Source: an uncultured Alphaproteobacteria bacterium (GTDB lineage Bacteria; Pseudomonadota; Alphaproteobacteria; Acetobacterales; Acetobacteraceae). From it: a stretch of 64,000 bases of DNA. Shown here one piece after another: positions 1 to 64,000 of the stretch; position 1 is the first letter of the stretch, and each line of letters opens with the position of its first letter. The position numbers and the translations under genes were made by a program. The notes below the pieces were generated by a model. The model saw only the letters and a list, made by a program, of their open reading frames with translations, made no database searches and was not told the DNA's origin. Where the stretch lies: contig CAWEVI010000007.1 of NCBI GenBank assembly GCA_963812475.1, positions 2,693 through 66,692 on the forward strand, in the 5' to 3' direction.

Positions 1-201
1 ATGCGCCGGATGCCCCGCGCCGCCGCCGAAGCGCTGTACCGCCGCGCGCGCCCCGTCGTCCTGGCGCAGGGCTGCATCATGGCGCTGGCGGGCTATGTGC
101 CCATCCTCAATCTGCTGATCCCCGTGATTGGCACCGCCGCCATGGTCCACGTGCTCGACCTCGCGCTGGCGGCGACGCCGGAAAATCGGCCCGCGTCATG
201 A
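1..201 (+). CDS. 3-prime end of a membrane protein gene that begins upstream of the window (EI24/CysZ-like, tentative)
   Basis: Frame is open from base 1 to the stop at 199-201. The hydrophobic tail ILNLLIPVIGTAAMVHVL resembles C-termini of EI24/CysZ-type proteins. Family call is from memory only. Confidence 0.35.
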   Translation: MRRMPRAAAEALYRRARPVVLAQGCIMALAGYVPILNLLIPVIGTAAMVHVLDLALAATPENRPAS

Positions 202-316
202 CCCATGCGGATCGTTGTGGATAACCGCCGGCACCCGGTTGTTTCATCGCCGCCGCCCGTGTTAGGCCGACCGTACCGTCACGACTCCCGACATCAGCCA
301 GCCGAGCGAGGAGCCC

Positions 317-982
317 GTGTTCAAACGCCGCAAGCCTGACGAACCGCAGGTCGACGAAGCGGGCGCCCCGTTGCCCGCCGGCCTGTCATATCCCGACCAG
401 GGGGACCACTCCGATCAACCGAGTGCCCCGAACAGACCGATCGACAACGGTCTGGGCGTGCCTCCCTTCCGTCCCGCCCCGCCGCAGGAGGTGCAAACGA
501 TGTCCCGGCCACCCTTCACCACCGCTCCAGCGCCGCAAGCCGCCCCACAGCCGGGACCGCGCCCCGGACTGCCACCGGTCCGCGCCCCGTCGCGCGATCC
601 GGCCGAGCGCCGCACGCTGGTCGTCGGCCGCGGCATCAGCGTACAGGGCACCGTGCAGGATGCCGAACGCCTGGTGGTCGAAGGAACTGTCGAAGCCACC
701 ATGATCCACGCCACCGAACTGGCCATCTCGCCGGGCGGCGTCTTCAAGGGTGAGATCGAGGTCGAGGACGTGGAGATCGCCGGCACGATCGACGGCACCC
801 TCACCGCGCGCGGCAGCCTGATCGTGCGCGCAACCGGCAAGGTGCTGGGCACCGCCCGCTGCCGGCGCCTTCAGGTCGAGGACGGCGGCCAGATCACCGG
901 TCGCATGGAGATGCTGACCGACCAGACCCAAGCCCAGGCGCGGACCGAACCGACCCGACCGGCGACCGAACCGGCGGCCTGA
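317..982 (+). CDS. Bactofilin family cytoskeletal protein with a Pro-rich N-terminal extension
   Basis: 221-aa ORF with a GTG start. The C-terminal ~120 aa show the bactofilin (DUF583) beta-helix pattern: GISVQGTVQDAERLVVEGTVEATMIHATELAISPGGVFKGEIEVEDVEIAGTIDGTLTARGSLIVRATGKVLG. The first ~95 aa are proline-rich low complexity. Confidence 0.8.
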   Translation: MFKRRKPDEPQVDEAGAPLPAGLSYPDQGDHSDQPSAPNRPIDNGLGVPPFRPAPPQEVQTMSRPPFTTAPAPQAAPQPGPRPGLPPVRAPSRDPAERRTLVVGRGISVQGTVQDAERLVVEGTVEATMIHATELAISPGGVFKGEIEVEDVEIAGTIDGTLTARGSLIVRATGKVLGTARCRRLQVEDGGQITGRMEMLTDQTQAQARTEPTRPATEPAA

Positions 983-1074
983 CGCCACCGCCCGAGTGCG
1001 GGCGGTCTTGGCGCAGATCAATGCGCGCCGTCACCGAGGGCTTAGCCTGAGGCATGACCGGTGGTGGGTGATGC

Positions 1075-1236
1075 ATGCGCATCTACAAGGCGATCAATCG
1101 AGTTCCGGGCGGCCTGATGGTCGTGCCACTGTTCATCGGCATGGAGCTCAGCACCTTCTTCCCGACCCTGCTGAAGATCGGCGGCTTCACCGAAGCGCTG
1201 ACCAGCGTCGGCTACCCCACGATCCTCAGCACGTAG
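1075..1236 (+). pseudogene. kdgT: N-terminal stub (53 codons) of a 2-keto-3-deoxygluconate permease gene
   Basis: ATG at 1075, TAG at 1234-1236. The translation MRIYKAINRVPGGLMVVPLFIGMELSTFFPTLLKIGGFTEALTSVGYPTILST parallels the KdgT N-terminus (M-IK--IE-IPGGMMLVPLFLGA--TF-PG----G-FT). Full KdgT is ~320 aa, and nothing further is recognisable downstream. Confidence 0.5.
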
Positions 1237-1309
1237 CTGTACTTGACCACGGCTCCCGGGTCGCCGGTAATCGAGTGGGACCGCGCGGTCCAGGAGCAGG
1301 AGACACACC

Positions 1310-2443
1310 ATGCCGACCGTCCATCCGCAGCTAAAGAAGGCTCGCGATCTTATGCCACTGATCGCCGCGGCCGCGGATGAAAACGACGATATCCGAAAAC
1401 TCACCAGGCCAGTCGTTGAAGCCCTGATCGATGGCGGGTTCTTCACCATGTTGAAGACCAAATCCGTCGGCGGAATGGAGCTGAAGCCCTCGCTCTTCGC
1501 CCAGGTGACCGAGGCGATCGCCACCGTGGATGGATCGACCGGGTGGGTGGTGTGCCAAAGCAACGGCTGCTCGACCACCAGCGCGTATCTCGATCCGCAC
1601 ATCGCCCAGGAGATTTTCGGCAGACCGGACGGGATCGTCGCCTGGGGACCGCCCGGTTCGCCCTACGAGGCGACACCGGTCGAAGGCGGCTACCGCATCA
1701 CCGGCAAATGGCGCTTCATGAGCGGCAGTCAGAATGCGACCTGGCTTGGTGCCCATCTGCGGGTTGCGGGCACCAAGGAGACCAAGACGTTCCTCTATCC
1801 GAAATCGAGCGCCACGTTCCACGATATCTGGCACACGCTGGGCCTGCGCGGCACGGCCAGCAATGAATATTCCGTCGACAATCTGTTCATTCCGCACGAG
1901 CGCGCCATCTTTCGCGACGATCCGCGCGACCGGCGTTCCGACAGCCCGCTGTATCGTTTCACCAGCAACCAGCTTTATTCGATCGGGTTCGGCGGCGTCG
2001 CGCTGGGTATCGCCCGGGGAACGATGGACGCGTTTATGGACCTGCCGCGGGAAAAGACCCGCCGCGGCGCGGGCAAACCGATGGTGGAGAACAACGTCGT
2101 CCAATCGCACGTTGCGCAGTCCGAGGCGCGGTGGCGCTCCGCACGCTATTTCCTTCACGCTGCGGCGGACGAGGCGTTGGAAACCATCGAGGAATGTGGC
2201 GCGATGGAACTGGATCAGCGCACCCGCCTGCGCCTCGCTTCCACCTGGGCCATTCAGTCGTCACGCGAGATCGTCAACACGCTGTTTCACGACTGCGGCT
2301 CGATGTCGGTGTTCGAGGAGAATCCGTTCGAACGCCGCCTGCGCGACATCGACACGGTCGCACAACAGGGCCAGGGGCGGATACTGCACTACGAGACGGT
2401 CGGTCAGGTGATGCTTGGTCTGGCGCCGGAGAACATCTTCTGA
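1310..2443 (+). CDS. Acyl-CoA dehydrogenase-fold flavoprotein (type-2 ACAD / flavin-dependent monooxygenase family)
   Basis: 377-aa ORF. It has the N-terminal helical domain, a middle beta-domain (GYRITGKWRFMSGSQNATW) and a C-terminal helical domain, as in DszC/HpaH-like ACAD-fold enzymes. Confidence 0.75.
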   Translation: MPTVHPQLKKARDLMPLIAAAADENDDIRKLTRPVVEALIDGGFFTMLKTKSVGGMELKPSLFAQVTEAIATVDGSTGWVVCQSNGCSTTSAYLDPHIAQEIFGRPDGIVAWGPPGSPYEATPVEGGYRITGKWRFMSGSQNATWLGAHLRVAGTKETKTFLYPKSSATFHDIWHTLGLRGTASNEYSVDNLFIPHERAIFRDDPRDRRSDSPLYRFTSNQLYSIGFGGVALGIARGTMDAFMDLPREKTRRGAGKPMVENNVVQSHVAQSEARWRSARYFLHAAADEALETIEECGAMELDQRTRLRLASTWAIQSSREIVNTLFHDCGSMSVFEENPFERRLRDIDTVAQQGQGRILHYETVGQVMLGLAPENIF

Positions 2444-2483
2444 AGCTGGCTAGCAGCTGACGAAAGGTTGTGCCAGTAAACAA

Positions 2484-2802
2484 GGAAAATGAAACCGCAA
2501 AACACGCAGAACACGCAAATGGATACTGGCGAAGAGAGCGTAACCTCCTTTCCAGACGAATCATCGGCTGCGCCCTAACCGTTATCCACGCACTGGGAAC
2601 TGCTTCCTCGATACCGGCTTCCAGTCGGCGCACCCGACCACGTCTTTCTATGCCGCGAGCCATTACGACGTGGATGCCGGGCCCACGGCCTTCGCCGGGG
2701 CATGCTTCGCCCGGCATTACGACATGAGTCGAACTCAGCAGAAATTGGTATAAGGCACCGCTACCCTTTGCGTGTTCTGCGTGTTTTGCGGTTCCATCTT
2801 CC
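2484..2802. repeat. 319-bp element bounded by ~40-bp imperfect terminal inverted repeats (MITE-like, or a long-stem structured RNA)
   Basis: Left arm at 2484-2524 is GGAAAATGAAACCGCAAAACACGCAGAACACGCAAATGGATAC. The reverse complement of 2761-2802 is GGAAGATGGAACCGCAAAACACGCAGAACACGCAAAGGGTAG, with a 25-nt perfect core. No convincing coding frame lies inside. Confidence 0.6.
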
Positions 2803-2865
2803 TCCCGATCGCACAGACCAGCTGCGCGGAATCAGGGCAGTCGCGCACAGTCCCAATTTTATCGG

Positions 2866-3058
2866 CTACCGTCCCGCGGTCTGATAGGCCGCCAGGCACT
2901 CTGCACGGCTTCTCCATGCCCATCAGCAGCGGCCCGATAGTGCTTCCGCCACCGCCCAGGCTCGACGTGATATGCGCCGAGTGCAGCCCGGGCATCACCA
3001 GCACGTTGGCATCCGCGGTCAGCCGGCAGAACGGATACAGCGCGCGGATCGACGGCTC
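2866..3058 (-). pseudogene. maeB: Decayed duplicate of the 3-prime end of the NADP-malic enzyme gene
   Basis: The minus strand reads [51 protein letters not shown]. This parallels maeB residues encoded at 6707-6955 and is roughly 90 percent identical by hand alignment. There are net gaps of 9 nt, 1 nt (frame-breaking) and ~43 nt. The tail resumes as ..AYQTAGR-stop at 2866-2868. Confidence 0.8.
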
Positions 3059-3066
3059 GCCTGGAG

Positions 3067-4170
3067 CTAATCGGCCGCCGCCAAATCTTCCTCGACGAAA
3101 CGCATGAGTGCCTCGAGAAGAGCTTCGCGCGGATAAGCGTTCCGGGTCACGAACATCGAGGCGATGACGCTGTGCGTGCGATTGATCGGGACCGCGACGG
3201 CCCAGTGGTCGGCATTGAGATAGCCCACCAGAACGCTGCCTGGCACGACCTGGTCATAGAAGATCATCTGACTGTCGTTGCGCGCGTCGATGCGAGCCAG
3301 CTTGTCATAGCTCCCGGTAAGAACCGAAGAGATGACCTCCGGCCGCGGAAATGTGACGAGCGAATAATAGTGCAACTCGGGGGGAAGCGGGTTCCGCGCA
3401 AGCCACGCCTGGCGCGTCGCGGGCCGTAGGCTTGCCACGCCGCCGCCGTCGCCCGGGCCGCAGTTTGCGCCTGGAAAGTGCCGCAGCAGGTCGGCCTGGT
3501 ACTGCTCGGCGTCATTCGCGAGCGGCGACCCGCCAATCGCGCCGGCGGCGCTGACCACCGCAGCGACGCGGCTTCGTACCTCCGGATACGCGACCACAGC
3601 CTCGAGGATATCAGGGGCACCCTTCGAATAGCCGATGAGCACCAAACGCGGCGCACCCGCGTCGAACGGCATGGCCATGATCGCGTCGCGGATCTGGCGC
3701 GCGTTATTCTCCGAACTCGACAGCGCATCGACCTTCAGCACAAACGCGTCGTATCCGAACTGGCGCAAATGCTGCCCGGCAGTGCCGGGTGGATCCAGCC
3801 ACGGTTCGAAGCATTCGTAGCCAATACCTGGCACCACCGCCGCGACGAGGTGTCGCTTCGATGGACCGAGATCGACTTGTCTGTCAGTGCCGGCGGGCTC
3901 CGTGCCGACGCGGGTCAGTGCTTCCTCGCAGGGGCGGTAATCCGGCAGCGCGCGTCCGTGCGCTTCCAGCACGGCGCAATAGATTTCACGGAAGCGGCCA
4001 CGGTGGTCCTGCACGCCCATCCGGGCTGCAGGCACGAGAGCGAGCGGCGGCGTGTCGGTCGAATACGGCACCAGTGGCCGCGTCGCACATGCGCCGAGCG
4101 TGAGGCACGTCCCCGCGACCAGCGATATGATGGCTACATAAAATCTAGTGCCCGGCATCGCTGCCCGCAT
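3067..4170 (-). CDS. Lipoprotein alpha/beta hydrolase (lipase/esterase-like)
   Basis: Signal peptide with lipobox (ISLVAGTCLTLGAC). Nucleophile elbow G-Y-S-K-G sits in LVLIGYSKGAPD, and there is a downstream ADHWAVAVP His motif. I chose the start at ATG 4170 (AAGGTG lies 8 nt upstream). ATG 4158 is an alternative. The track ORF extends to 4350 without support. Confidence 0.65.
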   Translation of the reverse strand: MRAAMPGTRFYVAIISLVAGTCLTLGACATRPLVPYSTDTPPLALVPAARMGVQDHRGRFREIYCAVLEAHGRALPDYRPCEEALTRVGTEPAGTDRQVDLGPSKRHLVAAVVPGIGYECFEPWLDPPGTAGQHLRQFGYDAFVLKVDALSSSENNARQIRDAIMAMPFDAGAPRLVLIGYSKGAPDILEAVVAYPEVRSRVAAVVSAAGAIGGSPLANDAEQYQADLLRHFPGANCGPGDGGGVASLRPATRQAWLARNPLPPELHYYSLVTFPRPEVISSVLTGSYDKLARIDARNDSQMIFYDQVVPGSVLVGYLNADHWAVAVPINRTHSVIASMFVTRNAYPREALLEALMRFVEEDLAAAD

Positions 4171-5380
4171 TCCCGACACCTTGTCCACGCCGATCGAGGT
4201 ACGGCTCCCAGCGGAGAAATTCCACGTTTTCGAGGCTCTGGGGCCGCGTCGCGAAGAACAGGACGGCGCGCAGACCGTCGGTATAATAGTGCGCGCCGTG
4301 CAGGGTATCCCGAGGCTGTGTATCGGAGGCCTCGCCGACGCCGGTGACAAAACCGATGCGGGTCAGACCACCTGAATACATCATGTCCTGGACCAACAGA
4401 TTTCTTGCTTCATCCACATCTTCGTCCAGGACGATATCGCTGTTGCCCGGGGACGCGAAGCGCCCGCCGACCGGCCGGCCAGCCTGCACAAGATAAACCG
4501 GTTGGTCCTGGAAGCTGACCGGTGCGAGCCACGCGCGTATCCAGTTGGACGGCGCGCCCGCCTGTGCCTGCTTGTGCAGCACGAAATCAGGCGGGCGGCC
4601 GAAAACCTGTTGAACCATGTCCTCCGCTTGCGCGGAGCGCCGATAGTCACGGCGCACCATCGCGCTCCCGATCGCGGCAATGTCACCGACGAACACGGCA
4701 TTCAGCGGATCAGCGTGCATCGTTCCGCCTGCTTCTGCCGCACAGCACGGCAGCTGCTCGATTGCAACGCGGAGTGCGGCGAGGTCCGTGTAGTTCACGG
4801 CATGCGCACCGGAATATTTGAAGAGCGCCGGGTCGTCGCCGGGGGCATCATCGGGTACAGGTAGGAACAGCGTGAAGGGAATCAGCATCTGCCGGCCGAG
4901 CAGATCGACGTTCAGAAGTCTTGTCCGGCGTTCGGGATTGATGAAGAGGATTCCCGCACGTGTTTCCCCCGCGGCGATCGGATTCTTGAACCCGAGCCTG
5001 TCGAAGTGGTCGTCGATCCGTGCATTCGTGTCGCCGCCAAGCAGCGTGTGCAGCGACCACGCGACTTCGAGCGGCGAGTAGTAGTCAGGGTCGGTGCCGG
5101 AGCGCAGCAGCCACAACCGTCGCGCGGTCCGGTTCTCGACCTCTATCCAGACGGGCTGTACTGCGGTCCTGTCGAGTTCGCCGCCGAGCATGCGCCGCGC
5201 GTCCATGGCGCTGAGCACTGCCGCGTTTATGCGTACGTCGCTCCGCATGTCGGTCACGGCGCGGCGGCGCAGCGCGGCGTCGCTGACGTCCTCGGGAGCC
5301 CGCCAGGTCGCGCAACTGACTATGGCCAGTAGCAAGCAGATCCTGAACGCGTCGAGCAGACGAGGCGGCAACGAATTCAT
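4145..5380 (-). CDS. LssY C-terminal-domain lipoprotein (divergent paralog)
   Basis: Lipobox LLLAIVSC. The N-terminal domain shares VQPVWIEVENR with the upstream paralog. Also shared are the LPCC motif, ADPLNAVFVG and the C-terminal YYTDG motif. Its ATG overlaps the upstream stop (ATGA at 5377-5380). Confidence 0.65.
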   Translation of the reverse strand: MNSLPPRLLDAFRICLLLAIVSCATWRAPEDVSDAALRRRAVTDMRSDVRINAAVLSAMDARRMLGGELDRTAVQPVWIEVENRTARRLWLLRSGTDPDYYSPLEVAWSLHTLLGGDTNARIDDHFDRLGFKNPIAAGETRAGILFINPERRTRLLNVDLLGRQMLIPFTLFLPVPDDAPGDDPALFKYSGAHAVNYTDLAALRVAIEQLPCCAAEAGGTMHADPLNAVFVGDIAAIGSAMVRRDYRRSAQAEDMVQQVFGRPPDFVLHKQAQAGAPSNWIRAWLAPVSFQDQPVYLVQAGRPVGGRFASPGNSDIVLDEDVDEARNLLVQDMMYSGGLTRIGFVTGVGEASDTQPRDTLHGAHYYTDGLRAVLFFATRPQSLENVEFLRWEPYLDRRGQGVGNAGSDAGH

Positions 5381-6678
5381 CGCGCTATTCCCGGAGTCGC
5401 CTCCTTGCGCGTCTCGATCGTCCCCCAGTCGAACAGCTCGATCTCGGTGATCGGCGTTGGTCTGCGGTCAAATACCAGCACGACGCGAAATCCGTCGGTA
5501 TAGTACGGATCGGTGGTGAGGTTCTCGCGTGCAGCGTTCGGCGGTGCTGCGCCGACCCCGTTCACGAGCCCCGACTTCGTGAGGTTTTGCGAATAGACCA
5601 TGTCCTCGCTCAGCGCCGCGCGCGCCGTGTCCAAATCGGGATCGATCTTGTGCGTCGTGAACGTCGGTGAGTGGATGGTGAGACGAGAGCCGATATCCCG
5701 GCTGACCTGGCCCACCCAAACCCGCTTGTCATGGTAGCGGATCGGGCTCAGCCAGAGCCGCAGGTGATTGCGCTGGTGGATGTTGTCACGGGCCTTCTGC
5801 AGCGCGAGGTCCTGGGGACGGCCGAACAGGTAGAGATCACTCACCGGCGCATAGGGATAGCGGTCGCGCGACAGCGCAGCGGTCATCATCCGCCAGATCG
5901 AGCCCGTCCACTTCTCCTCGGTTGGATGCCAACCCCGCCGGACCAAAGCAGGGAAGGCATCCTCGAGGCCGCCAACGATCACCAGATTGATCGGATCGGC
6001 GTTCTTCGTGCCATTTTTGTTGGTCGCACAGCATGGCAGGGCCTCCAGCGCCGCGCGAAAGGCATCGTCATCCGTGTAGTTCACGATCTTCTCGGGCGGA
6101 TAGATCTCGCGCTGGAACGCTTCGCTCACCTTATAGTCACCCCGAAAGCCAGGCACGACCGCGAGGATCGAGAATGTCCGCGCGCGCTCGCTTGCGACAA
6201 AGTCGAGTTGCACGAGCTTCACGCCCTCGTCCAGGTTTGTCAGTACGAACCCCAACGTCGTCGATTCCGGCGGGACGGGGTTGTGGAACGCAAGCTGCCG
6301 GAAGCGCCGGTCGATCGCAGCCCGCTGCTGGCTCGAGCTCTCCGGTGACAGGGCTTCGGCTGCTTCCGATGCGGGAAAGAAATTCGGATCCAGACCCGGC
6401 GACAACAGGAAATAGCCCTGCCGGTCACGGTTCTCGACCTCGATCCACACGGGCTGGATTCCCTGCTTCGCGAGCGCCATGCCGTACACCGCCACGCTCT
6501 CGTCGGCGGACAGCACCGCCGTCGACACCCGCAGCGTGCCGTCGGTTCGCGTCACGGCCCTGCTTTTGTAGTCGGGCTCCGTTGTGGGCTGTGCCGACAT
6601 CACAGGCGCACAGCCACCAAAAGTGCCAGCGACGAGAGCGATTGCGAGCGCCCGCATCGCCATGCGGGTCCATTTCAT
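5377..6678 (-). CDS. LssY C-terminal-domain lipoprotein
   Basis: Signal peptide plus lipobox (LVAGTFGGC). As I recall the LssY_C (PF14067) signature, these match it: ADPINLVIVG, RRGW, PVSDLYLFGRPQDLALQK, RNHLRLW and THKIDPDLDTAR. It starts 28 nt after the maeB stop. Confidence 0.7.
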   Translation of the reverse strand: MKWTRMAMRALAIALVAGTFGGCAPVMSAQPTTEPDYKSRAVTRTDGTLRVSTAVLSADESVAVYGMALAKQGIQPVWIEVENRDRQGYFLLSPGLDPNFFPASEAAEALSPESSSQQRAAIDRRFRQLAFHNPVPPESTTLGFVLTNLDEGVKLVQLDFVASERARTFSILAVVPGFRGDYKVSEAFQREIYPPEKIVNYTDDDAFRAALEALPCCATNKNGTKNADPINLVIVGGLEDAFPALVRRGWHPTEEKWTGSIWRMMTAALSRDRYPYAPVSDLYLFGRPQDLALQKARDNIHQRNHLRLWLSPIRYHDKRVWVGQVSRDIGSRLTIHSPTFTTHKIDPDLDTARAALSEDMVYSQNLTKSGLVNGVGAAPPNAARENLTTDPYYTDGFRVVLVFDRRPTPITEIELFDWGTIETRKEATPGIAR

Positions 6679-6706
6679 TCGCTCATCCCCGCGAACTGAC
6701 GCCGGA

Positions 6707-8992
6707 TCAGCGCGCCGCCGCGGTCTGGTACGCCGCCAGGCACGCCAGATCGACGATCTGGCTGACCGAAGCGTCCATCGGCATGATCTGCACGGGCTTC
6801 TCCATGCCCATCAGCAGCGGCCCGATGATGCCACCGCCACCCAACCTGCGCGCCAGGCTCGACGTGATATGGGCCGAGTGCAGCCCCGGCATCACCAGTA
6901 CATTCGCATCCGCGGTCAGCCGGCAGAACGGATACAGCGCGCGAATGGACGGCTCCAACGCGACATCCGGGCTCATCTCGCCGTCATATTCGAAATCGAC
7001 ATTGCGCCGATCGAGGATCGCCACCGCATCGCGCATCGGCGCATTGGCCGCATGCAGCGGGTCGCCGAACGTGGCATGCGACAGCAGCGCGACGCGCGGC
7101 TCGTGGCCGAGATGCCGCGCAGCCCTAGCCGCACCGATCGCGATCTCCGCCGCCTGCTCCGCATTGGGTCGGAAATGCATCAGTGTGTCGGCGATGAAGA
7201 TGGTCCGACCGCGCATGCCCAGCACCAGCGTAAGCCCGAACGCGATGCCCCCCGCGGCCGGCTCGATCGCATGGCTGATGTCGTCCAGACACACCGCGGC
7301 CGAACGGGTGAGCCCGGTCACCATCGCATCGGCATCACCGGTCGCCACCATGCAGGCGGCAAAGACGTTGCGGTCCTGGTTCACCATCCGCTGGCAGTCG
7401 CGATGCAGGAACCCCCGGCGCTGCATACGGCCATACAGGAAGTCGACGTATTTTGCATTGGCGCCGGACAGGCGCGCGTTGTGGATCTCGATGCCCTCCA
7501 CGATGCCGAGACCGAGGCTCGCCATCGTCGCCTGCACCCGATCCTCGCGCCCGATCAGCACCGGTCTGCCATAGCCGGCATTGCGGTAGGCGACGGCGGC
7601 CCGCACCACCTTCTCCTCCTCGCCCTCGGCGAACACCACGCGGCGCGGATCGGTCCGCACGCTCTCCATGATCGCGTCGAGCGCGCCGGCGGTGGAATCG
7701 AGCCGCCCCGACAGGTCTCGCGCATAGCGGCGCAGATCGACCAGCGGCCTGCGCGCGACGCCGCTGTCCATCGCCGCGCGTGCCACCGCCGGCGGCACCC
7801 AGGAGATCAGTCGCGGATCGAACGCGTTCGGGATGATGTACTCCGGCCCGAACGTCAGCCGCCGCCCGGTCGAGGCGGTGTGCACCTCGTCCGGCACATC
7901 CTCGCGCGCAAGCTTGGCCAGCGCCTCGGCCGCGGCGATCTTCATTGCCTCGTTGATCGTGCTGGCGCGCACATCCAGCGCGCCGCGGAAGATGTAGGGA
8001 AAGCCCAGAACGTTGTTGACCTGATTGGGATAGTCGCTGCGGCCAGTCGCTATGATCGCATGTGGGCTGGCTTCCCGCGCCTCTTCCGGCGTGATCTCCG
8101 GGTCGGGGTTCGCCATCGCGAAGATGATCGGCTTGTCCGCCATGCGGCGGACCATCTCCTTGGTCACCGCGCCTTTGACCGACAGGCCGAACACCACATC
8201 GGCGCCGTCCAGCGCATCGGTCAGCGTGCGCGCCCTGGTCGCAGTGGCGTGGGCTGACTTCCACTGGTTCATGCCGTCGGTGCGGCCCTGGTAGATCACA
8301 CCCCGCGTGTCGCACAGCACCACGTGTTCCGGCCGCATGCCCATCGCCTTCAGCAGTTCGGCGCAGGCGATGCCGGCTGAACCGGCGCCGTTCACCACCA
8401 GCTTCGTGTCGCGCAACTCGCGCCCGGTCAGGTGACACGCGTTGATGAGTCCCGCCGCCGCGACGATCGCGGTGCCGTGCTGGTCGTCGTGGAATACCGG
8501 GATGTCCATCAGTTCGCGCAGCCGCTGCTCGATCACGAAGCATTCCGGCGCCTTGATGTCCTCCAGATTAATGCCGCCGAAGCCGGCCAGGAAGCGCACG
8601 GCGTTGACCACGTCATCGACGTTCTCCGAGTCGATCTCCAGGTCGATGCCGTCGATGTCGGCGAACCGCTTGAACAGCGCGATCTTGCCTTCCATCACCG
8701 GCTTCGACGCGATTGCGCCGAGATTGCCGAGGCCCAGCACGGCGGTCCCGTTGGACACCACCGCGACCATGTTGCCCTTGGCCGTGTAGTCGTAGGCGAG
8801 CGAGGCATCGCGCTGGATGTGCAGGCAGGGTTCGGCGACGCCAGGCGAATACGCGAGCGACAGGTCGCGCGCGGTGGTGATCGGCTTGCTGATGCGCGTC
8901 TCGAGCTTGCCCGGACGACCCGACGCGTGCAGCGCCAGGGCTTCTTCGGCCGAGATGCGTGCGGTGCGCGTATCGATGATACCGTCGGCCAT
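6707..8992 (-). CDS. maeB: NADP-dependent malic enzyme (malic enzyme domain fused to a PTA-like domain)
   Basis: Start chosen at [22 protein letters not shown] (ATG 8992), giving 761 aa. Motifs include [29 protein letters not shown] and GAGSAGIA, followed by a phosphate-acetyltransferase-like C-terminal half. The track ORF extension to 9205 is unsupported. Confidence 0.92.
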
Positions 8993-9101
8993 CGTGGTTC
9001 CCCTGGTCGTTTCCCGTCGCGGCTGTATGCCATCATGGAGGGGGACCGCGAAGGAGGAAAGCGGACCGCGCTTCGCAGTGTTGGCGGCCTGAGGTACACC
9101 A

Positions 9102-12100
9102 ATGCCGATGGCCTCAGTCCCCCGATCAGCCGGCGCAACGCCTGCCATGGCGCAATGGTTCGCCGCCAAGGAAGCACACCCGGATGCGCTGGTGTTCTTC
9201 CGCATGGGCGATTTTTACGAGCTGTTCTTCTCGGACGCCGAGGCTGCCGCAGCCGCCCTCGACATCGCGCTGACCCAGAGGGGCGAACATAACGGCAGTC
9301 CGGTGCCGATGTGCGGCGTGCCACAGCATGCGGCCGAGGCCTATCTCGCGCGCCTGATCCGCCGCGGCTTCCGCGTGGCGGTGGCTGAACAGATGGAGGA
9401 CCCCAAGGCGCGCACCAGCAAGGCGCCGATCCGGCGCGAGGTGGTGCGCCTTATCACGCCTGGCACGATCACCGAGGAAGCCCTGCTGGAAGCCGGCCGA
9501 GCCAATTTGTTGCTGGCGCTGGCGCTGGATGGGCGGGTGGGCGTCGGCGCGGCGTGGCTCGATGTTTCCACCGGCCTGTTCGAGACGATGGCGCTTGCCC
9601 AGGCCGATCTTCCCAGCCTGCTCGGCCGGCTTGAACCGGCGGAGATTCTCGCTGCGGCAACCTTGCCTCTTGGCGACTGGGCGGGCAGGCGCGCGCCCGA
9701 TGTCGTGCCATCGCCGCCGTTGGTGGCCCGTCGGCGGCTGGCCGAGGCATTCGGCGTCGCCAGCGTTGACGCGTTCGGCAGCTTCGCCGATGCCGAGGCC
9801 ATCGCTGCGGTTATGGCGGTGGACTATGTCCGTGCCACCCAGGCGGGCACACTGCCGCGCCTGGCGCACCCCGCGCCGCAGGGTGCCGCCGGGCTGCTGT
9901 CGATGGATGCGGCAACGCGCTCCAGTTTGGAAATCCACCGTGCGCGGGACGGCGGAACGTTGCACACGCTGCTCGGCACCGTGCAGCGAACGCTCAGCCC
10001 TGCGGGCGCGCGTATGCTGGCGGGCTGGCTGTCCGCGCCGCTCACCGACACCCCGGCGATTGCGGCACGCCAGGATGCATGGTCCTGGCTGTTGGCCGAG
10101 CACGCCGCCGCCGAGCGGCTGCGGGCTGCTATGCGGTCCGCGCCTGACATCGCTCGCGCTCTGGCACGGCTGTCGGTCAATCGCGGCGGACCGCGCGACC
10201 TCGCTGCGCTGCGCCACGGGCTGGCGGCCGCGCAGGCTGCGGCGATGGCGCTCAGTGCGTCCGGCGCCCACCTGCACCCACACGCACAGCCACCCGCCGC
10301 CACCGCACAGTCATGCGCGCCCAACGCACACACACAGTCACACGCCCCGCACGCACACGCCCCGTACGCACAGTCCCGCGCGCCCAGCGCGGACGCACAG
10401 TCACACGCCCCGCACGCACACGCGCAGTCACACGTCCCGCACTCGAACGTCATGGCCGGGCCTGACCCGGCCATCCCCACGACCGCGAATGCCGCAACAG
10501 ATGGCCGGGTCAAGCCCGGCCATGACGAAGCATGTGGGCCCGGCGATGACGGAGCACGTGGGCCCGGCCACGACGGAGCGGTTGCGCCAGGCCATGACGG
10601 AGCACTTGGGCCAAGGCCCGATGGAGTGCTTGCGGGAGAATTGTCCGTCGCGCTGCCTCCAGCGCTGCGGACCGCGTCCACCGCCCTCCACGTCGATCCG
10701 TCACTGGAGCACCGCCTGGCCGACGCGCTGGCCGACCCGGCGCCGCATCGCCTGGACGACGGCAACGCCATCCGGGCCGGTTTCGACGCCGAACTCGACG
10801 CCGAACGCGCCCTGCGCGACGATAGCCGACGAGTGCTGGCAACGCTGCAACTCGACTACGCGCAGCGCTACGGCGTGGCCAGCCTGAAGATCCGCCACCA
10901 CGCCCAACTCGGCTACGTCATCGAAGCGCCTGCCGCCGTGGTGGAAAAGCTGCGCGAATTTCCCGAACTCACATTGCGCCAGGGCATGGCCAACGGCGCG
11001 CGCTTCACCACACCGGAACTCTCGGACCTCGACCGCCGCATCGCTGAGGCCGGTGAACGTGCCGCGGCACGCGAGCGCGCGGTGTTCGCCCAACTGGTGC
11101 AGGAGGCCCTGGCCCATGCCGATGCGCTCGCCGCCTGCGCCGATGCGCTGGCCTTCCTCGACGCCGTGCAGTCCGCCGCGAAGCTGGCCGAGTCCGGCAC
11201 GTGGTGCCGCCCCCAGGTAACCGATAACGACGAGTTCCTGGTGAAATCCGGCCGCCACCCGGTCGTGGAAGCGGCGCTGGCAGGACACGCGGCCTTCGTG
11301 CCCAATGACTGCGACCTGTCCGCGGAGCAGCGCGTCCTGTTGCTCACCGGCCCCAACATGGCGGGCAAATCGACCTTCCTCCGGCAGAACGCGCTGATCG
11401 TCGTGCTCGCCCAGGCCGGGCTGCCGGTTCCCGCGGAAGCCGCGTCCATCGGCGTGGTGGACCGGCTGTTCTCCCGCGTTGGCGCGGCGGACGATCTGGC
11501 GCGCGGCCGTTCCACCTTCATGGTGGAGATGACCGAGACCGCCGCGATCCTGCATCAGGCCGGCCCGCGCTCGCTGGTCGTGGTGGACGAGATCGGCCGC
11601 GGCACCGCGACGCTGGACGGCCTGGCGATCGCCTGGGCGGTGCTCGAGGCGCTGCACTCGGCAATCCGCTGCCGCACCATCTTCGCCACACACTTCCATG
11701 AGCTTGCCGAACTCGCGGACCGGTTGCCGCGTCTCAAGCCGCACACGATGCGGGTGAAGGAATGGAAGGGTACAGTGGTGTTCCTGCACGAAGTGGCCAC
11801 CGGTGCGGCGGGGCGCTCCTGGGGCGTGCACGTCGCGGAACTGGCCGGGGTGCCGGCGCCGGTGGTGCGACGGGCCGCGTCCTTGCTCGCGTCCTTGGAA
11901 AAGCACGGGGGCCCGCTGGGAGCGGCAGGCTCGCCGCTCACGGCATTGCCGCTCTTCGCCGCCGCGCCTTCCGCGGGGCAGGCAGAAGCCCCGTCTTCAC
12001 CGGATCCCGATCCACTCACCGAGGCGATCGCCGCCCTGGAACCGGATCGGCTCACCCCGCGCGACGCGCTGGACGCATTGTATCGCCTGAAAGCAATGTT

Positions 12101-12128
12101 GGCAGTTCCCGACGCGGCGGCGAACTAG
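9102..12128 (+). CDS. mutS: DNA mismatch repair protein MutS carrying a ~123-aa in-frame repeat insertion
   Basis: N-terminal TPAMAQWFAAKEAHPDALVFFRMGDFYELFFSDA, Walker A GPNMAGKST, and DEIGRGT. It is 1008 aa, against ~880-915 aa as I recall for relatives. It is divergent from maeB. Confidence 0.92.
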   Translation: MPMASVPRSAGATPAMAQWFAAKEAHPDALVFFRMGDFYELFFSDAEAAAAALDIALTQRGEHNGSPVPMCGVPQHAAEAYLARLIRRGFRVAVAEQMEDPKARTSKAPIRREVVRLITPGTITEEALLEAGRANLLLALALDGRVGVGAAWLDVSTGLFETMALAQADLPSLLGRLEPAEILAAATLPLGDWAGRRAPDVVPSPPLVARRRLAEAFGVASVDAFGSFADAEAIAAVMAVDYVRATQAGTLPRLAHPAPQGAAGLLSMDAATRSSLEIHRARDGGTLHTLLGTVQRTLSPAGARMLAGWLSAPLTDTPAIAARQDAWSWLLAEHAAAERLRAAMRSAPDIARALARLSVNRGGPRDLAALRHGLAAAQAAAMALSASGAHLHPHAQPPAATAQSCAPNAHTQSHAPHAHAPYAQSRAPSADAQSHAPHAHAQSHVPHSNVMAGPDPAIPTTANAATDGRVKPGHDEACGPGDDGARGPGHDGAVAPGHDGALGPRPDGVLAGELSVALPPALRTASTALHVDPSLEHRLADALADPAPHRLDDGNAIRAGFDAELDAERALRDDSRRVLATLQLDYAQRYGVASLKIRHHAQLGYVIEAPAAVVEKLREFPELTLRQGMANGARFTTPELSDLDRRIAEAGERAAARERAVFAQLVQEALAHADALAACADALAFLDAVQSAAKLAESGTWCRPQVTDNDEFLVKSGRHPVVEAALAGHAAFVPNDCDLSAEQRVLLLTGPNMAGKSTFLRQNALIVVLAQAGLPVPAEAASIGVVDRLFSRVGAADDLARGRSTFMVEMTETAAILHQAGPRSLVVVDEIGRGTATLDGLAIAWAVLEALHSAIRCRTIFATHFHELAELADRLPRLKPHTMRVKEWKGTVVFLHEVATGAAGRSWGVHVAELAGVPAPVVRRAASLLASLEKHGGPLGAAGSPLTALPLFAAAPSAGQAEAPSSPDPDPLTEAIAALEPDRLTPRDALDALYRLKAMLAVPDAAAN
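10263..10632 (+). repeat. Composite repeat block inside mutS (His/Ala/Pro-coding direct repeats, two REP palindromes, 24-nt tandem repeats)
   Basis: An exact 28-nt direct repeat CACAGTCACACGCCCCGCACGCACACGC occurs at 10333-10360 and 10396-10423, a 63-nt period. Palindromes ATGGCCGGG-N5-CCCGGCCAT lie at 10452-10474 and 10501-10523. Five progressively degenerate 24-nt units span 10513-10632. All are in frame. Confidence 0.85.
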
Positions 12129-12142
12129 TACCGATTGCGCGG

Positions 12143-14950
12143 ATGCTGACCCCATTGCCCCTGCCGAAGGCTCCCGAGGCCGCCGCCTCCGTCCTCACCG
12201 ACGCGCTTGCCGACCTCGCCGAAGACGGCCCGGTCTCCCGCGAAGCAGCTTTGGGGGTGTTCCGACGCCATCAGGCGCGAATGCAGCAGCATGTGCAGCA
12301 CGCTTTCGAACAGGACCAGATCAGCGGGCTGCAGGCCGCGCGTCTGCTCGGCAAGCTGACCGACGGGCTGATCTCCTCGCTGTACGACCATGCCATCGCC
12401 GACACCGGGCTCGGTCGGCCCGAGCATCTGTCGGTTGCGGCCACCGGCGGTTACGGCCGCGGCGTGCTGGCGCCGTTCAGCGACATCGACCTGCTGTTCC
12501 TGACCGCGCACGAGCCCACGCCGCAGACGCTTCAGGTCGTCGAATACATGCTGTATTTCCTCTGGGATCTCGGCGTGAAGGTGGGCCACGCCACGCGCTC
12601 GATCGAGGATTGCCTCGTCGAAGGCGCCAAGGACACCACGATCCGCACCGCACTGCTCGATGCGCGACACATCGCCGGCGACGCTCCACTGTTCGCGGAA
12701 TTCCACACGCGTTTCCGCGCCGCCTGCAAGGTAGCCGGCGCCGCCGACTATATCGCCGCCAAGCAGGCTGAACGCGACATACGTCACCGCCGCTATGGCG
12801 ACAGCCCGTTCGTGGTCGAGCCGAATGTAAAGGAAGGCCGCGGTGGGCTGCGCGACCTCCAGACGCTGTACTGGATCGCACGCTACGTCTATGACACGCA
12901 GACCATGGGCGAACTCGCCGATGTCGGCGACGTGCTCACCGAAACCGAGGCGAAGCATGGCCGCCGCGCCTGGGAGTTCCTTTGGACCGTGCGGTTCCAT
13001 CTGCACTACGTCGCGGGCCGCGCCGAGGAGCGACTGACCTTCGACCTGCAGCCTGTCGTCGGCGCTCGCATGGGCTACACCCGCCACGGCCGCCAGGACG
13101 GCGTCGAACGTTTCATGCGTCACTATTTCCTGACCGCGCGCGAGATCTCCCGTCTGACCCGCATCCTCGAGCCGGCCATCCTGCGCGAGGCGCTCGGCCC
13201 GCCCGCGATCGCCGCCGAGACCGACAAGGCGCTGGTGCAGGCGGGGTTTGTGCTGGCGGAAGGCGCGCTGCTGCCGTTGCCGGGCCGCGACTTCGACAAA
13301 GAGCCGACCCAGATGCTGCGCATCCTGCAGGTGGCGCGCGACCGTAATCTGGAACTGCATCCGCTCGCCGTGCGGTCCTTGATCCAGAACGAGCGCCGTG
13401 CCGTGGAATTGCGCGGAAATCCAAAAGCGGCCGCGCTGTTCATGGACCTTATGTGCGGGCGCGAGCCGGACCATCACCGGGCCAGCCCGCATCCCGATGG
13501 CGCGCGATGGCTCTCGATAATGAATGAGACCGGCTTCCTGGGCCGCTTCATTCCCGACTGGGCGCGCATTGTCGGGCAGATGCAGTTCGACACGTATCAC
13601 GTGTTCACCGTGGACGAGCACACGATCGAGGCGGTGCGCGTGCTGAACATGATGGAGCGCGGCGAACTGGCGGAAATCGCGCCGGTCGCCAGCAGCCTGG
13701 TCGATCATCTGCAATCGCGCCGCGCGCTGTATCTGGCAATGCTGCTGCACGACATCGCCAAGGGCCGCGGCGGCGACCATTCGGAGCTAGGCGCGGAGGT
13801 TGCGCTGAAGGTCGGGCCGGCGCTGGGTCTCTCAGCCGAGGAAACCGAGACGGTATCGTGGCTGGTGCTGCACCACCTGCTGCTCTCGACGATTGCATTC
13901 AAGCGCGACATCGAGGATCCAAAGACCATTTTGGATGTCGCGGACACGATCCAGTCACCCGAGCGGCTGCGCCTGTTGCTGGTGCTGACGGTTGCCGACA
14001 TGCGCGCCGTATCGCCGAAGGTCTGGAACGGCTGGAAGGCGACGCTGCTGCGCGAACTGTATGCGCGGGTTGCCGAGGTGCTTGCTGGCGGCTTGTCCAC
14101 CACCGAGCGCGACGTGCGCGTGCAGCGCGCGAAGCAGGCCGCCGCCGCGCTGCTGTCGGACTGGTCGAGGCTGGACATCGAGCAGTTCACGTCACTTGGC
14201 TACCCCGGCTACTGGCTGTCGTTCGATCCGGAGACGCACGCGCGCCACGCCCGTCTGGTGCGCGACGCCGAGGCGCGCAAAGCGCCGCTGACGGTGGATA
14301 CCCAGCCGCTGCCGGCGCGCGCGGTGACCGAGGTCACCGTCTATTGCGCGGACCATGCCGGGCTGTTCAGCAAGATTTCCGGTGCGCTCGCGGTGGCGGG
14401 CGCTTCCATCGTCGATGCCCGCATCCACACGATGACCAATGGCATGGCGCTGGACACGTTCTGGGTGCAGGACGCCGCCGGCGGCGCATTCGACGCGCCG
14501 CACCGGCTGGCGCGACTTGCCGTGCTGATCGAGCAGGCACTGTCGGGAAGGCTGCGCATCGCAACGGAGATCCGCAAGATGTCCAAGGTGCTGCTGGGAC
14601 AGCGCATGCGCGCGATCCATGTCCCGCCACGCGTGGTGATCGACAACCATGCATCCAACACGCACACGGTTCTGGAAGTAAACGGTCGCGACCGGCCCGG
14701 CCTGCTGCACGACGTGACCGCAGCGATCAGCGAGCAGGGGCTGCAGATCGCATCGGCACATGTCACCACCTACGGCGTGCGCGCGGTGGACGTGTTCTAT
14801 GTAAAGGACGTATTCGGCCTGAAGGTAGAGAACGAGCGCAAGCTTGCTCTGCTGCGCGAGGCACTATTGAGCGCTTTGACAAATCCTGACGAGGTCGCGC
14901 CGCCTCAGGCGGTCCCGGCAAGGAAGGGTCGTCGCGCCGTTGCGGGTTAG
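12143..14950 (+). CDS. glnD: Bifunctional [protein-PII] uridylyltransferase / uridylyl-removing enzyme
   Basis: Start chosen at MLTPLPLPKAPE (ATG 12143), giving 935 aa. It has a nucleotidyltransferase motif (GGYGRGVLAPFSDIDLLFL), an HD domain (LLHDIAKG) and two C-terminal ACT domains. The track extension back to 11762 overlaps mutS and is rejected. Confidence 0.92.
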   Translation: MLTPLPLPKAPEAAASVLTDALADLAEDGPVSREAALGVFRRHQARMQQHVQHAFEQDQISGLQAARLLGKLTDGLISSLYDHAIADTGLGRPEHLSVAATGGYGRGVLAPFSDIDLLFLTAHEPTPQTLQVVEYMLYFLWDLGVKVGHATRSIEDCLVEGAKDTTIRTALLDARHIAGDAPLFAEFHTRFRAACKVAGAADYIAAKQAERDIRHRRYGDSPFVVEPNVKEGRGGLRDLQTLYWIARYVYDTQTMGELADVGDVLTETEAKHGRRAWEFLWTVRFHLHYVAGRAEERLTFDLQPVVGARMGYTRHGRQDGVERFMRHYFLTAREISRLTRILEPAILREALGPPAIAAETDKALVQAGFVLAEGALLPLPGRDFDKEPTQMLRILQVARDRNLELHPLAVRSLIQNERRAVELRGNPKAAALFMDLMCGREPDHHRASPHPDGARWLSIMNETGFLGRFIPDWARIVGQMQFDTYHVFTVDEHTIEAVRVLNMMERGELAEIAPVASSLVDHLQSRRALYLAMLLHDIAKGRGGDHSELGAEVALKVGPALGLSAEETETVSWLVLHHLLLSTIAFKRDIEDPKTILDVADTIQSPERLRLLLVLTVADMRAVSPKVWNGWKATLLRELYARVAEVLAGGLSTTERDVRVQRAKQAAAALLSDWSRLDIEQFTSLGYPGYWLSFDPETHARHARLVRDAEARKAPLTVDTQPLPARAVTEVTVYCADHAGLFSKISGALAVAGASIVDARIHTMTNGMALDTFWVQDAAGGAFDAPHRLARLAVLIEQALSGRLRIATEIRKMSKVLLGQRMRAIHVPPRVVIDNHASNTHTVLEVNGRDRPGLLHDVTAAISEQGLQIASAHVTTYGVRAVDVFYVKDVFGLKVENERKLALLREALLSALTNPDEVAPPQAVPARKGRRAVAG

Positions 14951-15093
14951 CAGCGATGAAACGTCACCTGTCGCCGGTGGACACGACTCGGCGCAGCATG
15001 TTCCGATCGATGGCGCGAATATCCGTATCAATTGCGCGGGTCGGAACAGTACCCGTAAGGTCTCCAGGAAATGGTCGTAATGGCTTGATCCTG

Positions 15094-16335
15094 ATGAGAT
15101 GGGCTAAAGACAAGAGCATCTCGCCCTTGCGGAGTGCGTGGCGGCTGTTGCCGCCGCGCACGCGTAGGTATCTGTTCACGCGCGGTTGCGCCATGGTCGC
15201 GCCGGCCATCGCGCGTGAACCACCCCCCGCACGTGCAGGCCTCGCGATCGCCGGCGAACTCTCGGCCACAACCGGCCTCGGTGAAGGTGCCCGTGTCATG
15301 CTGCGGGCGCTGGCGATCCTTGGTGTGCGGAACTGGGAATTTGACGTTGGACCTGCGTGGCGGCCCACCGCTAAACCGGTATTGGCGGGTTTCCGTAGAT
15401 CGCCGAGCAGTGTTCCACTGGTTGTCCACGCCAACGCGCCAATGATGCCGGCTTCACTCATGAGGCTGCCGCGCTCCATGGTGCACGGACGCCGTATCAT
15501 AGGGTACTGGGCCTGGGAGCTATCCAGACTGCCGCCGGAGTGGGCGATAGGCGCATCCTTTGTTCATGAGGTATGGGTGCCGTCGCAGTTTACCGCCGAG
15601 GCGGTGGAACCGTTGCTGCCTGGCCGGGTCCGAGTGGTTCCCCACCCCGTCGCCGTTGCGCCACCGTCGCCATCGGCTCTCGATCGCAGTGCATTTGGAC
15701 TTCCCGATGATGCCGTGGTGGTGCTGGCTGTCCTCAACCTCGCTTCGTCGCTTGAACGCAAAAACCCCTACGCGGCGATCGCTGCATTCCGCGCTGCATT
15801 CGGCGATCGGCGCGACCGGCTGCTGGTGCTCAAGGTGGGTCACCCGACGCACTTTCCGTCAGAGTTCGCGCGTTTGGCGGAAGCGGCCGATGCGCCGAAC
15901 ATCCGTCTGGAGGCGCGCGACCTGCCCACTGCCGACAATCATGCCCTCTTCGCTGCGGCAGACATTGTTCTGTCGCTACATCGGGGCGAGGCATTCGGGC
16001 TCGTCCTGGCAGAGGCGATGTTGCTCGGCAAGCCAGTGATCGCGACGGGATGGTCCGGCAATCTGGAATACATGGACCAGGACAGCGCGGCATTGGTCGG
16101 CTATCGGCTGGTTGCGGCGCGCGATCGTCGCGGTACGTACGATGTTGCGCACGCAGTATGGGCCGATCCTGATCTGGCGGATGCCGTGGCGCATTTGCGC
16201 CGCCTGGCGGACGACGAAGTGGAGCGCAGAGCGCTAGGAGCCCGGGCCCTTGAGGCGGCGTGTCTGCGGCTCGGGCCGCGCCGATTGCTGGCTGCAATCG
16301 ATGCGCTTGGTTTGGCGCCTTGTCGTTGCGAGTAA
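15094..16335 (+). CDS. Glycosyltransferase family 4 (GT-B, group 1)
   Basis: The C-terminal E-x7-E region reads SLHRGEAFGLVLAEAMLLGKPVIATGWSGNLEYM. Start is at ATG 15094 (MRWAKD), and an earlier start at 14956 is possible. Confidence 0.7.
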   Translation: MRWAKDKSISPLRSAWRLLPPRTRRYLFTRGCAMVAPAIAREPPPARAGLAIAGELSATTGLGEGARVMLRALAILGVRNWEFDVGPAWRPTAKPVLAGFRRSPSSVPLVVHANAPMMPASLMRLPRSMVHGRRIIGYWAWELSRLPPEWAIGASFVHEVWVPSQFTAEAVEPLLPGRVRVVPHPVAVAPPSPSALDRSAFGLPDDAVVVLAVLNLASSLERKNPYAAIAAFRAAFGDRRDRLLVLKVGHPTHFPSEFARLAEAADAPNIRLEARDLPTADNHALFAAADIVLSLHRGEAFGLVLAEAMLLGKPVIATGWSGNLEYMDQDSAALVGYRLVAARDRRGTYDVAHAVWADPDLADAVAHLRRLADDEVERRALGARALEAACLRLGPRRLLAAIDALGLAPCRCE

Positions 16336-16511
16336 TAACCGACTGTGCGATGCGTCCGTTGGCTCATTGCTCCATTCGCTTCGATCGCGCGGAATCAGTT
16401 TGAGCACAGGCAACGCGGATTCCACTTCACAATTGGCGTAGATCAATGCTCGGTGCGTCGGATCGCTCGTCTGAGCCGCATCTGGACGCCCCGCGAGAGC
16501 GCCGGCCAACG

Positions 16512-17087
16512 TCATCGTCCCGAGGCACTCTCCGACCGGCGAGACGGGTTCTGTAACGTCAAGGTAGCCATGCTTCCCCACACGCCATCTCGCCGGATCA
16601 GTCCATGGAACAGCGCCGCTGCCACATGGGCAAGGAATGTGGCGAACAACAGATAAGCCAACACCGTGTGCAACTGACGTAGTCCGGCGTACAGGATGGC
16701 GCTTTGTGGCAGAATCGGCGGCAACTCCACCGGTCCATATAGCACGATCGGGTAGCCGCCGGCGGAGAGCATGCCCCAGCCGACGAGGGGCAAGGCAAAC
16801 ATCAGTGCATACAGCGCGAAGTGCGAGGCCTTGGCTGCCAGTCGCTGTAGCGGAGGCAGCGTGGCCGGCAACGGCGGCGGCCTGTTGATCAGCCGGTTGA
16901 TGAAGCGGATCGCGACGAGGACCAGGATCGCGATTCCTAACGGCCTGTGGACCGATAGCAGCAAGCTGTAGCGCCCCGAGGCTGAAGCGGCCATCCCCAC
17001 GCCAATGAACAGCATGGCCAGAACCAGCAACGCCATCAGCCAGTGCAGCAGCCGGGACGGCGCGGAGAAGCGCTCGTCCGCGATCAT
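16512..17087 (-). CDS. Cytochrome b561 family protein
   Basis: 191 aa with four predicted TM helices and conserved His positions (LLHWLMALLVL, SVHRPLG, LHTVLAYLL.. HVAAALFH). Its ATG overlaps the stop of the upstream catalase-like gene (ATGA). Confidence 0.8.
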   Translation of the reverse strand: MIADERFSAPSRLLHWLMALLVLAMLFIGVGMAASASGRYSLLLSVHRPLGIAILVLVAIRFINRLINRPPPLPATLPPLQRLAAKASHFALYALMFALPLVGWGMLSAGGYPIVLYGPVELPPILPQSAILYAGLRQLHTVLAYLLFATFLAHVAAALFHGLIRRDGVWGSMATLTLQNPSRRSESASGR

Positions 17088-18187
17088 CGCCTGCCTCCTG
17101 CGGCGACCTCTTGCGGCGTCACCGCACTGGGCGGTTTCTGACCGCGTTCGCCCTCGCGCAGCGTGAACGAGCGGGAATAGGCAGCGGATCGGGCGCTCAG
17201 GATCGGGTCGTCGGACAGTTCGATTCCAAAGGGCAGCACCGTCGGGTCATAGTTCACGTCCGTGCATGGGCCGCCATCCTCGCTCGACACTTGATCAACG
17301 GTCACCATGCCGGCGTCGATTTGTTGACGGTCCTCCGGCCAGGGCAGTGTTGGGTTGATCGGATCATTGGGCTCTCCGACCGTGACGATAAGCCGCCACT
17401 GCACGGGGTGTGCCGCCACCTGGGCGATAAGTGCGTCGAACATGGCGTTCTTGTCGTCGGCGGTCGACCCATCTTGGGCCGGTGCGAACGGCTGGACCGG
17501 CACGGCGGACCACCTCACCGGCGTCACGACGCCCGCTGCGTTGATGAAGTGGAACGTGTGCAGGGCGTTGTAGGTCGCATCGGCAAAGCCGGAGGATACG
17601 GCACGGTTCCTGATGATTCCGACCGCGGCGACAAATTCAGGATGGGCAGCGGCGAATGCCTGTATTTTCGCGGGATCGGGCTTGCCGGTGACCGGGTCGG
17701 GCCTGCCGGTGAGGAGCTGGTCATAGAAGTCCTGTGCCGTTGACACCGGGAACACCGGGAGGTTGATCATACCGGTGCGCCATTCCTCACCGTTCGTCGG
17801 CAGAAACCGCAGCGCCAGGCTGCGCACCGTGGCGGGAGCGTCCGGGACGAACGGCAACCCTCCGGCGAACGCAATTCGACCCACGACGGGGACGCGACCC
17901 GGCGCGAACACCGCGGCTTTGGAGAGTGAAACTGCCTTCCCATTGCTCTCAAACCAACCGGTGGCGCAAATACCCTTCGCGTGGTTGCGGCGGAAGCCCG
18001 GGTGGAGTCCGTTGACCTCCTCGAAGCCCGCAATGATCCGATCCTGCGTCAGCCGAGCCGGCGAAAACCAGCCACCGGTAAAGGCGAACGCGGCCGCCAG
18101 ACACAGCACGACGGCGCCGATCACGCCAAGCCTCAGCAGCACAGCGGCCGGACTCAGATCCGGCTGGCTGCCGGTCGGGTCACGCAT
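17084..18187 (-). CDS. Catalase-related peroxidase (small catalase-family haem protein) with an N-terminal membrane anchor
   Basis: Motifs include HPGFRRNHAKGICATGWFESNG, VPVVGRIAFAGG, RSLALRF and PVFPVSTAQDFYDQL. Start chosen at MRDPTG (ATG 18187), followed by a TM helix (GVIGAVVLCLAAAFAF). Confidence 0.75.
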   Translation of the reverse strand: MRDPTGSQPDLSPAAVLLRLGVIGAVVLCLAAAFAFTGGWFSPARLTQDRIIAGFEEVNGLHPGFRRNHAKGICATGWFESNGKAVSLSKAAVFAPGRVPVVGRIAFAGGLPFVPDAPATVRSLALRFLPTNGEEWRTGMINLPVFPVSTAQDFYDQLLTGRPDPVTGKPDPAKIQAFAAAHPEFVAAVGIIRNRAVSSGFADATYNALHTFHFINAAGVVTPVRWSAVPVQPFAPAQDGSTADDKNAMFDALIAQVAAHPVQWRLIVTVGEPNDPINPTLPWPEDRQQIDAGMVTVDQVSSEDGGPCTDVNYDPTVLPFGIELSDDPILSARSAAYSRSFTLREGERGQKPPSAVTPQEVAAGGRR

Positions 18188-18376
18188 ACCGTCAAGCACT
18201 TTCCTGCTCCGTCCAGATGCACCCGCGCGATCGCTCGACACTGCACCATAGCAGTTGATCATCGCACGTATGGAATCGACTCATGTGCAGGCATAATACC
18301 GACACCCAGTTCAAATTCCCTCACCACCCTGGCATGCTCCAACCGGGCCCCGGAACAACGCCCGAGTTGTCGAACC

Positions 18377-18799
18377 ATGCTGCATCTCACCAAGCTCGCC
18401 GTGGGCGTGCGCGACATCGACCAGCTGCGTGAATGGCAGGCGGAGCGAGCCGAACGCAATCCGCCGCTGCGCCACCGTACGCGCAACTTCCCGCGCCGGC
18501 ACCACGAGGTGATCGACGGCGGCTCGATGTACTGGGTGATCAACGGGTGCATGCTGGTCCGTCAGCGCATCGTGGACATCATCGAGGATCGCCGCGAAGA
18601 CGGCCGCGCCTGCGCCGGGCTGGTCCTGGACGGCGCGCTGGTGCAGGTCGCCGGGCGGCCAACCAAGCCGTTCCAGGGCTGGCGCTACCTGCAACCGGAC
18701 GCCGCGCCACCCGATCTCGCCGCCGCCCCGAGCGCGCGGGGCGAGGAAGCCCTGCCCCCGGCGCTGCGGCGAGAATTAAGGATGCTCTGCCTGCTCTGA
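18377..18799 (+). CDS. DUF1489 family protein
   Basis: The sequence MLHLTKLAVGVRDIDQLREWQ...HRTRNFPRR...GGSMYWVI matches what I recall of DUF1489 (~140 aa). The start is at ATG 18377, within the longer track ORF. Confidence 0.65.
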   Translation: MLHLTKLAVGVRDIDQLREWQAERAERNPPLRHRTRNFPRRHHEVIDGGSMYWVINGCMLVRQRIVDIIEDRREDGRACAGLVLDGALVQVAGRPTKPFQGWRYLQPDAAPPDLAAAPSARGEEALPPALRRELRMLCLL

Positions 18800-18823
18800 A
18801 TACCGGTTGCGCAAGAAAAACGC

Positions 18824-18853
18824 TTGCACGACTCTGGCGGGCAGAACGATAAT
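18824..18853 (+). promoter_or_regulatory. Sigma-70-like promoter candidate for the small His/Ser-rich protein gene
   Basis: TTGCAC (18824-18829), an 18-nt spacer, then GATAAT (18848-18853). It lies ~80 nt upstream of the proposed GTG start. Confidence 0.4.
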
Positions 18854-18932
18854 CCTCTCAGTCGATTAAGCTTGCTTGTTCGACTCGCCTGCGAGCCTGT
18901 TCCCGCAACCCTGCCATCCCCGGAGCCATCCC

Positions 18933-19163
18933 GTGACCCCCTCGCGCAGACACCTGTTCGCCCTGCTCGGCCTCGTTCTGCCGGTCGCCGCCTTCACCGC
19001 CTCCCCGGTGTCGGCCGCAACCTCGAATTCGCTGCAACCCAAGGCGCAGACGCATCACGCCTCGAGCGCCTCGCACAAGTCGAAATCGCACCACTCGTCG
19101 TCCGTGCACAATGCCTCGCATCACGCGGCGCACCAGCCGTCCCACAAGTCGGCCGCCAGCTGA
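18933..19163 (+). CDS. Small secreted His/Ser-rich protein (76 aa precursor)
   Basis: GGAG lies 7 nt upstream of GTG 18933. The signal peptide is TPSRRHLFALLGLVLPVAAFTASPVSA. The mature ~48 aa contain about 10 His and 13 Ser (HHASSASHKSKSHHSSSVHNASHHAAHQPSH). Confidence 0.45.
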   Translation: MTPSRRHLFALLGLVLPVAAFTASPVSAATSNSLQPKAQTHHASSASHKSKSHHSSSVHNASHHAAHQPSHKSAAS

Positions 19164-19170
19164 CTTTCGC

Positions 19171-19710
19171 TTAGCTGCGCGCGTTCGCCTCCAGCAGCGC
19201 GCGCAGTCCTGCCAGTATTCGCTCTGGGGTCGGCGGGCAGCCACTGATCAGCAGATCGACGGGGAGCGTCGTGCCGATGCCTCCGCCGACTGCGTAGCTG
19301 CCCTTGAAGACGCCACCGTCCACCGCGCAATCCCCAACCGCCACGACGAATTTAGGATCCGGCGTTGCCGTCCAGGCCTGCTCCAGCGCCTCAACAAGGT
19401 TGCGGGTCAGCGGCCCGGTCACCAGAAGCACATCGGCGTGACGCGGACTGGTGACGAAAACCAGGCCGAACTGCGTCAGGTTGTAAATCACGTTCGTCAG
19501 GGCGCGGATTTCGATCTCGCAGCCGCCACAGCTTCCGGCATCGATGTGCCGGATGGCAAGGCTACGCCCCAGCCGTGCCCGCGATGTGGCTTCCAGCCTG
19601 CTCGCCAGCGACGCCGCGGTTTCGCCATCGACGGGAACAGGCAGTTCCGTGGCGGGACGCCCGCGCAGGGTACGGACGATCTGGCCAAGGACGTTACCGG
19701 GGACGTTCAT
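19171..19710 (-). CDS. NuoB/HycG-like small subunit of a group-4-hydrogenase-related (Ehr-type) complex
   Basis: 179 aa with exactly four Cys, at the positions of the proximal [4Fe-4S] ligands: GSCGGCEIEI, VGDCAVDGG and ISGCPP. Confidence 0.85.
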   Translation of the reverse strand: MNVPGNVLGQIVRTLRGRPATELPVPVDGETAASLASRLEATSRARLGRSLAIRHIDAGSCGGCEIEIRALTNVIYNLTQFGLVFVTSPRHADVLLVTGPLTRNLVEALEQAWTATPDPKFVVAVGDCAVDGGVFKGSYAVGGGIGTTLPVDLLISGCPPTPERILAGLRALLEANARS

Positions 19711-21209
19711 AGATCCACTCCCGAACTGGCAAGGTCGAACGAGGCCTGGATGAGCGGGAGATCAGCCACCTGGCCACTCGGCGCAGTCGCCTCGAAGAGC
19801 GGCCAGTGCCCCCAGCCCGGGTCGCGCATGAACACGCTGGCGATCTGACCATGATCCAGCCGCAACCAGTGCCAGACATCGCCTCGGGCGCTTTCGGCGA
19901 ACCCGACGCCCTCCCCGCTGTCGGCCGAAAGCGGGATGGATACCGCACCCGGCGGCAACGTATCGAGCAGATTGCGCAGCAGGCGGATGCTGTCACCGAT
20001 TTCCGCCAGGCGCAGCCGGGTCCGAGCATCGGCATCTCCAACGGCGAGCAGGGGCACCGGCCGCGCGAACGAGGCGTAGGCGCCGTAACCCGGAGAGCGC
20101 CGCACATCGAAGGCGCGTCCCGCCGCACGACCGATCACGCCGCCTGCTGCCAGGCTGCTCACCTGTGCAGCGCTGACGACGCCGAGACCGGAAAGCCGTG
20201 GGGCAAGCGGGGCTCGTTCGTACCGACGCTCCAGTTCCGGCAACCGTTCCGCAAGTTCGGCGACCACGCGCAGCACCGCTCCCGCGCCGCCAGGCGCCAG
20301 GTCCGCCGCAACGCCGCCGGGAACAACGCAGTCCATCATCAGCCTGTGGCCGAACGTAAGACCGGCAACGCGGTGCACGGCTTCCCGCTGGCGGCCGCAG
20401 AGCATCGGCAGTGCGGCAATGCCTGCCGCTTCCCCGATCGCAGCCAGCGCGCCGAGGTGACCCGCAATCCGCTCCAACTCCGCCATCACGGCGCGCAGTG
20501 CGACGGCCCTGAGCGGCGGCTCGGCTTCCAGCGCGGCCTCGGTCGCCTGCGCAAAGGCGATCGCGTGGGCGACGGTCGCCTCACCTGACAGGCGCGCCGC
20601 AAAGCGCGCGGCGGCGCGTGGTGACTTCCCGCGCATCAGGGCCAGCGTGCCCTTGTGGGTGTAGCCAAGCCGGGTCTCCAGCCGGACGATCGTTTCCCCT
20701 ACACCGGTCAGGCGCATGTGCGAGGCCGGCTCGATGTCGCCATGGACCGGGCCGAGCGGGATCTGGTCCAGGTCTTCGCCTGCAACCGACAGGAACTCAG
20801 CCGGTTCGCTCCGCGCGCGGAGATCATCGGAACGCAGTGCCATTGGGTGGGTCTGGGGCCAATGGCCATGGTCGAGCCAGGGGCGTTGATCGATCCCGTC
20901 TGCCGCCGTGTGCCCCCACAGGTCCTGCACCATGCACTCGAACCATGCGGACAAGGGGCGGCCGGGAGACAGCGCGGTATAGCGGCCCGCCTCAACCCGG
21001 GTGGAGGCCAGCAATGGTTCGTCGGCCGCTTCGTCGTACAGAATGGCATGGACGTGGGCCGTGTCGGCCCACAATGCCAGCAGTGCCAGTGTCGGTTCGC
21101 CGGCAAGTGCCGCGGCCATCTCCGTCCAGTCGGAGGGGGCCAGCATATGGCGCGGCCAGGGCCGGCAGGGTTCGGTTGCGGCGGACCGGATCAACGCCGA
21201 GGCGCTCAT
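19707..21209 (-). CDS. Fused NuoC-NuoD / HycE-like large subunit lacking all [NiFe] cysteine ligands
   Basis: 500 aa from ATG 21209. Core motifs include PLGPVHGDIEPASHMRL and LETRLGYTHKG. The RxCGxCxxxH position reads RLSGEATVAH. The C-terminal DPCxxCxxR position reads SFDLASSGVDL followed by the stop. The start overlaps the upstream stop by 1 nt. Confidence 0.85.
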   Translation of the reverse strand: MSASALIRSAATEPCRPWPRHMLAPSDWTEMAAALAGEPTLALLALWADTAHVHAILYDEAADEPLLASTRVEAGRYTALSPGRPLSAWFECMVQDLWGHTAADGIDQRPWLDHGHWPQTHPMALRSDDLRARSEPAEFLSVAGEDLDQIPLGPVHGDIEPASHMRLTGVGETIVRLETRLGYTHKGTLALMRGKSPRAAARFAARLSGEATVAHAIAFAQATEAALEAEPPLRAVALRAVMAELERIAGHLGALAAIGEAAGIAALPMLCGRQREAVHRVAGLTFGHRLMMDCVVPGGVAADLAPGGAGAVLRVVAELAERLPELERRYERAPLAPRLSGLGVVSAAQVSSLAAGGVIGRAAGRAFDVRRSPGYGAYASFARPVPLLAVGDADARTRLRLAEIGDSIRLLRNLLDTLPPGAVSIPLSADSGEGVGFAESARGDVWHWLRLDHGQIASVFMRDPGWGHWPLFEATAPSGQVADLPLIQASFDLASSGVDL

Positions 21210-22501
21210 CACCGGAACTCCGCCATGGTGCGGAACCAGCCGACCACCGGGCCCGGCATCGCCACCGCAAGGAACACGACCAGAGCGAGCTGCAGCCAGA
21301 TAGGCGCCAACCCCAGCAGACCGTCCGGGCTGCCGTCGCAGCGAGCGACGCCGCGTGCGGGTAGCACAACGAGCAACGATCCGGTGGCCAGCAGCACGCC
21401 CACACCCAGGGGCAGCAACAGCCACGGCGCCGTATTGGCGGTCGTGCCGGCGACAAGAAACAGCCCGAAGATCAGCAAACCCGCCAGGCAGAGCACGGAG
21501 GCTGTGCGGGTCCAGGCCGCGACCCCGGTTGCCGGGCCTTCGAGGCACTGCAGCGCCGAAGCCCTGGCGAATGTGAGCATCGTCATGAGCAGAAGTCCGC
21601 CCATCATCGCTGCCGTGCCGCCCAGTCCGAACGCAAAGACAATGACGCCCACCAGCGCAGTGCCGGCGAACGTCAGTCCGCGGCGCAGGGCCGGCCGTGC
21701 CGCCAGACAAAACGCGGCAAGCAGCAACGTCGCAAGGCCCACGACCACGAGCAGCACGATCGGACTGTCCTGGCCATCGGTCATTGCGGAGCGCAGCCGC
21801 AGAATCACGAGCAACGGCAGGTTCGCCAGCAGCGCGCCGATCAGTGTGGCAGCCTGTGGCGTGACTGCGTCGACGGCGTCGGCAAGCCACGCATGCAGCG
21901 GCACCAGCCCGGCGATTCCCCCATAGCCCAGGACCAGACAGATCAACGCGAGCCGGGATCCGCCCCACCTCGGCAGTGCGGCATCGGGTCGCGCAGCCAG
22001 ATCCAGCAAGAGCGTCCCGAACAACGCCAGCATGAGGCCCACTCCGCACAGCAGGAGAAGCTGGCCAGCGGCGTCCCGCGCCTCCGGACTGTGCACCACG
22101 CCGGTAAGCCCCGCGGCGGCGGCGATCGCGATGGTCGTGCCGAGCCATGTCATGGCAGGGCTGTCGGACAGTACCGCAAGGAGGACCCCGCCAAGCAGGG
22201 CCTGAAATGCGACATGGTGGTGGCGGGTGCCGCGCCGATCGAGCCGCCGCGCCGCGAGTGCAGCGCGAACATCGCGCCAGCCAAACCAGCTCGTGGTCAT
22301 CGCGACGAAAGCGCTGAGCAGGGCCAGATGCGCCGGAAGAACGGTGCGAAGTTGCCAGGGCAACAGGCACGTCAGAATGAACGCCAGAGTGGTCGCGGCA
22401 GCGTTGATCCAGACGCCGGCTCGCCAAGAATCGATGCATGCCAACAAGACAGCGGAGCCGAACGGCAACCCTACGACAACGTCCGGAAACATCAGGCGCA
22501 T
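21209..22501 (-). CDS. Antiporter-like membrane subunit (HyfF / NuoN-M family)
   Basis: 430 aa and polytopic, with the motif GLVPLHAWLADA typical of Mrp/NuoLMN-type subunits. Confidence 0.75.
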   Translation of the reverse strand: MRLMFPDVVVGLPFGSAVLLACIDSWRAGVWINAAATTLAFILTCLLPWQLRTVLPAHLALLSAFVAMTTSWFGWRDVRAALAARRLDRRGTRHHHVAFQALLGGVLLAVLSDSPAMTWLGTTIAIAAAAGLTGVVHSPEARDAAGQLLLLCGVGLMLALFGTLLLDLAARPDAALPRWGGSRLALICLVLGYGGIAGLVPLHAWLADAVDAVTPQAATLIGALLANLPLLVILRLRSAMTDGQDSPIVLLVVVGLATLLLAAFCLAARPALRRGLTFAGTALVGVIVFAFGLGGTAAMMGGLLLMTMLTFARASALQCLEGPATGVAAWTRTASVLCLAGLLIFGLFLVAGTTANTAPWLLLPLGVGVLLATGSLLVVLPARGVARCDGSPDGLLGLAPIWLQLALVVFLAVAMPGPVVGWFRTMAEFR

Positions 22502-23103
22502 GGCGATGCGAGGTCCGGCCGACTTCGGTCATGCAGGCACACGCTTGCAACGATAATGGCCGGAACCAGTGGAATCGCGGCAAGAAGCAGTGCAGACGCC
22601 GGCAGCCGGGGAATGAAGCAAGCCGCCAGCGATATGCCATTCTGCGATACGAGCAGGCCGAGAGCCGGCAGCAGAGGATGCGACCGCAGTGCCAGAAGCA
22701 GGAAGCTCAGCAGCAGAATGGACAAACCCGCGGTCAGCACCTCGAACTGCTCGCCCTGCGTCAGTCGCATCACGGCCGCCGCGGATGCCGCCACCATCAC
22801 AAACGCCGCAGCAGCCGAGGCGACGAACCCGACCCGCCATGCAATGGACCGCGGCACATTCGTTCGTCCGATGACCCGCCGCAGAGCGAGCGGCAATGCG
22901 ATCCCGTTCAATGCGAAAATCAGCAGGGCGGCGATGCAGAGCGAGGCGGAATGGAGCGCCCAACCCTGTGCTGCTGCGGCCAAGGCGATGGCCAGAGCCT
23001 GCGCAACGCAGACACGCAGGGCGGCGGCGAACTGTCCCACGAACAACGTCGCGAATGACAGGGACAGAGCCAATGCGCCGGCCAATGCTGCGACTCCGGT
23101 CAC
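22492..23103 (-). CDS. HyfE-like small membrane subunit
   Basis: ~203 aa, entirely hydrophobic helices. GTG 23103 forms a GTGA overlap with the upstream stop. The 642-aa track ORF is an alternate-frame artefact upstream of this point. Confidence 0.6.
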   Translation of the reverse strand: MTGVAALAGALALSLSFATLFVGQFAAALRVCVAQALAIALAAAAQGWALHSASLCIAALLIFALNGIALPLALRRVIGRTNVPRSIAWRVGFVASAAAAFVMVAASAAAVMRLTQGEQFEVLTAGLSILLLSFLLLALRSHPLLPALGLLVSQNGISLAACFIPRLPASALLLAAIPLVPAIIVASVCLHDRSRPDLASPCA

Positions 23104-24047
23104 ACGGTACCCGCACTGGCGAACAGGAACACCACTGCCAACAAACCGAGCAGGATGGCGACGCCTAGCACGTGCGTCACATGCTCCAGCCGCGCGCGGC
23201 CCATCGTGGTGTGCAGCAGCGCGAGCACGCCGGCCAGCACCAGCAGTTTCGCCACCCAGCAGACGAAACCCAGGAGCAATGCCGCGACTCCCGCACCCGC
23301 GGCAGCGATGCCGAACGGCACGAACATGGCGATGACCAGGTCGAACCAGACCAGCCGACGTAGCGCTTCGGTCGCGTCGATCACAGCCAGGTCGCGGCCG
23401 CTGAATTCCAGTGTCGTCGCCTCGCGCCGCATGGCCAGTTCCAGCCGCGCGGCCGGTCCGTTCAGGCCGTCGACGATCGCCACCAACACCGTGGCGATCA
23501 GGGCAAGTCCGGCACCCGTCTGCCAACCGGCGCCACTTTCCTGCTGCATTGCCGCGATGACGTCCAGATTGCTGCTGCCCGCGAGCAAGCCAAGCGCGAA
23601 GATCGCCAGCACCAGAGCCGGCTCCGACAGAACACCAAACGCCATTATCCGGCTGGCTCCCATGCCGCCGAGTGCGGTGCCGGCATCCATGCCTGCGAGG
23701 GCGATCGAACAGCGTGCCAGGGACAGCAGTCCGGCAATCACCAGCAGATCGGCGAACGGGGCCAGGGTCATGCCCAAGGTGAACGAGGGCACCATCACTG
23801 CTACGATCGCGACCGCGGCGAGCGAAAGCAGCGGCGCAATGGCCGAGACCTCCGAGGCGCTCTCGGCCATCACCGGCTGCTTGCGGAGCAGGCGAGCCAG
23901 GTCCTGCCACGGCTGCAGGACAGGTGGACCAACCTGACCTGCCAGGCGCGCCTCCATCCAACGAATGATGCCGATCAGCGTCGGCGCGGCAGCCGCCATC
24001 AGCGCGACGTGTGCGACCTGCTCGACGAAGGCGACTGCGAGGTTCAC
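23100..24047 (-). CDS. NuoH / HyfC-HycD-like membrane subunit
   Basis: The N-terminus parallels HycD (APTLIGIIRWMEARLAGQVGPPVLQPWQDLARLLRK). I prefer GTG 24047, which gives a GTGA overlap with the upstream stop. ATG 24083 is the alternative. Confidence 0.75.
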   Translation of the reverse strand: MNLAVAFVEQVAHVALMAAAAPTLIGIIRWMEARLAGQVGPPVLQPWQDLARLLRKQPVMAESASEVSAIAPLLSLAAVAIVAVMVPSFTLGMTLAPFADLLVIAGLLSLARCSIALAGMDAGTALGGMGASRIMAFGVLSEPALVLAIFALGLLAGSSNLDVIAAMQQESGAGWQTGAGLALIATVLVAIVDGLNGPAARLELAMRREATTLEFSGRDLAVIDATEALRRLVWFDLVIAMFVPFGIAAAGAGVAALLLGFVCWVAKLLVLAGVLALLHTTMGRARLEHVTHVLGVAILLGLLAVVFLFASAGTV

Positions 24048-25960
24048 GACGCCACCAGCCAGACGGCGACCGCCACCACCCATGCCGCAAGAGTGATTGC
24101 GACCGATCCGGAAATGCCAGGTCGGGCGGCGATTCCACCGCCACGACCCAGCCAGGCAACCAGCCGGACGAACGACGTCCGGAGGCGATCCACTGCGCCG
24201 GGCAACGCACGCCAGGGAGCGAGGACGCGGCGCAATGGTTCCGCGAAAGACGCCGCGCCGATCTGCGTCGTCGGATCCCCGAATGGCAGCCAGGGCGGCG
24301 GTGGCGAAAACCCACCGGACCAGGCTGCCTCACGCCGATGTCCGGACCCGCGCCGGCGCGACAGCCACAGCATGGTGTAGCAGACCAGCGCCAGCAGGCC
24401 GGCAATCGCAGCCGGGGCATAACCCGGCGCCTCGGCGCCCGGTTTCAGGATTAGCGCCATGCGAAGCCCCGACCCGTTGGCCAGTCGGGCAAGGCCGCGC
24501 GCCGCCGGAAGCAAAGCAAGCACGGGAAAGACACCGAGCAGTCCGGTCAGCGCCGCAAGACCGATCAGGCAAAAACGGAGCGCCCCCCTCACCTCCTCGG
24601 CAACGGCTGCGCGCGGCGTCCGTGGTCTGCCAAGAAAAACGACCCCGGCTACTCGGATCGCCGCCATTGCGGCAAGACCCACCGATAGCGCCGCAGCCAG
24701 GATGGCGAATGCGATCAGGAGTTGCAGACCGAACCCACCAATGCGGAAGCCCGCCAGCAGCGATTGCACCAGCAGCCAAAAACCGGCGAAGCCCAGCCCG
24801 GGTGGCAGCATCGCAGCGCCTAACAGCCCGGCGAACGCGCAACGGGTGGTGATTGGCATGCGGTGGATCACGCCGCCCAACCGGTCGAGCCGCCGCGTAC
24901 CCGAACCACTTTGCGCCGCACCGGCGCAGAGCAGCAGCAGGGTTCCGCATAGCGCACGGGTCACCAGCAGCAACCAGGACGCGTCGAGCGCGAGCGAGGC
25001 GACCTGCGGCAGGTCCGCGGCGTGCGCAAACAGCGCCACGCCAAGGCCCATCACTGCCAGTCCCGTCTGATGCAGCGATGCGATGGCAAACACGGGTTCC
25101 AGACGTGTTTCGAATGTCGCCAGCAGCGGCCCGAGCACCGCGGAGAATGCGCCTATCAGGAGCAGCGGCACGCCCCACCAGAGCGGTTGCGCAGTTCCGC
25201 ACAGGTCCAGCAGGAAACGGAACATCAGGTAGGCGCCGATGTTGGCGCCGACACCGACGAGCAGCGCGGCAGCGTTGCCGAGCCGCGGTATCCACGCGTG
25301 CAGTGGGCACAGGCCGGCCAGACCCGTCGCACCCAGCAGGACCAGCAACAGCACGGCGCACGCCCGCCATCCGTCCGGCGGCATGGCTCGTATCGCCGCA
25401 TAGTCGCAATCGAGCCACGGAACCGAAGGCGGGGCCATCAGAGCAAGTGCCGCGATCAGGCAGACGATGCCGAAACCGGCGAGAGCGGGATACAGCCCCG
25501 GGGCGAGCCCCGTTTCACCTTCGTCCGGACGAGGCGACAGCAACAGCCAGCCGGCAAAGCCCAGTCCCGCCAGACCCAGCGCCAAGGTGAAGGCATCGTC
25601 GGCCAGCACGGTCATGGCTACCGCCGCGAGCGCGGCTGGGAGTCCCGCAATCGGGGCAGACGCCGCGGCCGGTTCGGCGTCAGCGAACACGACACACGAG
25701 ATTGCAGCGACGAACAGCAGCAGAAGGAATGCCGCGCCGAGCGGATCAATCCCAAGGTGCATCACACCGCCCAGCGGACCAATCGGCAGTGCGACGACTG
25801 CCATCTCGCCGTCAACCAGCAGCGAGGCGAGAACAGCCAGGGCGATCAGGCCAGACGCGGCGGCAGTTCCCAGCGTCACCACACTGCGCGGGACAACGAT
25901 CGAGACAATCGCCAATCCGACCAGCGCCGCGATGAGAATCGCGAGCAGTATCAGGACCAC
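24044..25960 (-). CDS. NuoL / HyfB-like antiporter-type membrane subunit
   Basis: 638 aa, GTG start, polytopic. It has CPLHAWIPRLG in place of the usual PxHxWLPxA motif. It is the first gene of the operon. Confidence 0.75.
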   Translation of the reverse strand: MVLILLAILIAALVGLAIVSIVVPRSVVTLGTAAASGLIALAVLASLLVDGEMAVVALPIGPLGGVMHLGIDPLGAAFLLLLFVAAISCVVFADAEPAAASAPIAGLPAALAAVAMTVLADDAFTLALGLAGLGFAGWLLLSPRPDEGETGLAPGLYPALAGFGIVCLIAALALMAPPSVPWLDCDYAAIRAMPPDGWRACAVLLLVLLGATGLAGLCPLHAWIPRLGNAAALLVGVGANIGAYLMFRFLLDLCGTAQPLWWGVPLLLIGAFSAVLGPLLATFETRLEPVFAIASLHQTGLAVMGLGVALFAHAADLPQVASLALDASWLLLVTRALCGTLLLLCAGAAQSGSGTRRLDRLGGVIHRMPITTRCAFAGLLGAAMLPPGLGFAGFWLLVQSLLAGFRIGGFGLQLLIAFAILAAALSVGLAAMAAIRVAGVVFLGRPRTPRAAVAEEVRGALRFCLIGLAALTGLLGVFPVLALLPAARGLARLANGSGLRMALILKPGAEAPGYAPAAIAGLLALVCYTMLWLSRRRGSGHRREAAWSGGFSPPPPWLPFGDPTTQIGAASFAEPLRRVLAPWRALPGAVDRLRTSFVRLVAWLGRGGGIAARPGISGSVAITLAAWVVAVAVWLVAS

Positions 25961-26021
25961 GGCGTCACCGGCGCGGGGTGCGACTCGCTCACGTCGTCAA
26001 GGATAACGCGTAGGGCGGAAA

Positions 26022-26067
26022 AGCGCAGCGCATTCCGCCGCCAGGACGTGGCGAAATGCGCTGCGCT
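26022..26067 (-). terminator. Hairpin directly downstream of the aldo/keto reductase gene and upstream of the Ehr operon
   Basis: AGCGCAGCGCATTCCGCC (26022-26039) pairs with GGCGAAATGCGCTGCGCT (26050-26067), with 1 mismatch in 18 bp. On the minus strand it is followed only by TTT, so this is a weak intrinsic terminator or an operator. Confidence 0.45.
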
Positions 26068-26071
26068 ATCT

Positions 26072-26911
26072 CTACGAGACGTCGAGCGACTGCTTGCGCC
26101 CCGGTGGCGGGTGCGCGGCGTCGATCACCGCGAGGTCTTCGTCGCTGAGCACGATCTCGCCGGCGACGGCATTCTCGCGCACATGGGACTGATCCGTCGC
26201 CTTCGGAATCGCGATCACGTTGTCATGCCGCATGGTCCAGGCGATGGCGATCTGTGCCGGCGTTGCATCGTGTCGCTTCGCGACAGCGATCAGCGCTTTC
26301 GATTGCAGCAGTCGGCCCCCCTGCCCCACCGGCGAATACGCCATCAGTGGGATTTTGTGTTCGGTCGACCATGGCAGCAGATCGTATTCGATGCCACGGC
26401 TCCCGACATGATACAAAACCTGGTTCGTGGCGCAGTGCGTGCCGTGCGGTAGCCGGACCAGCTCCTGCATGTCGCCGGTGTCGAAATTGGATACACCCCA
26501 GTAGCGGATTTTTCCGGCTTCCCGCAGCTGTTCGAACGCCGCCACCGTATCGGCCAACGGATGGCTGCCGCGCCAGTGCAGCAGATACAGATCGATCCGG
26601 TCGGTCCGCAGCCGCTTCAGGCTGCGCTCGCACGCCGCCAGCACACCCGTGCGCGAGGCATTGTGCGGCAGCACCTTGCTGACGATGAAAAGACCATCGC
26701 GCCGGCCAGCGGTCGCTTCGGCGACGATCTCTTCAGCCGCACCATTGCCGTACATCTCGGCTGTGTCGATCAACATCACGCCAAGCTCGATGCCGAGCTT
26801 GAGTGCCGCCACCTCATCCTTGGCGGCGCGGGTCCGCTCGCCCATGTGCCAGGTACCCTGGCCGAGTGCCGGGATCTCGGTCCCGTCCGGCAGCTTTACA
26901 GTGCGCATCAA
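26072..26911 (-). CDS. Aldo/keto reductase (2,5-diketo-D-gluconate reductase-like)
   Basis: 279 aa with LGQGTWHMG, IDTAEMYGN and IDLYLLHWRG. Confidence 0.85.
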   Translation of the reverse strand: MMRTVKLPDGTEIPALGQGTWHMGERTRAAKDEVAALKLGIELGVMLIDTAEMYGNGAAEEIVAEATAGRRDGLFIVSKVLPHNASRTGVLAACERSLKRLRTDRIDLYLLHWRGSHPLADTVAAFEQLREAGKIRYWGVSNFDTGDMQELVRLPHGTHCATNQVLYHVGSRGIEYDLLPWSTEHKIPLMAYSPVGQGGRLLQSKALIAVAKRHDATPAQIAIAWTMRHDNVIAIPKATDQSHVRENAVAGEIVLSDEDLAVIDAAHPPPGRKQSLDVS

Positions 26912-27936
26912 TCCGCCACCTCCTCCGCGATCCGCAGCACGCGCAGGAAATTGCCACCCCAGAGCGCCGCAATCCCCTGCCTGTCATAACCGCGCCGGAT
27001 CAACTCCGCCGTGATGTTTGCGCTCTCTCCGGCATCGTGCCAGCCGGTGAAGCCACCACCGCCGTCAAAGTCCGACGAGATGCCGACATGTTCGATGCCG
27101 ATCCGTCGCACCGCGTGGTCGATGTGGTCGGCGAAGTCGGCCACTGTCACAGCCTCGGGCTTTGCGTTGGGGCGCAGGAACGCTGCCACCGCGGTCACCT
27201 GCACCACACCACCCACGTCGCGCAGCGCATCCAGTTGCTGGTCGTCCATGTTGCGCGGATGGTCGCACAGCGCGCGGATGCAGGAATGCGTGGAAACCAC
27301 CGGCGTGCGCGAATGCTCCGCTGCCTGCAACATCGCGTCGCGCGAGACGTGCGCCACATCGATCAGCATGCCCAGCCGGTTGAGCTCCGCGATCGCCGCG
27401 CGCCCGAACGCGCTCAACCCGCCATGCTCGGTCGCGGCGTCGCCGAGATCCTTGCGCGGATTGCACGAATCGGCGAGTGCGTTGTGACCATTGTGCGTCA
27501 GCGTGAGATAGCGCGCGCCAAGTTCCCGAAAGTGTGCCAGTCGCGAGAGATCGGTGCCGATGGAAAAGCCGTTTTCCACCACCGGCACAATGGCCAAAGC
27601 GCCATCGCGCTTCGCCGCCTCGATCTCCGCCGCGGTGACCGCGACGCGGGCAGTGAGGCCATTTTCGGTGCGCCCCATGGAGCGGATCGCCTGTAACATC
27701 GCCACCGCCCGCTGATAGGCCGCTAATTCGCCTTCCGGGGTGCGGGCGGCCTGCGGGACGTAGGCGGCGAAGCAGCCGCCGGCCAGCCCGCCCCGCTGCA
27801 TCTTTGGCAGATCGACGCGCCGCGTGCCGTCCTGGAACGGGTCGGGACCGGTCGGCCAGGGGATGTCGATATGCGTGTCGAGGGTCAGCAGCCCGCGATG
27901 CAAGGCGAGCATGTCGGATTGAGGTGCGTCATTCAT
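26908..27936 (-). CDS. Membrane (renal-type) dipeptidase, peptidase family M19
   Basis: 342 aa with LDTHIDIPW, LTLTHNGHNALADS, IDVAHVS and SDFDGGGG. It has an ATGA overlap with the downstream AKR. Confidence 0.85.
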   Translation of the reverse strand: MNDAPQSDMLALHRGLLTLDTHIDIPWPTGPDPFQDGTRRVDLPKMQRGGLAGGCFAAYVPQAARTPEGELAAYQRAVAMLQAIRSMGRTENGLTARVAVTAAEIEAAKRDGALAIVPVVENGFSIGTDLSRLAHFRELGARYLTLTHNGHNALADSCNPRKDLGDAATEHGGLSAFGRAAIAELNRLGMLIDVAHVSRDAMLQAAEHSRTPVVSTHSCIRALCDHPRNMDDQQLDALRDVGGVVQVTAVAAFLRPNAKPEAVTVADFADHIDHAVRRIGIEHVGISSDFDGGGGFTGWHDAGESANITAELIRRGYDRQGIAALWGGNFLRVLRIAEEVAD

Positions 27937-28151
27937 GATCCCTCACGCTTGCAGAAATTCACACGACACGGAAGGGGCGGCAAACCAGACCACGCACGCA
28001 GCCGGGCCTGACAACCCATCGGCCGAACGAGACGACCGGCACCGTGTTGGCGATCGCCGCGACCGAAGGCCGCCCGTCAGAGCGAACTGAAGCCAGGAGC
28101 GTTGGAGCGGTTGGGCGGCTAGGATAGCCTACCGAGGGAGAGGGGGCGCGG

Positions 28152-28697
28152 ATGAGCGACGAGCCGGCGGCGTGGATGGGCGTCATCGAGGAGAGCGTGC
28201 GGCGCAACGCCGGGCGGTTCATGTTCACCGCACGGTGGATCATGGCGCCGATCTATCTCGGCTTGCTCGTGGCACTCGCCCTGATCGTCGTGAAGTTCGT
28301 GCAGAAGTTGGTGCAGGCCGTGCCGACCCTGCTGGCGGAGTCGAGCAACGATGTCATTTTCGAAGTTCTGACATTGGTCGATCTATCACTGGTTGCGAAC
28401 CTGATCGTGATCGTGATTTTCGCCGGATGGGAGAACTTCGTCGGCCGCCTGCTGACGGTGCAGTCCGGCGAGCGGCCGCAATGGCTGGGCGCGCTCGACT
28501 TCAGCGCGATGAAGCTGCGGCTTGTCGCCTCGATCGCGGTGATCGCCGCGGTGCTGATCCTCGAGACCTTCGTGCATGTCAGCGAGATCCGGCCCGTGCA
28601 GGCGGCCCTGCAGCTTGCCATCCTGCTCGGCATCGGTCTGCTTGGGGTTCTGCTCGCGTTGATGGACCGTCTGAGCGAGAACCACGGAGGCAAATGA
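28152..28697 (+). CDS. YqhA / UPF0114 family membrane protein
   Basis: 181 aa with FTARWIMAPIYLGLLVAL and a helix pattern typical of UPF0114. Confidence 0.7.
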   Translation: MSDEPAAWMGVIEESVRRNAGRFMFTARWIMAPIYLGLLVALALIVVKFVQKLVQAVPTLLAESSNDVIFEVLTLVDLSLVANLIVIVIFAGWENFVGRLLTVQSGERPQWLGALDFSAMKLRLVASIAVIAAVLILETFVHVSEIRPVQAALQLAILLGIGLLGVLLALMDRLSENHGGK

Positions 28698-28701
28698 GCC
28701 T

Positions 28702-29760
28702 ATGCAGGTCGGCATCCAGTTCTTCCCCGACATCGGCCCTGACGTAAAGTCGGCCCGCGACTACTGGCAGGAGGCACTTTGCCTGGTCGGGCTGTGCGAC
28801 CGCTACGGCTACACGCATGTCCGCACGGTCGAGCACTACTTCCATCCGTATGGCGGCTACAGCCCGAACCCCGTGGTGTTCCTTGCCGCCGCGGCGCAAG
28901 TGACCAGGCATGCGCGGCTGGTCACAGGCGCGGTGCTGCCTGCGTTCAACAATCCCCTCAAGCTGGCCGGCGAACTCGCGATGCTGGACGCGCTGTGCGA
29001 CGGCCGCCTCGACATCGGCTTCGCGCGGGCGTTCCTGCCGCACGAATTCTCTCGATTTGGCGTGAAGCTCGACGAGAGCCGGGCGCGGTTCGAGGAAGGC
29101 GTGGAGCAGGTGCGGCTTCTGCTCGAGCAGGAGAACGTCACCGCCGAGGGGCGCTTTCATAGCTTCCGAAATGTCACATCGCTGCCACGGCCCACGCAGA
29201 TACCGCGGCCGCCATTCTATGTCGCGGCGCTCTCGACAAGGGAGTCGTTCGAACGCGCGGGTGCGGCGGGTCATGGCATCATGGCAATCCCGATGGCGGG
29301 AGGTGCGATGGCCGAGCTGATCGGGATCTACCGAGATGCCTGGCAGGGCGCCGGTCACCCGGGGCGCGGGACCGTGATGCTGGCATTTCACATGCTGTGT
29401 CATGAGGACCAGATGGCGGCCGAGCGCATCGCGCGCGATCCGCTGAACCGCTATCTGCGTTCGCTGGTCGGTGCGGCATCGGATTGGATGGACGGCGAGA
29501 GCTCGGCCGACTATCCCGGCTACGACAAGGTCATTGCCGCACTGGCGCAGGAGAATTTCGAAACTCAGGTTGCCAAATGCGCCGCCTGGGTCGGGACGCC
29601 GCAGCGGATCCTCGACACCGTGGCAAGTTACCGGCGACAGATCGGCGATTTCGAGATCGCCTCGTTGCAGGTTAACTTCAACGACATGGCCTTGGCGGAC
29701 GCGGAGTCGTCGATGCGGCTGTTCGGGGAGAAGGTGCTACCGCGGCTGCCGCGGCTCTAA
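28702..29760 (+). CDS. LLM-class (luciferase-like) flavin-dependent oxidoreductase
   Basis: 352 aa with TVEHYFHPYGGYSPNP, AGELAMLDALCDGRLDIGFARAF. Confidence 0.8.
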   Translation: MQVGIQFFPDIGPDVKSARDYWQEALCLVGLCDRYGYTHVRTVEHYFHPYGGYSPNPVVFLAAAAQVTRHARLVTGAVLPAFNNPLKLAGELAMLDALCDGRLDIGFARAFLPHEFSRFGVKLDESRARFEEGVEQVRLLLEQENVTAEGRFHSFRNVTSLPRPTQIPRPPFYVAALSTRESFERAGAAGHGIMAIPMAGGAMAELIGIYRDAWQGAGHPGRGTVMLAFHMLCHEDQMAAERIARDPLNRYLRSLVGAASDWMDGESSADYPGYDKVIAALAQENFETQVAKCAAWVGTPQRILDTVASYRRQIGDFEIASLQVNFNDMALADAESSMRLFGEKVLPRLPRL

Positions 29761-29783
29761 ATACTGGCCCACCACCTCCCTTT

Positions 29784-29811
29784 GGGGGGAGGGCGTGTCG
29801 GCCCTCCCTCC
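29784..29811. terminator. GC-rich hairpin between convergent genes (REP-like or bidirectional terminator candidate)
   Basis: GGGAGGGC (29787-29794), loop GTGTCG, GCCCTCCC (29801-29808), with extendable G:C/G:U pairs. There is no U-tract. Confidence 0.35.
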
Positions 29812-29834
29812 CCCTTGTATCTTGCCTGCGAACA

Positions 29835-30902
29835 TCACGCCGGATAGGACACGAAGCACTTCTCGGACATGAAGACGTGGGTTTCCACATAGTCGTGCAC
29901 GACCGGCTTTCGGTTGAGCGTCTCCATCGCGCCCATCAGCGCCATCCAGTTCAGCATCTCGTGCTGGCCGGCCTGTTCCATGTCCTTGAGCGGACGCTTG
30001 CGCCAGAAGTCGTAGTCGGCGTGCGAAAGCGCATCGAACATTGAACGGTCGGCCGCATGGTCGGGCCAAAGATAACCGTTGGTCGGCGACAGGAAGCAAT
30101 GCGACCAACTGGACGACGCGATCAGTGCCACGCGCCACGGCGATGCGGCGAGGATCTCGGCAACGGCGCGGCCGACCTCCATGCAGCGCCAGGGTTGCGG
30201 CGCCGGCGGATCGGGCAGTTCGCTGTCGTCTCGTGGCGGCAGGAACAGCGCGGCCATACCTCCCTTCGCGTGGATCAGGTTGCGGCCGTAGCAATTGATG
30301 GCGAATGGAATGACCGGCCAGGGAAAGCCGCGCCGATCCCAATCGAGATACAGCAGCGTGTTGGTGAAGGCGTGTGCCAGACCGTCCATGTGCAGCGTCT
30401 TGTAGGCATAGGCCATGTCGATGCCGCGCTCGATCAAACCGCTGGCCAGATGCTTTGCCGCGTTGCGCGCGCCATGCAGCTTCATCGCCCACTCCACGGG
30501 TTCGTTCCAGCGGTTGGTCTTGGCGCCGTTGCCGGTGTGCCATGGCTTCAGCTCGAAGTCATCGTCGAGGCCCATGACGCAGAACGCCGGGATGATGTCC
30601 TCGCGGAAATTCTCATACTGGTCGTCGCCCCAGATCAGCACGAGATCGGGGTTGAAATCGTCCAGCTGTCTGCGGATGGTCCGGAAGTCGTCACCCAAGC
30701 GTGCGCCATAGCGCCGCGCGGAGGAAACGCCGGCGTCGTTGCCGAGTTCGGCCAGCAACTCCGTGGGCCAGTTCGCGCGGTCCTTGTAGTGCGCGGGGAC
30801 GTTGGGCGCGGTGAGCAGGTGGTGAAAGCCGGCGGGCAGCCGTTCATCCGGCAGCGTCAGGCCGGGATAGTGCGTGCAGCCCAATCCGATGATCTCGCCC
30901 AT
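29835..30902 (-). CDS. LigB-family (class III extradiol dioxygenase subunit B-like) protein
   Basis: 355 aa. The N-terminus MGEIIGLGCTHYPGL resembles LigB/gallate dioxygenase starts. The family call is tentative. Confidence 0.5.
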   Translation of the reverse strand: MGEIIGLGCTHYPGLTLPDERLPAGFHHLLTAPNVPAHYKDRANWPTELLAELGNDAGVSSARRYGARLGDDFRTIRRQLDDFNPDLVLIWGDDQYENFREDIIPAFCVMGLDDDFELKPWHTGNGAKTNRWNEPVEWAMKLHGARNAAKHLASGLIERGIDMAYAYKTLHMDGLAHAFTNTLLYLDWDRRGFPWPVIPFAINCYGRNLIHAKGGMAALFLPPRDDSELPDPPAPQPWRCMEVGRAVAEILAASPWRVALIASSSWSHCFLSPTNGYLWPDHAADRSMFDALSHADYDFWRKRPLKDMEQAGQHEMLNWMALMGAMETLNRKPVVHDYVETHVFMSEKCFVSYPA

Positions 30903-30985
30903 GTCCTGGCTCCTTCCTGCCTGGTGGTGCGTCCCTCCGTCATGGCAACGTTAGGAGACGGCGCGCGTCGAAGCAACGGCATTGC

Positions 30986-31513
30986 CTACCAGGTTGCGGC
31001 ATAGCAGGCGCAGTCACGTGGAACATCCGCAATGTTTGGATGGATGGCCCATCGGCGCAGCACACCCTCGAACACCAAGCCGGACTTCTCCATCACGCGA
31101 GCCGATGCGCGGTTGTCGACGTCGCAGACCGCCCACAGTCGATGCAGACGCTGCGTGGTACGTGCCCACGCCACCGCGGCGGAGAGCGCCTCGGTCATCA
31201 GCCCGCGTCCCCAGTACGCGCGACCCAGGACGTACCCGACCTCCATGCGATGCTGATCGAAGCGGGCATCGAACACGCCGATCGGCTTGTCCGGAGCCCC
31301 CGCTTCCGCAAGCGCGAGCACCCGGCGATTGTCGCACGCCATCAGCGCCTGCATGGCGGCGAGATAGTGTTCTGTCTCCGCGACAACGCAATGCGCACGC
31401 CACGTCAGGTAAGTCGCCACCAGGCGGTCTGAGGCATAGGCCGAGAACAAGGCCGCGGCGTCCGCCGTGCACACCGGCCGGCTCGTCAGCCTGGCCGTTT
31501 GTAACGCGATCAT
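30986..31513 (-). CDS. GNAT family N-acetyltransferase (RimJ/RimL-like)
   Basis: 175 aa with EVGYVLGRAYWGRGLMTEAL and NRASARVMEKSGLVFEG. Confidence 0.8.
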   Translation of the reverse strand: MIALQTARLTSRPVCTADAAALFSAYASDRLVATYLTWRAHCVVAETEHYLAAMQALMACDNRRVLALAEAGAPDKPIGVFDARFDQHRMEVGYVLGRAYWGRGLMTEALSAAVAWARTTQRLHRLWAVCDVDNRASARVMEKSGLVFEGVLRRWAIHPNIADVPRDCACYAATW

Positions 31514-32463
31514 CCCAGAACCCAGCTTCGGAACAATGCAAGGTCAATGTTGCCGCCGCTGATCACGACACCGACCCGCTTGCCTGCCATACGCGCCCGC
31601 TCCTGCAACAACGCGGCGAGCGGCGCGGCGCCGGCGCCTTCGACAAGGTTGTGCGTGTCGGTCCAATAGGCGCGAATCGCATCGACGATCTCGTCATCCG
31701 TCACCGTCACGATGCGCGCGGCGCCAGCGCGGATGATGGCGAACGCCTCGGGATCCGGCTGCCGCACCGCAATGCCATCGGCATGCGTCTGCGCGCGGTT
31801 GAGCGCGACCACACGATTTTCGACGAACGAGCGTGCGTAGGCAGGAGCGCCGGTGCTCTGCACGCCGATGATCTCGGTCGCGAGGCCCAGAAGATCGCGG
31901 GTCCGGATCGCGCCGCAGATGCCGGAGCCGAGGCCGATCGGGACATACAGCGCATCGAGCGGCGGTGCAGCGCGGAACAGTTCGAGCGAATAGGTTGCAA
32001 CGCCCTTTACCAGATCGGGCGCGAAGGACGGCGCAAATTCCAGCCCCTCGGATACCGCGAGCCGTGCCGCTTCCTCGCGCGCCATCTCGAAGTCGTCGCC
32101 ATGCTCGACCAGACGCGCCCCGAACGCCTGCATGGCCGCGTTCTTTTCCACGCTGTTGCCGTGCGGCACCACGACAACGACCGGCACGCCATAGCGCCGC
32201 CCAGCCCAGGCGAGCGACTGACCGTGGTTGCCGCGCGTCGCCGACACGATGCCGCGCACCTGCGGACGTTCGCGGTGCAGACGCTCGGCATAGACCAGCC
32301 CGCCGCGCAGCTTGAAGGCGCCGGTCGGCGTATGGTTCTCATGCTTCACCCAGACTTCGGCACCGCTGCGCTCGGCCAGCAGCGGCCATGTGTATTGTGG
32401 CGTGCCGGGAAAGCTCTGGTGCACGAGCGACAATGCGGCGTCGAGTTCCGTCAGCGAGAACAT
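31510..32463 (-). CDS. PLP-dependent threonine/serine dehydratase family enzyme
   Basis: Start at MFSLTEL (ATG 32463). The PLP lysine motif is TGAFKLRGG, with SATRGNHGQSLA also present. It has an ATGA overlap with the GNAT gene. Confidence 0.75.
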   Translation of the reverse strand: MFSLTELDAALSLVHQSFPGTPQYTWPLLAERSGAEVWVKHENHTPTGAFKLRGGLVYAERLHRERPQVRGIVSATRGNHGQSLAWAGRRYGVPVVVVVPHGNSVEKNAAMQAFGARLVEHGDDFEMAREEAARLAVSEGLEFAPSFAPDLVKGVATYSLELFRAAPPLDALYVPIGLGSGICGAIRTRDLLGLATEIIGVQSTGAPAYARSFVENRVVALNRAQTHADGIAVRQPDPEAFAIIRAGAARIVTVTDDEIVDAIRAYWTDTHNLVEGAGAAPLAALLQERARMAGKRVGVVISGGNIDLALFRSWVLG

Positions 32464-32508
32464 GGCGCACCCGTCCGGACTGGATGAGAAGCTTCGGCTG
32501 GTGATGAC

Positions 32509-32556
32509 AAAAGCGGGCTGTCGCCGGAGGGTTCCCACCGGCGACAGCCCGCTTTT
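32509..32556 (-). terminator. Intrinsic terminator downstream of the csp pair
   Basis: AAAAGCGGGCTGTCGCC (32509-32525) and GGCGACAGCCCGCTTTT (32540-32556) form a perfect 17-bp stem with T/A runs on both sides. Confidence 0.7.
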
Positions 32557-32580
32557 ATTATCAGAACTTTGGACTTGCCG

Positions 32581-32784
32581 TCAGGCGAGCTTGAGGTTGG
32601 TGGCCGCGGCTTTGCCGCGTTCCATTGCCACCTCGTAGTTCACCTGCTGGCCGTCATTCAAGCCCTTGAGCCCGGCGGCCTGGACGGCGGTGATATGGAC
32701 GAACACGTCCTTGCCGCCGTCCTGCGGCATGATGAAGCCATAGCCCTTCGTTGCATTGAACCATTTGACGGTTCCAACAGCCAT
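32581..32784 (-). CDS. cspA: Cold-shock protein (CspA family), copy 1
   Basis: 67 aa: [34 protein letters not shown], containing the RNP1 and RNP2 motifs. Confidence 0.9.
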   Translation of the reverse strand: MAVGTVKWFNATKGYGFIMPQDGGKDVFVHITAVQAAGLKGLNDGQQVNYEVAMERGKAAATNLKLA

Positions 32785-32863
32785 CGTCGTCACTCCTTCC
32801 GGTGCGCGTCCCCTGTCGCGCTGGGGGGGAATGGGTGGACCAGGCAGTGGGCGAGCGGCTGCC

Positions 32864-33067
32864 TCAGGCGAGTTTGAGGTTTGTGGCAGCGGCCTTGCCA
32901 CGCTCCATCGCCACTTCGTAGCTGACCTTCTGACCTTCATTGAGGCCGCGAAGCCCAGCCGCCTGCACTGCCGTGATGTGGACAAACACGTCCTTGCCAC
33001 CGTCTTGCGGCATGATGAAGCCGAAGCCCTTGGTCGTGTTGAACCACTTGACTGTACCGATAGCCAT
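32864..33067 (-). CDS. cspA: Cold-shock protein (CspA family), copy 2
   Basis: 67 aa: [34 protein letters not shown]. It lies 79 nt upstream of copy 1. Confidence 0.9.
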
Positions 33068-33368
33068 CGTCTGCGTCTTCTCCGTCTATGCACCACGCAA
33101 CAGCGCGCGATGTCTGAAAGACAACCGGCCCTTTGGACGTTTTGAGGGCACCCGATTGGACGGAGGCGCAGCAAGCCAAGCCAAAATGCGATTGCGTTGC
33201 TTAGTTGGCACAGAAAGCCAGGAGCCTGTCAATCACGGTCGTGCGACATTGACAAATCCGCGCCTGCTTCGCACAGAATACCGAGACCAGTCGAAAAAAT
33301 GCGGATGATTGTCCAGGTCGATCCTCAAGCTGGTCCAAGGATCGACGAGAGCAACAGGAATCGGCGCA

Positions 33369-34274
33369 TCAAAACCCGCTTCGCGCGCCCCGCGATGTCA
33401 TCGCACGTGCGAACTCACCGCCCGCCGCGATGGCGCGCCGGCCCGCGGCGAGTTCGGGATAATAGAGATGCCAAACGTGTATCATCTCCGGCCATATCTG
33501 TAGATCCACCGCAACGTCCGCCGCTCCGGCAATCTGCGCGAGACGGATCGCATCATCCAGCAACGTCTCCGCCGCACCGACCTGAATGAGCAGTGGCGCG
33601 AGCCCGCGCAAGTCGCCATGAATCGGCGCGGCCAGCGGCGAGCGCGGATCGGCGCCATGCAGATAGAGCTTCGCCATGTCGAGGATGCCAGCCTTCTGCA
33701 CCGTCGGATCGGTCGCAGCCTTGCTGATCATGCTGTCGCCGATCGCTTCCATGTCCACCCATGGCGAGATCGCCCAGCCGCACGCGGGTTGCGACAGATG
33801 CAAATCGCGAATCGCAAGCATCGCCGCCACGACCAGACCGCCGCCAGCCGAGTCGCCGGCGATGATGATGCCGCCGGGCGACACGCCACCCGCAAGCAGA
33901 AAGCGGTAGCCGGCAACTGCATCGTCCACGGCCGCGGGAAATGGGTGTTCCGGGGCCAGCCGGTAATCCAGTGCCAACGTCCTGGCGCGCGCTGCCCTTC
34001 CGGCTTCGGCGGCAACATGACGGTGGCTGTCAAGCGAGCCGATCACATAGCCGCCGCCGTGCAGATAAAGGATTGCCTTAGATCGGTCGGCGTCCGGCGT
34101 TGCCGTCCATTCCGCCTTGACCCCGTTGGCGGTCACAGGCTCGACGATGACATCAGCCGGAAGCCCGTATTGTTTGCCGCGCGCGTCGATGTCGCGCCGT
34201 CGTTGGCCGATGTCGTCTGAACGCACACGCTTCGCGATGACTTCTCGCAGAGCAGTGATTTCCGGATCGCTCAT
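33369..34274 (-). CDS. Alpha/beta hydrolase, hormone-sensitive-lipase-type esterase
   Basis: Start at MSDPEIT (ATG 34274), 301 aa. It has the oxyanion motif HGGGY and the nucleophile motif GDSAGG. Confidence 0.8.
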   Translation of the reverse strand: MSDPEITALREVIAKRVRSDDIGQRRRDIDARGKQYGLPADVIVEPVTANGVKAEWTATPDADRSKAILYLHGGGYVIGSLDSHRHVAAEAGRAARARTLALDYRLAPEHPFPAAVDDAVAGYRFLLAGGVSPGGIIIAGDSAGGGLVVAAMLAIRDLHLSQPACGWAISPWVDMEAIGDSMISKAATDPTVQKAGILDMAKLYLHGADPRSPLAAPIHGDLRGLAPLLIQVGAAETLLDDAIRLAQIAGAADVAVDLQIWPEMIHVWHLYYPELAAGRRAIAAGGEFARAMTSRGARSGF

Positions 34275-34308
34275 CGCCTGTCCTCCTGTTCGAATTTCCC
34301 TTCCTCTG

Positions 34309-34683
34309 CTACTTCGCCTTGGCTTGCTCGTCCATGTCCTGCTTGCGCAGCTTGGACACGGGCATCTGAAAGAAACGGGCGAAGTCGAAGACCGTGGTGT
34401 CTTCCTGATTCCAGCAGACATAGCCTCGGCAGTCGCGTGGTCGTCCGTCATAGACAGTGCAACGCCTGTCGTTGCCGAGGAACTGGCAGGTTCCGGTGCC
34501 GGTCTTGATGCGCTTCTCGCCTTTGCGGGTACGCTCGACAATGTGGCGTTCCTCGAATTGGCGTACCGTCAGCTCGAGGAATTTTGCCAGTCGCCGGATG
34601 TCGGCTCGGCTGACGCGAACATAGCCGGCCATCCTGCAACACAGGCTGGGGCATTTCAGACAGTCAAGCGACTCGTCACTCAT
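34309..34683 (-). CDS. YkgJ family cysteine-cluster protein
   Basis: 124 aa with CLKCPSLCC ... CQFL..RRCTVY..RPRDCRGY, the CxxCxxCC pattern of UPF0153. Confidence 0.7.
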   Translation of the reverse strand: MSDESLDCLKCPSLCCRMAGYVRVSRADIRRLAKFLELTVRQFEERHIVERTRKGEKRIKTGTGTCQFLGNDRRCTVYDGRPRDCRGYVCWNQEDTTVFDFARFFQMPVSKLRKQDMDEQAKAK

Positions 34684-34725
34684 GGTTTCAGTCTGAGCAT
34701 CCCTCTCGATCGGTTCAAGTGCCCG

Positions 34726-35517
34726 TCACCCGATACCGCATGCGAACAGCCGCCCCGCGTGCGGCACGGTGTCGTTCACGCCCGCAAGCCGCAGGCAATG
34801 CCAGGCCAGCGCGTGATCGCTGGAGGTGATCGGAATGCCGGCGTCGGCCTCGATCGCCTCGATCCGCTCGGCAAGGCGCAGACTGGTGCAGGAGACGAAC
34901 ACCGCATCCAGCCGCGCGGTGCGCGCAAGCGCCGCGATGGCGGCGGCAATCGAATCCGCCGAGATCCGCGCTGCCTCCCGATCATCGCGCTTGTCGAAGG
35001 TTGCGAACGCGGCGACTTCGGCCCCATGGCGGTCCAGGTAGTCGCGCACAACTGCGTTCACCGCCGGTGAGTAGGGCGTCAGCACGCCGATCCGTCGTGC
35101 GCCGAGCGCCTGGAAGGCAGCGAAGGCGGCGGTGACAGGCGTGGTGCAGGCGATTTCCGGACGCGCGCGGCGGATCTGGCGAAAGATCTCCTCCTCGCCG
35201 AGCGCCATGCTGGCCGACGTGCATCCGAACGCCATTACGTCGAGGCGAATGTCCGGCAGGATCAGTTCGGCGGCGGGCGTGATGCGATCGCGCATTGCGC
35301 GCAGCGTTTCGGGCGTGATGTCGGCGTCGTTGAACAGGCGCGCGCCGTACACAGCGACGCCGGGCTGGCGGATCAGATGGCGGAATTCGTGCTCCATCGT
35401 CTGGTCGGTCGCCAGCACCAGAAGACCGATCGCGGCCCGCACGGCGATGCCGTCATCCAGCGTGCACGGCAACACGCCAAGGTCGGTGAATGTAAGGTTT
35501 GCGTACACCGGTTCCAC
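34726..35517 (-). CDS. Asp/Glu/hydantoin racemase superfamily protein (maleate isomerase / EutA-like)
   Basis: It has the two catalytic-Cys contexts MAFGCTSAS and FVSCTSLR. The start is uncertain (GTG 35517 or 35508), and the track extension to 35703 overlaps the upstream gene. Confidence 0.6.
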   Translation of the reverse strand: MEPVYANLTFTDLGVLPCTLDDGIAVRAAIGLLVLATDQTMEHEFRHLIRQPGVAVYGARLFNDADITPETLRAMRDRITPAAELILPDIRLDVMAFGCTSASMALGEEEIFRQIRRARPEIACTTPVTAAFAAFQALGARRIGVLTPYSPAVNAVVRDYLDRHGAEVAAFATFDKRDDREAARISADSIAAAIAALARTARLDAVFVSCTSLRLAERIEAIEADAGIPITSSDHALAWHCLRLAGVNDTVPHAGRLFACGIG

Positions 35518-35522
35518 CTCCG

Positions 35523-36755
35523 TCAGTTGCCCAGCGGAATCGCCGGTGCGCGTCCGGCGATCAGGTCCGCGACGATGCGCGCGCTGCCATGCGACATGGT
35601 CCAGCCGATATGGCCGTGTCCGGTGTTGTACCAAAGGTTGCGATGCCGCTTGCGGCCGAGGATCGGCAGGTTGTCGGGCGTCATCGGTCGCAGACCCGCC
35701 CACATCTCGGCGCGATGATAGTCTGCGCCATCGGGATACAGTTCCTGCGCGACCGATTTCATGAAGGTGAAGTCAGCCGGCTTGTGGGTCGTATCGTAGC
35801 CGGCGAATTCCGCAGTGGCAGTGATGCGCACGCGGTCGCCGAAGCGCGAGATGGCGACCAGGTTCGTCTCATCGACCGACCCGATGGTCGGCGGCGCCTG
35901 ATGGTTGCCGACCGGGATGGTGAGCGAATAGCCCTTGATCGGATATACCGGGAGAGCGACGCCGATCCTGCGCGACAGCAGCGGGCTGTGGCTGCCGAGC
36001 GCCATCACATAGGCATCCGCCTGGAACGCCTGGCCGTTGGCACGCACCGCCGTCACCGTGTCCCCCGACGCATCGATCCCGGTGATCGTCGTGCCGGTGT
36101 GGAACTCGGCGCCGAGATCGATGCAGCGCGCGCCGAGGGCGCGGGTGAATTTGTGCGAATCGCCGGTCTCGTCGGTCGGACAATAGATGCCGCCGGCAAT
36201 CTTCTGCACGGCCCCATGCAGCGCGGGCTCCAGCGCAAGGACCTGTCCCCGGTCGAGCACACGGATCTTTTGCCCGTCCTCCGCCAGCAACTGCATGTGG
36301 GCGATGCCAGCGTCCAGCGCGGCCTGGTCGCGATGGAAGTAAAGAATGCCGCGCGCATTGCGGTCGTAGTCGAGTGTTTCAGCCGCGACCACGTCATGCA
36401 GCACACGCTGCGAATATGTGGCGATGCGATGCTTGCGCAGCGTGTTGGCGCGCGCCTTCGCTTCGGTGCACTCGGCGAGGAATTTCAGCGACCAGCTGTA
36501 GAGCCGCGGATCAGCGGAGAATCGGAATCGCAGTGCCTGTTCCTTGCGAAACAGCGACTTCAGCAGAATCCAGGGCGCGCGGGGCGAGGACCAGACGAAG
36601 GAGTGGCCGGGCGCGATCATGCCGGCGTTGCCCCAGCTGGTTTCCTGCGCCACCCCAGCGCTGCGTTCCAGCAGGACGACCTCATGCCCGTCCTTGAGCA
36701 ACTGATAGGCCGTGGTCACGCCGACCACACCGCCACCCATGACCAGAACGCGCAT
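35523..36755 (-). CDS. FAD-dependent D-amino-acid dehydrogenase-like oxidoreductase
   Basis: MRVLVMGGGVVGVTTAYQLLKDGHEVVLLE contains the GxGxxG fold motif. It is ~410 aa and DadA-like throughout. Confidence 0.75.
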   Translation of the reverse strand: MRVLVMGGGVVGVTTAYQLLKDGHEVVLLERSAGVAQETSWGNAGMIAPGHSFVWSSPRAPWILLKSLFRKEQALRFRFSADPRLYSWSLKFLAECTEAKARANTLRKHRIATYSQRVLHDVVAAETLDYDRNARGILYFHRDQAALDAGIAHMQLLAEDGQKIRVLDRGQVLALEPALHGAVQKIAGGIYCPTDETGDSHKFTRALGARCIDLGAEFHTGTTITGIDASGDTVTAVRANGQAFQADAYVMALGSHSPLLSRRIGVALPVYPIKGYSLTIPVGNHQAPPTIGSVDETNLVAISRFGDRVRITATAEFAGYDTTHKPADFTFMKSVAQELYPDGADYHRAEMWAGLRPMTPDNLPILGRKRHRNLWYNTGHGHIGWTMSHGSARIVADLIAGRAPAIPLGN

Positions 36756-36914
36756 CGCACTCCCCACCGCGGCCGGTCGCGCAGGCCGTAAAGTGTGGGC
36801 CCGGCGATCGGCATCTGCGCGCCATTGTAGCAGCGTGGAGCGAAAAATTCAGCGCTGAGCCCTATGGAGGATTCTTCCCGCTGGCCGCGACAACGAGAGG
36901 CAATTCTCAGTCCA

Positions 36915-37490
36915 TCAAATTCGTTCCACGCTGATGGCTGCCGCGTCGAGCGCGGCGGCCACGGCGTTGATCTGTTCCTCATGGAGGGGACCGCGGGAAA
37001 GCCGCAGGCGCAGCGCGAGCTTCAGGTTCTCCATCGCACGCACTACCTGCGGGGCGGTTCCGCCGCCGCGCGCGTGGCTCGCTTCAGCCATATGGGCGAG
37101 GAGGGAATCCACCGCAGGGCGGTTGGCATCGAGAAATGTCCGGCCAGCCGCAGTGATCTCATGCAGCTTTTTGGCGTTCTCGCCGGTGCTGACCGTCACA
37201 TAGCCGAGTTCCTCGAGATGGGTCAGCGTCGGATAGATCACGCCCGGACTGGGACTGTAGGCTCCGGCGACCTGTTCTTCGATCGCCTTGATGATCTCAT
37301 AGCCATGACGCGGCTTCTCTTCGATGAGACGCAGAATGACCAGGCGAAGGTCGCCATGGGCAAAGAAGCGGTTGAGACCGGAACGGCCGCCTCCCCGCCC
37401 GCGGCGGCCGCGGCCGAGATGATTGTCGTCCCGGCTGTGCTCATCGCGGGCGAAGCGCCTGCCGTGGTGGTTGTGGGAGTGCTTGTGCAA
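36915..37490 (-). CDS. PadR family transcriptional regulator with a His/Arg-rich N-terminal tail
   Basis: The winged-helix core is LRLVILRLIEEKPRHGYEIIKAIEE...GVIYPTLTHLEELGYV. The N-terminus is MHKHSHNHHGRRFARDEHSRDDNH. Confidence 0.8.
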   Translation of the reverse strand: MHKHSHNHHGRRFARDEHSRDDNHLGRGRRGRGGGRSGLNRFFAHGDLRLVILRLIEEKPRHGYEIIKAIEEQVAGAYSPSPGVIYPTLTHLEELGYVTVSTGENAKKLHEITAAGRTFLDANRPAVDSLLAHMAEASHARGGGTAPQVVRAMENLKLALRLRLSRGPLHEEQINAVAAALDAAAISVERI

Positions 37491-37504
37491 AATGGTTCTC
37501 CGAG

Positions 37505-37545
37505 TGTGTTTCGATCTAACGATATATCAGATATATCTAAACACA
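37505..37545. promoter_or_regulatory. AT-rich palindromic operator/promoter candidate upstream of the PadR gene
   Basis: TGTGTTT (37505-37511) and AAACACA (37539-37545) flank two self-complementary GATATATC octamers (37521-37528 and 37530-37537). It lies 15-55 nt upstream of the PadR start and is markedly AT-rich against the local background. Confidence 0.4.
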
Positions 37546-37658
37546 GTCGAATGCAAGGGCTCATGCGGGGCATCCCCCGATTTTTTTCGCAATCAGGCGC
37601 CTGAGGTTCAGCTATGGGTAGATCATGCGGCGGGCTCGATTTGCCGCGGGTTCGGCCG

Positions 37659-38525
37659 TCAGCCCACGCCCCGCGCGGCCCTGATCCACTGCACCGTGCG
37701 GCGCACGCCACCGAAGGTGAAGACGTGCAGACCCGCAACGGGCATGGCCGCATCCTCGTCCGCCACCAGTTCGGCAATCAGTGCATCAGGGCCGGCCTCC
37801 ACCAGAATCCGCGCGAATGCCGTGTGCCCGCGGGCCAGCGCCCGCAACGACGCACCGATCCCACAGCGAATGGCGAATTTTGCCAGTGTCGCGACACGCG
37901 CGGGACCGGCAACGCCGATCCGGACGGGACACATGATGCCCTGCGCGCGCAGCGACGCCACCCAGCGCACAATCGGCCCTGCCTCGAAGCCAAACTGGGT
38001 CACCAGCGACACGTCGAGGCCACGCTGGCGCGCCAGGGCCACCTTGGCCTGCAACGCGGCATCCAGCGTCCGCGCGTCGATTGCGGGATGACCTTCGGGA
38101 TAGCCGGCAAAGGCGACGCCCTTGATGCCGTGGCGTTCGACCACGCCGGTCGCCATCAGGTCGAGGCTCGCACGGAACGGGCCGGCCGGGCTGTCGTCGC
38201 CGCCGATGATCAAGACGGACTCGACACCAGCCTCGCCCACCGCGCGATGTAGAAAATCGCTGGCCTGCGTGTAGCTCGCCAGCCGACGCGCGGCGACATG
38301 GGGCACGGGAATAAACCCGGCGCGATGCAGCCTGACGCAGGCGGCAACGATATCATGATGCGTGACGCTGGGTGGATGATTGACGAACACCGTCCTGCCC
38401 GGCTCGAGCAGCGTCCGCAATGCGTCGCCGGCAAGCTCGTCGCGCGGCGACAGCTCGATGGAGCTTTCGCCGATCAACACCGCCGCACGCCGGCGCCGCG
38501 CCGCCTGGATCGTCGCCGCGTCCAT
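37659..38525 (-). CDS. Divergent methylenetetrahydrofolate reductase (MetF) family protein
   Basis: Start at MDAATIQ (ATG 38525, overlapping the upstream stop by 1 nt). It has IELSPRD in place of the classic FEFFPP, and AGYPEGHP. Confidence 0.65.
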   Translation of the reverse strand: MDAATIQAARRRRAAVLIGESSIELSPRDELAGDALRTLLEPGRTVFVNHPPSVTHHDIVAACVRLHRAGFIPVPHVAARRLASYTQASDFLHRAVGEAGVESVLIIGGDDSPAGPFRASLDLMATGVVERHGIKGVAFAGYPEGHPAIDARTLDAALQAKVALARQRGLDVSLVTQFGFEAGPIVRWVASLRAQGIMCPVRIGVAGPARVATLAKFAIRCGIGASLRALARGHTAFARILVEAGPDALIAELVADEDAAMPVAGLHVFTFGGVRRTVQWIRAARGVG

Positions 38526-39889
38526 CAGCCGGAATTCCGCTTGCGCGAAATCACGAACAACTCGTCCCAGAACCACAAACCACCGTGCTCCTGCAGGACC
38601 GCCTTGGTCGCTTCCAGATAGACGCCGCTGCTGATTGCCTCGGATAGCCGCTGGTCCTCGATCTGCGCGACGTAGATCGCCGCATTCCAGGCAGCGAACA
38701 GCGTGGAGGTGCCGATCGTCTCGCTGATCTCGCTCGGCAGCGTGTGCATGTCGTAGCGGAACAGCGAACGCGCATCGGCGTAGGCGCCGAAGTTGAGATC
38801 GCGTCCGGCGGCGCCGAGTTCCGCCTTGGTTGCGCGCAACAGGGCATGGCGGTCGGTGGTGAACGGGTTCTCGCCTGGCCAGATGCGCTGGATGATCTCC
38901 AGTCCCGGATCGTTGCCATGCGAGTGTATCGCGATCAGCCGCCCGCCGGGGGCGAGCGCGCGCGCCAGCGGGGCGACCACGCGGCGCGCCTTGAACTCGA
39001 TCGCGGCGCGGGCGCGATACGGTTGCGAGGCGATGATCAGGTCATACTCGGCCTCGGTGAAGCCGCGGCGCGGGCGCACCTGATCGAGCAGGAACCGATG
39101 ATCCTCGCGATAGATCACCAGCACGACAGGTTTTTCGTACACCGGATTGCCGGTGGTACGGCCCATCCGGGCGCGCCAGTGTTCCGTCAGAAATGGGCCG
39201 AGGTCGGTGATCTGCAACTCGAAGTCGTGCGCGGTGTTTCCGGTCAGAGCGAGTTCGTGCCAGACGAGGCTGGTCGCGGATGTGACCGAGTTCGGCTTCA
39301 GCCACGGCGCCTCGGCGTAATACATGTTGGTCATGACCAGAATGGTGGCCGGATGCTCGAACAGCCGGTCGGGCATCTTCTCCAGCACCAGCCTCACGTC
39401 CTCGAGGCTGATCTCCTTGCCCACGATGTAGAACGGCATCGTCGGGAAGCGGTGATGCATGGCGCGCATCGTGCGCGTGAGTACCGTGCCGTCGCCCATC
39501 CCCGCATCGAACAGGCGCAGTGCCGGCGGCCGTGGGTGGATGTTGGCGAGTTCCATGCCGACCCGCTGGGCGACGACCCACTTCTCGCTGCACGTCGTGA
39601 CGAACAGCAGGTATTTCTGGCGATTGTCGTAGAAGCGGAAGTTGTGCGTGGTGCCGGCCATCGGTGCTGGCGCAGGAGCCACCGGTGTGGGCATGCCATT
39701 CACCGCGCCGGCGTGTTCGCCTGAAATGAAGGCGCGCACGCGGTTCACCGTGTCGATGGTGACGCGCCCACCGAGCCGCAGGCGGCTCACCAGTTTGCCG
39801 TCGTTCACCGCCAGCCGCCCGAAGGTGGATTCCGCCATGCGGGCGCGGCGGCAGAATTCGGCGATGTCGCGCAGGAGCGTTTCGCTCAA
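38525..39889 (-). CDS. Uncharacterised protein with an N-terminal helical/HTH-like domain and a class-I methyltransferase-fold core
   Basis: I prefer TTG 39889, which has GGAGG 7 nt upstream. The track start is TTG 39955. The N-terminal motif is IAEFCRRARMAESTFGRLAVNDGKLVSRLR. The Rossmann motif-I-like stretch is RLFDAGMGDGTVL, and LAPGGRLIAI lies downstream. Confidence 0.55.
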   Translation of the reverse strand: MSETLLRDIAEFCRRARMAESTFGRLAVNDGKLVSRLRLGGRVTIDTVNRVRAFISGEHAGAVNGMPTPVAPAPAPMAGTTHNFRFYDNRQKYLLFVTTCSEKWVVAQRVGMELANIHPRPPALRLFDAGMGDGTVLTRTMRAMHHRFPTMPFYIVGKEISLEDVRLVLEKMPDRLFEHPATILVMTNMYYAEAPWLKPNSVTSATSLVWHELALTGNTAHDFELQITDLGPFLTEHWRARMGRTTGNPVYEKPVVLVIYREDHRFLLDQVRPRRGFTEAEYDLIIASQPYRARAAIEFKARRVVAPLARALAPGGRLIAIHSHGNDPGLEIIQRIWPGENPFTTDRHALLRATKAELGAAGRDLNFGAYADARSLFRYDMHTLPSEISETIGTSTLFAAWNAAIYVAQIEDQRLSEAISSGVYLEATKAVLQEHGGLWFWDELFVISRKRNSG

Positions 39890-40017
39890 TCGACGACCTC
39901 CCGGATGTCGCTCGCCGCCGAGTGAGGGGCGAGCCGGGCAGGCCGTCAACCACAATCGTGCCCACTGAGAAAGTGGGCAGCAGGGTGGGCATCAGCCCAC
40001 CCCTAGTCAGTGCCCGT

Positions 40018-41106
40018 TCAGCCTGCCGAGAAATCGATCAGCTGCCGCACCATCGTGCCCGACTTCATCTGCGCGAAGCCCTCATTGATCTCGGCGAGCT
40101 TGATGTGTCCGGAGATCATATGGTCCAGCTTCAGCTTGCCCTGCAGATAGAGTTCCAACAGCCGCGGCATATCCACGCGGAAGCGGTTGCCGCCCATCGA
40201 GGTGCCCTGAATCCGGCGATCGCGCAGGAAGTCCGCGCCGTGCAGCTCGATCTTGGTGCCCAGCGGGATCATGCCGATGATCGTCGCGGTGCCGCCCGGA
40301 CGCAGCATCTGAAACGACTGCTCCGCTGTAGTCTTGGTGCCGATCGCCTCGAAGGAATACGGCACGCCGCCGCCGGTCATCTCCTTCACCATCTCCACCG
40401 GATCGGCGTTCGACGCATTGATCGTATCGGTTGCGCCCATGGCCCTGGCGACCTCGAGTTTGGACGCCACGGTGTCGATCGCGATGATGCGCGACGCACC
40501 CGCCATCGCCGCGCCGTTCACGGCGGACAGCCCGATGCCGCCGCAGCCGATCACCGCGACGGTTGCGCCCGGTTCCACCTTGGCGGCGTGGAACACCGCG
40601 CCGACGCCGGTCATCACGCCGCAGCCGACCAGGGCGCAGCGGTCCAGCGGCACGTCATCGCGGACCTTCACCACCGCGTGCTCGTGCACCAGCATGTTCT
40701 CGGCAAATGCCGAAAGGTTGGCGAATTGGTTCAGCACCTCGCCGTTCCAGGTGAGCCGTCGCGCCGCGCCTGGCAGCAGCTTCACCTCGGTGTTGTCGCA
40801 GAGATTGGGATGGCCGGTCATGCATTGCGCACATTCGCCGCAGAACACCGACAGGCAGGTAATCACGTGATCGCCGGGCTTCACGTAGGTCACGTCCTCG
40901 CCGACCGCCTCGACCACGCCGGCGGCCTCATGGCCGAGCACGCAGGGCGCCGGGAATGGATACAGGCCTTCCATGAAATGCAGGTCCGAGTGGCAGAGCC
41001 CCGCGAAGGAGGTTCGCACCAGCACCTCCCGACGTTTCACCGGCGCGTGCTGCACGTCTTCGATGGTAAGCGGCTGATGCGGCGCGTGGAAAACGGCTGC
41101 TTTCAT
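40018..41106 (-). CDS. Zinc-dependent alcohol dehydrogenase (MDR superfamily)
   Basis: 362 aa with GLCHSDLH, GHEAAGVVEAVG, structural-zinc cysteines CGECAQCMTGHPNLC, and GCGGIGLS. Confidence 0.85.
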   Translation of the reverse strand: MKAAVFHAPHQPLTIEDVQHAPVKRREVLVRTSFAGLCHSDLHFMEGLYPFPAPCVLGHEAAGVVEAVGEDVTYVKPGDHVITCLSVFCGECAQCMTGHPNLCDNTEVKLLPGAARRLTWNGEVLNQFANLSAFAENMLVHEHAVVKVRDDVPLDRCALVGCGVMTGVGAVFHAAKVEPGATVAVIGCGGIGLSAVNGAAMAGASRIIAIDTVASKLEVARAMGATDTINASNADPVEMVKEMTGGGVPYSFEAIGTKTTAEQSFQMLRPGGTATIIGMIPLGTKIELHGADFLRDRRIQGTSMGGNRFRVDMPRLLELYLQGKLKLDHMISGHIKLAEINEGFAQMKSGTMVRQLIDFSAG

Positions 41107-41206
41107 GGCTGGTTCCCCCGGGTCTGGCAGGTGAGGATGCTAGGCCGGTGGGAAGCGGCGAGTCCACCGCGTTGACTTGGTGCGACGGGTCGGTGAGAAG
41201 GTGGGC

Positions 41207-41563
41207 ATGATGCAGGAGTTGGCTGGCTCGCTGGTCGACGATGCGCTGCTACGGTCTTGCATGCTCCCGCTGTCGTACGGCACCGGCACATCGCCGAGGA
41301 CGATCGAGGCGATGACCGGAGGAAAGGCGATGCTCGACACGGCTGTAGCGTTCCAGGGGCTGGAGGTGACGTCGGCGATAGGGGTTGTTGTCGAGGACGA
41401 TTTGGAGCGCATGGCTGAGCTGCCTGGCGATGACGCAGGCAGGAGGCGTATCACCGCGGTGCCACGGTGGTTTGCTGCGCGGTCGGACAATCACGCTGCG
41501 TATCACGCGTATTTGAGGCAACTGGAGTTTTCGTTGTGGCGGCGAATCCGGATAGGAGGTTGA
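41207..41563 (+). CDS. Hypothetical protein (weak call)
   Basis: The ORF ends 3 nt before the FkbM gene. No family was recognised. The start at ATG 41207 is a guess. Confidence 0.25.
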   Translation: MMQELAGSLVDDALLRSCMLPLSYGTGTSPRTIEAMTGGKAMLDTAVAFQGLEVTSAIGVVVEDDLERMAELPGDDAGRRRITAVPRWFAARSDNHAAYHAYLRQLEFSLWRRIRIGG

Positions 41564-41566
41564 ACT

Positions 41567-42541
41567 ATGGCCGGCTTGCCGAGCACAGTTCATCAGATCT
41601 TCCGCCAGGCGGCGCAGACAATTCCGCAGGTGCGAAGTCTCATTGACGCTCGCGATGTTGCGCTGGCCAGTCGCGACCTGGCGGTAGCGGGGCGACAGTC
41701 CGCGGAGGCTGCGCTGGCTTCGGCAGTATCCAGCCAATCGGAACTGTTTCGCCGATTTCTGAATGCGTGCGCCCCTGACTGCTGGCTGCGACTTGAACTC
41801 AACGGAGCAAAGCTATGGCTCCCACGCGATACGCTACTGACAATGTTTCATTGTCTCCATACCGGAGGTGCAAAGCTCTATCTTGCTGTGGAGGAGCGCC
41901 ACCTGAACTGGATGATGCAGCATCTGGAAGACGGCGGTACGTTTCTTGATGTGGGTGCCGCCACAGGCGCCACGACTTTGCCAATCGTTCTTCGCTTTGG
42001 TGACGCCGTTCGAATCATATCCTACGAGCCCGCGGAGGCTGCCAGGACTCTGCTGCTTGCAACGCTCGAGCGAAATCACATCGCGGGTGTCGAAGTTCGT
42101 TCCTCTGCTGTCGCGGATGCTTCCGGAACCGCCGAGTTTCGCGAGTTCCTGCCCGATGACGATGGTACGACACCCTGGCTTCCCGAGACATCCACGCTGA
42201 TCGGAAATATCATTTCCGATAGACCCCACCACACTGTCACCGTGCCGGTTGTGACGCTCGACGAGGACGCATATCACATGTGTGAACGCAAACCGGTTGT
42301 GATCAAGATCGATGTTGAAGGCTTTGAGACGCAGGTTCTGCGTGGCGCAGAGCGGCTGATCTCCGAGTTCCGTCCATGGCTGTCGATCGACATCCACGCC
42401 GAGCCCTTTGGTGATGGATCAGAAACTACAGAGCAGTCGGTTCGAGATCTCCTCAGTCGGTATGACTATGGCTTCAGCAAGGTCGATCATGTGCTTTTGT
42501 GCACGCCTCGGCCTGATCTGTCCGGTTTGGATCGCCACTGA
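41567..42541 (+). CDS. FkbM family methyltransferase
   Basis: AGGAGG lies 8 nt upstream of the ATG. Motifs are FLDVGAATGATTLP and VIKIDVEGFETQVLRGA. Confidence 0.8.
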   Translation: MAGLPSTVHQIFRQAAQTIPQVRSLIDARDVALASRDLAVAGRQSAEAALASAVSSQSELFRRFLNACAPDCWLRLELNGAKLWLPRDTLLTMFHCLHTGGAKLYLAVEERHLNWMMQHLEDGGTFLDVGAATGATTLPIVLRFGDAVRIISYEPAEAARTLLLATLERNHIAGVEVRSSAVADASGTAEFREFLPDDDGTTPWLPETSTLIGNIISDRPHHTVTVPVVTLDEDAYHMCERKPVVIKIDVEGFETQVLRGAERLISEFRPWLSIDIHAEPFGDGSETTEQSVRDLLSRYDYGFSKVDHVLLCTPRPDLSGLDRH

Positions 42542-42561
42542 CCATCGGGTAGGTAGCCTGG

Positions 42562-43746
42562 ATGAAGCGCATGTCGAACCGGTCGCCAAAGATCAATGAT
42601 ATACAGCAACTGCGCGGGCTGGCCGTGCTCCTGTCAGTGTTCGCGCATATGCCGCTCGCCACCGGTGTATTCATCGCCTTGGGTCTGCCGAGCCCGCTTT
42701 GGATTGGCGTGCCACTATTTTTCGTGATCAGCGGCTATGTCATTACGGTTTCGACCAACCGGTACGTTTTTTCGCCGCTGAGATTTTACATCCGACGAGT
42801 GTATCGCATCTTCCCCGTCCTGATAGTGACGCTGCTGCTTGCCTTCTTCCTCGCATTGCTGACGCGTGATCAGCAATTCTATGGTCCGCTCAAGGACCTG
42901 TACGATAATATCATAGCAATTGTTCTTATGTACCACAATTACTATGGGATAATCGGTATTTGGTTCGGTCACGGCGCGGTACCGTTGTCGCTGAAGGGTC
43001 TATGGTCGATTTCTACGGAAGAGCAGTTTTACCTGTTGTTTCCATTGCTCATGGTTGTGGGAGGACAGCGATGGCGAATTCTGACCCTCGCATTGCTATT
43101 TTTCACGTGGAGTGTCGCTGGGCGCCTGTTCGCGCTCTTCATTCAGCCACACGAGTTTCCGGAATTCGCGACGCTGTCTCGAGTGCTGTTGTCCTACAGT
43201 TTTGGCTACGACCTCATTCTGGCTGGGCTCCTGATCTACTACGCATTGGCCGATTGGCGACCGTCGCGCTGGCTCGGAAGATTCGGACTCATGGCTGCCT
43301 TGACGTATGGCTTGTGTCGCCCTGGGCCGCTGCGTGACACGATAGGATATTGGACCTTCGTTGCCGGGTTGGTTGCAGCTGTTTCGGCAGCCAAGGAGGA
43401 CATCGGCGTTCTATTCCCTCACACCAGCATTCTGGGGCGGGCATTCTTCTGGCTGGGCGAGCGTAGCTATGTGATCTACGTCATGCATTTCCAGGTTCTG
43501 TCTCTGCTCGGGTATGTATTGCAGCGGTTCGCGATCAACTTCACCCATCCCCAGCTTTACAGTGTCGGGCTCACGGTATTATCGATACCGTTCCTCCTGG
43601 TCATTGAAGTACTGCATCAGCGCGTCGAAAGGCCAGGCATTCGAATGGGCTACCGGCTCTGCGACCGGATAGCCGCTAGAACGAACAGTGCGGACCCCCG
43701 ACAAGATGATAGATTGCCCCTGATCCGGCTTAGGGAGCGTGGGTAA
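42562..43746 (+). CDS. Acyltransferase family 3 (OafA/YrhL-like O-acyltransferase)
   Basis: 394 aa and polytopic, with the N-terminal motif IQQLRGLAVLLSVFAHM and FFVISGYVI. GC content is visibly low. Confidence 0.8.
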   Translation: MKRMSNRSPKINDIQQLRGLAVLLSVFAHMPLATGVFIALGLPSPLWIGVPLFFVISGYVITVSTNRYVFSPLRFYIRRVYRIFPVLIVTLLLAFFLALLTRDQQFYGPLKDLYDNIIAIVLMYHNYYGIIGIWFGHGAVPLSLKGLWSISTEEQFYLLFPLLMVVGGQRWRILTLALLFFTWSVAGRLFALFIQPHEFPEFATLSRVLLSYSFGYDLILAGLLIYYALADWRPSRWLGRFGLMAALTYGLCRPGPLRDTIGYWTFVAGLVAAVSAAKEDIGVLFPHTSILGRAFFWLGERSYVIYVMHFQVLSLLGYVLQRFAINFTHPQLYSVGLTVLSIPFLLVIEVLHQRVERPGIRMGYRLCDRIAARTNSADPRQDDRLPLIRLRERG

Positions 43747-44806
43747 ACCACATCGAACCACCCCCGCGCCAGCTATCGCTCGCGCCCCCCAGATCAACGA
43801 TCGGCCGCTCAAACCAGCGACCAAATTGCGGAGCGCGGCAGACCCAGGCAGTTGGAAAGATCGGAATGACCCGATCCCGTGCACCGATCAGGTAGGCTGC
43901 CAAGATATAGGCTTCGCTCCAGTACCAGTTGATGAACATGTCCGGATAGTCCCATGGCAGCGTGATGTCATGCACGTGAATCAACACGCCTGGTTTGAGG
44001 CGCGGCAACACATCGATCATGAAAACTGTAACATCGCTGTTCATAAAGGCTCGGTGCGATCCGTCCATGAACAGAATGTCGCCTGGCTCCAGCGCGTCGA
44101 AGAGAGAGACGTTGCAAGTCTCCAGCCCTTGGCGTATCACCTCGTCGCAGATCGCATCGATCGCCGCCCGTGGCTCGGGATCAATCGAGATGATCCGGGT
44201 TGACAGCCCGTGGTCCTGAATTGATCTTTTCGCAAATGCGGTAGTGACACCGGACCCGATCTCCAGATAGAGCCGGGGCTTCGTCTCACCAACCAGGGTA
44301 TAAAGTGCGGCCGAATCAAACGGAGCAAACGGCACGCCAAACCATGCCGGCTCGAGTGTGCGATGGTCGAATTGCAGCGGGATTTTTGCCAACAGATTTG
44401 CCCGGTCAGCCATGGCACGGAGGATCTGTCGATAGTCCTCATCGTGCTCGGCCACCCAGGCGGCAATGGGCGCAATTGGCGGAAGCGTTGTCCCCCACCG
44501 CGGTCGCAGATCACGAGAGGGAAGGTAATCAAGCGGGATTGCATATCGCGCATATTCGGTACCGGGTTGCATCGCGTACTGCTTGACACCCAGGGCAGCC
44601 AACGACGGTACGCTTTCGTTTGCACCGGCGTGATTCAGACACAATTGCAACTCGGCCACCCGACCGAGTGCCGCGTCACGCTGCTCGACGATACGTCGAA
44701 TGGAAGGTGCCAGCATGGCCGCTCTTTTGGCAATTTGCCGGATCACTTTGTTCCTCCCTTCGCGGTCCCTGCCCGCGAAATCGCTGTCATCATGACAGCA
44801 GAGCAC
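43730..44806 (-). CDS. Class I SAM-dependent methyltransferase-like protein (glycan-modification type)
   Basis: Motifs are YLEIGSGVTTAF, IISIDPEP and ILFMDGSHR. The start is uncertain (44806 or ATG 44716). Confidence 0.55.
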   Translation of the reverse strand: MLCCHDDSDFAGRDREGRNKVIRQIAKRAAMLAPSIRRIVEQRDAALGRVAELQLCLNHAGANESVPSLAALGVKQYAMQPGTEYARYAIPLDYLPSRDLRPRWGTTLPPIAPIAAWVAEHDEDYRQILRAMADRANLLAKIPLQFDHRTLEPAWFGVPFAPFDSAALYTLVGETKPRLYLEIGSGVTTAFAKRSIQDHGLSTRIISIDPEPRAAIDAICDEVIRQGLETCNVSLFDALEPGDILFMDGSHRAFMNSDVTVFMIDVLPRLKPGVLIHVHDITLPWDYPDMFINWYWSEAYILAAYLIGARDRVIPIFPTAWVCRAPQFGRWFERPIVDLGGASDSWRGGGSMWFTHAP

Positions 44807-44939
44807 GGTGATTTCGCGTGGTCATATCGATGATCCCGTTTCCCGGAGGTTCGCGGTGGCCTGATGGAAACCGCAGCGCCGCCGACCGTGTGTCGCACGG
44901 GATCGAGACCAGTCGATCAGGCCTCACCCGATCCTGGGC

Positions 44940-47900
44940 TCAGCGGTCGCTCCACGAATACCAATGCTGCTCGTAACGGTTGTCGTTGAATACTTCATAA
45001 TGGGGCACCTGCGTCATGGCAAACAGCGAACGATGCTTCACGGCGAGGCGCCGCATCGCCGTCAGCTGGCGGTGCACCCACAACGCGGCGAGCAGACCGC
45101 GCGGCCCGCGCGGCATGTCGTTCGGAACAAGATCGATGCCGCGGACCAACGACAGAATGGCACGCGACTCGCTTGCTGCGGCCGAGGCCCACGCGGGCGC
45201 ATCGGGACGACCAACGAGATGCTCCGCAACCGAGGCAGCAAGGTCGAAGTCCGTGCTCACATGACCACAGAATGACTTCCGATAGCTCAATGCATCGACA
45301 AAAAGCCGCGCCGCGTGTTCCGCCGGTCGGTTGGCAAAAGCGTAGTGCATGCCAGCCGTCGTCCGCCACAGATACCAGGAGCGCAGATCCTCGATTTCCG
45401 CGCGCGGATTCTGTGTGGTGCGCTCCTCCGGGTAGTTGTTGAACACACCAAGCATCCCCGGGACATAGACGGAACGGATGTGCGGCATAATCCGGTTCTT
45501 GAACTCGGTGTCGCCCGCCGCGCGAAAGCTCTCGTCGTACCAGCCAAAGCGATCGTGGATCGACCGCCGATACAGGCCGCCAACCCATGACAGGTAACAG
45601 GTGTCCAAATATACCAAATCCTGCCGATAGCCTTGCCGATCGTACGGCATGATATCGGCATCGAACACCCCGTTGCGGTCCACACTGGTCACCAGGCTGT
45701 CGGCCATGGCCCAGTCGGCGCCAGAATCTGCATCCAAAGCCCCCGCCAATCGGCACAATGCGTCAGGATGCAGTCCTTCGTCGGCGCCAAGAAATGCGAG
45801 ATAGGGCGCGCGCGATAACTGGATGCCGCGATTCCACGCAGCCTGGATCGTCTCCCGATCACGCGATCGCGCATAGACGATTGGCAGGCTGTTTTCCGCA
45901 GCAAATGCCGAGAAGGCACCACGTTCGTCGGCCGGTGAGTTGCTGTCGACCAGGACCACCTCCAACTCACCTCGCCGTGCCACACTCTGCTGGTTCAGTA
46001 CGGTCAAGAGCGTGCGCAGCTTGGTCGCCGCGTCGTAGAGAGAAACGATAACGGATACACGAGGCGAGGCGCCGTTGCGCCGATCATCAACGACCGCAAG
46101 CGGCCGGTCCGGGTTCTGTCTATTGCGCTCCCTGGCGTCGTGCATCAGATCGAGGCATCTGTCGAATGCATCCGGTCCGCTGCCGAACATGGCAAGCGCA
46201 ACCCTGAACTCATGAGCAAACCCCTCTCTTTCCAGTGTAGCGGCAACGAAGGGCAGATCGCCGTACTCATCCCGTCCCAACCAGCGCATCAGTCGCAAGG
46301 CATAGGTCGCTGCGACCATATCGCTGCCTGCCCGGCGTTCCAGGCGGACAAGCTCACGGAATAGTCGAACTCGGTCCACCAGCCGATCCGGCAACTGCCT
46401 GGAAAGATTGGCAATCTTCGCCAAAACCTCTTTACCGCGGCGTTCGGGACTGTTGAGCATGAGCTCACGCAACGCGGTCAAATGGCGCGAACGATTGACC
46501 TGAATGAAAGCACGGGGCGAATGCCCGGCAAAATCACGGACCGCCGTCTTGAGCCGCGCCCTTCCCACTGACCGGCGAACCGTGGTCAGCACGTCACCAC
46601 CGGCGGTCTTCACATTGCGGGCAGCAATGCGTATTGCGCGGCGCAATTCGTGAGGTAGCAACCGGTCGGCGGACTGTCGTACGGCGCCGCCGCTGCGGGG
46701 AACCCTGCCTGATTCCAACGTCCTGTCCAACCGCAACAGGAGGGCGAGGCGCGCGGCAAGGTCAACGGTGGTCTGCCGTGCCCCCAGATCCAAGTGGGGA
46801 CTCGGCAGATACACCGTATCAACGGTCGCTCCGTCCGGGCGAAGCCTGAGACGCCGCAGGGCAGCGACCAGCTTTTCGCGATAGACGTCGTAGTCACTCA
46901 GGATCAATGCCGCATGGCTGGCCGCGGTCCGGCTGCAGTCGATGTCTGTGATCAGCCAGTCGAGCTCAGGTAAATTGGTGCGCAGCCAGTCGGCAACGCC
47001 GGCGCGATTGGATACCAGGACAGGACAACCGTGCCGGATCGCCTCCAGTGCGGTAAGGTTGAAGGTATCCTGGCGAGACGGAAGCATTAGCAGCGTCCGC
47101 CCGCTGAACAGGGCATTCAGTTCGCCGCGCGGCCAAGCGCCGACCAGGTCCAGTTGCAGGCCACGTTGTCGCGCCATGTCCATCAAAGTCACGTCGGAAC
47201 CCGTTCCCAGGTAGTTCGGGCCGTCGGGGCCGATCAGCAACAGTCGTCGATACAGCGCCGGATCGATCCACCAGGCGATATCGAGGAACAGGTCGGGTCC
47301 CTTCCACTTTTCACGCCGCCCGATAAAGGCAAGGTCCGCCGGCTCCGAACCGTGCTCAGGCAAAATTGGCTCCAAGCGATCAACGATACAGAGCGGATCG
47401 AGCATGTTCACGTCGAGCGGCGCGTACCTGGTCCAATACGCCGCATAATCCCTGCTGATCGCGTACCGCGCGTCCGCAGCGCGAAACTGCAAATGCTCCC
47501 GGACCCGCAACTCCGCCAGCATCGGGGCATCTGCCCGCCCAGTCGGCCATCCTGCCTTAAAGGCGGATGACAGCGTTCCATGCATTGCCACGGCCACAGT
47601 GGACACGTGCAGCCCCTCAGCCTGAAGCGCTGGACGTATGAAGATACCCAGCTGATTGTAATCCGGTGCATCAGCGACATGGAACTCAAAATCGATGCCG
47701 AGAGCATTGCGCGCCGACGCAGCCAGATTCCTACATTCGACATATGGTCCGACGAGATGGGCCAGCTGTCGCGGCATGTGCACAGCGCGGGGCCGGTAGG
47801 TTATCTGATAGGGAATAGTCCTGGCATTGGCCGGCCTCGGCGCGTCCGCAGTCTCGAGCCGGCAGAAATAATAGAATGTGTCATCCGGTCGAAGGGCGAT

Positions 47901-48032
47901 CAGCCGCTGATAGACCGACTGTCCTCCGCCCACGAAGCGATACAGATCGAAGTCGAGTATAAGAATATGATGGCCGTGGCTGTGGCCATCGTCCACCGGA
48001 TTGGGGCGAAAAGTTTGCGGGACTACGTCCAT
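44940..48032 (-). CDS. Large bifunctional glycosyltransferase (N-terminal GT4-like and C-terminal GT2-like domains)
   Basis: 1030 aa. The GT-B region is LLMLPSRQDTFNLTALEAIRHGCPVLVS. The GT-A region is VSVIVSLYDAATKL...VVLVDSNSPADE...FLGADEGL, containing a DxD-like motif. Confidence 0.75.
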   Translation of the reverse strand: MDVVPQTFRPNPVDDGHSHGHHILILDFDLYRFVGGGQSVYQRLIALRPDDTFYYFCRLETADAPRPANARTIPYQITYRPRAVHMPRQLAHLVGPYVECRNLAASARNALGIDFEFHVADAPDYNQLGIFIRPALQAEGLHVSTVAVAMHGTLSSAFKAGWPTGRADAPMLAELRVREHLQFRAADARYAISRDYAAYWTRYAPLDVNMLDPLCIVDRLEPILPEHGSEPADLAFIGRREKWKGPDLFLDIAWWIDPALYRRLLLIGPDGPNYLGTGSDVTLMDMARQRGLQLDLVGAWPRGELNALFSGRTLLMLPSRQDTFNLTALEAIRHGCPVLVSNRAGVADWLRTNLPELDWLITDIDCSRTAASHAALILSDYDVYREKLVAALRRLRLRPDGATVDTVYLPSPHLDLGARQTTVDLAARLALLLRLDRTLESGRVPRSGGAVRQSADRLLPHELRRAIRIAARNVKTAGGDVLTTVRRSVGRARLKTAVRDFAGHSPRAFIQVNRSRHLTALRELMLNSPERRGKEVLAKIANLSRQLPDRLVDRVRLFRELVRLERRAGSDMVAATYALRLMRWLGRDEYGDLPFVAATLEREGFAHEFRVALAMFGSGPDAFDRCLDLMHDARERNRQNPDRPLAVVDDRRNGASPRVSVIVSLYDAATKLRTLLTVLNQQSVARRGELEVVLVDSNSPADERGAFSAFAAENSLPIVYARSRDRETIQAAWNRGIQLSRAPYLAFLGADEGLHPDALCRLAGALDADSGADWAMADSLVTSVDRNGVFDADIMPYDRQGYRQDLVYLDTCYLSWVGGLYRRSIHDRFGWYDESFRAAGDTEFKNRIMPHIRSVYVPGMLGVFNNYPEERTTQNPRAEIEDLRSWYLWRTTAGMHYAFANRPAEHAARLFVDALSYRKSFCGHVSTDFDLAASVAEHLVGRPDAPAWASAAASESRAILSLVRGIDLVPNDMPRGPRGLLAALWVHRQLTAMRRLAVKHRSLFAMTQVPHYEVFNDNRYEQHWYSWSDR

Positions 48033-48241
48033 CCGTCGCTTCGTCAGTTCACAATGCCCAGGCGTATATCAGACGGCGGCGACGCTGTCGCGTTGAAGGC
48101 CCATCGTTTTTCACCCGTTTTCACGCGAACGTGCGCCACACCTGCCGTGACTCTTTCTGGTGGTCGGGTTGCCTGCGTTGGCGTGATCCAGCCTAGACGG
48201 GTCCCGCCAACTTCCGGGCCGTCTCGGTCGGCGCCGCTTCG

Positions 48242-48637
48242 TTACAAGACCATCTGCGTCTGCGTCACCTTTGCCACCAGACGGCCGTCCTGGTTGGTCA
48301 ACCGCGTCTCCCATACCTGCGTGCGCCTGCCGCGATGCAGCGGCGTGGCCTCTGCAATCAGGTGCGTTCCGACGGGGCCCGGAAAAAAGAAGTTCGTCTT
48401 GCTCTCCAGTGTCGTGGTGCCCTGCCCCTCGCGCAGGTTCATGACGGTGCCCAGCGCACCGATCGTATCGGCAAACGCCATGATCGCGCCGCCGTGGATG
48501 ATCTCCCCGGCGGTGCACAACTCCTCTCGCACCGTGAGTTCGGCCACCACCCGATCCTGCGCCGCCGATGTCACCGTGATGCCGAGCCAACGCGGGAACG
48601 GCGGCAGTTCCCTCTGGAATCGTGCGGTCGGATCCAT
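48242..48637 (-). CDS. PaaI-family hotdog-fold thioesterase
   Basis: 131 aa from ATG 48637, with IIHGGAIMAFADT and TTLESKTNFF. The rest of the 594-aa track ORF is antisense to the M20 gene. Confidence 0.75.
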   Translation of the reverse strand: MDPTARFQRELPPFPRWLGITVTSAAQDRVVAELTVREELCTAGEIIHGGAIMAFADTIGALGTVMNLREGQGTTTLESKTNFFFPGPVGTHLIAEATPLHRGRRTQVWETRLTNQDGRLVAKVTQTQMVL

Positions 48638-48724
48638 GCTGTCTTCTCCTTCGCGACGGCATATCTTGCCCAGGCCGCCGACCTCGTCCAATACCGTCGC
48701 CCGCCAGCAAGGACCGAGCTTTTC

Positions 48725-49942
48725 ATGCCCAGTCATCCCCAATCGATCATCAGCGCGGTCATGGCCAGCGATGCCTATCGCACCGCGGTCGCCACGCTCG
48801 CGGCCGAGCACGACCGGACGGTGGAGGATATCGTCGCGCTGACCCAGGTGCCTGCGCCGTCTTTCCAGGAAGCTGCCCGCGCCGCTGCGTTCCTGGCCAT
48901 GGCGAAAGCGCATGGCCTCAGCAACCCGGAGATCGATGCCGAGGGCAACGTCACCGGCCTGCGGCCCGGGTCGGGTAATGGCCCCTTGGTCTGCGTCGCG
49001 GCGCATCTCGATACGGTGTTTCCGGCCGGCACCGATCTGACAGTCCGTCGCGAGGGCTCGCGGCTTTTCGCGCCCGGCGTCGGTGACGATACGCGTTCGC
49101 TCGCCGTGCTGCTCGCCTGGCTGCGTGCCATGGACGCCGCCGGTGTGCGCACGCACGCCGATCTGCTGTTCGTTGCGGATGTGGGCGAGGAAGGACCCGG
49201 CGATCTGCGCGGCATGCGGCATCTGTTCCAGAGTGGCCCGTTCAAGGACCGCATCAGCGCCTTCATCACCGTCGACAGTCCGGACATGGATCGCATCGCC
49301 GTGGGCGGTGTCGGCTCGAAGCGTTACCGCGTGACATTCAAGGGTCCCGGCGGGCACAGCTACGGCGCCTTCGGGCTGGTGAACCCTATGTTCGCCATGG
49401 CCGATGCCGTCGCCCGACTCGGACGCATCGAGGTGCCGGCAACTCCCAAGACCACCTACAGCGCGAGCGTCGCCGGCGGCGGCACGTCGATCAACTCCAT
49501 CCCCAACAGCGTCTGGACCGAGTTCGACCTTCGATCCGAATCGCCTGACGAACTGGCCCGGCTCGAGGCGACGTTCCTGCAACACGTCGAGCAGTCGGTG
49601 GCGGCGGAGAACGCGGCGCGCTCGACGCGGAACGGACCGGTCTCGGCGGAGATCAGGAAAATCGGCGACCGACCCGCCGGACGCACCGATGTAGCGAGTG
49701 ATCTGGTCCAACTTGCGCACGCGGCGATCAGCGCGCACGGCTTCAATCCGGGGTTCGAGTTCTCCTCCACCGACGCAAATATCCCGATGAGCCTCGGCAT
49801 CCCCGCGATCAAGATCGGTTCCGGGGGCACTGGCGGGCGTGCTCATTCGCTGGAGGAATGGATCGACGTGGCGCCTGACGCCTCGATTCGCGGCATGGCT
49901 GCGGGCCTGACCACCGTGCTGGCCGTTGCCGGGATTGCCTGA
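48725..49942 (+). CDS. M20/M25/M40 family metallopeptidase (peptidase T-like)
   Basis: Start at MPSHPQS (ATG 48725). Motifs are AAHLDTVF, GVGDDTRS, DVGEEG and GGTSINSIP. Confidence 0.8.
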   Translation: MPSHPQSIISAVMASDAYRTAVATLAAEHDRTVEDIVALTQVPAPSFQEAARAAAFLAMAKAHGLSNPEIDAEGNVTGLRPGSGNGPLVCVAAHLDTVFPAGTDLTVRREGSRLFAPGVGDDTRSLAVLLAWLRAMDAAGVRTHADLLFVADVGEEGPGDLRGMRHLFQSGPFKDRISAFITVDSPDMDRIAVGGVGSKRYRVTFKGPGGHSYGAFGLVNPMFAMADAVARLGRIEVPATPKTTYSASVAGGGTSINSIPNSVWTEFDLRSESPDELARLEATFLQHVEQSVAAENAARSTRNGPVSAEIRKIGDRPAGRTDVASDLVQLAHAAISAHGFNPGFEFSSTDANIPMSLGIPAIKIGSGGTGGRAHSLEEWIDVAPDASIRGMAAGLTTVLAVAGIA

Positions 49943-49948
49943 CCGACC

Positions 49949-50737
49949 ATGCGCCCCATCCTGCGCCTCTGCCTGGCCGCAGTCCTGCTGTTGCTCGGCG
50001 GCGCCAACCCGGCGCCGCATCCCCACCCCGTCCTGGCTGTCACGCCGCTATCGCGAACGGACCTGCCCTGGTGGCGGGCCCGCCACGAGGCCAAGCTGGA
50101 AGAACTGCGCAAGGGACCTGTCGATCTGATCTTCCTGGGCGATTCCATCACCCAGGACTGGGAAAAGCACGGGCCGCCCGAATGGCAGGACTTCGCCCCG
50201 ATCTGGCAGCGCTTCTACGGCGACCGCAACGCGATCAACCTCGGCTTCACTGGTGACACAACGGCGCACCTGCTCTGGCGCATCGAGAATGGCGAGGTCG
50301 CCGGCATTAAGCCGAAGGTCGCGGTGATCCTGATCGGCGCCAACAATCTCGGCCGCCTGCACTGGTCGGCGGAGGACACCATCGCCGGCATCGATGCGAT
50401 CATCGCGCAGTTACGCGTCCGCCTGCCGGATACCAAACTGATGCTGCTTGGCATCCTGCCGAGCGATCGCTCCGCCTGGGCCACCGCGACCACGTTCACG
50501 GTGAACCGGGCGCTGGCCGTGCGATACGGCCACGGCGGCGACGTGACTTTTCTCGACGTTGGCCACGTGTTCATGAAAGATGGCCGTCTGGATCGTGATC
50601 TTTTCCTCGATCCGAAACTAACCCCACCAGATCCGCCGCTGCATCCAAGCGCGCAGGGGCAGGCGCTGATAGCTGAGGCGATGGAGCCGACGCTCGCTGC
50701 ATTGATGGGTGACCATCGCCACGTCGCGGCGCGCTGA
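49949..50737 (+). CDS. SGNH/GDSL hydrolase family protein, secreted
   Basis: Signal peptide, then FLGDSIT (block I), GFTGDTT, and LIGANNLG. Confidence 0.8.
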   Translation: MRPILRLCLAAVLLLLGGANPAPHPHPVLAVTPLSRTDLPWWRARHEAKLEELRKGPVDLIFLGDSITQDWEKHGPPEWQDFAPIWQRFYGDRNAINLGFTGDTTAHLLWRIENGEVAGIKPKVAVILIGANNLGRLHWSAEDTIAGIDAIIAQLRVRLPDTKLMLLGILPSDRSAWATATTFTVNRALAVRYGHGGDVTFLDVGHVFMKDGRLDRDLFLDPKLTPPDPPLHPSAQGQALIAEAMEPTLAALMGDHRHVAAR

Positions 50738-50748
50738 CGCGCCGGTCT

Positions 50749-51891
50749 TCATCCCGCAGCGGGTGCGCGCACCGCAGTACGCAGGACTGCGTAGCCCACG
50801 ATGGCTGAGGCGAGGGAGCCAAGCAGCACGGCGATTCGAACATCGGCGTCGTAACCCTCCGCCGGAAAGGCAAGCGTGCTGACGAACAGGCTCATGGTGA
50901 ATCCAACGCCGGTCAGCAGTGCCATGCCATACACCTGACGCCAATTGGCGCCCTCCGGAAGTGTGCTTAGGCCGAGACGCACGACCACCCAGATGGATCC
51001 GATCACACCAATCTGCTTGCCGAGAAACAATCCCAGTCCGATGCCCAACTGGATCGGGTCCAGCAGATCGGTGAGTGCGATGTCGGTCAGTCGTACGCCC
51101 GCGTTGGTGAAGGCAAAAATCGGCATGATGCCGAAGGCGACCCAGGGATGCAGGTCATGTTCCAGACTTTGCGAAGGCGACTCGCCACCGGTCGCGCGCA
51201 GCGGAACGGCGAGTCCGACGATGACGCCCGCAAGAGTTGCGTGAATGCCGGATTTCAGCACACACACCCAGACAAAAACGCCGACCAGGATGTAAGCGCC
51301 TCGGCACGTCACACCCGCCAGATTGAGCACTGCGAGCGCAAGCACCCCTGTGCCGGCCAGCGCGAGAGCCACGACGGAAAGGTCCGCGGTGTAGAACGCC
51401 GCGATGATGATGATGGCGCCCAGGTCATCGATGATCGCAAGCGCCAGCAGGAAGATCTTGAGCGACGGCGGCGCGCGCGAGCCGAGCAGTGCCAGCACGC
51501 CGAGAGCAAAGGCGATATCGGTCGCGGCGGGAATCGCCCAGCCTCGCAAGGCCCCCACATTGCCCCATACACACGCGACATAGAGCAGCACCGGACCCAC
51601 CATGCCACCGACCGCCGCGATCGCAGGCAGCGCGGCACGCGACAGGGTGGACAACGCTCCCTCGAGGACCTCGCGCTTGACCTCGAGCCCGACGACCATG
51701 AAGAAGACCGCCATCAGTCCGTCGTTCACCCAGAGCAGCAGCGGCTTGGCAATGGCGAGGTCGCCGACCTGGATTGCGAGCGGAATTTCCAGCAAATGCG
51801 TGTAGAGTGTGCCGAGCGGGCTGTTCGCCATGACGATCGCGATGCCGGCGGCAGCGCACAGTACGATGCCACCGGCCAATTCGAGCCTCAC
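50749..51891 (-). CDS. nhaA: Na+/H+ antiporter NhaA
   Basis: Motifs are WVNDGLMAVFFMVVGLEVKRE, IPAATDIAFALGVLALLG and AIIDDLGAI. The only canonical start is GTG 51891. The conserved N-terminal segment (LQQFV) continues upstream with only CTG codons, so the true start is uncertain. Confidence 0.88.
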   Translation of the reverse strand: MRLELAGGIVLCAAAGIAIVMANSPLGTLYTHLLEIPLAIQVGDLAIAKPLLLWVNDGLMAVFFMVVGLEVKREVLEGALSTLSRAALPAIAAVGGMVGPVLLYVACVWGNVGALRGWAIPAATDIAFALGVLALLGSRAPPSLKIFLLALAIIDDLGAIIIIAAFYTADLSVVALALAGTGVLALAVLNLAGVTCRGAYILVGVFVWVCVLKSGIHATLAGVIVGLAVPLRATGGESPSQSLEHDLHPWVAFGIMPIFAFTNAGVRLTDIALTDLLDPIQLGIGLGLFLGKQIGVIGSIWVVVRLGLSTLPEGANWRQVYGMALLTGVGFTMSLFVSTLAFPAEGYDADVRIAVLLGSLASAIVGYAVLRTAVRAPAAG

Positions 51892-51955
51892 GAACTGCTG
51901 GAGCCTGGTCAGAGCCAGATCGCCTCTCCGTCGGTTCGCGTTCAGTCGTCAGCGA

Positions 51956-52438
51956 TCAGCCGAGCGCTTCCGCCAGCAGATCGAGTGCGCGCTTTGCAAA
52001 CGCACGCATGTTGGCCACGCGGTCCGCGCTGCCGGTCTCCAGTGTGATCGCGCGCGAGAATTGCGGGCCTTCGAGGCCGATGCAGGTGTGGCCTGCCGCG
52101 TCGCCATAGCGGTTGCCGGTCGGTCCCGTGGCGCCCGTTTCGCTTAGCCCCCAGGTCGAACCGAGACGACCGCGCACGGTCGTTGCAAGCAACGCCGCGT
52201 AGGGCTCGGACGATGCGCGCATGCCGTTCGGCAACGGATTAGGAATGTCCAGGAATCCGGAACGCGCGTACTGCGTGTAGATCACACTGCCGCCGCGGAA
52301 ATACACCGACGCGCCGGCCACCGACAGCAGCGCTGCCGAGATCAGCCCACCGGTCGACGACTCCGCGATCGCAATCGTATCGCCGCGCGCCTTCAACCGT
52401 GCACCCAACTTTTCCGCCAATGGCAACAGGTCCTGCAT
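51956..52438 (-). CDS. CinA-family protein (nicotinamide-nucleotide amidohydrolase PncC-like domain)
   Basis: 160 aa from ATG 52438, with IAIAESSTGGLISAAL and GLSETGATGP. Confidence 0.75.
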   Translation of the reverse strand: MQDLLPLAEKLGARLKARGDTIAIAESSTGGLISAALLSVAGASVYFRGGSVIYTQYARSGFLDIPNPLPNGMRASSEPYAALLATTVRGRLGSTWGLSETGATGPTGNRYGDAAGHTCIGLEGPQFSRAITLETGSADRVANMRAFAKRALDLLAEALG

Positions 52439-52513
52439 GTCGTGTTTCTCCCTATGCTGTGTACCGTCACGGCCGCCTTGTGCCGGCCATCCTTCCCGGC
52501 ACCGACACGGCAG

Positions 52514-52697
52514 AGATGGCCGGGTCAAGCCCGGCCATGACCACGGGGACGTGGCAGCGCGACGGCCAATGTCATTCTGTCCATGACATGAAGCTGATCG
52601 CCCCGCGCCAGGAGGGCGTCGCGTTGCAGCTCTCGTCATGGCCGGGCGTGACCCGGCCATTCCTTCCGACGGCGGGGAGTACGGCAGCGCGACGGCC
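52514..52697. repeat. Two copies of a REP-like composite element
   Basis: Copy 1 is ATGGCCGGG-TCAAG-CCCGGCCAT (52516-52538) plus GGCAGCGCGACGGCC (52553-52567). Copy 2 is ATGGCCGGG-CGTGA-CCCGGCCAT (52638-52660) plus the same 15-mer (52683-52697). Positions 52514-52541 are identical over 28 nt to 10499-10526 inside mutS. Confidence 0.8.
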
Positions 52698-52731
52698 GAC
52701 GCCTTTCATTCCACTATTCCACACCATGAAC

Positions 52732-53727
52732 CTACGCCGCCCCGCGCTCGAGGATAGCCTCGATCACACGCTGCGTCGCCAGCGCCTCCTCGCCGGGAAC
52801 CGCCGGGTCGCGTTCTTGTTCGATCGCATCGAGAAAGTCGCGAAGCACCGCCTTGTGGGCCTCATGCGAAAAGCTCATCACGTTCGCGCCGCCGCCCGAA
52901 CCCGACGCGTCCGCAAGCACCTCCTCGCGCCCATCCAGGAAGGCGAGTTGCAGGCTCCCACCCTCCAGCCGCGCGGTTCCTTTCGAGCCGACGATGTGGA
53001 TCCATTCGGGGTTGCCGGGATACGCGGCGACGGTCGCGATGATCGTACCTGGCGCGCCGTTGCCCAGCCGTACCAGAGCAGCGGCATAGTCCTCGGATTC
53101 CATGCGATGCAGTGCCGTGGTGCGCACCTGCGCCGCTTCGATGCTTTCAATCCCCACCAGCCAGCGGAACAGATCCAGCGCATGGATCGCCTGCGTGATC
53201 AGCACGCCGCCGCCGTCGCGCGCCCGAACGCCGCGGCCCGGATCGTCGTAGTAGGCCTGCGGCCGCCACCATGGTACCATCATCGTTGCGGTCTGGATCG
53301 TGCCGAGCGCACCCTCCGCCAGTACCTTGTACAGGCGACGGCTGCCGGGTCGGAAGCGGATTTGCAGGCAGATGCCGAGGCGGCGGTTCGCACGGCGCCC
53401 GGCGGCGATCAGTTGTTCGCCCCGTTCAATCGACACCTCCAGCGGCTTCTCGCACAGCACATGCTTCCCGGCGGCGAACGCGGCTTCCGCGATCGGCAGG
53501 TGTGCGTTCGCGGGTGTGAGCACCAGGACAGCATCGACCGCCGGGTCTTCGATGGCGCGCGCGATGTCCGTCGTGGTGGGAAAGCTGTAGCGGTCCGCCA
53601 CGTCCTGCAGCCTTGCGGTACTGGTCGCCGCTGCCCAGACGACACGCACGCGATCGGCGAGATCAACCAGGCTCCGCGCATGTGGCTGCAGTGCATTGCC
53701 AAGGCCGATGACCGAAACGCCTATCAC
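52732..53727 (-). CDS. Gfo/Idh/MocA family oxidoreductase
   Basis: GTG 53727 forms a GTGA overlap with the upstream stop. Motifs are VSVIGLGNA and KHVLCEKPL. Confidence 0.75.
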   Translation of the reverse strand: MIGVSVIGLGNALQPHARSLVDLADRVRVVWAAATSTARLQDVADRYSFPTTTDIARAIEDPAVDAVLVLTPANAHLPIAEAAFAAGKHVLCEKPLEVSIERGEQLIAAGRRANRRLGICLQIRFRPGSRRLYKVLAEGALGTIQTATMMVPWWRPQAYYDDPGRGVRARDGGGVLITQAIHALDLFRWLVGIESIEAAQVRTTALHRMESEDYAAALVRLGNGAPGTIIATVAAYPGNPEWIHIVGSKGTARLEGGSLQLAFLDGREEVLADASGSGGGANVMSFSHEAHKAVLRDFLDAIEQERDPAVPGEEALATQRVIEAILERGAA

Positions 53728-54734
53728 GGACGCTTCGCCGTGTAGCGGATCGCCTGCGCCTGTGCGCGCAACGCGAGCCGGCAGACCGCGAAAGTCTGGC
53801 GCTGCGGCATTGCCGTTTCCGTCCGTTCGGCGACGTCGCGCAAGAAGTCGCGGTAGTACGTCACCGGCCGCTTGCTGCAATCGAGGTAACGCGTGGCGGT
53901 GCGGTTGGCGACGAACATGTGGTCGGTGCCTGCGCGGCCCTCGATGTCGAGGTTCTTACGCAATTCCAGCGTGCCTTCGGTGCCGACGACGAAGAATCGG
54001 CCATCACCCCAGGTGGGCAGGCCGTCCGGCGTGAACCAATCGAGCCGCACATAGCCGCGGACCGACGGTGTGGCCAGGACGATTTCGGCAAAATCCTCGA
54101 AGCCCTCGGGCTCGGTGCCGAACGCACCGATGCTGCTCAGTACGATCTCGGCGTCGGACGCATTGGCGAAGGCAAGAAACTGATCGATCGCGTGCACGCC
54201 GATGTCGTTGATGATCCCGCCATAGGCCGGCCGATCGAAGAACCACGACGGCCGCAGCGCGCGATTCAGCCGATGCGGCAACAGCGCTGAGGTATGCACC
54301 AGCCGGCCGATCTCGCCGGAACGTACGATCCGCAGCGCCTCCTGCACCGCGGGCGACGCGAGACGACCCAGGCAGATCGACCAAATTCGTCGGGTCTCGG
54401 CGACCGCGCGTTCTACGGACGTGAGTTGCTCCAGTGTGGTGATGCCGGGTTTGTCGACCATTACATCCTTGCCGCGCCGCATCGCGGCGATCGCAAGCTC
54501 GGCGCGATCGCATGGACGTGCGGCGATCACCACGAAATCGATCGACTGATCGTCCAGTAGCCGCTCGGTTTCCGCCTCGGGCACATGCGGCAAGCGCTTG
54601 CGGAACCCGGCGAGCACCCGCGGATCGGTGGTGTCGGGATTGTAGCCGACGCATTCGGCGCCTTCGTCGAGCAGATCCTGCGTGAGGTCGTAGATGTGGC
54701 GATGATCCAGCCCGATCGCGGCAAACCGCGCCAT
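53724..54734 (-). CDS. Gfo/Idh/MocA family oxidoreductase (variant N-terminus)
   Basis: Start at MARFAAIGLDHRHIY (ATG 54734). Motifs are KDVMVDKPG and INDIGVHAID. Confidence 0.65.
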   Translation of the reverse strand: MARFAAIGLDHRHIYDLTQDLLDEGAECVGYNPDTTDPRVLAGFRKRLPHVPEAETERLLDDQSIDFVVIAARPCDRAELAIAAMRRGKDVMVDKPGITTLEQLTSVERAVAETRRIWSICLGRLASPAVQEALRIVRSGEIGRLVHTSALLPHRLNRALRPSWFFDRPAYGGIINDIGVHAIDQFLAFANASDAEIVLSSIGAFGTEPEGFEDFAEIVLATPSVRGYVRLDWFTPDGLPTWGDGRFFVVGTEGTLELRKNLDIEGRAGTDHMFVANRTATRYLDCSKRPVTYYRDFLRDVAERTETAMPQRQTFAVCRLALRAQAQAIRYTAKRP

Positions 54735-54840
54735 GCCCTTGCTCCTGAAGCGTCGTGGCCGAGGCTTGCACCATCTTCCCCGCTCCGCAACCAAGGTCCA
54801 CAATGCGGCAAGCCAACAGGAACCGAAGGGGAGAAGCACC

Positions 54841-55587
54841 ATGGCAGACCGTTTCGCCGTCATCACCGGCTCGGGCAGTGGGATCGGCCGCGCAACGGCG
54901 CTTGCGCTGATGAAGGACGGCTGGTCCGTGGCGCTGGCCGGGCGGCGCAAGGAGATGCTGGAGGAGACCGCCGGTATGAAGACGGGTGGTCGAGCGTTCG
55001 TGGTGCAGACCGACGTGACCGATCCCGCGCAGGTGGACAACCTCTTTGCCCAGGTCAAATCGAACTTCGGCCGCATCGACATGCTGTTCAACAACGCCGG
55101 CGGCGGCACGCCGACCACCAATTTCGGCGACTTCACCTACGAGATGTGGCGACGGGTGGTATCGGTGAACCTCGATGCGATGTTCCTGTGCGCCAATGCG
55201 GCATTCCGCATGATGCGCGACCAGTCGCCGCAGGGTGGGAGAATCATCAATAACGGCTCGATTTCGGCGCATGTGCCACGGGTGGGGTCGGTTGCCTACA
55301 CCGCCTCCAAGCATGGGGTGACCGGGTTGACCAGGTCGATCTCGCTCGATGGCCGCCAGTTTGACATTTGCGCGGGCCAGATCGACATCGGCAACGCGGC
55401 GACGCCGCTGACGGCACGCTCGACCGCGGGGCAGATGCAGCCGCATGGGCAGATGATGCAGGAGGCACGCATGGACGTGAACCATGTCGCCCAGCAGGTG
55501 CTTTTCATGTCCAACCTGCCGCTGGAGTCGAACGTTCAGTTCGTCACCATCATGGCGACAAAGATGCCGTTCATCGGACGGGGCTGA
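54841..55587 (+). CDS. Short-chain dehydrogenase/reductase (SDR)
   Basis: MADRFAVITGSGSGIGRA carries the TGxxxGxG motif. Also present are NNAG and YTASKHG (YxxxK). Confidence 0.85.
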   Translation: MADRFAVITGSGSGIGRATALALMKDGWSVALAGRRKEMLEETAGMKTGGRAFVVQTDVTDPAQVDNLFAQVKSNFGRIDMLFNNAGGGTPTTNFGDFTYEMWRRVVSVNLDAMFLCANAAFRMMRDQSPQGGRIINNGSISAHVPRVGSVAYTASKHGVTGLTRSISLDGRQFDICAGQIDIGNAATPLTARSTAGQMQPHGQMMQEARMDVNHVAQQVLFMSNLPLESNVQFVTIMATKMPFIGRG

Positions 55588-55597
55588 GATCGCTCGC

Positions 55598-55951
55598 TTG
55601 CGCCCGCTTGCACTGCCTCTTTTGTTGCTTCCGGCGGCGGTGGCGGCGGCGAGCCAGTTTGACGGCAGATACGTCGGACAAAGCACTCTGACCCGTGGAG
55701 CACCGCCAACGTGCGGCCCACCGGGAAACACGACCTGGACCGTGAGGGACGGCCACGTGAGCCATAAATACGGCGTCGCGTCGATCACGGCGGATGTTGG
55801 TGCTGACGGTTCGTTCTCGGCGAGCGCGAAGTATATGCACGGCAGGAGGGCAGACTTCGCAACGATGAAAGGCCAAATATCGGGAACCACACTGGAGGCC
55901 GATGTTGCGGGCTACGCCTGCACGTATCATTACTCGGCCGTGAGGAAATGA
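55598..55951 (+). CDS. Small secreted hypothetical protein
   Basis: Proposed TTG start 55598 gives the signal peptide RPLALPLLLLPAAVAAA, then a ~95-aa mature part with two Cys. No ATG is available in this frame. Confidence 0.4.
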   Translation: MRPLALPLLLLPAAVAAASQFDGRYVGQSTLTRGAPPTCGPPGNTTWTVRDGHVSHKYGVASITADVGADGSFSASAKYMHGRRADFATMKGQISGTTLEADVAGYACTYHYSAVRK

Positions 55952-55996
55952 TGGCAGATACCAAGCGAGGAATGCCGGGCCGGTTCCGCGGATCAA

Positions 55997-56935
55997 TTAC
56001 CTTTTGATTTCATGCCGGAGGCAGGAGCGGTTGTGCGGTCTCTCGGAATCGTGAGCCTTCGGACGGCACGGTAGACGCATGAGCGGCTGACCGACCCGGA
56101 TCCTGGCACCCTCGCGCACACCTTCGGACAAGGCGAATCCGTCCGGCGTAAAAACGATAATCGTCGATCCGTGTTGGAACCAGCCCATCTCGTCGCCTTT
56201 GCGCAAAGGCACGTCCAAGGGCACGGTTCGTGTGCCGCCGCGGCGGATGTCGAAACCCGCAGCCAAAAAGCTGAGACGGATGCCTGCGACCAATATGGCC
56301 GCGACGGGTACCAGTGTGATGGTATGGCCGGCTTGGGAAAGCCTTAAGCGGATTGGGGCCCGCTCGTTCCTGCAGAACAGCCGTTCGACTCGCTTGAGAG
56401 CGATGGGATTGACGTTCCAGGTATCGCCCGAGATATAGGCGACCGATTCCACACGGCAGTCATGCGGTGCATGGAAGTGGTGATACATTGCCGATGTAAG
56501 CCGAAGTGTCACATAGCGCCCGTTCCGGTACAGGGCGGCGTGGTCGTCGTCACCGAGCAGGTCCTGGATTTGATAGGGAAAGCCCTTGATCTGCAGAACC
56601 TGATCGCCCTGCACCGCTCCCGATGCCCCGACAATCGCATCGCACGGACTGATCAGAAGCTCCGGATCCCCATCGATCGGGCGCGCTCCCTCCTCAAGCC
56701 GACGGACGAAGCAGTCATGCAGGCTGCGAAAGCGAGTTTCGCGCGCGTCGCTCAAATCCAAGTCGGAGAAAAGGCGCCAGACACCGATCGACAGATCGCG
56801 GATAAGCGGATGCTCGAGTTGGCTGAACCAGCCGAAGAAGCGGGTTGCCAATCGCCTTGGAATGCGATTGGTCAGCAGGAAATTGATGTCGTCCTGCCGG
56901 GCGAATTTAGCAATCGCCGACCGTAGCTTTTTCAT
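55997..56935 (-). CDS. Phosphatidylserine decarboxylase family protein (long, pyruvoyl-type)
   Basis: Start at MKKLRSAI (ATG 56935), 312 aa. Motifs are YHHFHAP and the self-cleavage site context WFQHGSTIIVF (G-S-T). Confidence 0.75.
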   Translation of the reverse strand: MKKLRSAIAKFARQDDINFLLTNRIPRRLATRFFGWFSQLEHPLIRDLSIGVWRLFSDLDLSDARETRFRSLHDCFVRRLEEGARPIDGDPELLISPCDAIVGASGAVQGDQVLQIKGFPYQIQDLLGDDDHAALYRNGRYVTLRLTSAMYHHFHAPHDCRVESVAYISGDTWNVNPIALKRVERLFCRNERAPIRLRLSQAGHTITLVPVAAILVAGIRLSFLAAGFDIRRGGTRTVPLDVPLRKGDEMGWFQHGSTIIVFTPDGFALSEGVREGARIRVGQPLMRLPCRPKAHDSERPHNRSCLRHEIKR

Positions 56936-56973
56936 GCTATCGACCTGTTGCCAAAGCAGGGTATGCAACAGCC

Positions 56974-58659
56974 ATGGAACTGACCGGGCTTGCAGCCTAT
57001 GTCGCCGGCGCGGCGGCATCCACCTTGCTGTTCGTCCGTGTGAAGCGACGGATTGACTTGTCGCGGGCAAAGCATCGGTCGCTGACCGGACATTCCCGGC
57101 TGGCGCGGCGGATTGCGTCGCTGATTCCATTTTACGAATACGACAACGGTCGGTTCTTCCGGTCCGACGATCCTCCGGAGGAGGTCGCTGCGCAACGGCG
57201 CGATGGCTTTCTGCGCCTCGCGGCCCTTTACAAGGCCAGATTCGCACGGTCCAGCACGCTGACAGCCACGGTCCAAACGGGACTTTCCGACCTCCAGTTC
57301 ATCACGGCCTATCGCGTTCCCTTTCAGTACAGCCGCATCGTTCGTCAACATCTCGCCGCCGGCTCCATTCTTAAAGCCTCATCCGGCGTCACTGTCACCG
57401 ATCTCGACGGCAATGTCCTGTATGATCTGGCCGGTTCGTATGGTGTAAATCTTCTTGGATATGACTTCTACAAGGAGTGCATCGCCCGCGGCACGGAACG
57501 CGTCCACGACCTCGGGCCCGTCATTGGTTCGTACCATCCCGTCGTCGCCTACAATGTCGAGCGTCTGCGACAGATTTCCGGACTCGACGAAGTTTCCTTC
57601 CATATGTCCGGCACCGAGGCGGTAATGCAGGCTGTCCGACTCGCGCGCTACCACACACGCCGCTCGCATCTGGTGCGTTTCTGCGGCGCCTATCACGGTT
57701 GGTGGAGCGACGTTCAGCCCGGCATCGGCAACCCTTCCTCCGTACCCGAGACCTACACGCTGGCAGAGATGTCCGAGCAAACGCTTCATGTGCTTCGCAC
57801 CCGTCGGAATATCGCGTGCGTCCTGGTCAATCCGTATCAGGCGCTCCATCCGAATGCAGGTCCTCCGGCCGATTCGTCGCTGGTCGACAGCAGCAGGACG
57901 GCACAGTTCGACCGGCAGGCCTACACGCTTTGGCTGCAACAGCTTCGCACCGTGTGTACCGAGCGCCGAATTGCCTTGATCTTTGACGAGATCTTTGTCG
58001 GGTTCCGCCTGGCCCCCGGCGGCGCGCAGGAGTATTTCGGCGTCAATCCGGACCTCGTCACCTACGGAAAGACGCTCGGAGGGGGGCTTCCTGTCGGCGT
58101 GCTGTGCGGACGCCACGACTGGATGAAGCGCTACCGCGATGACCGTCCGGTCGATGTCTGCCTGGCGCGTGGCACGTTCAATGCACATCCCTATGTCATG
58201 GGCGCGATGAACGAGTTCCTCCATCGCCTCGAGACTCCACAGATGATGCGGCTCTATGAGGGCCTGGACGATCTTTGGAACAAGCGGGCCGAACGGCTCA
58301 ACCGACTGCTGGGTGAACAGGATCTTCCAATTCGGGTAGCCAATCTCTCCTCCATCTGGACGGTGTGTTATACGCGTCCGTCCCGCTACAATTGGATGCT
58401 GCAGTATTACCTGCGTGCCGAGGGCCTCGCGCTCAGCTGGGTGGGCACCGGACGCCTCATTTTCAGCCTGAATTACAGCGATGCGGATTTCGACGCGGTG
58501 ACGGACCGCTTTCTGGCAGCGGCCAGGGCCATGGAGCAGGACGGCTGGTGGTGGACAAATGTCACCACCACGAACAAGTCGATCAGGCGCCAGATCCTGC
58601 GCGAGGTGTTGGCCGACTACAGGTCGCGCATTGGCGGTCGGTTACGCGCGACGGGATGA
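56974..58659 (+). CDS. Membrane-anchored class-III aminotransferase fold protein (glutamate-1-semialdehyde aminomutase-like)
   Basis: 561 aa with an N-terminal TM helix (LAAYVAGAAASTLLFV). Motifs are FHMSGTEAVMQAVRLAR and FDEIFVGFR, with the PLP-lysine context TYGKTLGGGLPVG. Confidence 0.7.
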   Translation: MELTGLAAYVAGAAASTLLFVRVKRRIDLSRAKHRSLTGHSRLARRIASLIPFYEYDNGRFFRSDDPPEEVAAQRRDGFLRLAALYKARFARSSTLTATVQTGLSDLQFITAYRVPFQYSRIVRQHLAAGSILKASSGVTVTDLDGNVLYDLAGSYGVNLLGYDFYKECIARGTERVHDLGPVIGSYHPVVAYNVERLRQISGLDEVSFHMSGTEAVMQAVRLARYHTRRSHLVRFCGAYHGWWSDVQPGIGNPSSVPETYTLAEMSEQTLHVLRTRRNIACVLVNPYQALHPNAGPPADSSLVDSSRTAQFDRQAYTLWLQQLRTVCTERRIALIFDEIFVGFRLAPGGAQEYFGVNPDLVTYGKTLGGGLPVGVLCGRHDWMKRYRDDRPVDVCLARGTFNAHPYVMGAMNEFLHRLETPQMMRLYEGLDDLWNKRAERLNRLLGEQDLPIRVANLSSIWTVCYTRPSRYNWMLQYYLRAEGLALSWVGTGRLIFSLNYSDADFDAVTDRFLAAARAMEQDGWWWTNVTTTNKSIRRQILREVLADYRSRIGGRLRATG

Positions 58660-58684
58660 CCGCCAAGCCTGCCGATTGGCCCGA

Positions 58685-59290
58685 TCACGCCTCCTCGGTC
58701 GCAAAATCGAACAGCTCGCCGCGCAGGAGGTAGCCAGGCGCGCGATAGTATAGCTTCATGTCGTGGAACGGATCGGTGAGGATCTTGGCCGCCCAGACCA
58801 GCCCGGTCTGCACATCCTTGATCCTGAAGAGATGAACTGTCCGAAACAGCAATCCGAAGACGCCGATTGCGAGCCACAGATAGCCGACATGTCGCACGAA
58901 TTCGCTCCATGATTTGTGCGGCTGAACCGTGTGCAGCAGCGTGGGGTCCACGAACAGGACCAGCGGTGACAACGCCCAGATCGTCATGAGAACGATCTTG
59001 CGCCGCAGATTGTAGCCGACCTTGACGGCCTCCTTGTACTCGTGGGTCGCCTGATTGACGGTGTCATAGCACCGGGGCTCAAAAAAGAAGTGCCCGGCCT
59101 GCCTGCTCGTCATCGACACCAGCCATCCTGTCAGGGCCGCCACGGCCGGATCCTTGAACACCAGCACATAGGAAAGAACGAAACTCATTGCGCTGAGCAG
59201 GTGGAGTGACTGGTTTATGCGGCTGTGATGATAATAGCGATGATCATCCCACCGCTGAACTCTCAGTACTTCGCGAAAGCTGCTCATCAC
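58685..59290 (-). CDS. Mpo1-like / DUF962 family membrane protein
   Basis: 201 aa. HHSRINQSLHLLS (H-x3-N-x2-LH) and QAGHFFFE (GH-x3-E) match the DUF962 metal-site motifs as I recall them. Confidence 0.55.
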   Translation of the reverse strand: MMSSFREVLRVQRWDDHRYYHHSRINQSLHLLSAMSFVLSYVLVFKDPAVAALTGWLVSMTSRQAGHFFFEPRCYDTVNQATHEYKEAVKVGYNLRRKIVLMTIWALSPLVLFVDPTLLHTVQPHKSWSEFVRHVGYLWLAIGVFGLLFRTVHLFRIKDVQTGLVWAAKILTDPFHDMKLYYRAPGYLLRGELFDFATEEA

Positions 59291-59402
59291 AATCCTCTCT
59301 TAGCTGGCAGGGTGAAACCGTCGGGCACGATTGGTGCGGCATGGAGTGGAGCGCTTCTGGCACTGGATGCGGGCTCATGCAGCGGCGGTCCTGCTGCGCT
59401 GC

Positions 59403-60125
59403 TTATCCTGCCGCCAACGCGCCCACGGATCCGACGTTGCGATCGGGAGCATTTACCGTCCATGCATTGCTCACCCTCCTGTCATCCGGCAACTTGGTAA
59501 ACCGGATCAACGAAAAATGACCGAACGGCGGTATGGGACTTCGCTCGACGAGGTGAACTGCCGGCAGACCTGCCGCCCAGCGAAGATAGCGTCCCCACGG
59601 AAACTCGGTTCGCCAACCCAGTCGCCTGGTCAACGGCATCAGGGACCTCTCCAGTGCGCCGCGCAGTCCTGCTTCGGCGCTTATGCGACTGGTGATCACA
59701 ATCTCGCCGCCCGGACGCACCACGCGAGCGAACTCATCGAGCGCCTTTTCCGGCTGCGGCACCGCGGTTACCACGTATTGCGCCACGACAACGTCAAAGG
59801 ACTCATCCGGGAAAGTCAGGTTCTCCGCATCCATGACAGCAAGGCCCTCGACGTGGTCGAGGCGCAGTCTTGCTACGCGATCCCGCGCCTTGCGCAGCAT
59901 CGGGGCCGAGATATCGACGCCGTATATGGAGTTGCCTCGCGTGTACCCGGGAAGCGACAGGCCGGTGCCGACGCCAACTTCAAGGATGCGACCCCCGATG
60001 CTTTCCGCTGCATCGATCGCCGCGCGGCGGCCGGCGCAGAATACTCGTCCGAATATTAGATCATAAACCGGCGCCCACCGGCCATACGCCTGGACAACCA
60101 TGTCTGTTTCGATTTCTGACGTCAT
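59403..60125 (-). CDS. Class I SAM-dependent methyltransferase resembling Rhodobacter-type phospholipid N-methyltransferase (PmtA)
   Basis: Start at MTSEIETD (ATG 60125). Motifs are YGRWAPVYDLIFG, ILEVGVGTGLSL and VRPGGEIVI. Confidence 0.6.
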   Translation of the reverse strand: MTSEIETDMVVQAYGRWAPVYDLIFGRVFCAGRRAAIDAAESIGGRILEVGVGTGLSLPGYTRGNSIYGVDISAPMLRKARDRVARLRLDHVEGLAVMDAENLTFPDESFDVVVAQYVVTAVPQPEKALDEFARVVRPGGEIVITSRISAEAGLRGALERSLMPLTRRLGWRTEFPWGRYLRWAAGLPAVHLVERSPIPPFGHFSLIRFTKLPDDRRVSNAWTVNAPDRNVGSVGALAAG

Positions 60126-60319
60126 CGCCTGTCCGGATGCCGTGCGCACGCACGCGCCAAATCGGCACGCTGTCATTATGTCGCACCGATCAGGGTTGCA
60201 CGACACGTGATGGTTTGATGAATTTGCGCATGCGCGTTGATCGTTCCGGCCCCGGTCGACGAGGACCGCGAGTTGCCTAACGCCGCCAACAGGCTAGTTT
60301 GACCACCTCCACATAGCAG

Positions 60320-61303
60320 GTGTTCGCATGGATTATACCACGCTCGGCAGGACCGGGCTTCCTCGTCAGCGTTGCCGGCCTCGGCTGCGGCGGGTTCAGC
60401 CGGCTGGGGTTGAACACCGGCGGCACCGAGGCCAGCGCCATCGCGATCATTCACGCGGCGCTCGATCTCGGGGTGAACCTGCTCGACACGGCGGCGCCGT
60501 ATGCGACCGAGGGCGTGGTCGGCAAGGCGCTGAAGGGCGTGCCGCGCGACAAGGTGGTGATCGCCACAAAGTCATCGGTGTTGCGCGGTGGCGAGCGCTA
60601 CACGCCGGAGCGTGTGGTGGCCAGCCTGGACAACTCGCTGCGCGAGCTTGGCGTCGATTGCATCGACGTGTTCCAGCTGCATGCGGTGCCGCCGTCTGGC
60701 TACGACTACGTGCGCGAGACGATCGCCCCCGCCCTGCTGCGCGAGAAGGAGCGCGGCAAATTCCGCTTTCTCGGCATCACCGAGACATCACCGAACGACC
60801 TTGAGCACGAAATGCTGCAGCGTGCGGTGGCCGACGGCGTGTGGGACGTGGTGATGGTCGCGTTCCATCTCATGAGCCAGAACACACGGGAGAAAGTGTT
60901 CCCGGCGACACTGAAACACCGTGTCGGCACGTTGCTGATGTTCGCGGTGCGCAGCATCTTCGCCAGCACCGAGCGCGTCGCGGCGGCGATGAAGGAGCTG
61001 GCAGCCGCCGGTCAGGTGCCGCAGTGGCTCGCCGACACGCCCGACCCGCTCGGCTTCCTGATCCATCCCGGCGGCGCAAGCAGCCTGACCGACGCGGCCT
61101 ACCGCTACGTGCGCCATGAGCCGGGCGTCGATGTGGTGCTGTTCGGCACCGGCGATCAGGCGCATCTTCGCTCAAACATAGCATCGATCCTGAAGCCGCC
61201 GCTGCCGGAAGCAGACCGTAGCAGGCTCAAGGAGCTGTTCAGTCATCTCAGGGGCGTCGGCCTCGTCTTGCCACCGCGTGCCCGCGCTGCCGCCGCAAAC
61301 TAA
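60320..61303 (+). CDS. Aldo/keto reductase with a frame problem at the N-terminus
   Basis: The main frame has LVSVAGLGCGGFSRLG, LLDTAAPY and IDVFQLH. The canonical N-terminus MDYTTLGRTGL is encoded from ATG 60328 in a different frame. The only in-frame start is GTG 60320. Confidence 0.7.
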   Translation: MFAWIIPRSAGPGFLVSVAGLGCGGFSRLGLNTGGTEASAIAIIHAALDLGVNLLDTAAPYATEGVVGKALKGVPRDKVVIATKSSVLRGGERYTPERVVASLDNSLRELGVDCIDVFQLHAVPPSGYDYVRETIAPALLREKERGKFRFLGITETSPNDLEHEMLQRAVADGVWDVVMVAFHLMSQNTREKVFPATLKHRVGTLLMFAVRSIFASTERVAAAMKELAAAGQVPQWLADTPDPLGFLIHPGGASSLTDAAYRYVRHEPGVDVVLFGTGDQAHLRSNIASILKPPLPEADRSRLKELFSHLRGVGLVLPPRARAAAAN

Positions 61304-61315
61304 CGGAGCCGCATC

Positions 61316-62494
61316 ATGAAACTCGCGAAGATCGAAGACCTGCACTGCGACGCAGGCTGGCGCACCTTTTCGTTCCTCAAACTCACCACCGATGACGGGC
61401 TGGTCGGCTGGTCGGAATACACCGAGGCCGACGGCAGTCGCGGCCTGACCGGCGTGATCTACGGCCTGGCCGACCCGCTGATCGGGCAGGATCCGCGTCC
61501 GGTGCAGCAGATCGCCTCCACGCTCTGGGTGCGGCAGGTGCAGGCGCCGGGCGGCATCAATTCACGCGCCATCGCGGCAATCGAGAACGCGCTGCTGGAC
61601 ATCAAGGGCAAAGCCCTCGGCGTGCCGGTGTACGAACTGTTCGGCGGCCCGGTGCGCGAGCGCATCCCGGTCTATTGGTCGCATTGCGGCTCCTACCGCG
61701 TGCGCAACCACGAGCTTGTCGGCGTGCCGCCGCTGCGCAACTACGACGATATCGCCGCACTCGGCGCCGAGGTGAAGCGGCGCGGCTTCAAGGCGCTGAA
61801 GACCAATATTCTTCCCTTTGACGGCGAGAAACTGACCAATTTCGGCCCCGGTTTCGGCCGCTCGCCGGGCTATCCGGAGCTGAACGTCGATCGCAAGACG
61901 CTGCAATCGGTGCGCGATCTGCTCGGTGCATTCCGCGCCGGCACCGGTCCCGACATGGGGCTGCATCTCGACGTGAACTACCATTTCAAGACCGAGGGCT
62001 ACCTGCAGATCGCCAAGGCGGTCGCGCCGTTCGACATGACCTGGCTGGAGATCGACACGTGGGATCCGCAATCGCTCGCGCTGATCCGCCGCGCCGCGCC
62101 ATGTCCGATCGCATCGCTGGAGTCGGTGTGCGGGCGGCGTGCGTTCCGACCGTTCTTCGACGCCTACGCCACCGACGTCGCGATCATCGACGTGATCTGG
62201 AACGGTTTCCTGGAGTCGATCAAGATAGCCTCGATGGCCGAGGCGTACGAAGTAAACTGCGCTCCGCACAACTACTACGGCCATCTGTGCTCGGCGATCA
62301 GCGCGCATTTCTGTGCGGTGGTGCCGAATTTCCGGGTCATGGAAATCGACATCGACAGCGTCGCCTGGCGCGACGAGTTATTCATCAATGCGCCGGCGAT
62401 CGAGAACGGCGAGCTGATCATCCCAAAGGGTCCCGGCTGGGGCGTCGAAGTGAACGAAACCGCCGTGCGCGCGCATCCCCCTCGGATGCGGTAG
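61316..62494 (+). CDS. Enolase-superfamily enzyme (mandelate racemase / sugar-acid dehydratase-like)
   Basis: 392 aa with AIAAIENALLDIKGKALGVPVYELFGG, LHLDVNY, WLEID and CAPHN. Confidence 0.8.
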   Translation: MKLAKIEDLHCDAGWRTFSFLKLTTDDGLVGWSEYTEADGSRGLTGVIYGLADPLIGQDPRPVQQIASTLWVRQVQAPGGINSRAIAAIENALLDIKGKALGVPVYELFGGPVRERIPVYWSHCGSYRVRNHELVGVPPLRNYDDIAALGAEVKRRGFKALKTNILPFDGEKLTNFGPGFGRSPGYPELNVDRKTLQSVRDLLGAFRAGTGPDMGLHLDVNYHFKTEGYLQIAKAVAPFDMTWLEIDTWDPQSLALIRRAAPCPIASLESVCGRRAFRPFFDAYATDVAIIDVIWNGFLESIKIASMAEAYEVNCAPHNYYGHLCSAISAHFCAVVPNFRVMEIDIDSVAWRDELFINAPAIENGELIIPKGPGWGVEVNETAVRAHPPRMR

Positions 62495-62539
62495 TGCTCG
62501 GGTGGTTTGCGGGAGAAGCGCGGGACGCAGCGCCTTTTT

Positions 62540-62566
62540 CCCTCTCCGCCCTTGGGGCGGAGAGGG
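62540..62566. repeat. REP-like GC-rich hairpin
   Basis: CCCTCTCCGCC, loop CTTGG, GGCGGAGAGGG form a perfect 11-bp stem, followed by TCAGGGTGAGGTGGGGG. Confidence 0.6.
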
Positions 62567-62662
62567 TCAGGGTGAGGTGGGGGACCATCGCGGCTTCCCC
62601 CACCTCCCCAGCCCCTCCGCCCCCAAGGGCGCAGGGGACAGCGACCCAAGGAAGGCACACTG

Positions 62663-63649
62663 ATGAGCACACGGTTCGATATCCTGGGCATCGGCAACGC
62701 AATCGTCGATGTGGTGGCGCGCGCCGACGATGCGTTCCTGTCGCGCCACGACATGCGCAAGGGGCTGATGACGCTGATCGACGCGGAGCGAGCAGAGGCG
62801 ATCTACGCCGCGATGCCGCCAGGCCAGGAGAGCAGCGGCGGTTCTGCCGCCAACACCTGCGCGGTGGCGGCGGCGCTGGGCGCGCGCGTGGCGTATCTCG
62901 GCAAGGTGGCGGACGACCAACTGGGCACCGTCTTCCGTCACGACATCGGCGCGATCGGCGTTCATTTCCCATCGGCGCCGCTGTCGGGCGGAGCGCCGAC
63001 CGCGCGCTGTCTGATCCTGGTCACGCCCGAAGGCCAGCGCACGATGAACACGTTCCTCGGCGCCGCCGTGACATTCGGCGAGGCGGACGTGGACGAGGCG
63101 CTGGTGGCCGATGCGGCTGTGACCTACCTGGAGGGCTACCTGTTCGACCCGCCGGAAGCGCAGCGGGCATTCCGCCGAGCCGCCGCCGCCGCGCATGCCG
63201 CCGGTCGGCAGGTGGCGCTGTCGCTGTCCGACCCGTTCTGCGTGGATCGGCATCGCGCGGCGTTCCTCAAACTGGTGAAGGAGGATGTGGACATCCTGTT
63301 CGCCAACGAGGCCGAGGTGACCAGCCTGTACGAGGAGAACACCTACGAGGCGGCGGCGGAGGCATGCCGGCGCGACGTGGCTCTGGCTGCACTGACCCGT
63401 AGCGAAGCGGGCAGCGTGATCCTGCGCGGCGCGGAGACGGTGGAAATCGCCGCGGAACCGACGAACGTGGTGGACTCGACCGGGGCCGGGGACGCCTACG
63501 CCGCGGGGTTTCTGGCGGGGCTGACGGGCGGGAAATCGCTGCCGGTGTGCGGCAAGATCGCAAGCATCGCGGCGGCGGAGGTGATCAGTCACTACGGTGC
63601 GCGGCCACAGTCGGATTTGCGGAAGCTGGCGGCAGCTGCAGGTCGCTAG
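62663..63649 (+). CDS. PfkB-family adenosine kinase
   Basis: 328 aa with ILGIGNAIVDV, GGSAANT and DSTGAGDAYAAGFL. Confidence 0.8.
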   Translation: MSTRFDILGIGNAIVDVVARADDAFLSRHDMRKGLMTLIDAERAEAIYAAMPPGQESSGGSAANTCAVAAALGARVAYLGKVADDQLGTVFRHDIGAIGVHFPSAPLSGGAPTARCLILVTPEGQRTMNTFLGAAVTFGEADVDEALVADAAVTYLEGYLFDPPEAQRAFRRAAAAAHAAGRQVALSLSDPFCVDRHRAAFLKLVKEDVDILFANEAEVTSLYEENTYEAAAEACRRDVALAALTRSEAGSVILRGAETVEIAAEPTNVVDSTGAGDAYAAGFLAGLTGGKSLPVCGKIASIAAAEVISHYGARPQSDLRKLAAAAGR

Positions 63650-63758
63650 CAAAGGCCGGGCCAGTCCGGTGCTGCAGCCAACGAAATACTGACAAGGATG
63701 CATGGCTTCCCTACATTGGACGCAACTCTCCGGCGAGAGAGGTTCCAGGGAGGCGACC

Positions 63759-64000
63759 ATGAACTCAACCCCGTGGCGCAGCGAGCAGACAGTCCCCGAC
63801 AGCAGCAGTTCACCGTTGACGCGACGGTCGTTGCTTGCACTCGCGGCCCTTGGCGTCGCGGCCGGCGCAGGGTCGGCGGCGGTCGCCGCGCCGCAAGGGC
63901 AGCTGACCTACGGGGTGCACATTTCCCTGGCACCGGCGTGGTTCGACCCGGCAGAGACCACCGGCCTCATCACGCCGTTCTTGATACTGTATGCTCTGCA
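63759..64000 (+). CDS. 5-prime part of a family-5 ABC transporter substrate-binding protein gene (runs off the window)
   Basis: ATG 63759. It has a Tat-like signal (TRRSLLALAALGVAAGAGS), then QLTYGVHISLAPAWFDPAETTG. There is no stop before base 64000. Confidence 0.6.
   Translation, partial: MNSTPWRSEQTVPDSSSSPLTRRSLLALAALGVAAGAGSAAVAAPQGQLTYGVHISLAPAWFDPAETTGLITPFLILYAL

Follow-up and report, generated by a model that had tools for sequence, protein, structure and literature searches.

A displaced and eroding maeB 3′ end behind a three-gene cassette as the probable scar of an old insertion in uncultured Acetobacteraceae

In the 64,000-nt stretch of DNA analysed here (the window), a three-gene cassette is enclosed between an intact maeB gene and a damaged copy of the end of the same gene, both in the same orientation. 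The damaged copy is probably the rest of the original maeB 3′ end, pushed downstream by one event in the ancestor of the clade; the insertion itself is old and clade-wide among related uncultured Acetobacteraceae, and the scar is of a known kind, decayed, and calls for no new mechanism. The features concerned are the following (L081, L094 and L082 are related metagenomic loci that carry the cassette):

6707–8992, minus strand: functional maeB, NADP malic enzyme with a PTA-like C-terminal domain, 761 aa (Pfam malic/Malic_M/PTA_PTB, NCBIfam PRK12861)
6718–6955, minus strand: repeated part of the live maeB tail (copy F) according to the alignments; judged by the relatives, the ancestral duplicated segment ran from about 7092–7108 down to the stop at 6707
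6679–6706, minus strand: spacer of 28 nt from the maeB stop (TGA, 6707–6709) to the start of cassette gene 1
5377–6678, minus strand: cassette gene 1, putative lipoprotein with LssY_C domain, 433 aa (Pfam PF14067, E 7e-53)
4145–5380, minus strand: cassette gene 2, divergent putative lipoprotein with LssY_C domain, 411 aa (Pfam PF14067, E 6e-11)
3067–4170, minus strand: cassette gene 3, alpha/beta-hydrolase lipoprotein, 367 aa from the ATG at 4170 (PDB 5D8M, E 2e-67, residues 27–364)
3055–3066, minus strand: what is left of the 33-nt cassette 3′ flank, CTCCAGGCGAGC; the full flank is present in L081, L094 and L082
2866–3058, minus strand: maeB-tail remnant (copy R), a pseudogene fragment corresponding to maeB 6955–6707, which has lost 9, 1, 43 and 3 nt and retains a TAG of its own (2866–2868)

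The repeat had been proposed at these positions and in this orientation by a sequence-only reading of the window and was borne out by MAFFT, by a repeat search and by a local aligner: maeB positions 6718–6955 recur at 2874–3058 on the same (minus) strand in three co-linear blocks:

2956–3058 = 6853–6955, minus strand: 103 nt, 93% identical
2900–2953 = 6787–6841, minus strand: 45 + 9 nt, 91% identical, with a 1-nt gap in a C run
2874–2899 = 6718–6743, minus strand: 26 nt, 92% identical

Taken together, the blocks contain 13 mismatches in 185 aligned nucleotides (93% identity within the blocks, against the roughly 90% estimated by hand). The gaps of 9, 1 and about 43 nt seen in the hand alignment were all recovered, and a fourth of 3 nt near the end has to be added to them; these gaps explain why a live tail of 249 nt corresponds to a remnant of only 193 nt. 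The stop codon said to be retained is indeed there (TAG at 2866–2868), and the remnant does begin 8 nt past the stop of gene 3 (TAG, 3067–3069), but position 3058 is not the original 5′ edge of the duplication (see below). A chance origin of the repeat is excluded, because no second repeat of comparable size was present in the 12 kb searched and because two metagenome assemblies, independent of each other, contain a like remnant at this position.

The cassette itself appears elsewhere: in two further loci (L106 and L107) it is found in unrelated contexts away from maeB, and its G+C content (62–66%) is lower than that of the flanking core genes (66–72%); it is therefore mobile as a unit. Gene 2 adjoins gene 1 in L081, L082, L094, L106 and L107, and homologues of gene 1 are 66–96% identical, the named ones including Acetobacteraceae, Azospirillum, Caballeronia, Burkholderia, Cupriavidus and Lysobacter. 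Judged by its sequence, gene 3 is homologous to MGS0156, a carboxylesterase of metagenomic origin. Homologues of gene 3, among them Cupriavidus and Paraburkholderia proteins, are 74–86% identical. The MGS0156-type esterase family includes polyester-degrading members. Exact-protein look-ups gave no match for the LssY protein of the window or for an Azospirillum homologue, and a literature search on “LssY” returned unrelated papers only. The cargo of two LssY_C lipoproteins and an MGS0156-type esterase, highly conserved across Alpha- and Betaproteobacteria, may merit interest of its own.

The open reading frame of maeB extends to 9205, whereas its homologues start at 8992; the protein shares 94–97% amino acid identity with the maeB products of L081, L094 and L082. 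Read-through of the cassette from maeB, as had been suggested, is compatible with a 28-nt spacer in which a motif scan found neither a terminator-like nor a promoter-like site on the cassette strand (no sigma-70-like promoter was detected in 2300–9400, and an Rfam scan of 1–12000 gave no match). It is not required, because two opposite-strand genes part maeB from the cassette in L082; homology with the upstream flank of the L082 cassette starts at 6704.

That the cassette is an insertion follows from the comparison of empty and occupied sites, of which both kinds were found. In a scan of one genome per species, where the closest relative reached 84–85% amino acid identity in maeB, the cassette was present in 0 of 80 loci. 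At the empty sites of relatives with 83–85% nucleotide identity in maeB (L084 and L110), maeB directly faces a convergent kdgT gene, with a spacer of 3 nt in L084 (maeB TAG-CGC-TCA, the last being the kdgT stop) and of 130 nt in L110; in L085, L100 and L105 a bactofilin gene comes next after maeB, and the cassette is absent. The occupied metagenomic loci, which come from soil and peat metagenomes, are co-linear with the window at 94% (L081), 93% (L094) and 89–90% (L082) identity; each of the four occupied loci, the window included, holds a single cassette copy, and maeB and the cassette have co-diverged by 4–12% among them. Frame shifts are present in maeB of L081, gene 2 of L094 and gene 3 of L082; those in L081 and L082 may be assembly errors. 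The order of intact maeB, insert and direct-orientation maeB 3′ fragment is common to the window, L081 and L094, so that two of the three closer occupied loci contain a remnant as well, each with other parts of the tail retained. The event is in consequence neither recent nor private to this genome: L081 and L094 descend from the same insertion, and L082 probably does so.

Many alphaproteobacteria possess two malic enzymes, and the remnant might accordingly be read as a decayed paralogous second malic-enzyme gene that stood downstream independently of the arrival of the cassette. This reading is hardly credible: A second full-length malic enzyme downstream was absent from all relatives examined (none in about 110 related loci), the gene is never represented there by more than its last ~390 nt, and the copy, being 93% identical at the nucleotide level to the neighbouring maeB and falling inside its clade, is too close for old paralogues. 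Moreover, the 5′ edge of the remnant is the same in L081 and L094, where it abuts the cassette flank.

This shared edge reveals the original extent of the displaced segment. Behind the 33-nt flank, L081 and L094 have maeB sequence from approximately 386–400 nt before the stop onwards, which ends at −293 in L081 and at about −237 in L094; the remnant of the window covers −249 to the stop. Given the left junction common to L081 and L094 and the complementary span of the window, the sequences point to a single ancestral remnant reaching from about 390 nt before the stop through the stop, of which the three lineages keep different pieces. The 8-nt boundary in the window is thus secondary, the product of a later deletion of ~170 nt at a GAGC microhomology that occurs at the remnant boundary in both the flank and maeB; three of the gaps are later deletions as well, the one of 43 nt being bounded by GTGC repeats. 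Over the same 93 columns, remnants diverge from each other by 9.7% and the genes by 3.2%; the remnant therefore evolves neutrally. It has nevertheless exchanged at least one short patch with the live gene, since the AAG doublet at 6798–6799 is found only in the maeB of this genome and in its remnant.

The two ends differ in type. All live maeB copies of the clade have an extra GCG codon, and those of the window type end in CGC TGA; the remnant ends in CGG TAG, is one codon shorter and matches L084, L087 and the relatives with 760 aa (a score reached in 0 of 300 shuffles). In addition, it lacks eight third-position states common to all live copies. Because of its ancestral-type end, the remnant is probably the displaced original tail of maeB. 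Short motifs like the native maeB-end/kdgT-stop junction were also observed beside kdgT in L081 (114 of 300 shuffles reached the score, not significant) and L082 (13 of 300, marginal), and a candidate remnant within the 70 nt that follow the flank in L082 was not significant.

These ends bear on a tandem duplication as well, in which the cassette would have been in place between maeB and kdgT beforehand, a segment with one end ~390 nt inside maeB and the other just past gene 3 would have been doubled, and the second cassette would then have been deleted. Tandem duplications are frequent, and a joint of cassette flank and maeB −390 is a typical novel joint. The explanation is nonetheless very unlikely: the shorter TAG end of the remnant, in contrast to the live TGA, matches maeB at sites without the cassette, no locus holds any trace of a second cassette, and a deletion could not recreate the native-junction-like motifs beside kdgT in L081 and L082. 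The 33-nt flank, in which derivation from maeB is undetectable, was also considered as a piece of a neighbouring gene. As a kdgT tip, which would make it a tandem-duplication joint, it can be read in L082 only, by way of an atypical C-terminal extension that the kdgT of L081, L094 and L084 does not have; as upstream maeB sequence, it was rejected with the match of GGCCCAACG ~70 nt upstream being no better than shuffles.

For an origin of the two tails in different lineages, no evidence was obtained. When the window, L081, L094 and L082 were compared by sliding-window identity, similarity ran without a step through maeB and the cassette, so that maeB shows no recombination break, and no outgroup is nearer to the remnant than to the live tail. 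Differences between the copies are concentrated at third codon positions (11 of 13 in the window, 27 of 35 over the three remnants). Taken as proof of a foreign tail, this excess was rejected after the changes had been polarised; two remnants compared with each other also gave 5 of 9, and synonymous substitutions in the live gene together with GC3 mutability can account for the excess.

It follows that a purely illegitimate duplicative insertion accounts for the data equally well. Here, foreign cargo would have been joined at two microhomologies separated by ~390 nt and used in the “wrong” order. Template switching, either in replication or in the repair of a break, could bring this about: the fork would leave maeB at its stop, copy the cargo and re-enter 390 nt upstream, so that the resident tail is copied twice and no tail-bearing donor is needed. 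One event would be enough; the smooth similarity along maeB and the equal nearness of both tails to the outgroups agree with it, as do the left joint exactly at the maeB stop (L082 keeps the native CGG TAG with foreign sequence directly after it), the right joint at or next to GGCC(C)A(A)C and the occurrence of the cassette elsewhere in unrelated contexts, never beside maeB. On the other hand, the clade-wide extra codon and several third-position states would have to postdate the event and predate the split of the clade, and, according to statements from the literature quoted in PMC5361080, two illegitimate joints are experimentally much rarer than one homologous plus one illegitimate joint. 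On balance, this course of events appears somewhat unlikely. A Campbell-type single crossover or a homology-facilitated replacement, both proposed earlier, would leave the layout that is seen, but the layout does not single them out over such a microhomology-mediated duplicative insertion.

For the displaced-tail reading, the following history is proposed. Before the event, maeB and kdgT would have been convergent and nearly touching. In the common ancestor, the incoming DNA would have joined maeB about 390 nt before its stop, bringing a copy of the ~390-nt gene end, the cassette with its three genes and the 33-nt flank; the ancestral insert may also have held two DUF1254/DUF1214 genes. On the favoured route, tail-bearing DNA of a close relative would have been integrated in the Campbell manner or by homology-facilitated illegitimate recombination, with one exchange in the tail homology and one illegitimate joint at or next to the GGCC(C)A(A)C microhomology; the first ~10 nt beyond this right joint align poorly. 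The donor type needed by a homologous route, with the cassette beside maeB and without a remnant, was not found. By such an event maeB would have been kept intact via its new tail and kdgT behind the old one, which, no longer under selection, decayed differently in each lineage: The ~170-nt deletion between GAGC repeats removed the first ~150 nt of the window remnant together with most of the flank, after which 9, 1 and 43 nt were lost (the last between GTGC repeats), and at least one short patch was traded with the live gene. The insertion would by now be effectively locked in, because with a broken remnant, recombination between the copies would remove the cassette only at the price of a damaged maeB.

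No mobility function was encountered at the site. According to Pfam and NCBIfam, the open reading frames between maeB and kdgT and the extra blocks of L094 and L082 contain no integrase, recombinase, transposase or phage gene; the gene lists of L081, L082, L108 and L110 show no mobility genes next to the site, and a repeat search found no inverted repeats bracketing the cassette. A transposon or IS insertion was rejected on the missing transposase and terminal inverted repeats and on the length of the duplication (~390 nt, not a few nucleotides). An integrase-driven element using the 3′ end was likewise rejected: the insert lacks a recombinase, the cassette occurs elsewhere without maeB, and other lineages have other cargo at the site.

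The maeB/kdgT junction is an insertion hotspot, because other lineages carry different cargo there. It is a tentative and rather doubtful extension of this finding that the junction may act as a recurrent integrase-free landing site in this group of Acetobacteraceae, where unrelated cargo (the LssY/esterase cassette, a Hint/glycosyltransferase gene, the DUF1254/1214 genes, an acyl-CoA-dehydrogenase block) enters only if the maeB end is regenerated, and where displaced tails, variable in length (~390 nt here, perhaps ~15 nt in L108), trade patches with the live gene. If true, the site would exemplify a homologous-recombination “gene-end swap” route of island gain, held in place by decay of the displaced tail.

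Among known systems, MMBIR/FoSTeS-type events resemble the present site in an insertion flanked by duplicated target and in a short G+C-rich microhomology at the joint; here, in contrast, there is no sign of replication-based copying, and the one candidate microhomology is weak. Such template switching is known mainly from eukaryotic and experimental systems. In the cryptic prophage e14 of E. coli, inserted in icd with the pseudogene icdC, the insert likewise supplies the 3′ end of the live gene, and the displaced 3′ end forms a direct-orientation fragment at the far side; recombination between the copies gives a chimeric gene (PMC13626634, citing Hill et al. 1989). Unlike the present insert, the prophage e14 has a site-specific recombination system of its own and excises upon SOS induction; the ~4-kb insert studied here consists of ordinary cargo, lacks integrase, recombinase and phage genes and had a repeat of ~390 nt, and its displaced tail is now too damaged to yield a working gene. 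“Orphan” 3′ fragments formed by homology-facilitated illegitimate recombination (HFIR) are described for T6SS effector/immunity and Rhs/CDI loci in PMC5361080 and, for E. coli, in PMC3240628. They share with the present case a conserved anchor upstream, an illegitimate joint downstream and a resident 3′ part displaced as an orphan fragment. In those loci, however, the displaced pieces are immunity genes and variable toxin tips, which are subject to diversifying selection and often lie in arrays, whereas the present case involves a single displacement of a housekeeping gene's tail by cargo with no relation to the anchor, and the tail of the donor is indistinguishable from that of the recipient.

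The locus is a clean natural example of cargo settling beside a housekeeping gene without a mobility enzyme, in which the ageing of the scar can be followed through deletions at 4-nt repeats and one short patch exchanged with the live gene. It also illustrates how a single genome can mislead: the boundary in the window is secondary, and the “foreign” signal at third positions is not diagnostic.

On the kdgT side, further changes have taken place:

2442–2865, no strand assigned: 424-nt segment of lower G+C (56–58%), found only in this window, which parts the remnant from the next gene
1310–2443, plus strand: gene of acyl-CoA-dehydrogenase fold, with a weak match to an HsaA-type oxygenase model
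1075–1254, plus strand: kdgT stub, first ~55–58 codons; at empty sites kdgT faces maeB

The acyl-CoA-dehydrogenase-fold gene is part of a second inserted block common to the window and L094, and the remainder of kdgT was lost on insertion or deletion of this block. For annotation, 2866–3058 is to be entered as a maeB pseudogene fragment and 1075–1254 as a truncated kdgT. The 424-nt segment contains a 40-nt inverted repeat (2483–2522/2764–2803).

Downstream of maeB the window carries three genes (the cassette: two LssY_C putative lipoproteins and an alpha/beta-hydrolase lipoprotein) and, beginning 8 nt past the stop of gene 3, a second maeB-derived stretch at 2866-3058, the remnant:

6707-8992, minus strand: maeB, 761 aa, with malic, Malic_M and PTA_PTB domains and a match to NCBIfam PRK12861
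6679-6706, minus strand: spacer of 28 nt between maeB and gene 1
5377-6678, minus strand: cassette gene 1, LssY_C domain
4145-5380, minus strand: cassette gene 2, weak LssY_C match
3067-4170, minus strand: cassette gene 3, match to PDB 5D8M (metagenomic carboxylesterase MGS0156; E 2e-67), no match in Pfam
2956-3058, minus strand: repeat block 1, corresponding to 6853-6955
2900-2953, minus strand: repeat block 2, corresponding to 6787-6841
2874-2899, minus strand: repeat block 3, corresponding to 6718-6743

In the three blocks together the remnant differed from the live maeB at 13 of 185 aligned nucleotides, with gaps of 9, 1, 43 and 3 nt relative to the latter and a longest unbroken match of 38 nt; its own stop (TAG, 2866-2868) is retained. 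Blocks and stop codon were recovered on alignment, and the description given in the sequence-only reading proved right wherever it could be checked.

In a species-level scan comprising one genome per species (80 loci), no maeB was closer than 84-85% amino acid identity and the cassette was absent from all 80 loci. Closer loci were obtained from contigs located through gene 1 and maeB homologues, and from a single metagenome scan using a 30-mer query taken from the repeat. Empty sites, at which kdgT faces maeB, are represented by L084 (maeB 85% identical at the nucleotide level; TAG-CGC-TCA, the TCA being the convergent kdgT stop, with a spacer of 3 nt) and L110 (spacer of 130 nt with a hairpin inside); in the empty sites L085, L100 and L105 a bactofilin gene follows maeB. 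The same junction holds other cargo in L108 and L109 (a Hint_2/glycosyltransferase gene, 1015 aa), a 213-aa ORF in the P0271-bearing contig, and the cassette itself in three metagenomic loci: L081 (94% nucleotide identity, co-linear with window 9062..3055), L094 (93%, co-linear with 10254..3055) and L082 (89-90%). In consequence, the cassette is an insertion at a junction whose content varies within the group. The event is old and common to a clade. The comparison of empty and occupied sites downstream of maeB that had been proposed yielded both alleles, and the earlier claim of an insertion with a scar is supported in outline; decay of an old malic-enzyme paralogue, as a source of the second copy, is essentially excluded. 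In L082, two opposite-strand DUF1254/DUF1214 genes and a divergent kdgT homologue fragment lie between maeB and the cassette; the fragment (9624-9870, residues ~152-233), which is the element nearest the cassette, shares 61-71% amino acid identity and its orientation with the resident kdgT.

The repeat was originally longer than seen in the window. A 33-nt flank after the gene 3 stop (ending ..GCGCGGCGCAGGTTTGGCCCAAC) is identical in L081, L094 and L082; in the first two maeB sequence comes after it, reliable homology setting in ~386 nt upstream of the last base of the stop, with a joint at or next to GGCC(C)A(A)C (GGCCAC in maeB). The maeB-tail piece kept extends from about -390 to -293 in L081, from about -390 to -237 in L094, and from -249 to the stop in the window, where the flank is reduced to its first 12 nt (CTCCAGGCGAGC, 3055-3066). 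Since this flank stub contains GAGC, as does maeB immediately ahead of 6955, ~170 nt between GAGC copies were lost in the window lineage; the 43-nt gap is bounded by two GTGC copies, and the 1-nt gap lies inside a C run. L081, L094 and the window are all accounted for by a single ~390-nt remnant in the ancestor, which then eroded in a different way in each of the three lineages. No recognisable maeB remnant was found in L082; adjoining its conserved kdgT stop (TCAGTCGTC) is ..GGCCGCGACGG, like the end of the window remnant (..ACCGCGGGACGG), and beside kdgT L081 reads GGTAG-TCG-TCAGTC versus GGTAG-CGC-TCAGTC in L084. These L081 and L082 motifs, weak by alignment statistics, are only suggestive of vestiges of the native junction.

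Three features of the remnant end match maeB at cassette-free sites (L084, L087 and 760-aa relatives) and not the live copies of the clade: it ends in CGG TAG, whereas the live maeB copies in the window, L081 and L094 end in CGC TGA; Tyr-Gln is followed by four codons, versus five in all four live copies; and the first base past its stop is also of the ancestral type. At eight third-position sites, the state common to all four live copies is not found in the remnant. The 5' part of the live maeB adjoins mutS, likewise in distant relatives, and the remnant is located on the kdgT side. If a segment opening with a replacement tail had been inserted ~390 nt before the maeB stop, the remnant would be the displaced original tail, which is the simplest reading.

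In the window 11 of the 13 remnant-live differences are synonymous third-position changes. This excess was considered as proof of two working tails in different lineages and dropped, most changes lying on the live gene's branch; nor is it diagnostic, as 5 of 9 differences between remnants also fall at third positions. Over the same columns divergence amounts to 9.7% from remnant to remnant versus 3.2% from gene to gene: the remnants behave as neutral sequence. AAG (Lys), in place of the relatives' CGG (Arg), is confined to this genome, where the window's maeB (doublet 6798-6799) and its own remnant (2910-2911) both have it; the two copies probably exchanged a short stretch by gene conversion. 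Such conversion also blurs the dating of the event.

The arrangement would result from one exchange in the tail homology and one illegitimate joint (Campbell-type or homology-facilitated illegitimate recombination), with donor DNA in which the cassette already stood beside a maeB tail. We lean to this route because the remnant lacks derived features common to the live tails, because cargo beside maeB is common in the group and donors are plausible, and because two-sided illegitimate events, as quoted in PMC5361080, are reported to be much rarer than one-sided events. A duplicative illegitimate insertion, by which the resident tail would have been copied twice, is less favoured by a small margin. 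Sliding-window identity showed no step anywhere along maeB or the cassette in the four occupied loci. The Campbell-type or homology-facilitated route of the sequence-only reading is hence retained as a preference, narrowly held. Tandem duplication with subsequent loss of the second cassette copy is unlikely, as the two tails end differently and the second cassette would have vanished without any trace. Recombination between live tail and remnant should still be possible over the 38-nt match; any such exchange would leave maeB with the remnant's frame-shifted end, so that reversal of the integration would no longer restore a good gene.

The scar is of a known kind, its instance in an uncultured Acetobacteraceae being new. 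The anatomy matches that of E. coli icd carrying prophage e14 and the C-terminal pseudogene icdC (PMC13626634); site-specific machinery is missing at the maeB site, which therefore does not belong to that class. A further likeness is found in the displaced "orphan" 3' fragments of T6SS and Rhs loci, explained by homology-facilitated illegitimate recombination (PMC5361080; PMC3240628). No integrase, recombinase or transposase was detected in the occupied loci or the extra blocks of L094 and L082, and no inverted repeats bracketing the cassette were found. The three cassette genes form a conserved unit, present in very different neighbourhoods in the loci L106 and L107; proteins with 66-86% identity to those of the cassette occur in Azospirillum, Cupriavidus and Paraburkholderia, among others, and its G+C is a few points lower than that of the flanking core genes. 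A coding-strand scan of the 28-nt spacer revealed no terminator-like or promoter-like motif, and GGGGA precedes the gene 1 ATG by 8 nt; judged from these sequence features, co-transcription with maeB is plausible in this genome. In L082 the cassette can stand apart from maeB.

Several neighbouring features were also recorded. In L108 (15600-15640, 12270-12290) ~15 nt like the maeB end (GCGGCGCAGCGGGTA) immediately adjoin the kdgT stop, although ..AGGGGC TGA is the end of that locus's live maeB; a separate insertion at this point may have left them as a displaced tail of far smaller size. The window kdgT (1075-1254) has only its first ~55-58 codons left. In the adjoining segment (1241-2865), an acyl-CoA-dehydrogenase-fold gene (1310-2443) belongs to a second inserted block that is also present in L094, in a longer version (7485-13010; alpha/beta hydrolase, MFS transporter, ~3.9 kb more) with kdgT nearly whole. 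Within 2442-2865, 424 nt whose G+C is lower (56-58%) and which no fetched relative has, a 40-nt inverted repeat (2483-2522/2764-2803; 93% complementary, 241 nt between arms) has in each arm an AGGA..ATG start from which the inward reading would give M(K/E)PQNTQNTQ; the predicted RNA fold of the whole is much more stable than that of shuffled sequences (z = -7.2), with no further copy in the window and no Rfam match. In mutS (9102-12128), ~390 nt of 24-nt and 27/63-nt tandem repeats (10254-10645) encode His/Ala/Pro/Gln-rich and Gly/Pro/Asp-rich low-complexity sequence unalignable to mutS of L081 or L082, whose counterpart has a reduced length or is annotated as two genes. The mutS-maeB spacer also varies among relatives: a 377-aa ORF in L081 (6353-7486), a PLP-decarboxylase and Opp-type ABC transporter block in L108/L109 (L108 1217-9901), and DsbB with an MFS gene in L110 (6010-7830). 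Apparent frame shifts in L081 maeB (7670-9954), L094 gene 2 (4970-6200) and L082 gene 3 (12509-13596) may reflect either true pseudogenes or errors of assembly; in the window all three cassette genes are intact.

Follow-up and report, generated by a model that had tools for sequence, protein, structure and literature searches.

A mobile three-gene lipoprotein cassette in which an LssY_C-domain pair accompanies a predicted MGS0156-family esterase

Gene layout and boundaries of the cassette

The locus lies in a 64,000-nucleotide stretch of DNA from an uncultured member of the Acetobacteraceae; this whole stretch, to which all coordinates refer, is called the window here. It holds three consecutive minus-strand genes, P1 to P3, bracketed by two copies of the 3′ end of maeB:

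6707..6955, minus strand: intact 3′ end of maeB (malic enzyme), forming the upstream one of the two direct repeats around the cassette
5377..6678, minus strand: P1, an ORF of 433 amino acids (aa), predicted lipoprotein with Cys23
4145..5380, minus strand: P2, an ORF of 411 aa, predicted lipoprotein with Cys23, paralog of P1
3067..4170, minus strand: P3, 367 aa, predicted lipoprotein with Cys28, MGS0156-family serine esterase/lipase
2874..3058, minus strand: decayed duplicate of the maeB 3′ end, delimited by direct repeats D1, D2, and D5 and by alignment

The genes overlap at both junctions. P1 and P2 share an ATGA at 5380-5377. The P2 stop codon is at 4147-4145, and the candidate ATG codons of P3, at 4170 and 4158, give an overlap of 26 or 14 nt. 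ORF calling bounds P3 at 4350/4170-3067, and the N-termini of orthologs favor the start at 4170. The coordinates thus bear out the original prediction of three consecutive minus-strand genes coupled through overlaps, and they support an operon with translational coupling, whose three predicted lipoproteins are a pair of LssY_C paralogs and one serine alpha/beta hydrolase. The spacer from P3 to the next gene had no Rfam match.

The maeB stop codon falls 28 nt upstream of the P1 start. Directly after the P3 stop comes the decayed duplicate, which matches the intact copy at 91-93% identity and has suffered two deletions. A close relative of the locus (L001) keeps another piece of the same duplicate. 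The decayed copy is the downstream boundary of an inserted cassette, and it is this duplication, not base composition, that supports a foreign origin. The local dip in GC content that had been suggested relative to the neighboring genes did not hold up: the three-gene region has a GC fraction of 0.640 compared to 0.648 for the window, ranking 91st among 302 equal-sized windows, with adjoining genes at 0.67-0.71. The P1-P2-P3 cassette is mobile and accessory, and in other hosts it is found on chromids and plasmids.

The N-termini of the three proteins are MKWTRMAMRALAIALVAGTFGGC (P1), MNSLPPRLLDAFRICLLLAIVSC (P2), and MRAAMPGTRFYVAIISLVAGTCLTLGAC (P3). A signal peptide and lipobox had been assigned to each; by a PROSITE PS51257-type rule, this is correct for P1 and P3, but P2 misses by one residue, an Arg at -10, and its signal peptide in the window is marginal. 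A lipobox was present in 83-91% of homologs (120 per family), with 100 of the 120 P2 orthologs passing, and the lipobox Cys shows little or no variation within each of the three families, and none in that of P2. Because no Asp is found at +2 in P1, P2, or P3, the three predicted lipoproteins are probably anchored in the outer membrane.

One intact and one degenerate LssY_C protein

P1 and P2 are two-domain paralogs, as had been proposed (33% identity over 398 aa, E 6e-68); in each, an N-terminal beta-sandwich that has no annotation precedes Pfam LssY_C. In P1, the sandwich covers approximately residues 42-175 and the intact LssY_C domain residues 219-396. An HMM search agreed with the LssY_C assignment of both proteins, P1 matching PF14067 with 179.5 bits (E 6.9e-53, residues 219-396) and P2, in a partial match, with 42.7 bits (E 6.2e-11, residues 259-369), compared to a gathering cutoff of 25 bits. 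The motifs quoted in the original prediction were all found in the sequence, namely, (I/V)QPVWIEVENR, LPCCA, ADP(I/L)N, D.D.AR, (E/Q)DM.YS, and YYTDG, as were RNHLRLW, restricted to P1, and GYSKG in P3. The P1 stretches HQRNHLRLW and THKIDPD lie at 5778-5752 and 5655-5635. Permissive scans of 69 family members yielded no second Pfam family for either domain, and NCBIfam yielded none.

The paralogs had been treated as equivalent, which they are not. P1 has the LssY_C core residues R303, H305, R307, W309, T342, H343, D350, and R353, and among 102 diverse representatives, R297, R303, H305, D328, T342, and H343 are near-invariant. P2 has lost this Arg/His/Asp set, with ASWPDI in place of RRHDTH at the latter six positions. 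The same pattern recurs across loci, 86 of 98 pairing a single RRHDTH copy with a single degenerate one. The residues that the degenerate copy carries at the key positions vary freely between lineages, and P2 evolves faster than P1 (mean ortholog identity of 58% versus 69%). In both paralogs, Q75, W78, N83, D97, and E105 of the N-terminal domain are invariant; this set presumably resembles the residues of binding modules. There are also true fusions of P1- and P2-type proteins, in both orders and with no internal signal peptide (P0361, P0362, P0366, L131, and L154).

With one intact and one degenerate copy, and with fusions in both orders, the pair looks like an enzyme/pseudoenzyme heterodimer, a concept rather than a family. 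As in such heterodimers, one paralog is intact at all of the conserved site residues, and the other is free to vary at exactly those sites, evolves faster, and is sometimes fused to its partner. The difference is that catalysis by the intact P1 is here only a proposal, which makes pseudoenzyme an inferred label for P2.

Single-domain LssY_C proteins of Rhizobium, Sinorhizobium, and Nostoc retain the His/Arg/Asp set as well, so that it belongs to the domain itself and is not tied to partnership with an esterase. The domain is widespread, with 2,867 representative clusters (50% identity) matching P1. Single-domain members share the DPxN, GRxQD, R-x-H-x-R-x-W, TH, and TDG motifs with P1 and P2 but are without the N-terminal beta-sandwich and the PCC motif; P1 and P2 are further set apart within the family as predicted lipoproteins, paired as intact and degenerate copies. 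The idea of a Cys-His-Asp hydrolase with the PCC motif at its core was set aside because the cysteines and His are kept independently across LssY_C proteins, single-domain members having the His without the cysteines and P2 the reverse.

Two P1-family profiles (A2 and A5), run against PDB sequences, found nothing above noise (E ~1). In a Foldseek search of the PDB, the AF2 model of P1 (pLDDT 78, pTM 0.77) found only weak Ig-like matches, all to the N-terminal domain: adaptin ear, PCuAC, PmoB cupredoxin, and the FixG-related 2R39. We do not take these matches, which are generic, as homology, and P1 lacks the residues that form the copper site in PCuAC. Pfam detected no PAP2 domain in P1 or P2 and no PAP2 fusion among the nine longest relatives scanned.

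The literature found for LssY, LssY_C, or PF14067 consists of descriptions of the Legionella locus and assigns no function, in line with the earlier statement that none has been demonstrated. The Legionella LssY that gave PF14067 its name belongs to an lssXYZABD locus; the trio differs in having no type I secretion genes nearby (no ABC transporter, membrane-fusion, or TolC-like gene beside it in the window, Cupriavidus metallidurans, or P. terrae). A TolC-like ORF cluster, identified by reading its sequence, occurs at 6 loci, at a median distance of ~2.3 kb.

The esterase and its genomic company

MGS0156 is a metagenomic carboxyl esterase (PDB 5D8M; Popovic 2017, Hajighasemi 2018). A profile of P3 matched 5D8M with an E value of 2.6e-80 (P3 residues 27-364 against chain residues 4-340), and the two proteins are 43% identical over the whole mature length. 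S182 (3627-3625, in GYSKG), D299 (3276-3274), and H322 (3207-3205) of P3 align with Ser232, Asp350, and His373, the catalytic triad of MGS0156 (PMC11236915). The lid cysteines C120 and C237 are, like the triad, invariant, and MGS0156 shares the triad positions, the lid-cysteine pair, and even a Cys at the mature N terminus; its nucleophile elbow reads THSKG, versus GYSKG in P3. By these matches, P3 is an MGS0156-family lidded Ser-Asp-His alpha/beta hydrolase and a predicted lipase/esterase. The description of P3 as a lipase-like alpha/beta hydrolase therefore stands, but uncharacterised it is not, its family having a crystal structure, a mapped triad, and measured activities, among them lipase activity on olive oil and hydrolysis of PLA and PCL (PMC5341072; PMC11236915).

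The AF2 model of P3 was poor (pLDDT 65) and was set aside in favor of the sequence match to 5D8M. Two other assignments were rejected: cutinase (PF01083), which scored 14 bits (E 0.049) against a gathering cutoff of 25.9, and dienelactone hydrolase, a name used in some sources, with no Pfam or NCBIfam family above threshold. None of the 120 P3 homologs listed had a precomputed Pfam family. A type VI secretion lipase-effector/immunity arrangement was rejected because the esterase bears its own lipoprotein signal peptide.

Recombinant MGS0156 folds and is active alone, with no partner (PMC11236915), and the genes for MGS0156 and its nearest relatives (54-93% identity) stand alone, with no LssY_C neighbors. 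The pair is therefore dispensable for catalysis by this fold. The P3 subclade, unlike MGS0156, is always found beside an LssY_C pair.

A pattern scan of 185,579 species genomes found 518 candidate stretches encoding a P1 relative. Among the best 80 of the 518, from alpha-, beta-, and gammaproteobacteria, P1-P2-P3 were collinear in at least 66. Conservation of the trio in other genomes, the absence of which was to have refuted the original prediction, is thus strong. The trio is seen in hundreds of soil bacteria, and its hosts are of soil and rhizosphere genera, including Paraburkholderia, Caballeronia, Cupriavidus, the Pseudomonas fluorescens group, Azospirillum, and Lysobacter. When more distant metagenomic loci were collected around the esterase, the LssY_C pair was still next to it, in arrangements that differed in order and orientation (P3-P1-P2, divergent, or P2-like-P1-like-P3). 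The flanks are not conserved across lineages, with only lineage-restricted neighbors; in Burkholderiaceae, these are small envelope lipoproteins, YSC84, and DUF2092, the last of which we take to be LolA-like. Analysis of flank conservation found no uptake or catabolic genes consistently linked to the trio.

Proposed function and alternatives

We suggest, with a probability of about 0.45, that the locus encodes an envelope module, complete in itself and spread horizontally, made up of an acyl-ester hydrolase, P3, and an obligate heterodimer, P1/P2. P3 would supply the catalysis, as a member of a family that cleaves long-chain glycerides and hydroxy-acid polyesters, and P1 and P2 would assemble as two-domain LssY_C proteins. 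The invariant set in P1 (R287, D290, R297, R303, H305, R307, D328, T342, H343, D350, and R353) would fit a site that binds or hydrolyzes an anionic head group, probably a phosphorylated one, and P2, its site lost, may be a scaffold or regulatory partner. One can picture an amphipathic, ester-linked envelope substrate, the polar part of which would be recognized or processed by the LssY_C pair while the esterase removed the acyl chains. It could be a phospholipid or glycolipid of the membrane, an acyloxyacyl structure of the lipid A type, or a lipid or polyester from outside the cell. We read the locus best as an envelope lipid-ester processing module with a substrate only proposed, and the remodeling of envelope lipid or lipoprotein put forward earlier is a reasonable proposal.

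P1 and P2 could instead be nonenzymatic accessories dedicated to the lipase. They might fold it, anchor it, aid its exposure at the surface, or inhibit it and so shield the cell's own membranes, and the conserved polar residues would then form a protein- or ligand-binding surface. LipA-Lif operons of Pseudomonas and Burkholderia, in which a lipase is cotranscribed with a dedicated envelope-anchored partner, come from the same bacterial groups as the trio. The trio differs from them in having two partners, both preceding the lipase gene, in that all three proteins are predicted lipoproteins, and in a partner domain that is common without lipases; neither sequence nor Pfam relates P1 and P2 to Lif. 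An accessory role would suit the way the pair strictly accompanies one esterase subclade, even under changed gene order, as well as the degenerate, faster-evolving partner and the natural fusions. The best whole-chain fold matches of P1, the two-domain adaptin ones, are to the adaptin appendage, a protein-interaction module, though with poor TM-scores (0.19-0.29). We nevertheless consider this role unlikely. The Arg/His/Asp set is kept in LssY_C proteins with no esterase nearby and is near-invariant in 102 divergent representatives, as would be expected more of an active or ligand site than of an interface with one particular partner; Pfam gave no match to lipase chaperone families, and MGS0156 needs no partner to fold or act (PMC11236915).

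Less likely again is a nutritional module for attack at the cell surface on exogenous polyesters or lipids, such as polyhydroxyalkanoate (PHA) oligomers, cutin or suberin, or biosurfactant esters, with the beta-sandwich domains as substrate-binding modules. The hydrolysis of PLA, PCL, and olive oil by MGS0156 is in its favor (PMC5341072; PMC11236915), as are the soil and rhizosphere hosts, the mobile and accessory nature of the cassette, and the binding-module-like appearance that we ascribe to the five invariant N-domain residues. Consistently linked uptake or catabolic genes, however, are missing, the reading presupposes surface exposure of the proteins, and the Burkholderiaceae neighbors are envelope rather than catabolic genes. 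That the three genes are unrelated neighbors, adjacent merely through inherited synteny, is hardly credible given their overlapping start and stop codons and an association that spans three proteobacterial classes, with nonconserved flanks, and survives rearranged orders; collinearity and the rearranged loci effectively refute it.

The envelope lipid-ester processing module can also be put in a bolder form, which we regard as doubtful. LssY_C might be a new periplasmic hydrolase fold, with two invariant His residues and an Arg/Asp ring, that acts on the phosphorylated head group of a lipid or glycolipid as an enzyme/pseudoenzyme heterodimer physically coupled to the lidded lipase. The trio would then be a new three-component machine that both deacylates and dephosphorylates an outer-membrane lipid (for example, lipid A or a phospholipid).

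As a unit, the P1-P2-P3 trio appears not to have been studied before. It connects the widespread LssY_C domain, to which no function has been assigned, with an enzyme whose fold and chemistry are known, and it presents LssY_C as an intact/degenerate pair in which H305, H343, and the Arg/Asp ring are the candidate key residues. Its hosts include the genetically tractable C. metallidurans CH34, Paraburkholderia, and the P. fluorescens group. Work on plastic recycling includes MGS0156-family enzymes as polyesterases, and a family of predicted lipoproteins, one subclade of which has dedicated partners, bears on both natural substrate and engineering. Were LssY_C indeed a hydrolase fold, the domain would at last have a function, including in its reported PAP2-fused forms.

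Layout and lipoprotein signals of the three genes

Three minus-strand ORFs, encoding P1, P2 and P3, take up positions 6678-3067 of the window, with maeB sequence on either side.

Genes of the trio and the flanking maeB copies
6678-5377, minus strand: P1, ORF of 433 aa
5380-4145, minus strand: P2, ORF of 411 aa
4170-3067, minus strand (ORF open from 4350): P3, 367 aa from the ATG at 4170
6707-9205, minus strand: maeB (malic enzyme), stop 28 nt before the P1 start
2874-3058, minus strand: decayed second copy of the maeB 3′ end, which follows the P3 stop directly and repeats the last ~240 nt

The P3 start was set at 4170 by ortholog N-termini; an alternative ATG lies at 4158. P1 stop and P2 start share the ATGA at 5380-5377, and the P2 end overlaps the P3 start by 26 nt (14 nt if the second ATG is used). 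Each N-terminus runs from a basic n-region through a hydrophobic stretch to a cysteine (P1, ...LVAGTFGGC, Cys23; P2, ...LLLAIVSC, Cys23; P3, ...CLTLGAC, Cys28), and all motifs quoted in the original prediction were located in the three proteins. P1 and P3 pass the PROSITE PS51257-type lipobox rule; P2 fails it by a single residue, its Arg at -10. Alignments of each family show the cysteine to be invariant or near-invariant, and among 120 homologs per family a lipobox was found in 83%-91%, with residue +2 mostly Ala and never Asp. In E. coli, the +2 residue determines lipoprotein sorting; by this rule, the lack of Asp predicts outer-membrane anchoring of the trio.

A predicted esterase and an unequal pair of LssY_C proteins

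A profile of P3 homologs matched PDB 5D8M, "metagenomic carboxyl esterase MGS0156," over nearly the whole mature protein (E 2.6e-80; pairwise identity of P3 to MGS0156, 43%). Judged from its sequence, P3 is a new member of this characterized esterase family. MGS0156 was among 3 of 80 enzymes positive on olive oil, and it hydrolyzes PLA and PCL (PMC5341072); it is a lidded alpha/beta hydrolase with the triad Ser232/Asp350/His373 and a hydrophobic lid stabilized by a disulfide (PMC11236915). With the offset between chain and published numbering taken from the profile alignment to 5D8M, the triad maps onto P3 S182 (GYSKG), D299 (NDSQ) and H322 (NADHW), and the lid cysteines onto C120 and C237; all five are invariant across 36 P3 homologs and also in the alignment to MGS0156. 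The crystallized MGS0156 chain begins with GC, so this enzyme is probably a lipoprotein in its native host too. Other labels for P3 were rejected: the Pfam match to cutinase is sub-threshold (14 bits), and no Pfam or NCBIfam model backs dienelactone hydrolase, the label in some sources.

P1 and P2 share 33% identity across 398 residues (E 6e-68), and both belong to Pfam LssY_C (P1 residues 219-396, 179.5 bits; P2 residues 259-369, partial, 42.7 bits); no Pfam or NCBIfam model covers their N-terminal halves. For P1, AlphaFold2 run on 55 aligned sequences from the two paralog families (pLDDT 78, pTM 0.77) predicts a beta-sandwich at ~42-175 followed by an alpha/beta domain at 199-403. When this model was compared with the PDB by Foldseek, all matches were weak: generic Ig-like or cupredoxin-like ones to the N-domain, two-domain adaptin-appendage ones with TM-scores of 0.19-0.29, and, among the 50 matches listed, no convincing fold for LssY_C. 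Profile searches of PDB sequences with the P1 family found no match, and no PAP2 domain was seen with P1 or P2 or in the nine longest relatives scanned. A Paraburkholderia phenoliruptrix plasmid (NC_018696.1, 63503-63997) encodes a protein whose match is confined to the P1 beta-sandwich (residues 10-176), which may thus also exist as a stand-alone domain.

An exhaustive HMMER search with P1 over representative clusters yielded 2,867 relatives at E ≤1e-3 and 290 at E ≤1e-30, the top matches being mostly two-domain lipoproteins of 410-450 aa. Across 102 two-domain representatives (~32-56% identical to P1), conserved or near-invariant residues are D228, P229, N231, R287, D290, R297, R303, H305, R307, W309, R327, D328, T342, H343, D346, D350, R353, D395, G396 and R398 in LssY_C and Q75, W78, N83, D97 and E105 in the N-domain; a PCC motif at 215-217 is present in ~80%. 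P2 retains the PCC motif along with the N-domain residues and lacks R297, R303, H305, D328, T342 and H343. When these six positions (RRHDTH in P1) were read by a custom HMM in every LssY_C ORF of all fetched loci, 86 of 98 loci proved to combine a single RRHDTH copy with a single degenerate one. Two more loci, L131 (904-3411) and L154 (4581-7073), carry intact and degenerate copies fused in one protein that lacks an internal signal peptide. The degenerate copies are mutually unlike at the six positions (ASWPDI in P2; elsewhere RESRTL, SATRTL, RTEDEY, RREFGA, RPVPDE and others), implying relaxed constraint at exactly these residues. Three cluster representatives are natural fusions without an internal signal peptide, one intact to degenerate (P0361) and two degenerate to intact (P0362, P0366). 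Fusion in both orders argues for independent events and for a physical pair. The His/Arg/Asp core is kept in single-domain, membrane-anchored LssY_C proteins of Rhizobium, Sinorhizobium and Nostoc, which points to it as the domain's own functional site. The PCC motif is missing from them, so the vicinal cysteines are a trait of the two-domain lipoproteins alone.

Spread and probable horizontal acquisition of the cassette

A pattern scan covering 185,579 species, with a single genome for each, returned 518 candidate stretches encoding a P1 relative. The best 80 of these come from alpha-, beta- and gammaproteobacteria: Acetobacteraceae-like MAGs, Azospirillum, Caballeronia, Paraburkholderia, Burkholderia, Cupriavidus, Dechloromonas, the Pseudomonas fluorescens group, Lysobacter and one Thiotrichales MAG. 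By tblastn, P1, P2 and P3 are collinear and co-oriented in almost all of these 80 loci; 66 have HSPs of at least 300 aa for all three genes, bearing out the triad conservation for which a neighborhood survey had been proposed. The remainder are mostly contig-end cuts or fragmented matches, and L010 has P1 alone. Mean identities to the window proteins (P1, 69%; P2, 58%; P3, 75%) seem high for cross-class proteobacterial comparisons. The trio also occurs on chromids and plasmids (the C. metallidurans CH34 megaplasmid; P. terrae pPT365). Flanking genes are conserved within lineages only. Those of Burkholderiaceae (L085, on pPT365, and loci among L009-L078) often encode small lipoproteins, a YSC84-related lipoprotein, an AI-2E transporter and a DUF2092 protein, presumably LolA-like, a lineage-restricted neighborhood with an envelope theme. 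No type I secretion genes adjoin the trio in the window, C. metallidurans or P. terrae.

The maeB remnant at 2874-3058 is 91-93% identical to 6718-6955, with two deletions, making a direct repeat on both sides of the cassette. L001, a relative 94% identical at the nucleotide level, shares this layout of maeB and the trio and keeps another, more upstream piece of the duplicate, so the ancestral duplicated fragment was at least ~400 nt. No integrase or transposase was found at this footprint, which is that expected of single-crossover integration of a segment carrying a maeB fragment. Horizontal acquisition is thus supported by the footprint and not by base composition: the low local GC previously claimed did not hold, the region being at 0.640 versus 0.648 for the whole window (neighboring genes, 0.67-0.71) and 91st among 302 equal-sized windows.

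Other features lie nearby. A 40-nt inverted repeat (2483-2522/2764-2803; 93% complementary, arms 241 nt apart) occurs once in the window, in the spacer from the maeB remnant to an acyl-CoA-dehydrogenase-like gene; one arm overlaps a terminator-like hairpin, and the repeat has no Rfam match. The MutS ORF (9102-12128) has a ~100-aa His/Ala/Pro/Gln-rich low-complexity insertion (…HAPHAHAPYAQSRAPSADAQSHAPHAHAQSH…) at ~10250-10700, coinciding with a local GC maximum of 0.74. The plus-strand ORF at 317-982 has a Pro-rich N-terminus and a C-terminal repeat pattern that may be bactofilin-like.

Probable functional coupling and a possible mechanism

From the esterase side, metagenome contigs were scanned with MGS0156 as lead, and the 80 loci returned were searched for P1 and P2. 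No LssY_C gene lies beside the closest MGS0156 relatives (L086-L100, 54-93% identical), among them loci with 8-kb flanks on either side; in L086 the neighbors are an M24 peptidase (methionine-aminopeptidase-type family) and sensor kinases. Tandem MGS0156-like esterase genes in L148 (6773-7816 and 7971-9011) likewise have no LssY_C neighbor. Beside esterases closer to P3 (at least ~52% identity), the LssY_C pair adjoins in many loci with enough flank, in the order P3-P1-P2 (L120, L133, L138, L139, L154), divergently (L131, L164) or as P2-like-P1-like-P3 (L161, L165). The association outlives changes in gene order, which favors functional coupling over inherited synteny. It also marks the pair as an add-on to one subclade, not needed by the esterase fold.

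Beyond what is directly observed (gene structure, signals, P3 family and triad, pairing rule, fusions and co-occurrence), we infer an outer-membrane-anchored module. In it, P3 would cleave acyl esters of an amphipathic substrate, and a P1-P2 heterodimer would recognize or process its polar, probably anionic or phosphorylated, part. The P1 site, whose invariant residues comprise two His and many Arg and Asp, would accommodate that part, any LssY_C catalysis falling to P1, with P2 as a non-catalytic partner.

Chance adjacency of the three genes is effectively excluded. Alternatively, the pair may have no enzymatic role and serve the lipase as a regulator, foldase or inhibitor, as its coupling to one esterase subclade would suggest; however, MGS0156 is active alone, and the LssY_C site is conserved in esterase-free contexts. 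One can also envision that the trio may scavenge exogenous polyesters or lipids at the surface, which suits both host ecology and the MGS0156 substrates, although genes for uptake or catabolism do not consistently accompany it.

Taken by itself, the locus is an ordinary ortholog of an operon that is widespread and annotated as hypothetical in databases. Our literature searches turned up no account of the trio, of the N-terminal domain of P1 and P2, or of the pairing of intact with degenerate copies; no function has been assigned to LssY_C, and publications on Legionella are silent on the role of LssY. The novelty lies in recognizing the module and how it is put together, as a putative lipoprotein lipase plus a hitherto undescribed, presumably heterodimeric accessory. 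This overturns nothing, and it provides a well-defined way into a domain of unknown function.

Follow-up and report, generated by a model that had tools for sequence, protein, structure and literature searches.

The minus strand of the window (the whole 64-kb stretch of DNA that was analyzed) carries six overlapping genes at positions 19171-25960, in the order A-B-C-D-L-S. They probably encode a membrane complex of six subunits that resembles complex I and is of the Hyq/Ehr type (gene order hyqB-C-E-F-G-I) in an Acetobacteraceae bacterium, and we favor its interpretation as a Hyq/Ehr derivative that does not pump, is undergoing reductive evolution, and has an Fe-S head on which selection still acts. 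Loss of the NiFe site is already known for the Hyq/Ehr family and is not new. Beyond it, the sequences show a second and unusual loss, missed by the original prediction, of the canonical Glu, Lys and His residues of A and D and of both membrane glutamates of C, together with the three cysteines that define HyqG in L. Rather than a typical Hyq/Ehr, the complex would probably represent a monophyletic lineage with the ion-translocating axis of the membrane arm removed. The well-kept parts are the [4Fe-4S] subunit S, most of L, and most of the universally conserved NuoH-type residues. The six genes are as follows.

24044-25960, minus strand: gene A, 638 aa, GTG start, HyqB/EhrA/HyfB/NuoL-like antiporter-like membrane subunit
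23100-24047, minus strand: gene B, 315 aa, GTG start, HyqC/HyfC/NuoH-like subunit
22492-23103, minus strand: gene C, 203 aa, GTG start, HyqE/HyfE-like small membrane subunit
21209-22501, minus strand: gene D, 430 aa, HyqF/HyfF/NuoN-like antiporter-like subunit
19707-21209, minus strand: gene L, 500 aa, HyqG/EhrL-like large subunit, with a NuoC-like N-terminal domain fused to a NuoD/HycE-like domain
19171-19710, minus strand: gene S, 179 aa, HyqI/EhrS/NuoB-like small subunit

The overlaps at the A/B, B/C, C/D, D/L and L/S junctions are 4 (GTGA), 4 (GTGA), 10, 1 (TGATG) and 4 (ATGA) nt, respectively. The A/B value presumes the GTG start of gene B; with the alternative ATG start at 24083 the protein has 327 aa and the overlap is 40 nt. 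Start/stop overlaps of 1-10 nt are thus found at all five junctions, in agreement with the single, translationally coupled operon that had been predicted. The same gene order is found as called in 47 of 82 related loci, and also in the remaining ones except for partial contigs and ORF-calling artefacts.

For the genes other than C, matches in the Pfam and NCBIfam profile libraries fit the subunit assignments, with every NCBIfam match scoring under its curated cut-off (for gene A, 289 bits against a cut-off of 667 for hydrogenase 4 subunit B). The Pfam matches are PF00361 for A and D (58.5 and 42.6 bits, respectively), PF00146 for B (92 bits), PF00346 and PF00374 for L (114 and 37.6 bits, respectively), and PF01058 for S (105 bits). 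Gene C has no match in either library, and its assignment is based on its position in the operon and on phmmer matches to family ORFs. Automatic mis-annotation had been considered likely, and the labels carried by the relatives show it to be routine: 'Ni,Fe-hydrogenase III large subunit', 'nickel-dependent hydrogenase large subunit', 'NADH-quinone oxidoreductase subunit C', 'hydrogenase 4 subunit B/F', and even 'HypE'.

The same six-gene operon type was matched in at least 598 species genomes. In Azorhizobium caulinodans (hyqRBCEFGI), the six-gene hyqBCEFGI operon has been published as an 'endo-hydrogenase', with genetic evidence for NifA control, H2 recycling and H2 evolution, and the absence of the CxxC motifs was already noted by the authors (PMC2650096, PMC3357923). 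This evidence, obtained for an orthologous alphaproteobacterial operon, is at odds with the earlier statement that, as far as known, no physiological role had been demonstrated for an Ehr complex. Further orthologs are present in Rhizobium leguminosarum pRL11, Bradyrhizobium, Rhodopseudomonas, Xanthobacter, and Azospirillum (Ng et al. 2009, PMC2650096; Sprecher et al. 2012, PMC3357923). HyqG of Rhizobium pRL11 has 504 aa with Cys residues at positions 259, 491 and 497, and HyqI has Cys residues at positions 55, 58 and 152. These positions agree with those published (PMC3357923), which identifies the canonical relatives as the published Hyq family.

Known Ehr complexes include EhrA-D, L and S of Geobacter sulfurreducens (GSU0739-45) and Rv0082-Rv0087 of Mycobacterium tuberculosis, and others are found in Nitrospira, Margulisbacteria, and ammonia-oxidizing archaea; their function is regarded as unknown in the literature (PMC7894505, PMC6728331, PMC10284858, PMC6349859, PMC10432482). 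The subunit set and the Cys-less large subunit of the window operon agree with its predicted membership in this NiFe-less class related to the group-4 hydrogenases.

The two former ligand motifs of L are located as follows.

20565-20594, minus strand: former L1 motif, R-L-S-G-E-A-T-V-A-H, L residues 206-215, replacing RxCGxCxxxH
19707-19742, minus strand: former L2 motif and C-terminus, S-F-D-L-A-S-S-G-V-D-L followed by the stop codon, residues 490-500, replacing DPCxxCxxR and the extension

A phmmer search against the PDB aligns RVCGICGFAH of HycE with the L1 segment and DPCYSC with DLASSG (residues 492-497), and the ligand positions in L are therefore Ser208, Ala211, Ala494, and Gly497. The C-terminal VDL is aligned with TDR of HycE, and the HycE-type C-terminal extension is absent. 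The predicted replacement of all four NiFe cysteines (by Ser, Ala, Ala and Gly) and lack of a maturation extension hold in this alignment, with no genuine Cys at any ligand position of L1 or L2. The four positions are also devoid of Cys in 120 of the 120 closest database homologs of L, which have the replacement motifs in common, and an identical L protein is found on five independently assembled contigs. The Cys-less motifs are thus due neither to chance nor to decay of a single copy. HycE is the best match of L in the PDB (7z0s_E, 9e-33), and also the best Foldseek match (TM 0.88) of the AlphaFold2 model of L (pLDDT 82.2). Judged from these residues, the complex cannot be a [NiFe] hydrogenase.

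The changes in L extend beyond the NiFe ligands. The three cysteines that define HyqG are Gly259, Ile487 and Leu493 in the window, and conserved pocket residues of the wider family are also changed (Asp254, Asn/Asp260-261, Lys489, Asn492, and Tyr495). In this lineage, small or hydrophobic residues occupy the sites of the three cysteines and of several polar residues of the HyqG pocket. The original prediction placed the Ehr class as an evolutionary intermediate; the window copy, having lost the three HyqG cysteines as well, is instead a derived offshoot. The position of the quinone-binding Tyr of complex I is occupied by Gly209, and the β1-β2 loop is hydrogenase-like, so that quinone reduction lacks any positive feature in the sequence. 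L retains 47 of the 55 ionizable residues that are invariant in the canonical family.

An unconventional hydrogenase, oxidizing or evolving H2 at a non-NiFe site in L and exchanging electrons with ubiquinone like the 'endo-hydrogenase' proposed for Azorhizobium, would be in keeping with the genetics of the orthologous operon, and with the Hyq-like gene order and small-subunit cluster. However, we find this barely credible, given the absence of the four NiFe cysteines and of the three HyqG cysteines, the changes in the pocket, the lack of hyp, hup and nif genes in the 64-kb window, and the classification of Ehr proteins as non-hydrogenases in HydDB (PMC5037454).

The losses in the membrane arm are found in three subunits. 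The motifs EKKHHKE of A (53 canonical loci) and EKNHHKE of D (about 70) are kept in the canonical operons and in E. coli HyfB and HyfF. In the window, A has A-L-N-L-R-G-F, with Glu (TM5), Lys (TM7), Lys (TM8), His, His, Lys (TM11), and Glu (TM12) replaced by Ala131, Leu214, Asn240, Leu331, Arg335, Gly339, and Phe394, respectively, in an alignment with E. coli NuoL/M/N, HyfB, HycC and 66 family members. D has T-I-N-L-L-R-gap (Thr123, Ile196, Asn227, Leu305, Leu309, and Arg313), with the TM12 'SEF' segment deleted. Local motifs such as PLHAWIP align without ambiguity. In C, the Lys, Glu, Glu and Asp residues common to the canonical family and E. coli HyfE are replaced by Asn66, Gln154, Leu172, and Ser200. 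B keeps eight of the nine ionizable residues common to the canonical family, HyfC, HycD and NuoH, and its losses are Glu to Ile134, Asp to Ala200, and Glu to His279. The canonical-invariant ionizable residues are retained at 15 of 28 positions in B, 6 of 15 in A, 7 of 24 in D, and 4 of 15 in C.

The charge-less pattern of D is common to about 75 database clusters, which diverge to about 41% identity and are all still full-length. Compared with canonical HyqF, window D lacks about 50 aa. Its AlphaFold2 model (pLDDT 86.9, pTM 0.88) has Foldseek matches to NuoM, NuoN and MrpD (TM 0.80-0.82), and predicts that D still folds as an antiporter-like protein.

The replaced residues contradict the notion, implied by the name Ehr and by the original prediction, of an energy-converting, ion-translocating complex. 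In a canonical Ehr complex, redox chemistry in the L/S head would power the movement of ions through the antiporter-like subunits, in the manner of Ech, Hyf, MBH, and complex I. Such coupling would fit the Ehr/Hyq-like subunit set and order, the retained [4Fe-4S] ligands and antiporter-like fold, and the NuoH-type charges kept in B. However, it appears highly improbable here, as about 70 canonical relatives and E. coli HyfB/HyfF show no variation at the positions replaced or deleted in A, D and C.

The [4Fe-4S] ligands of S are present as Cys61, Cys64, Cys128, and Cys158, equivalent to Cys63, Cys64, Cys129 and Cys158 of E. coli NuoB. Each of these Cys is found in 77-78 of 78 family members, and all are also kept in the remnant loci. 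S has the highest conservation among the six proteins, and retains 9 of its 13 canonical-invariant ionizable residues. A universally conserved Arg (now Gln80) and a Glu (now Thr79) are lost from window S.

The six ORFs and their overlaps are intact in five genomes, at dS of 0.26 to about 0.9. The dN/dS ratios, calculated by NG86 and thus crude in a genome of 65% GC, are below 1 for all six genes, lowest for S (0.07-0.17) and L (0.18-0.29), and highest for the membrane subunits (B, 0.19-0.34; A, 0.26-0.41; D, 0.22-0.39; C, 0.28-0.60). The flanking genes have values of 0.11-0.27. In canonical Bradyrhizobium/Afipia operons the ratios are 0.09-0.23 for A and 0.08-0.19 for D, and the membrane-subunit values of the window lineage are 1.5-3 times those of canonical relatives.

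In a neighbor-joining tree of L (no bootstrap), the window subclade is monophyletic and its sister group consists of canonical Acetobacteraceae/Rhodospirillales operons. The arrangement M19 dipeptidase-AKR-operon-DUF1489 is common to the window and the canonical relatives. The window lineage probably arose in place, by the evidence of this synteny and tree, its ancestor being a canonical hyq operon in this chromosomal position. Among its relatives, one is in an intermediate state with gene A split into two ORFs, and another is a D-L-S remnant in which A, B and C are gone and L has a 70-residue deletion. S in this remnant is still 78-81% identical.

The elevated membrane dN/dS, the Arg and Glu losses in S, the deletion of A-C and part of L in one relative, the missing electron-input module and the missing complex I quinone ligands also fit an ongoing loss of function, as does the progression of losses across the relatives, including the one with gene A split. 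The operon would then be a functionless relic, its role (for example, H2 recycling) having disappeared, as after loss of nitrogen fixation, with the intact ORFs reflecting slow decay. The vanished Hyq-defining cysteines and pocket residues, and an upstream region free of hyqR, NifA and sigma-54 signals, are also in line with a relic. However, we consider this unlikely: the ORFs and their overlaps are intact in the five genomes, dN/dS is well below 1 for every gene and for S as low as or below that of the neighboring genes, the divergent charge-less D clusters have stayed full-length, S is still 78-81% identical in the remnant, and the upstream leader is conserved.

This leader has the following location.

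25961-26075, minus strand: upstream leader, between the aldo-keto reductase gene and gene A

Its core (about 25961-25992, GTGAGCGAGTCGCAC...CCGGTGACGCC) is conserved in all five genomes. A strong 55-nt hairpin (about 26018-26072; RNA fold -57.8 kcal/mol, z = -4.5) is an insertion found only in the window and its closest relative. No sigma-70, NifA or sigma-54 consensus was found in the leader, and there is no hyqR at the operon. The operon has no NuoI/HycF-type ferredoxin subunit, and no conserved adjoining gene could supply an electron-input module.

Exaptation for a non-bioenergetic role, in which the membrane-anchored Fe-S head would sense redox state or oxygen or would serve another complex as scaffold or assembly partner, would accommodate the strong selection on S and L, the dispensable transport machinery, the persistence of S and L with D alone in one lineage, and the missing dedicated electron-input subunit. 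However, no regulator, kinase or partner gene is conserved beside the operon in the relatives' neighborhoods, and no sequence feature points to a signaling output, which makes this role very doubtful.

In the non-pumping derivative that we favor, the complex would no longer be coupled to proton or sodium pumping, and A, C and D would persist for the most part as a folded scaffold in the membrane. With B as its base, the S-L head may be a one-cluster, membrane-attached redox module still in use; its most plausible task would be electron transfer between a carrier in the cytoplasm and the quinones of the membrane, with no energy conserved. The absence of pumping, the redox activity of the head and its partners are here inferred. 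The whole lineage would be in slow reductive evolution.

The window operon closely resembles hyq. It has the six structural genes in the same order, a fused NuoC-NuoD large subunit of about 500 aa without either CxxC motif or a C-terminal extension, a NuoB-like subunit with four Cys, and no equivalent of HyfA, HyfD or HyfH/NuoI, and it occupies the chromosomal position of canonical hyq operons in related Acetobacteraceae. In comparison, it differs in having no hyqR, NifA or sigma-54 signals or visible nif/hup context, in the Gly, Ile and Leu at the 'completely conserved' HyqG cysteines, in the loss of all the pump residues of HyqB, HyqF and HyqE, and in the shorter D.

In Ehr complexes, likewise, the large subunit is group-4-hydrogenase-like and devoid of the NiFe cysteines, and is accompanied by NuoB-like, NuoH-like, HyfE-like and two antiporter-like subunits. 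A Rhodococcus plasmid copy (M. tuberculosis-type order S-A-B-C-D-L) and a Burkholderia copy have a common motif, R-x-[SA]-G-D-[ST]-T...NKSFNxxYxGxDL. The wider family keeps the pump and polar pocket residues, except for Rhodococcus D (without the TM5 Glu and TM7 Lys), whereas the window lineage has lost both; the Geobacter and M. tuberculosis sequences lie outside this direct comparison.

E. coli hydrogenase-3 (HycBCDEFG; 7Z0S) provides in HycE the best sequence and structural match for L, A and D best fit the hydrogenase-4 (HyfABCDEFGHI) subunit B and F models, respectively, and the β1-β2 loop of L is of the hydrogenase type. However, the window has no NiFe ligands, C-terminal extension, HycI, HyfA/HycB, HyfH/HycF, or HyfD, and none of the EKKHHKE/EKNHHKE residues of hydrogenase-4.

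Complex I (NuoA-N) has homologs of NuoB, NuoC-NuoD (also fused in E. coli), NuoH and NuoL/M/N in the window, and the four N2 ligand positions are conserved. In contrast, the window has six subunits only, with no NuoEFG NADH module, NuoI, NuoA, NuoJ, or NuoK as such. Its first two cluster ligands form CxxC rather than the tandem CC, Gly occupies the position of the Tyr that binds quinone, the His loop resembles that of hydrogenases, and the central charged axis is absent.

Pyrococcus MBS/Mbx (6U8Y) and MBH (6CFW) differ from the window complex in having 13-14 subunits, among them a ferredoxin subunit of the NuoI type and Mrp-type sodium modules whose charged residues are intact. They are also complex-I-like and built from the same modules, with sequence matches to L of 2e-17 and 2e-27, respectively, and MBS subunit H matches the D model. 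MBS is a precedent for the re-use of a hydrogenase scaffold without its NiFe site.

The operon consists of six genes on the minus strand at 19171-25960, referred to here as A, B, C, D, L and S (HyqB, C, E, F, G and I-like, respectively):

Gene A, 24044-25960, minus strand, 638 aa, HyfB/NuoL-like
Gene B, 23100-24047, minus strand, 315 aa, NuoH-like
Gene C, 22492-23103, minus strand, 203 aa, HyfE-like
Gene D, 21209-22501, minus strand, 430 aa, HyfF/NuoN-like
Gene L, 19707-21209, minus strand, 500 aa, fused NuoC-NuoD/HycE-like
Gene S, 19171-19710, minus strand, 179 aa, NuoB/HycG-like

All six open reading frames of the original prediction are present at these positions, with start/stop overlaps of 4, 4, 10, 1 and 4 nt along A-B-C-D-L-S. 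Pfam assigns A and D to Proton_antipo_M, B to NADHdh, S to Oxidored_q6, and L to Complex1_49kDa together with a weak NiFeSe_Hases match, while gene C has no Pfam match. Among NCBIfam models, A scores best with hydrogenase 4 subunit B, D with hydrogenase 4 subunit F, L with NuoD and S with NuoB, in each case under the curated cut-off of the model. The plus-strand AT skew at 20001-26000 is 0.21-0.39, compared to about 0 elsewhere in the window. It fits minus-strand genes for hydrophobic membrane proteins, whose second codon positions are T-rich, and was rejected as a sign of replication or of a mobile element.

The large subunit L has no [NiFe] ligands. Its best solved relative is E. coli HycE (7z0s_E; E = 9e-33), and the alignment places RVCGICGFAH and DPCYSC of HycE opposite RLSGEATVAH and DLASSG of L. 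The ligand positions in L are therefore Ser208, Ala211, Ala494 and Gly497. The cysteines of L1 (RxCGxCxxxH) and L2 (DPCxxCxxR), the two motifs that hold [NiFe] in hydrogenase large subunits, are thus absent in the alignment to both HycE and HyfG, as had been predicted. The terminal VDL of L is aligned with TDR of HycE; HycE runs on into its cleaved extension, and L stops directly, so that the predicted lack of a C-terminal maturation extension is also borne out. An AlphaFold2 model of L (pLDDT 82) has HycE as its best structural match (TM 0.88), followed by fused NuoCD proteins. The Cys ligands are missing at all four positions in 120 of the 120 closest database homologues (55-99% identity), which have in common R-L-S-G-[DE]-[SA]-T-V-A-H and S-F-x-x-x-x-S-G-V-D-L followed by the stop.

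In the small subunit S, Cys61, Cys64, Cys128 and Cys158 align with the [4Fe-4S] ligands of HycG, HyfI and NuoB and are invariant in the family; all four are also kept in the S protein of L100, a remnant locus. Residues 77-80 (window 19473-19481) read N-L-T-Q, in contrast to D-x-E-R in all other family members, HyfI and HycG, and NuoB has the Asp and Arg of this motif. The universally conserved Glu-Arg pair is lost in the window (Thr79, Gln80), identically in three independent assemblies, which rules out a sequencing error. The change is real and specific to the species-level lineage of the window.

With a NiFe-less L, a NuoB-like S and the six-gene set, the operon is almost certainly of the Hyq/Ehr type, and its original assignment to the Ehr class is right. 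Ehr complexes are NiFe-less relatives of group 4 hydrogenases of unknown function (PMC6728331, PMC7894505, PMC6349859, PMC10284858, PMC10432482), and HydDB was trained to exclude them (PMC5037454). The alphaproteobacterial operon is hyqRBCEFGI in Azorhizobium caulinodans, where it is controlled by NifA. Its deletion slows diazotrophic growth, and the operon has been connected with the recycling of H2 and, at low oxygen, with H2 evolution. Its authors reported that HyqG lacks both CxxC motifs, that three other cysteines of HyqG (Cys258, Cys491 and Cys497) show complete conservation, and that the cluster cysteines of HyqI number four (PMC2650096, PMC3357923). The claim that no role had ever been reported for such complexes is therefore wrong, in view of the hyq genetic evidence (PMC2650096, PMC3357923).

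NiFe-less hydrogenase-like complexes (Ehr, Hyq) are already published and widespread. A scan with one genome per species finds at least 598 matching loci, most of them in Alphaproteobacteria (Acetobacteraceae, Bradyrhizobium, Xanthobacter, Azospirillum, Afipia, Rhodopseudomonas, Hyphomicrobium) and some in Acidobacteriota, Beta- and Gammaproteobacteria. The A-B-C-D-L-S order is kept across the related loci. Rhizobium, Azospirillum, Burkholderia, Cupriavidus and Rhodococcus have copies on plasmids or chromids, whose annotation varies between hydrogenase 4, nickel-dependent hydrogenase, formate hydrogenlyase and NADH-quinone oxidoreductase subunit C.

The related operons that retain the pump residues (to be referred to as canonical loci) have Cys at the three HyqG positions in 66/75, 69/75 and 64/75 sequences. 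The set includes HyqG of Rhizobium pRL11, a 504-aa protein with Cys at 259, 491 and 497, which identifies the canonical loci as the published Hyq family. The equivalents in window L are Gly259, Ile487 and Leu493. Within the wider family, only the alphaproteobacterial branch has the three cysteines. An unconventional hydrogenase like Hyq would here combine the four cluster cysteines of HyqI with none of the three cysteines of HyqG, and we give this reading very little credence. Polar pocket residues that are conserved from Rhizobium to Burkholderia and Rhodococcus are also altered in window L, from GDxGAxxNDA to GALAAIGEAA and from NKSFNxxYxGxDL to QASFDLASSGVDL. In the canonical loci L008-L086, L101 and L102, a polar signature (R-x-[SA]-G-D-[ST]-T, GDxGAxxNDA and NKSFNxxYxGxDL) replaces the NiFe motifs; it is common to Alpha- and Betaproteobacteria and Actinomycetota, and points to a putative, defined non-NiFe active site in the wider family.

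The quinone-site residues of NuoD, which the original prediction had singled out, have no equivalents in L. The quinone Tyr of complex I (RLDY in NuoD) is aligned with Gly209, and the β1-β2 loop of L, GPVHGDIEPASH, has the hydrogenase length and a Glu-Pro motif, as opposed to the loop His of complex I. With both the Tyr and the His missing, a complex-I-like quinone site was rejected.

There is a complete loss of proton-path residues in the membrane arm, under continued selection, which was missed in the original prediction. The proton path of complex I is formed by a TM5 Glu, a TM7 Lys, a TM8 Lys, two TM11 His, a TM11 Lys and a TM12 Glu. Subunits A and D were aligned with E. coli NuoL, NuoM, NuoN, HyfB, HyfD, HyfF and HycC and with the related loci. 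At the proton-path positions, canonical loci match HyfB and HyfF exactly (EKKHHKE in A, EKNHHKE in D). The window has Ala131, Leu214, Asn240, Leu331, Arg335, Gly339 and Phe394 in A, and Thr123, Ile196, Asn227, Leu305, Leu309 and Arg313 in D, with the TM12 'SEF' segment of D deleted. The canonical residues are replaced or deleted at 7/7 positions in A and 6/7 in D, as are both Glu residues in C; the remaining position of D (TM8) is Asn also in canonical HyqF and HyfF. The flanking motifs align unambiguously, for example GATGLAGLCPLHAWIP opposite GAGSKAGLVPLHVWLP. Asn66, Gln154, Leu172 and Ser200 of C take the place of the four ionisable residues, two membrane Glu among them, that are shared with E. 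coli HyfE. Subunit B is less affected and keeps 8 of the 9 charges common to HyfC, HycD and NuoH; its losses are Glu to Ile134, Asp to Ala200 and Glu to His279. The ionisable residues that are invariant in canonical loci are kept in the window at 47/55 positions in L, 9/13 in S, 15/28 in B, 6/15 in A, 7/24 in D and 4/15 in C.

The AlphaFold2 model of D is nonetheless confident (pLDDT 86.9, pTM 0.88), and superposes on NuoM, NuoN and MrpD at TM 0.80-0.82. A canonical, energy-converting Ehr complex would have to work with this fold and with the charges kept in B. We regard it as highly improbable, since the replacement or deletion of the ion-path residues in A, C and D contradicts, for the window copy, the energy conversion that the name Ehr implies. 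The literature searched has no description of a loss of pump residues in Ehr or Hyq. The membrane subunits of the subclade contain 2-3 times as much cysteine as canonical ones; new Cys-based chemistry in the membrane arm was rejected, as their conservation (7/11, 1/5 and 3/8) does not exceed the overall background of 36-50%.

Partial loss of pump residues is also found elsewhere in the Hyq/Ehr family. Locus L101, on plasmid pRZP3 of Rhodococcus sp. ZPP (1951-9239), is an Ehr operon of the Mtb type, headed by the small subunit (S-A-B-C-D-L). Its D has lost the TM5 Glu and TM7 Lys (to Leu and Ala), and its A retains E-K-N-H-H-K-E. The plasmid is mobilisable, and the operon adjoins an IS110 transposase and integrases.

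Relatives of the window without the pump residues (charge-less loci) were gathered by a database homologue search and contig look-ups. The charge-less state is found in eight species genomes (Acetobacteraceae and Rhodopila MAGs L005, L007, L019, L023, L024, L026, L032 and probably L025), in four metagenome contigs (L093-L096; L identity 69-87%), and, for D, in about 75 database clusters down to about 41% identity. A metagenome scan with the D protein finds near-identical fragments only. In a neighbour-joining tree of L (no bootstrap), the charge-less loci form one clade, with canonical Rhodospirillales/Acetobacteraceae operons as its sister group. The window operon is located between an aldo-keto reductase (AKR) gene and DUF1489, which is also where related Acetobacteraceae have their canonical operons; the charge loss therefore happened in place.

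Within the charge-less clade, dN/dS (Nei-Gojobori) is 0.07-0.17 for S, 0.18-0.29 for L, 0.19-0.34 for B, 0.26-0.41 for A, 0.22-0.39 for D and 0.28-0.60 for C, compared to 0.11-0.27 for the flanking genes and, in canonical Bradyrhizobium/Afipia, 0.09-0.23 for A, 0.08-0.19 for D and 0.12-0.27 for C. The constraint on subunit S is no weaker than that on ordinary neighbour genes. Together with the fold of D, these values indicate that the membrane subunits are still constrained as folded proteins, less so than in their pumping relatives.

The related genomes show a series from canonical through intermediate and charge-less six-gene operons to a three-gene remnant. In the intermediate, L099 (3639-10313), D reads E-L-G-H-H-K-L, A is partly stripped and L already lacks the three cysteines. 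Gene A is called there as two ORFs (179 and 438 aa), a split that may reflect either a true frameshift or an error of long-read assembly. The remnant, L100 (7001-9824), has lost A, B and C. Its three remaining genes are D (376 aa), L (393 aa, from which 70 internal residues are deleted) and S (172 aa; identity 78% to the window and 81% to L096). This erosion, and the missing Glu-Arg pair in window S, would suit a functionless relic, the main rival explanation. We consider a relic unlikely, however, as the six ORFs are intact with the same overlaps in five genomes, dN/dS is purifying and the fold of D is confident.

The surroundings name no partner. The 64-kb window contains no hyp, hycI, hup, nif or fdh genes, and when ORFs of at least 100 aa were clustered across 57 related loci, no cluster outside the six genes was common to more than 14 of them. 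A formate dehydrogenase, NuoEFG, ferredoxin or hyp partner therefore cannot be proposed from context. The M19 dipeptidase, AKR and DUF1489 genes were rejected as partners, as they reflect lineage synteny and are also found beside canonical operons. A small plus-strand ORF at 18933-19163, convergent to gene S, is called with 76 aa in other assemblies. Its N-terminus resembles a signal peptide, its tail is rich in His, Ser and Lys (…HHASSASHKSKSHHSSSVHNASHHAAHQPSHK…), and it could encode a periplasmic metal-binding peptide; an ORF of similar size is called at the same place, the gap between the operon and DUF1489, in L002, L096 and L100. Just beyond DUF1489, at 16512-18262 (minus), a catalase-family gene (PF00199, about 370-390 aa) overlaps by 4 nt the next gene, which encodes a cytochrome b561/Ni_hydr_CYTB-type membrane protein (PF01292, 190 aa), a neighbourhood that is not conserved in L094-L096. 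Further away, the GC content at 41500-48000 is 0.56-0.60, compared to about 0.65 elsewhere. The genes here encode an FkbM-type methyltransferase, an acyltransferase_3, a second methyltransferase and a multi-domain glycosyltransferase of 1030 aa, and they probably form a surface-polysaccharide cluster gained by horizontal transfer.

Within 450 nt upstream of the operon there is neither a NifA UAS (TGT-N10-ACA) nor a sigma-54 site (TGGCAC-N5-TTGC), and no hyqR or other HTH gene precedes it. The promoter scan finds no sigma-70 site, and the terminator scan finds only intragenic terminator-like matches, fewer than in shuffles. The leader between the AKR gene and gene A is 111 nt long, and a 115-nt fold has -57.8 kcal/mol (z = -4.5). 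It contains a near-perfect 55-nt hairpin at about 26018-26072 (minus), an insertion of about 60 nt into an otherwise conserved 52-nt intergenic region. Apart from the window, only its closest relative, L093, has this insertion. The hairpin looks like a REP-like palindromic element or the AKR terminator. The leader core upstream of gene A (GTGAGCGAGTCGCAC) is kept in five of five genomes. In L096, GTCGCAC(G)CAGGGTT is tandemly repeated about three times upstream of gene A (about 1680-1762), which hints that the core is a candidate protein-binding or regulatory site.

On balance we lean toward a non-pumping, reductively evolving Hyq/Ehr derivative with a selected Fe-S head. That the complex is non-pumping is probable: the pumping mechanism that complex I, Mrp, MBH and Hyf share would not work in it, and A, C and D would serve as a membrane scaffold. 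The selected function would belong to the S-L head, a redox module with a single cluster that docks on B. This head, whose continued redox activity we rate at slightly less than even, would most plausibly carry out uncoupled electron exchange between a soluble carrier and the quinone pool, in a lineage that may be shedding parts no longer needed. An exapted sensor or scaffold appears distinctly improbable.

A bolder reading, which we hold to be less likely than not, starts from a complex-I-type assembly with the ionisable 'proton wire' cleared from its membrane arm (A, D, C and part of B) that has nevertheless stayed folded and translationally coupled, with purifying selection acting on it in many species. 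In place of a gene cluster on its way out, it would be a functioning redox module that is obligatorily uncoupled, or else a scaffold on which the former NiFe pocket, now hydrophobic, hosts a new chemistry. An uncoupled module would be a natural 'pump-dead' control for redox-ion coupling in complex-I-like machines, and would show what the L/S/H head does alone. What the window lineage adds to the family is that the rest of the energy-converting machinery is also lost while the Fe-S head is conserved. If the complex is expressed, head function is separated from pumping, which would help decide what Ehr/Hyq complexes do and offer the complex I field a membrane arm uncoupled by natural evolution; if it is not, the locus is a well-resolved case of slow reductive evolution of a respiratory complex. 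Either way, hydrogenase-4, formate hydrogenlyase and NADH-quinone oxidoreductase are labels to be avoided for these genes. The charge-stripped locus is experimentally tractable.

Compared to complex I, with its 14 core subunits, the window has six genes, and none for NuoEFG, I, A, J or K. It shares the proximal [4Fe-4S] ligands of S with group 4 [NiFe] hydrogenases, but lacks their four Cys ligands and cleaved C-terminal extension; a 2x[4Fe-4S] ferredoxin-like subunit (HycF, HyfH, EchF, NuoI) is neither in the operon nor conserved beside it in 57 related loci. With Ehr it has in common the NiFe-less group-4-like large subunit and NuoB-like small subunit, and the NuoH-like, HyfE-like and two NuoL/HyfB/HyfF-like subunits in one operon (EhrA-D, L, S; PMC7894505), but not the antiporter-like Glu/Lys/His residues of the presumed energy conversion. 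In place of the hyqR gene and NifA/sigma-54 promoter of Hyq, or the HTH gene that overlaps hyfB in Rhizobium, an aldo-keto reductase gene is found upstream. The window operon lacks the three HyqG cysteines (258, 491 and 497 in A. caulinodans), but shares with Hyq the hyqB-C-E-F-G-I order and its tight coupling (PMC2650096 and the Rhizobium pRL11 annotation).
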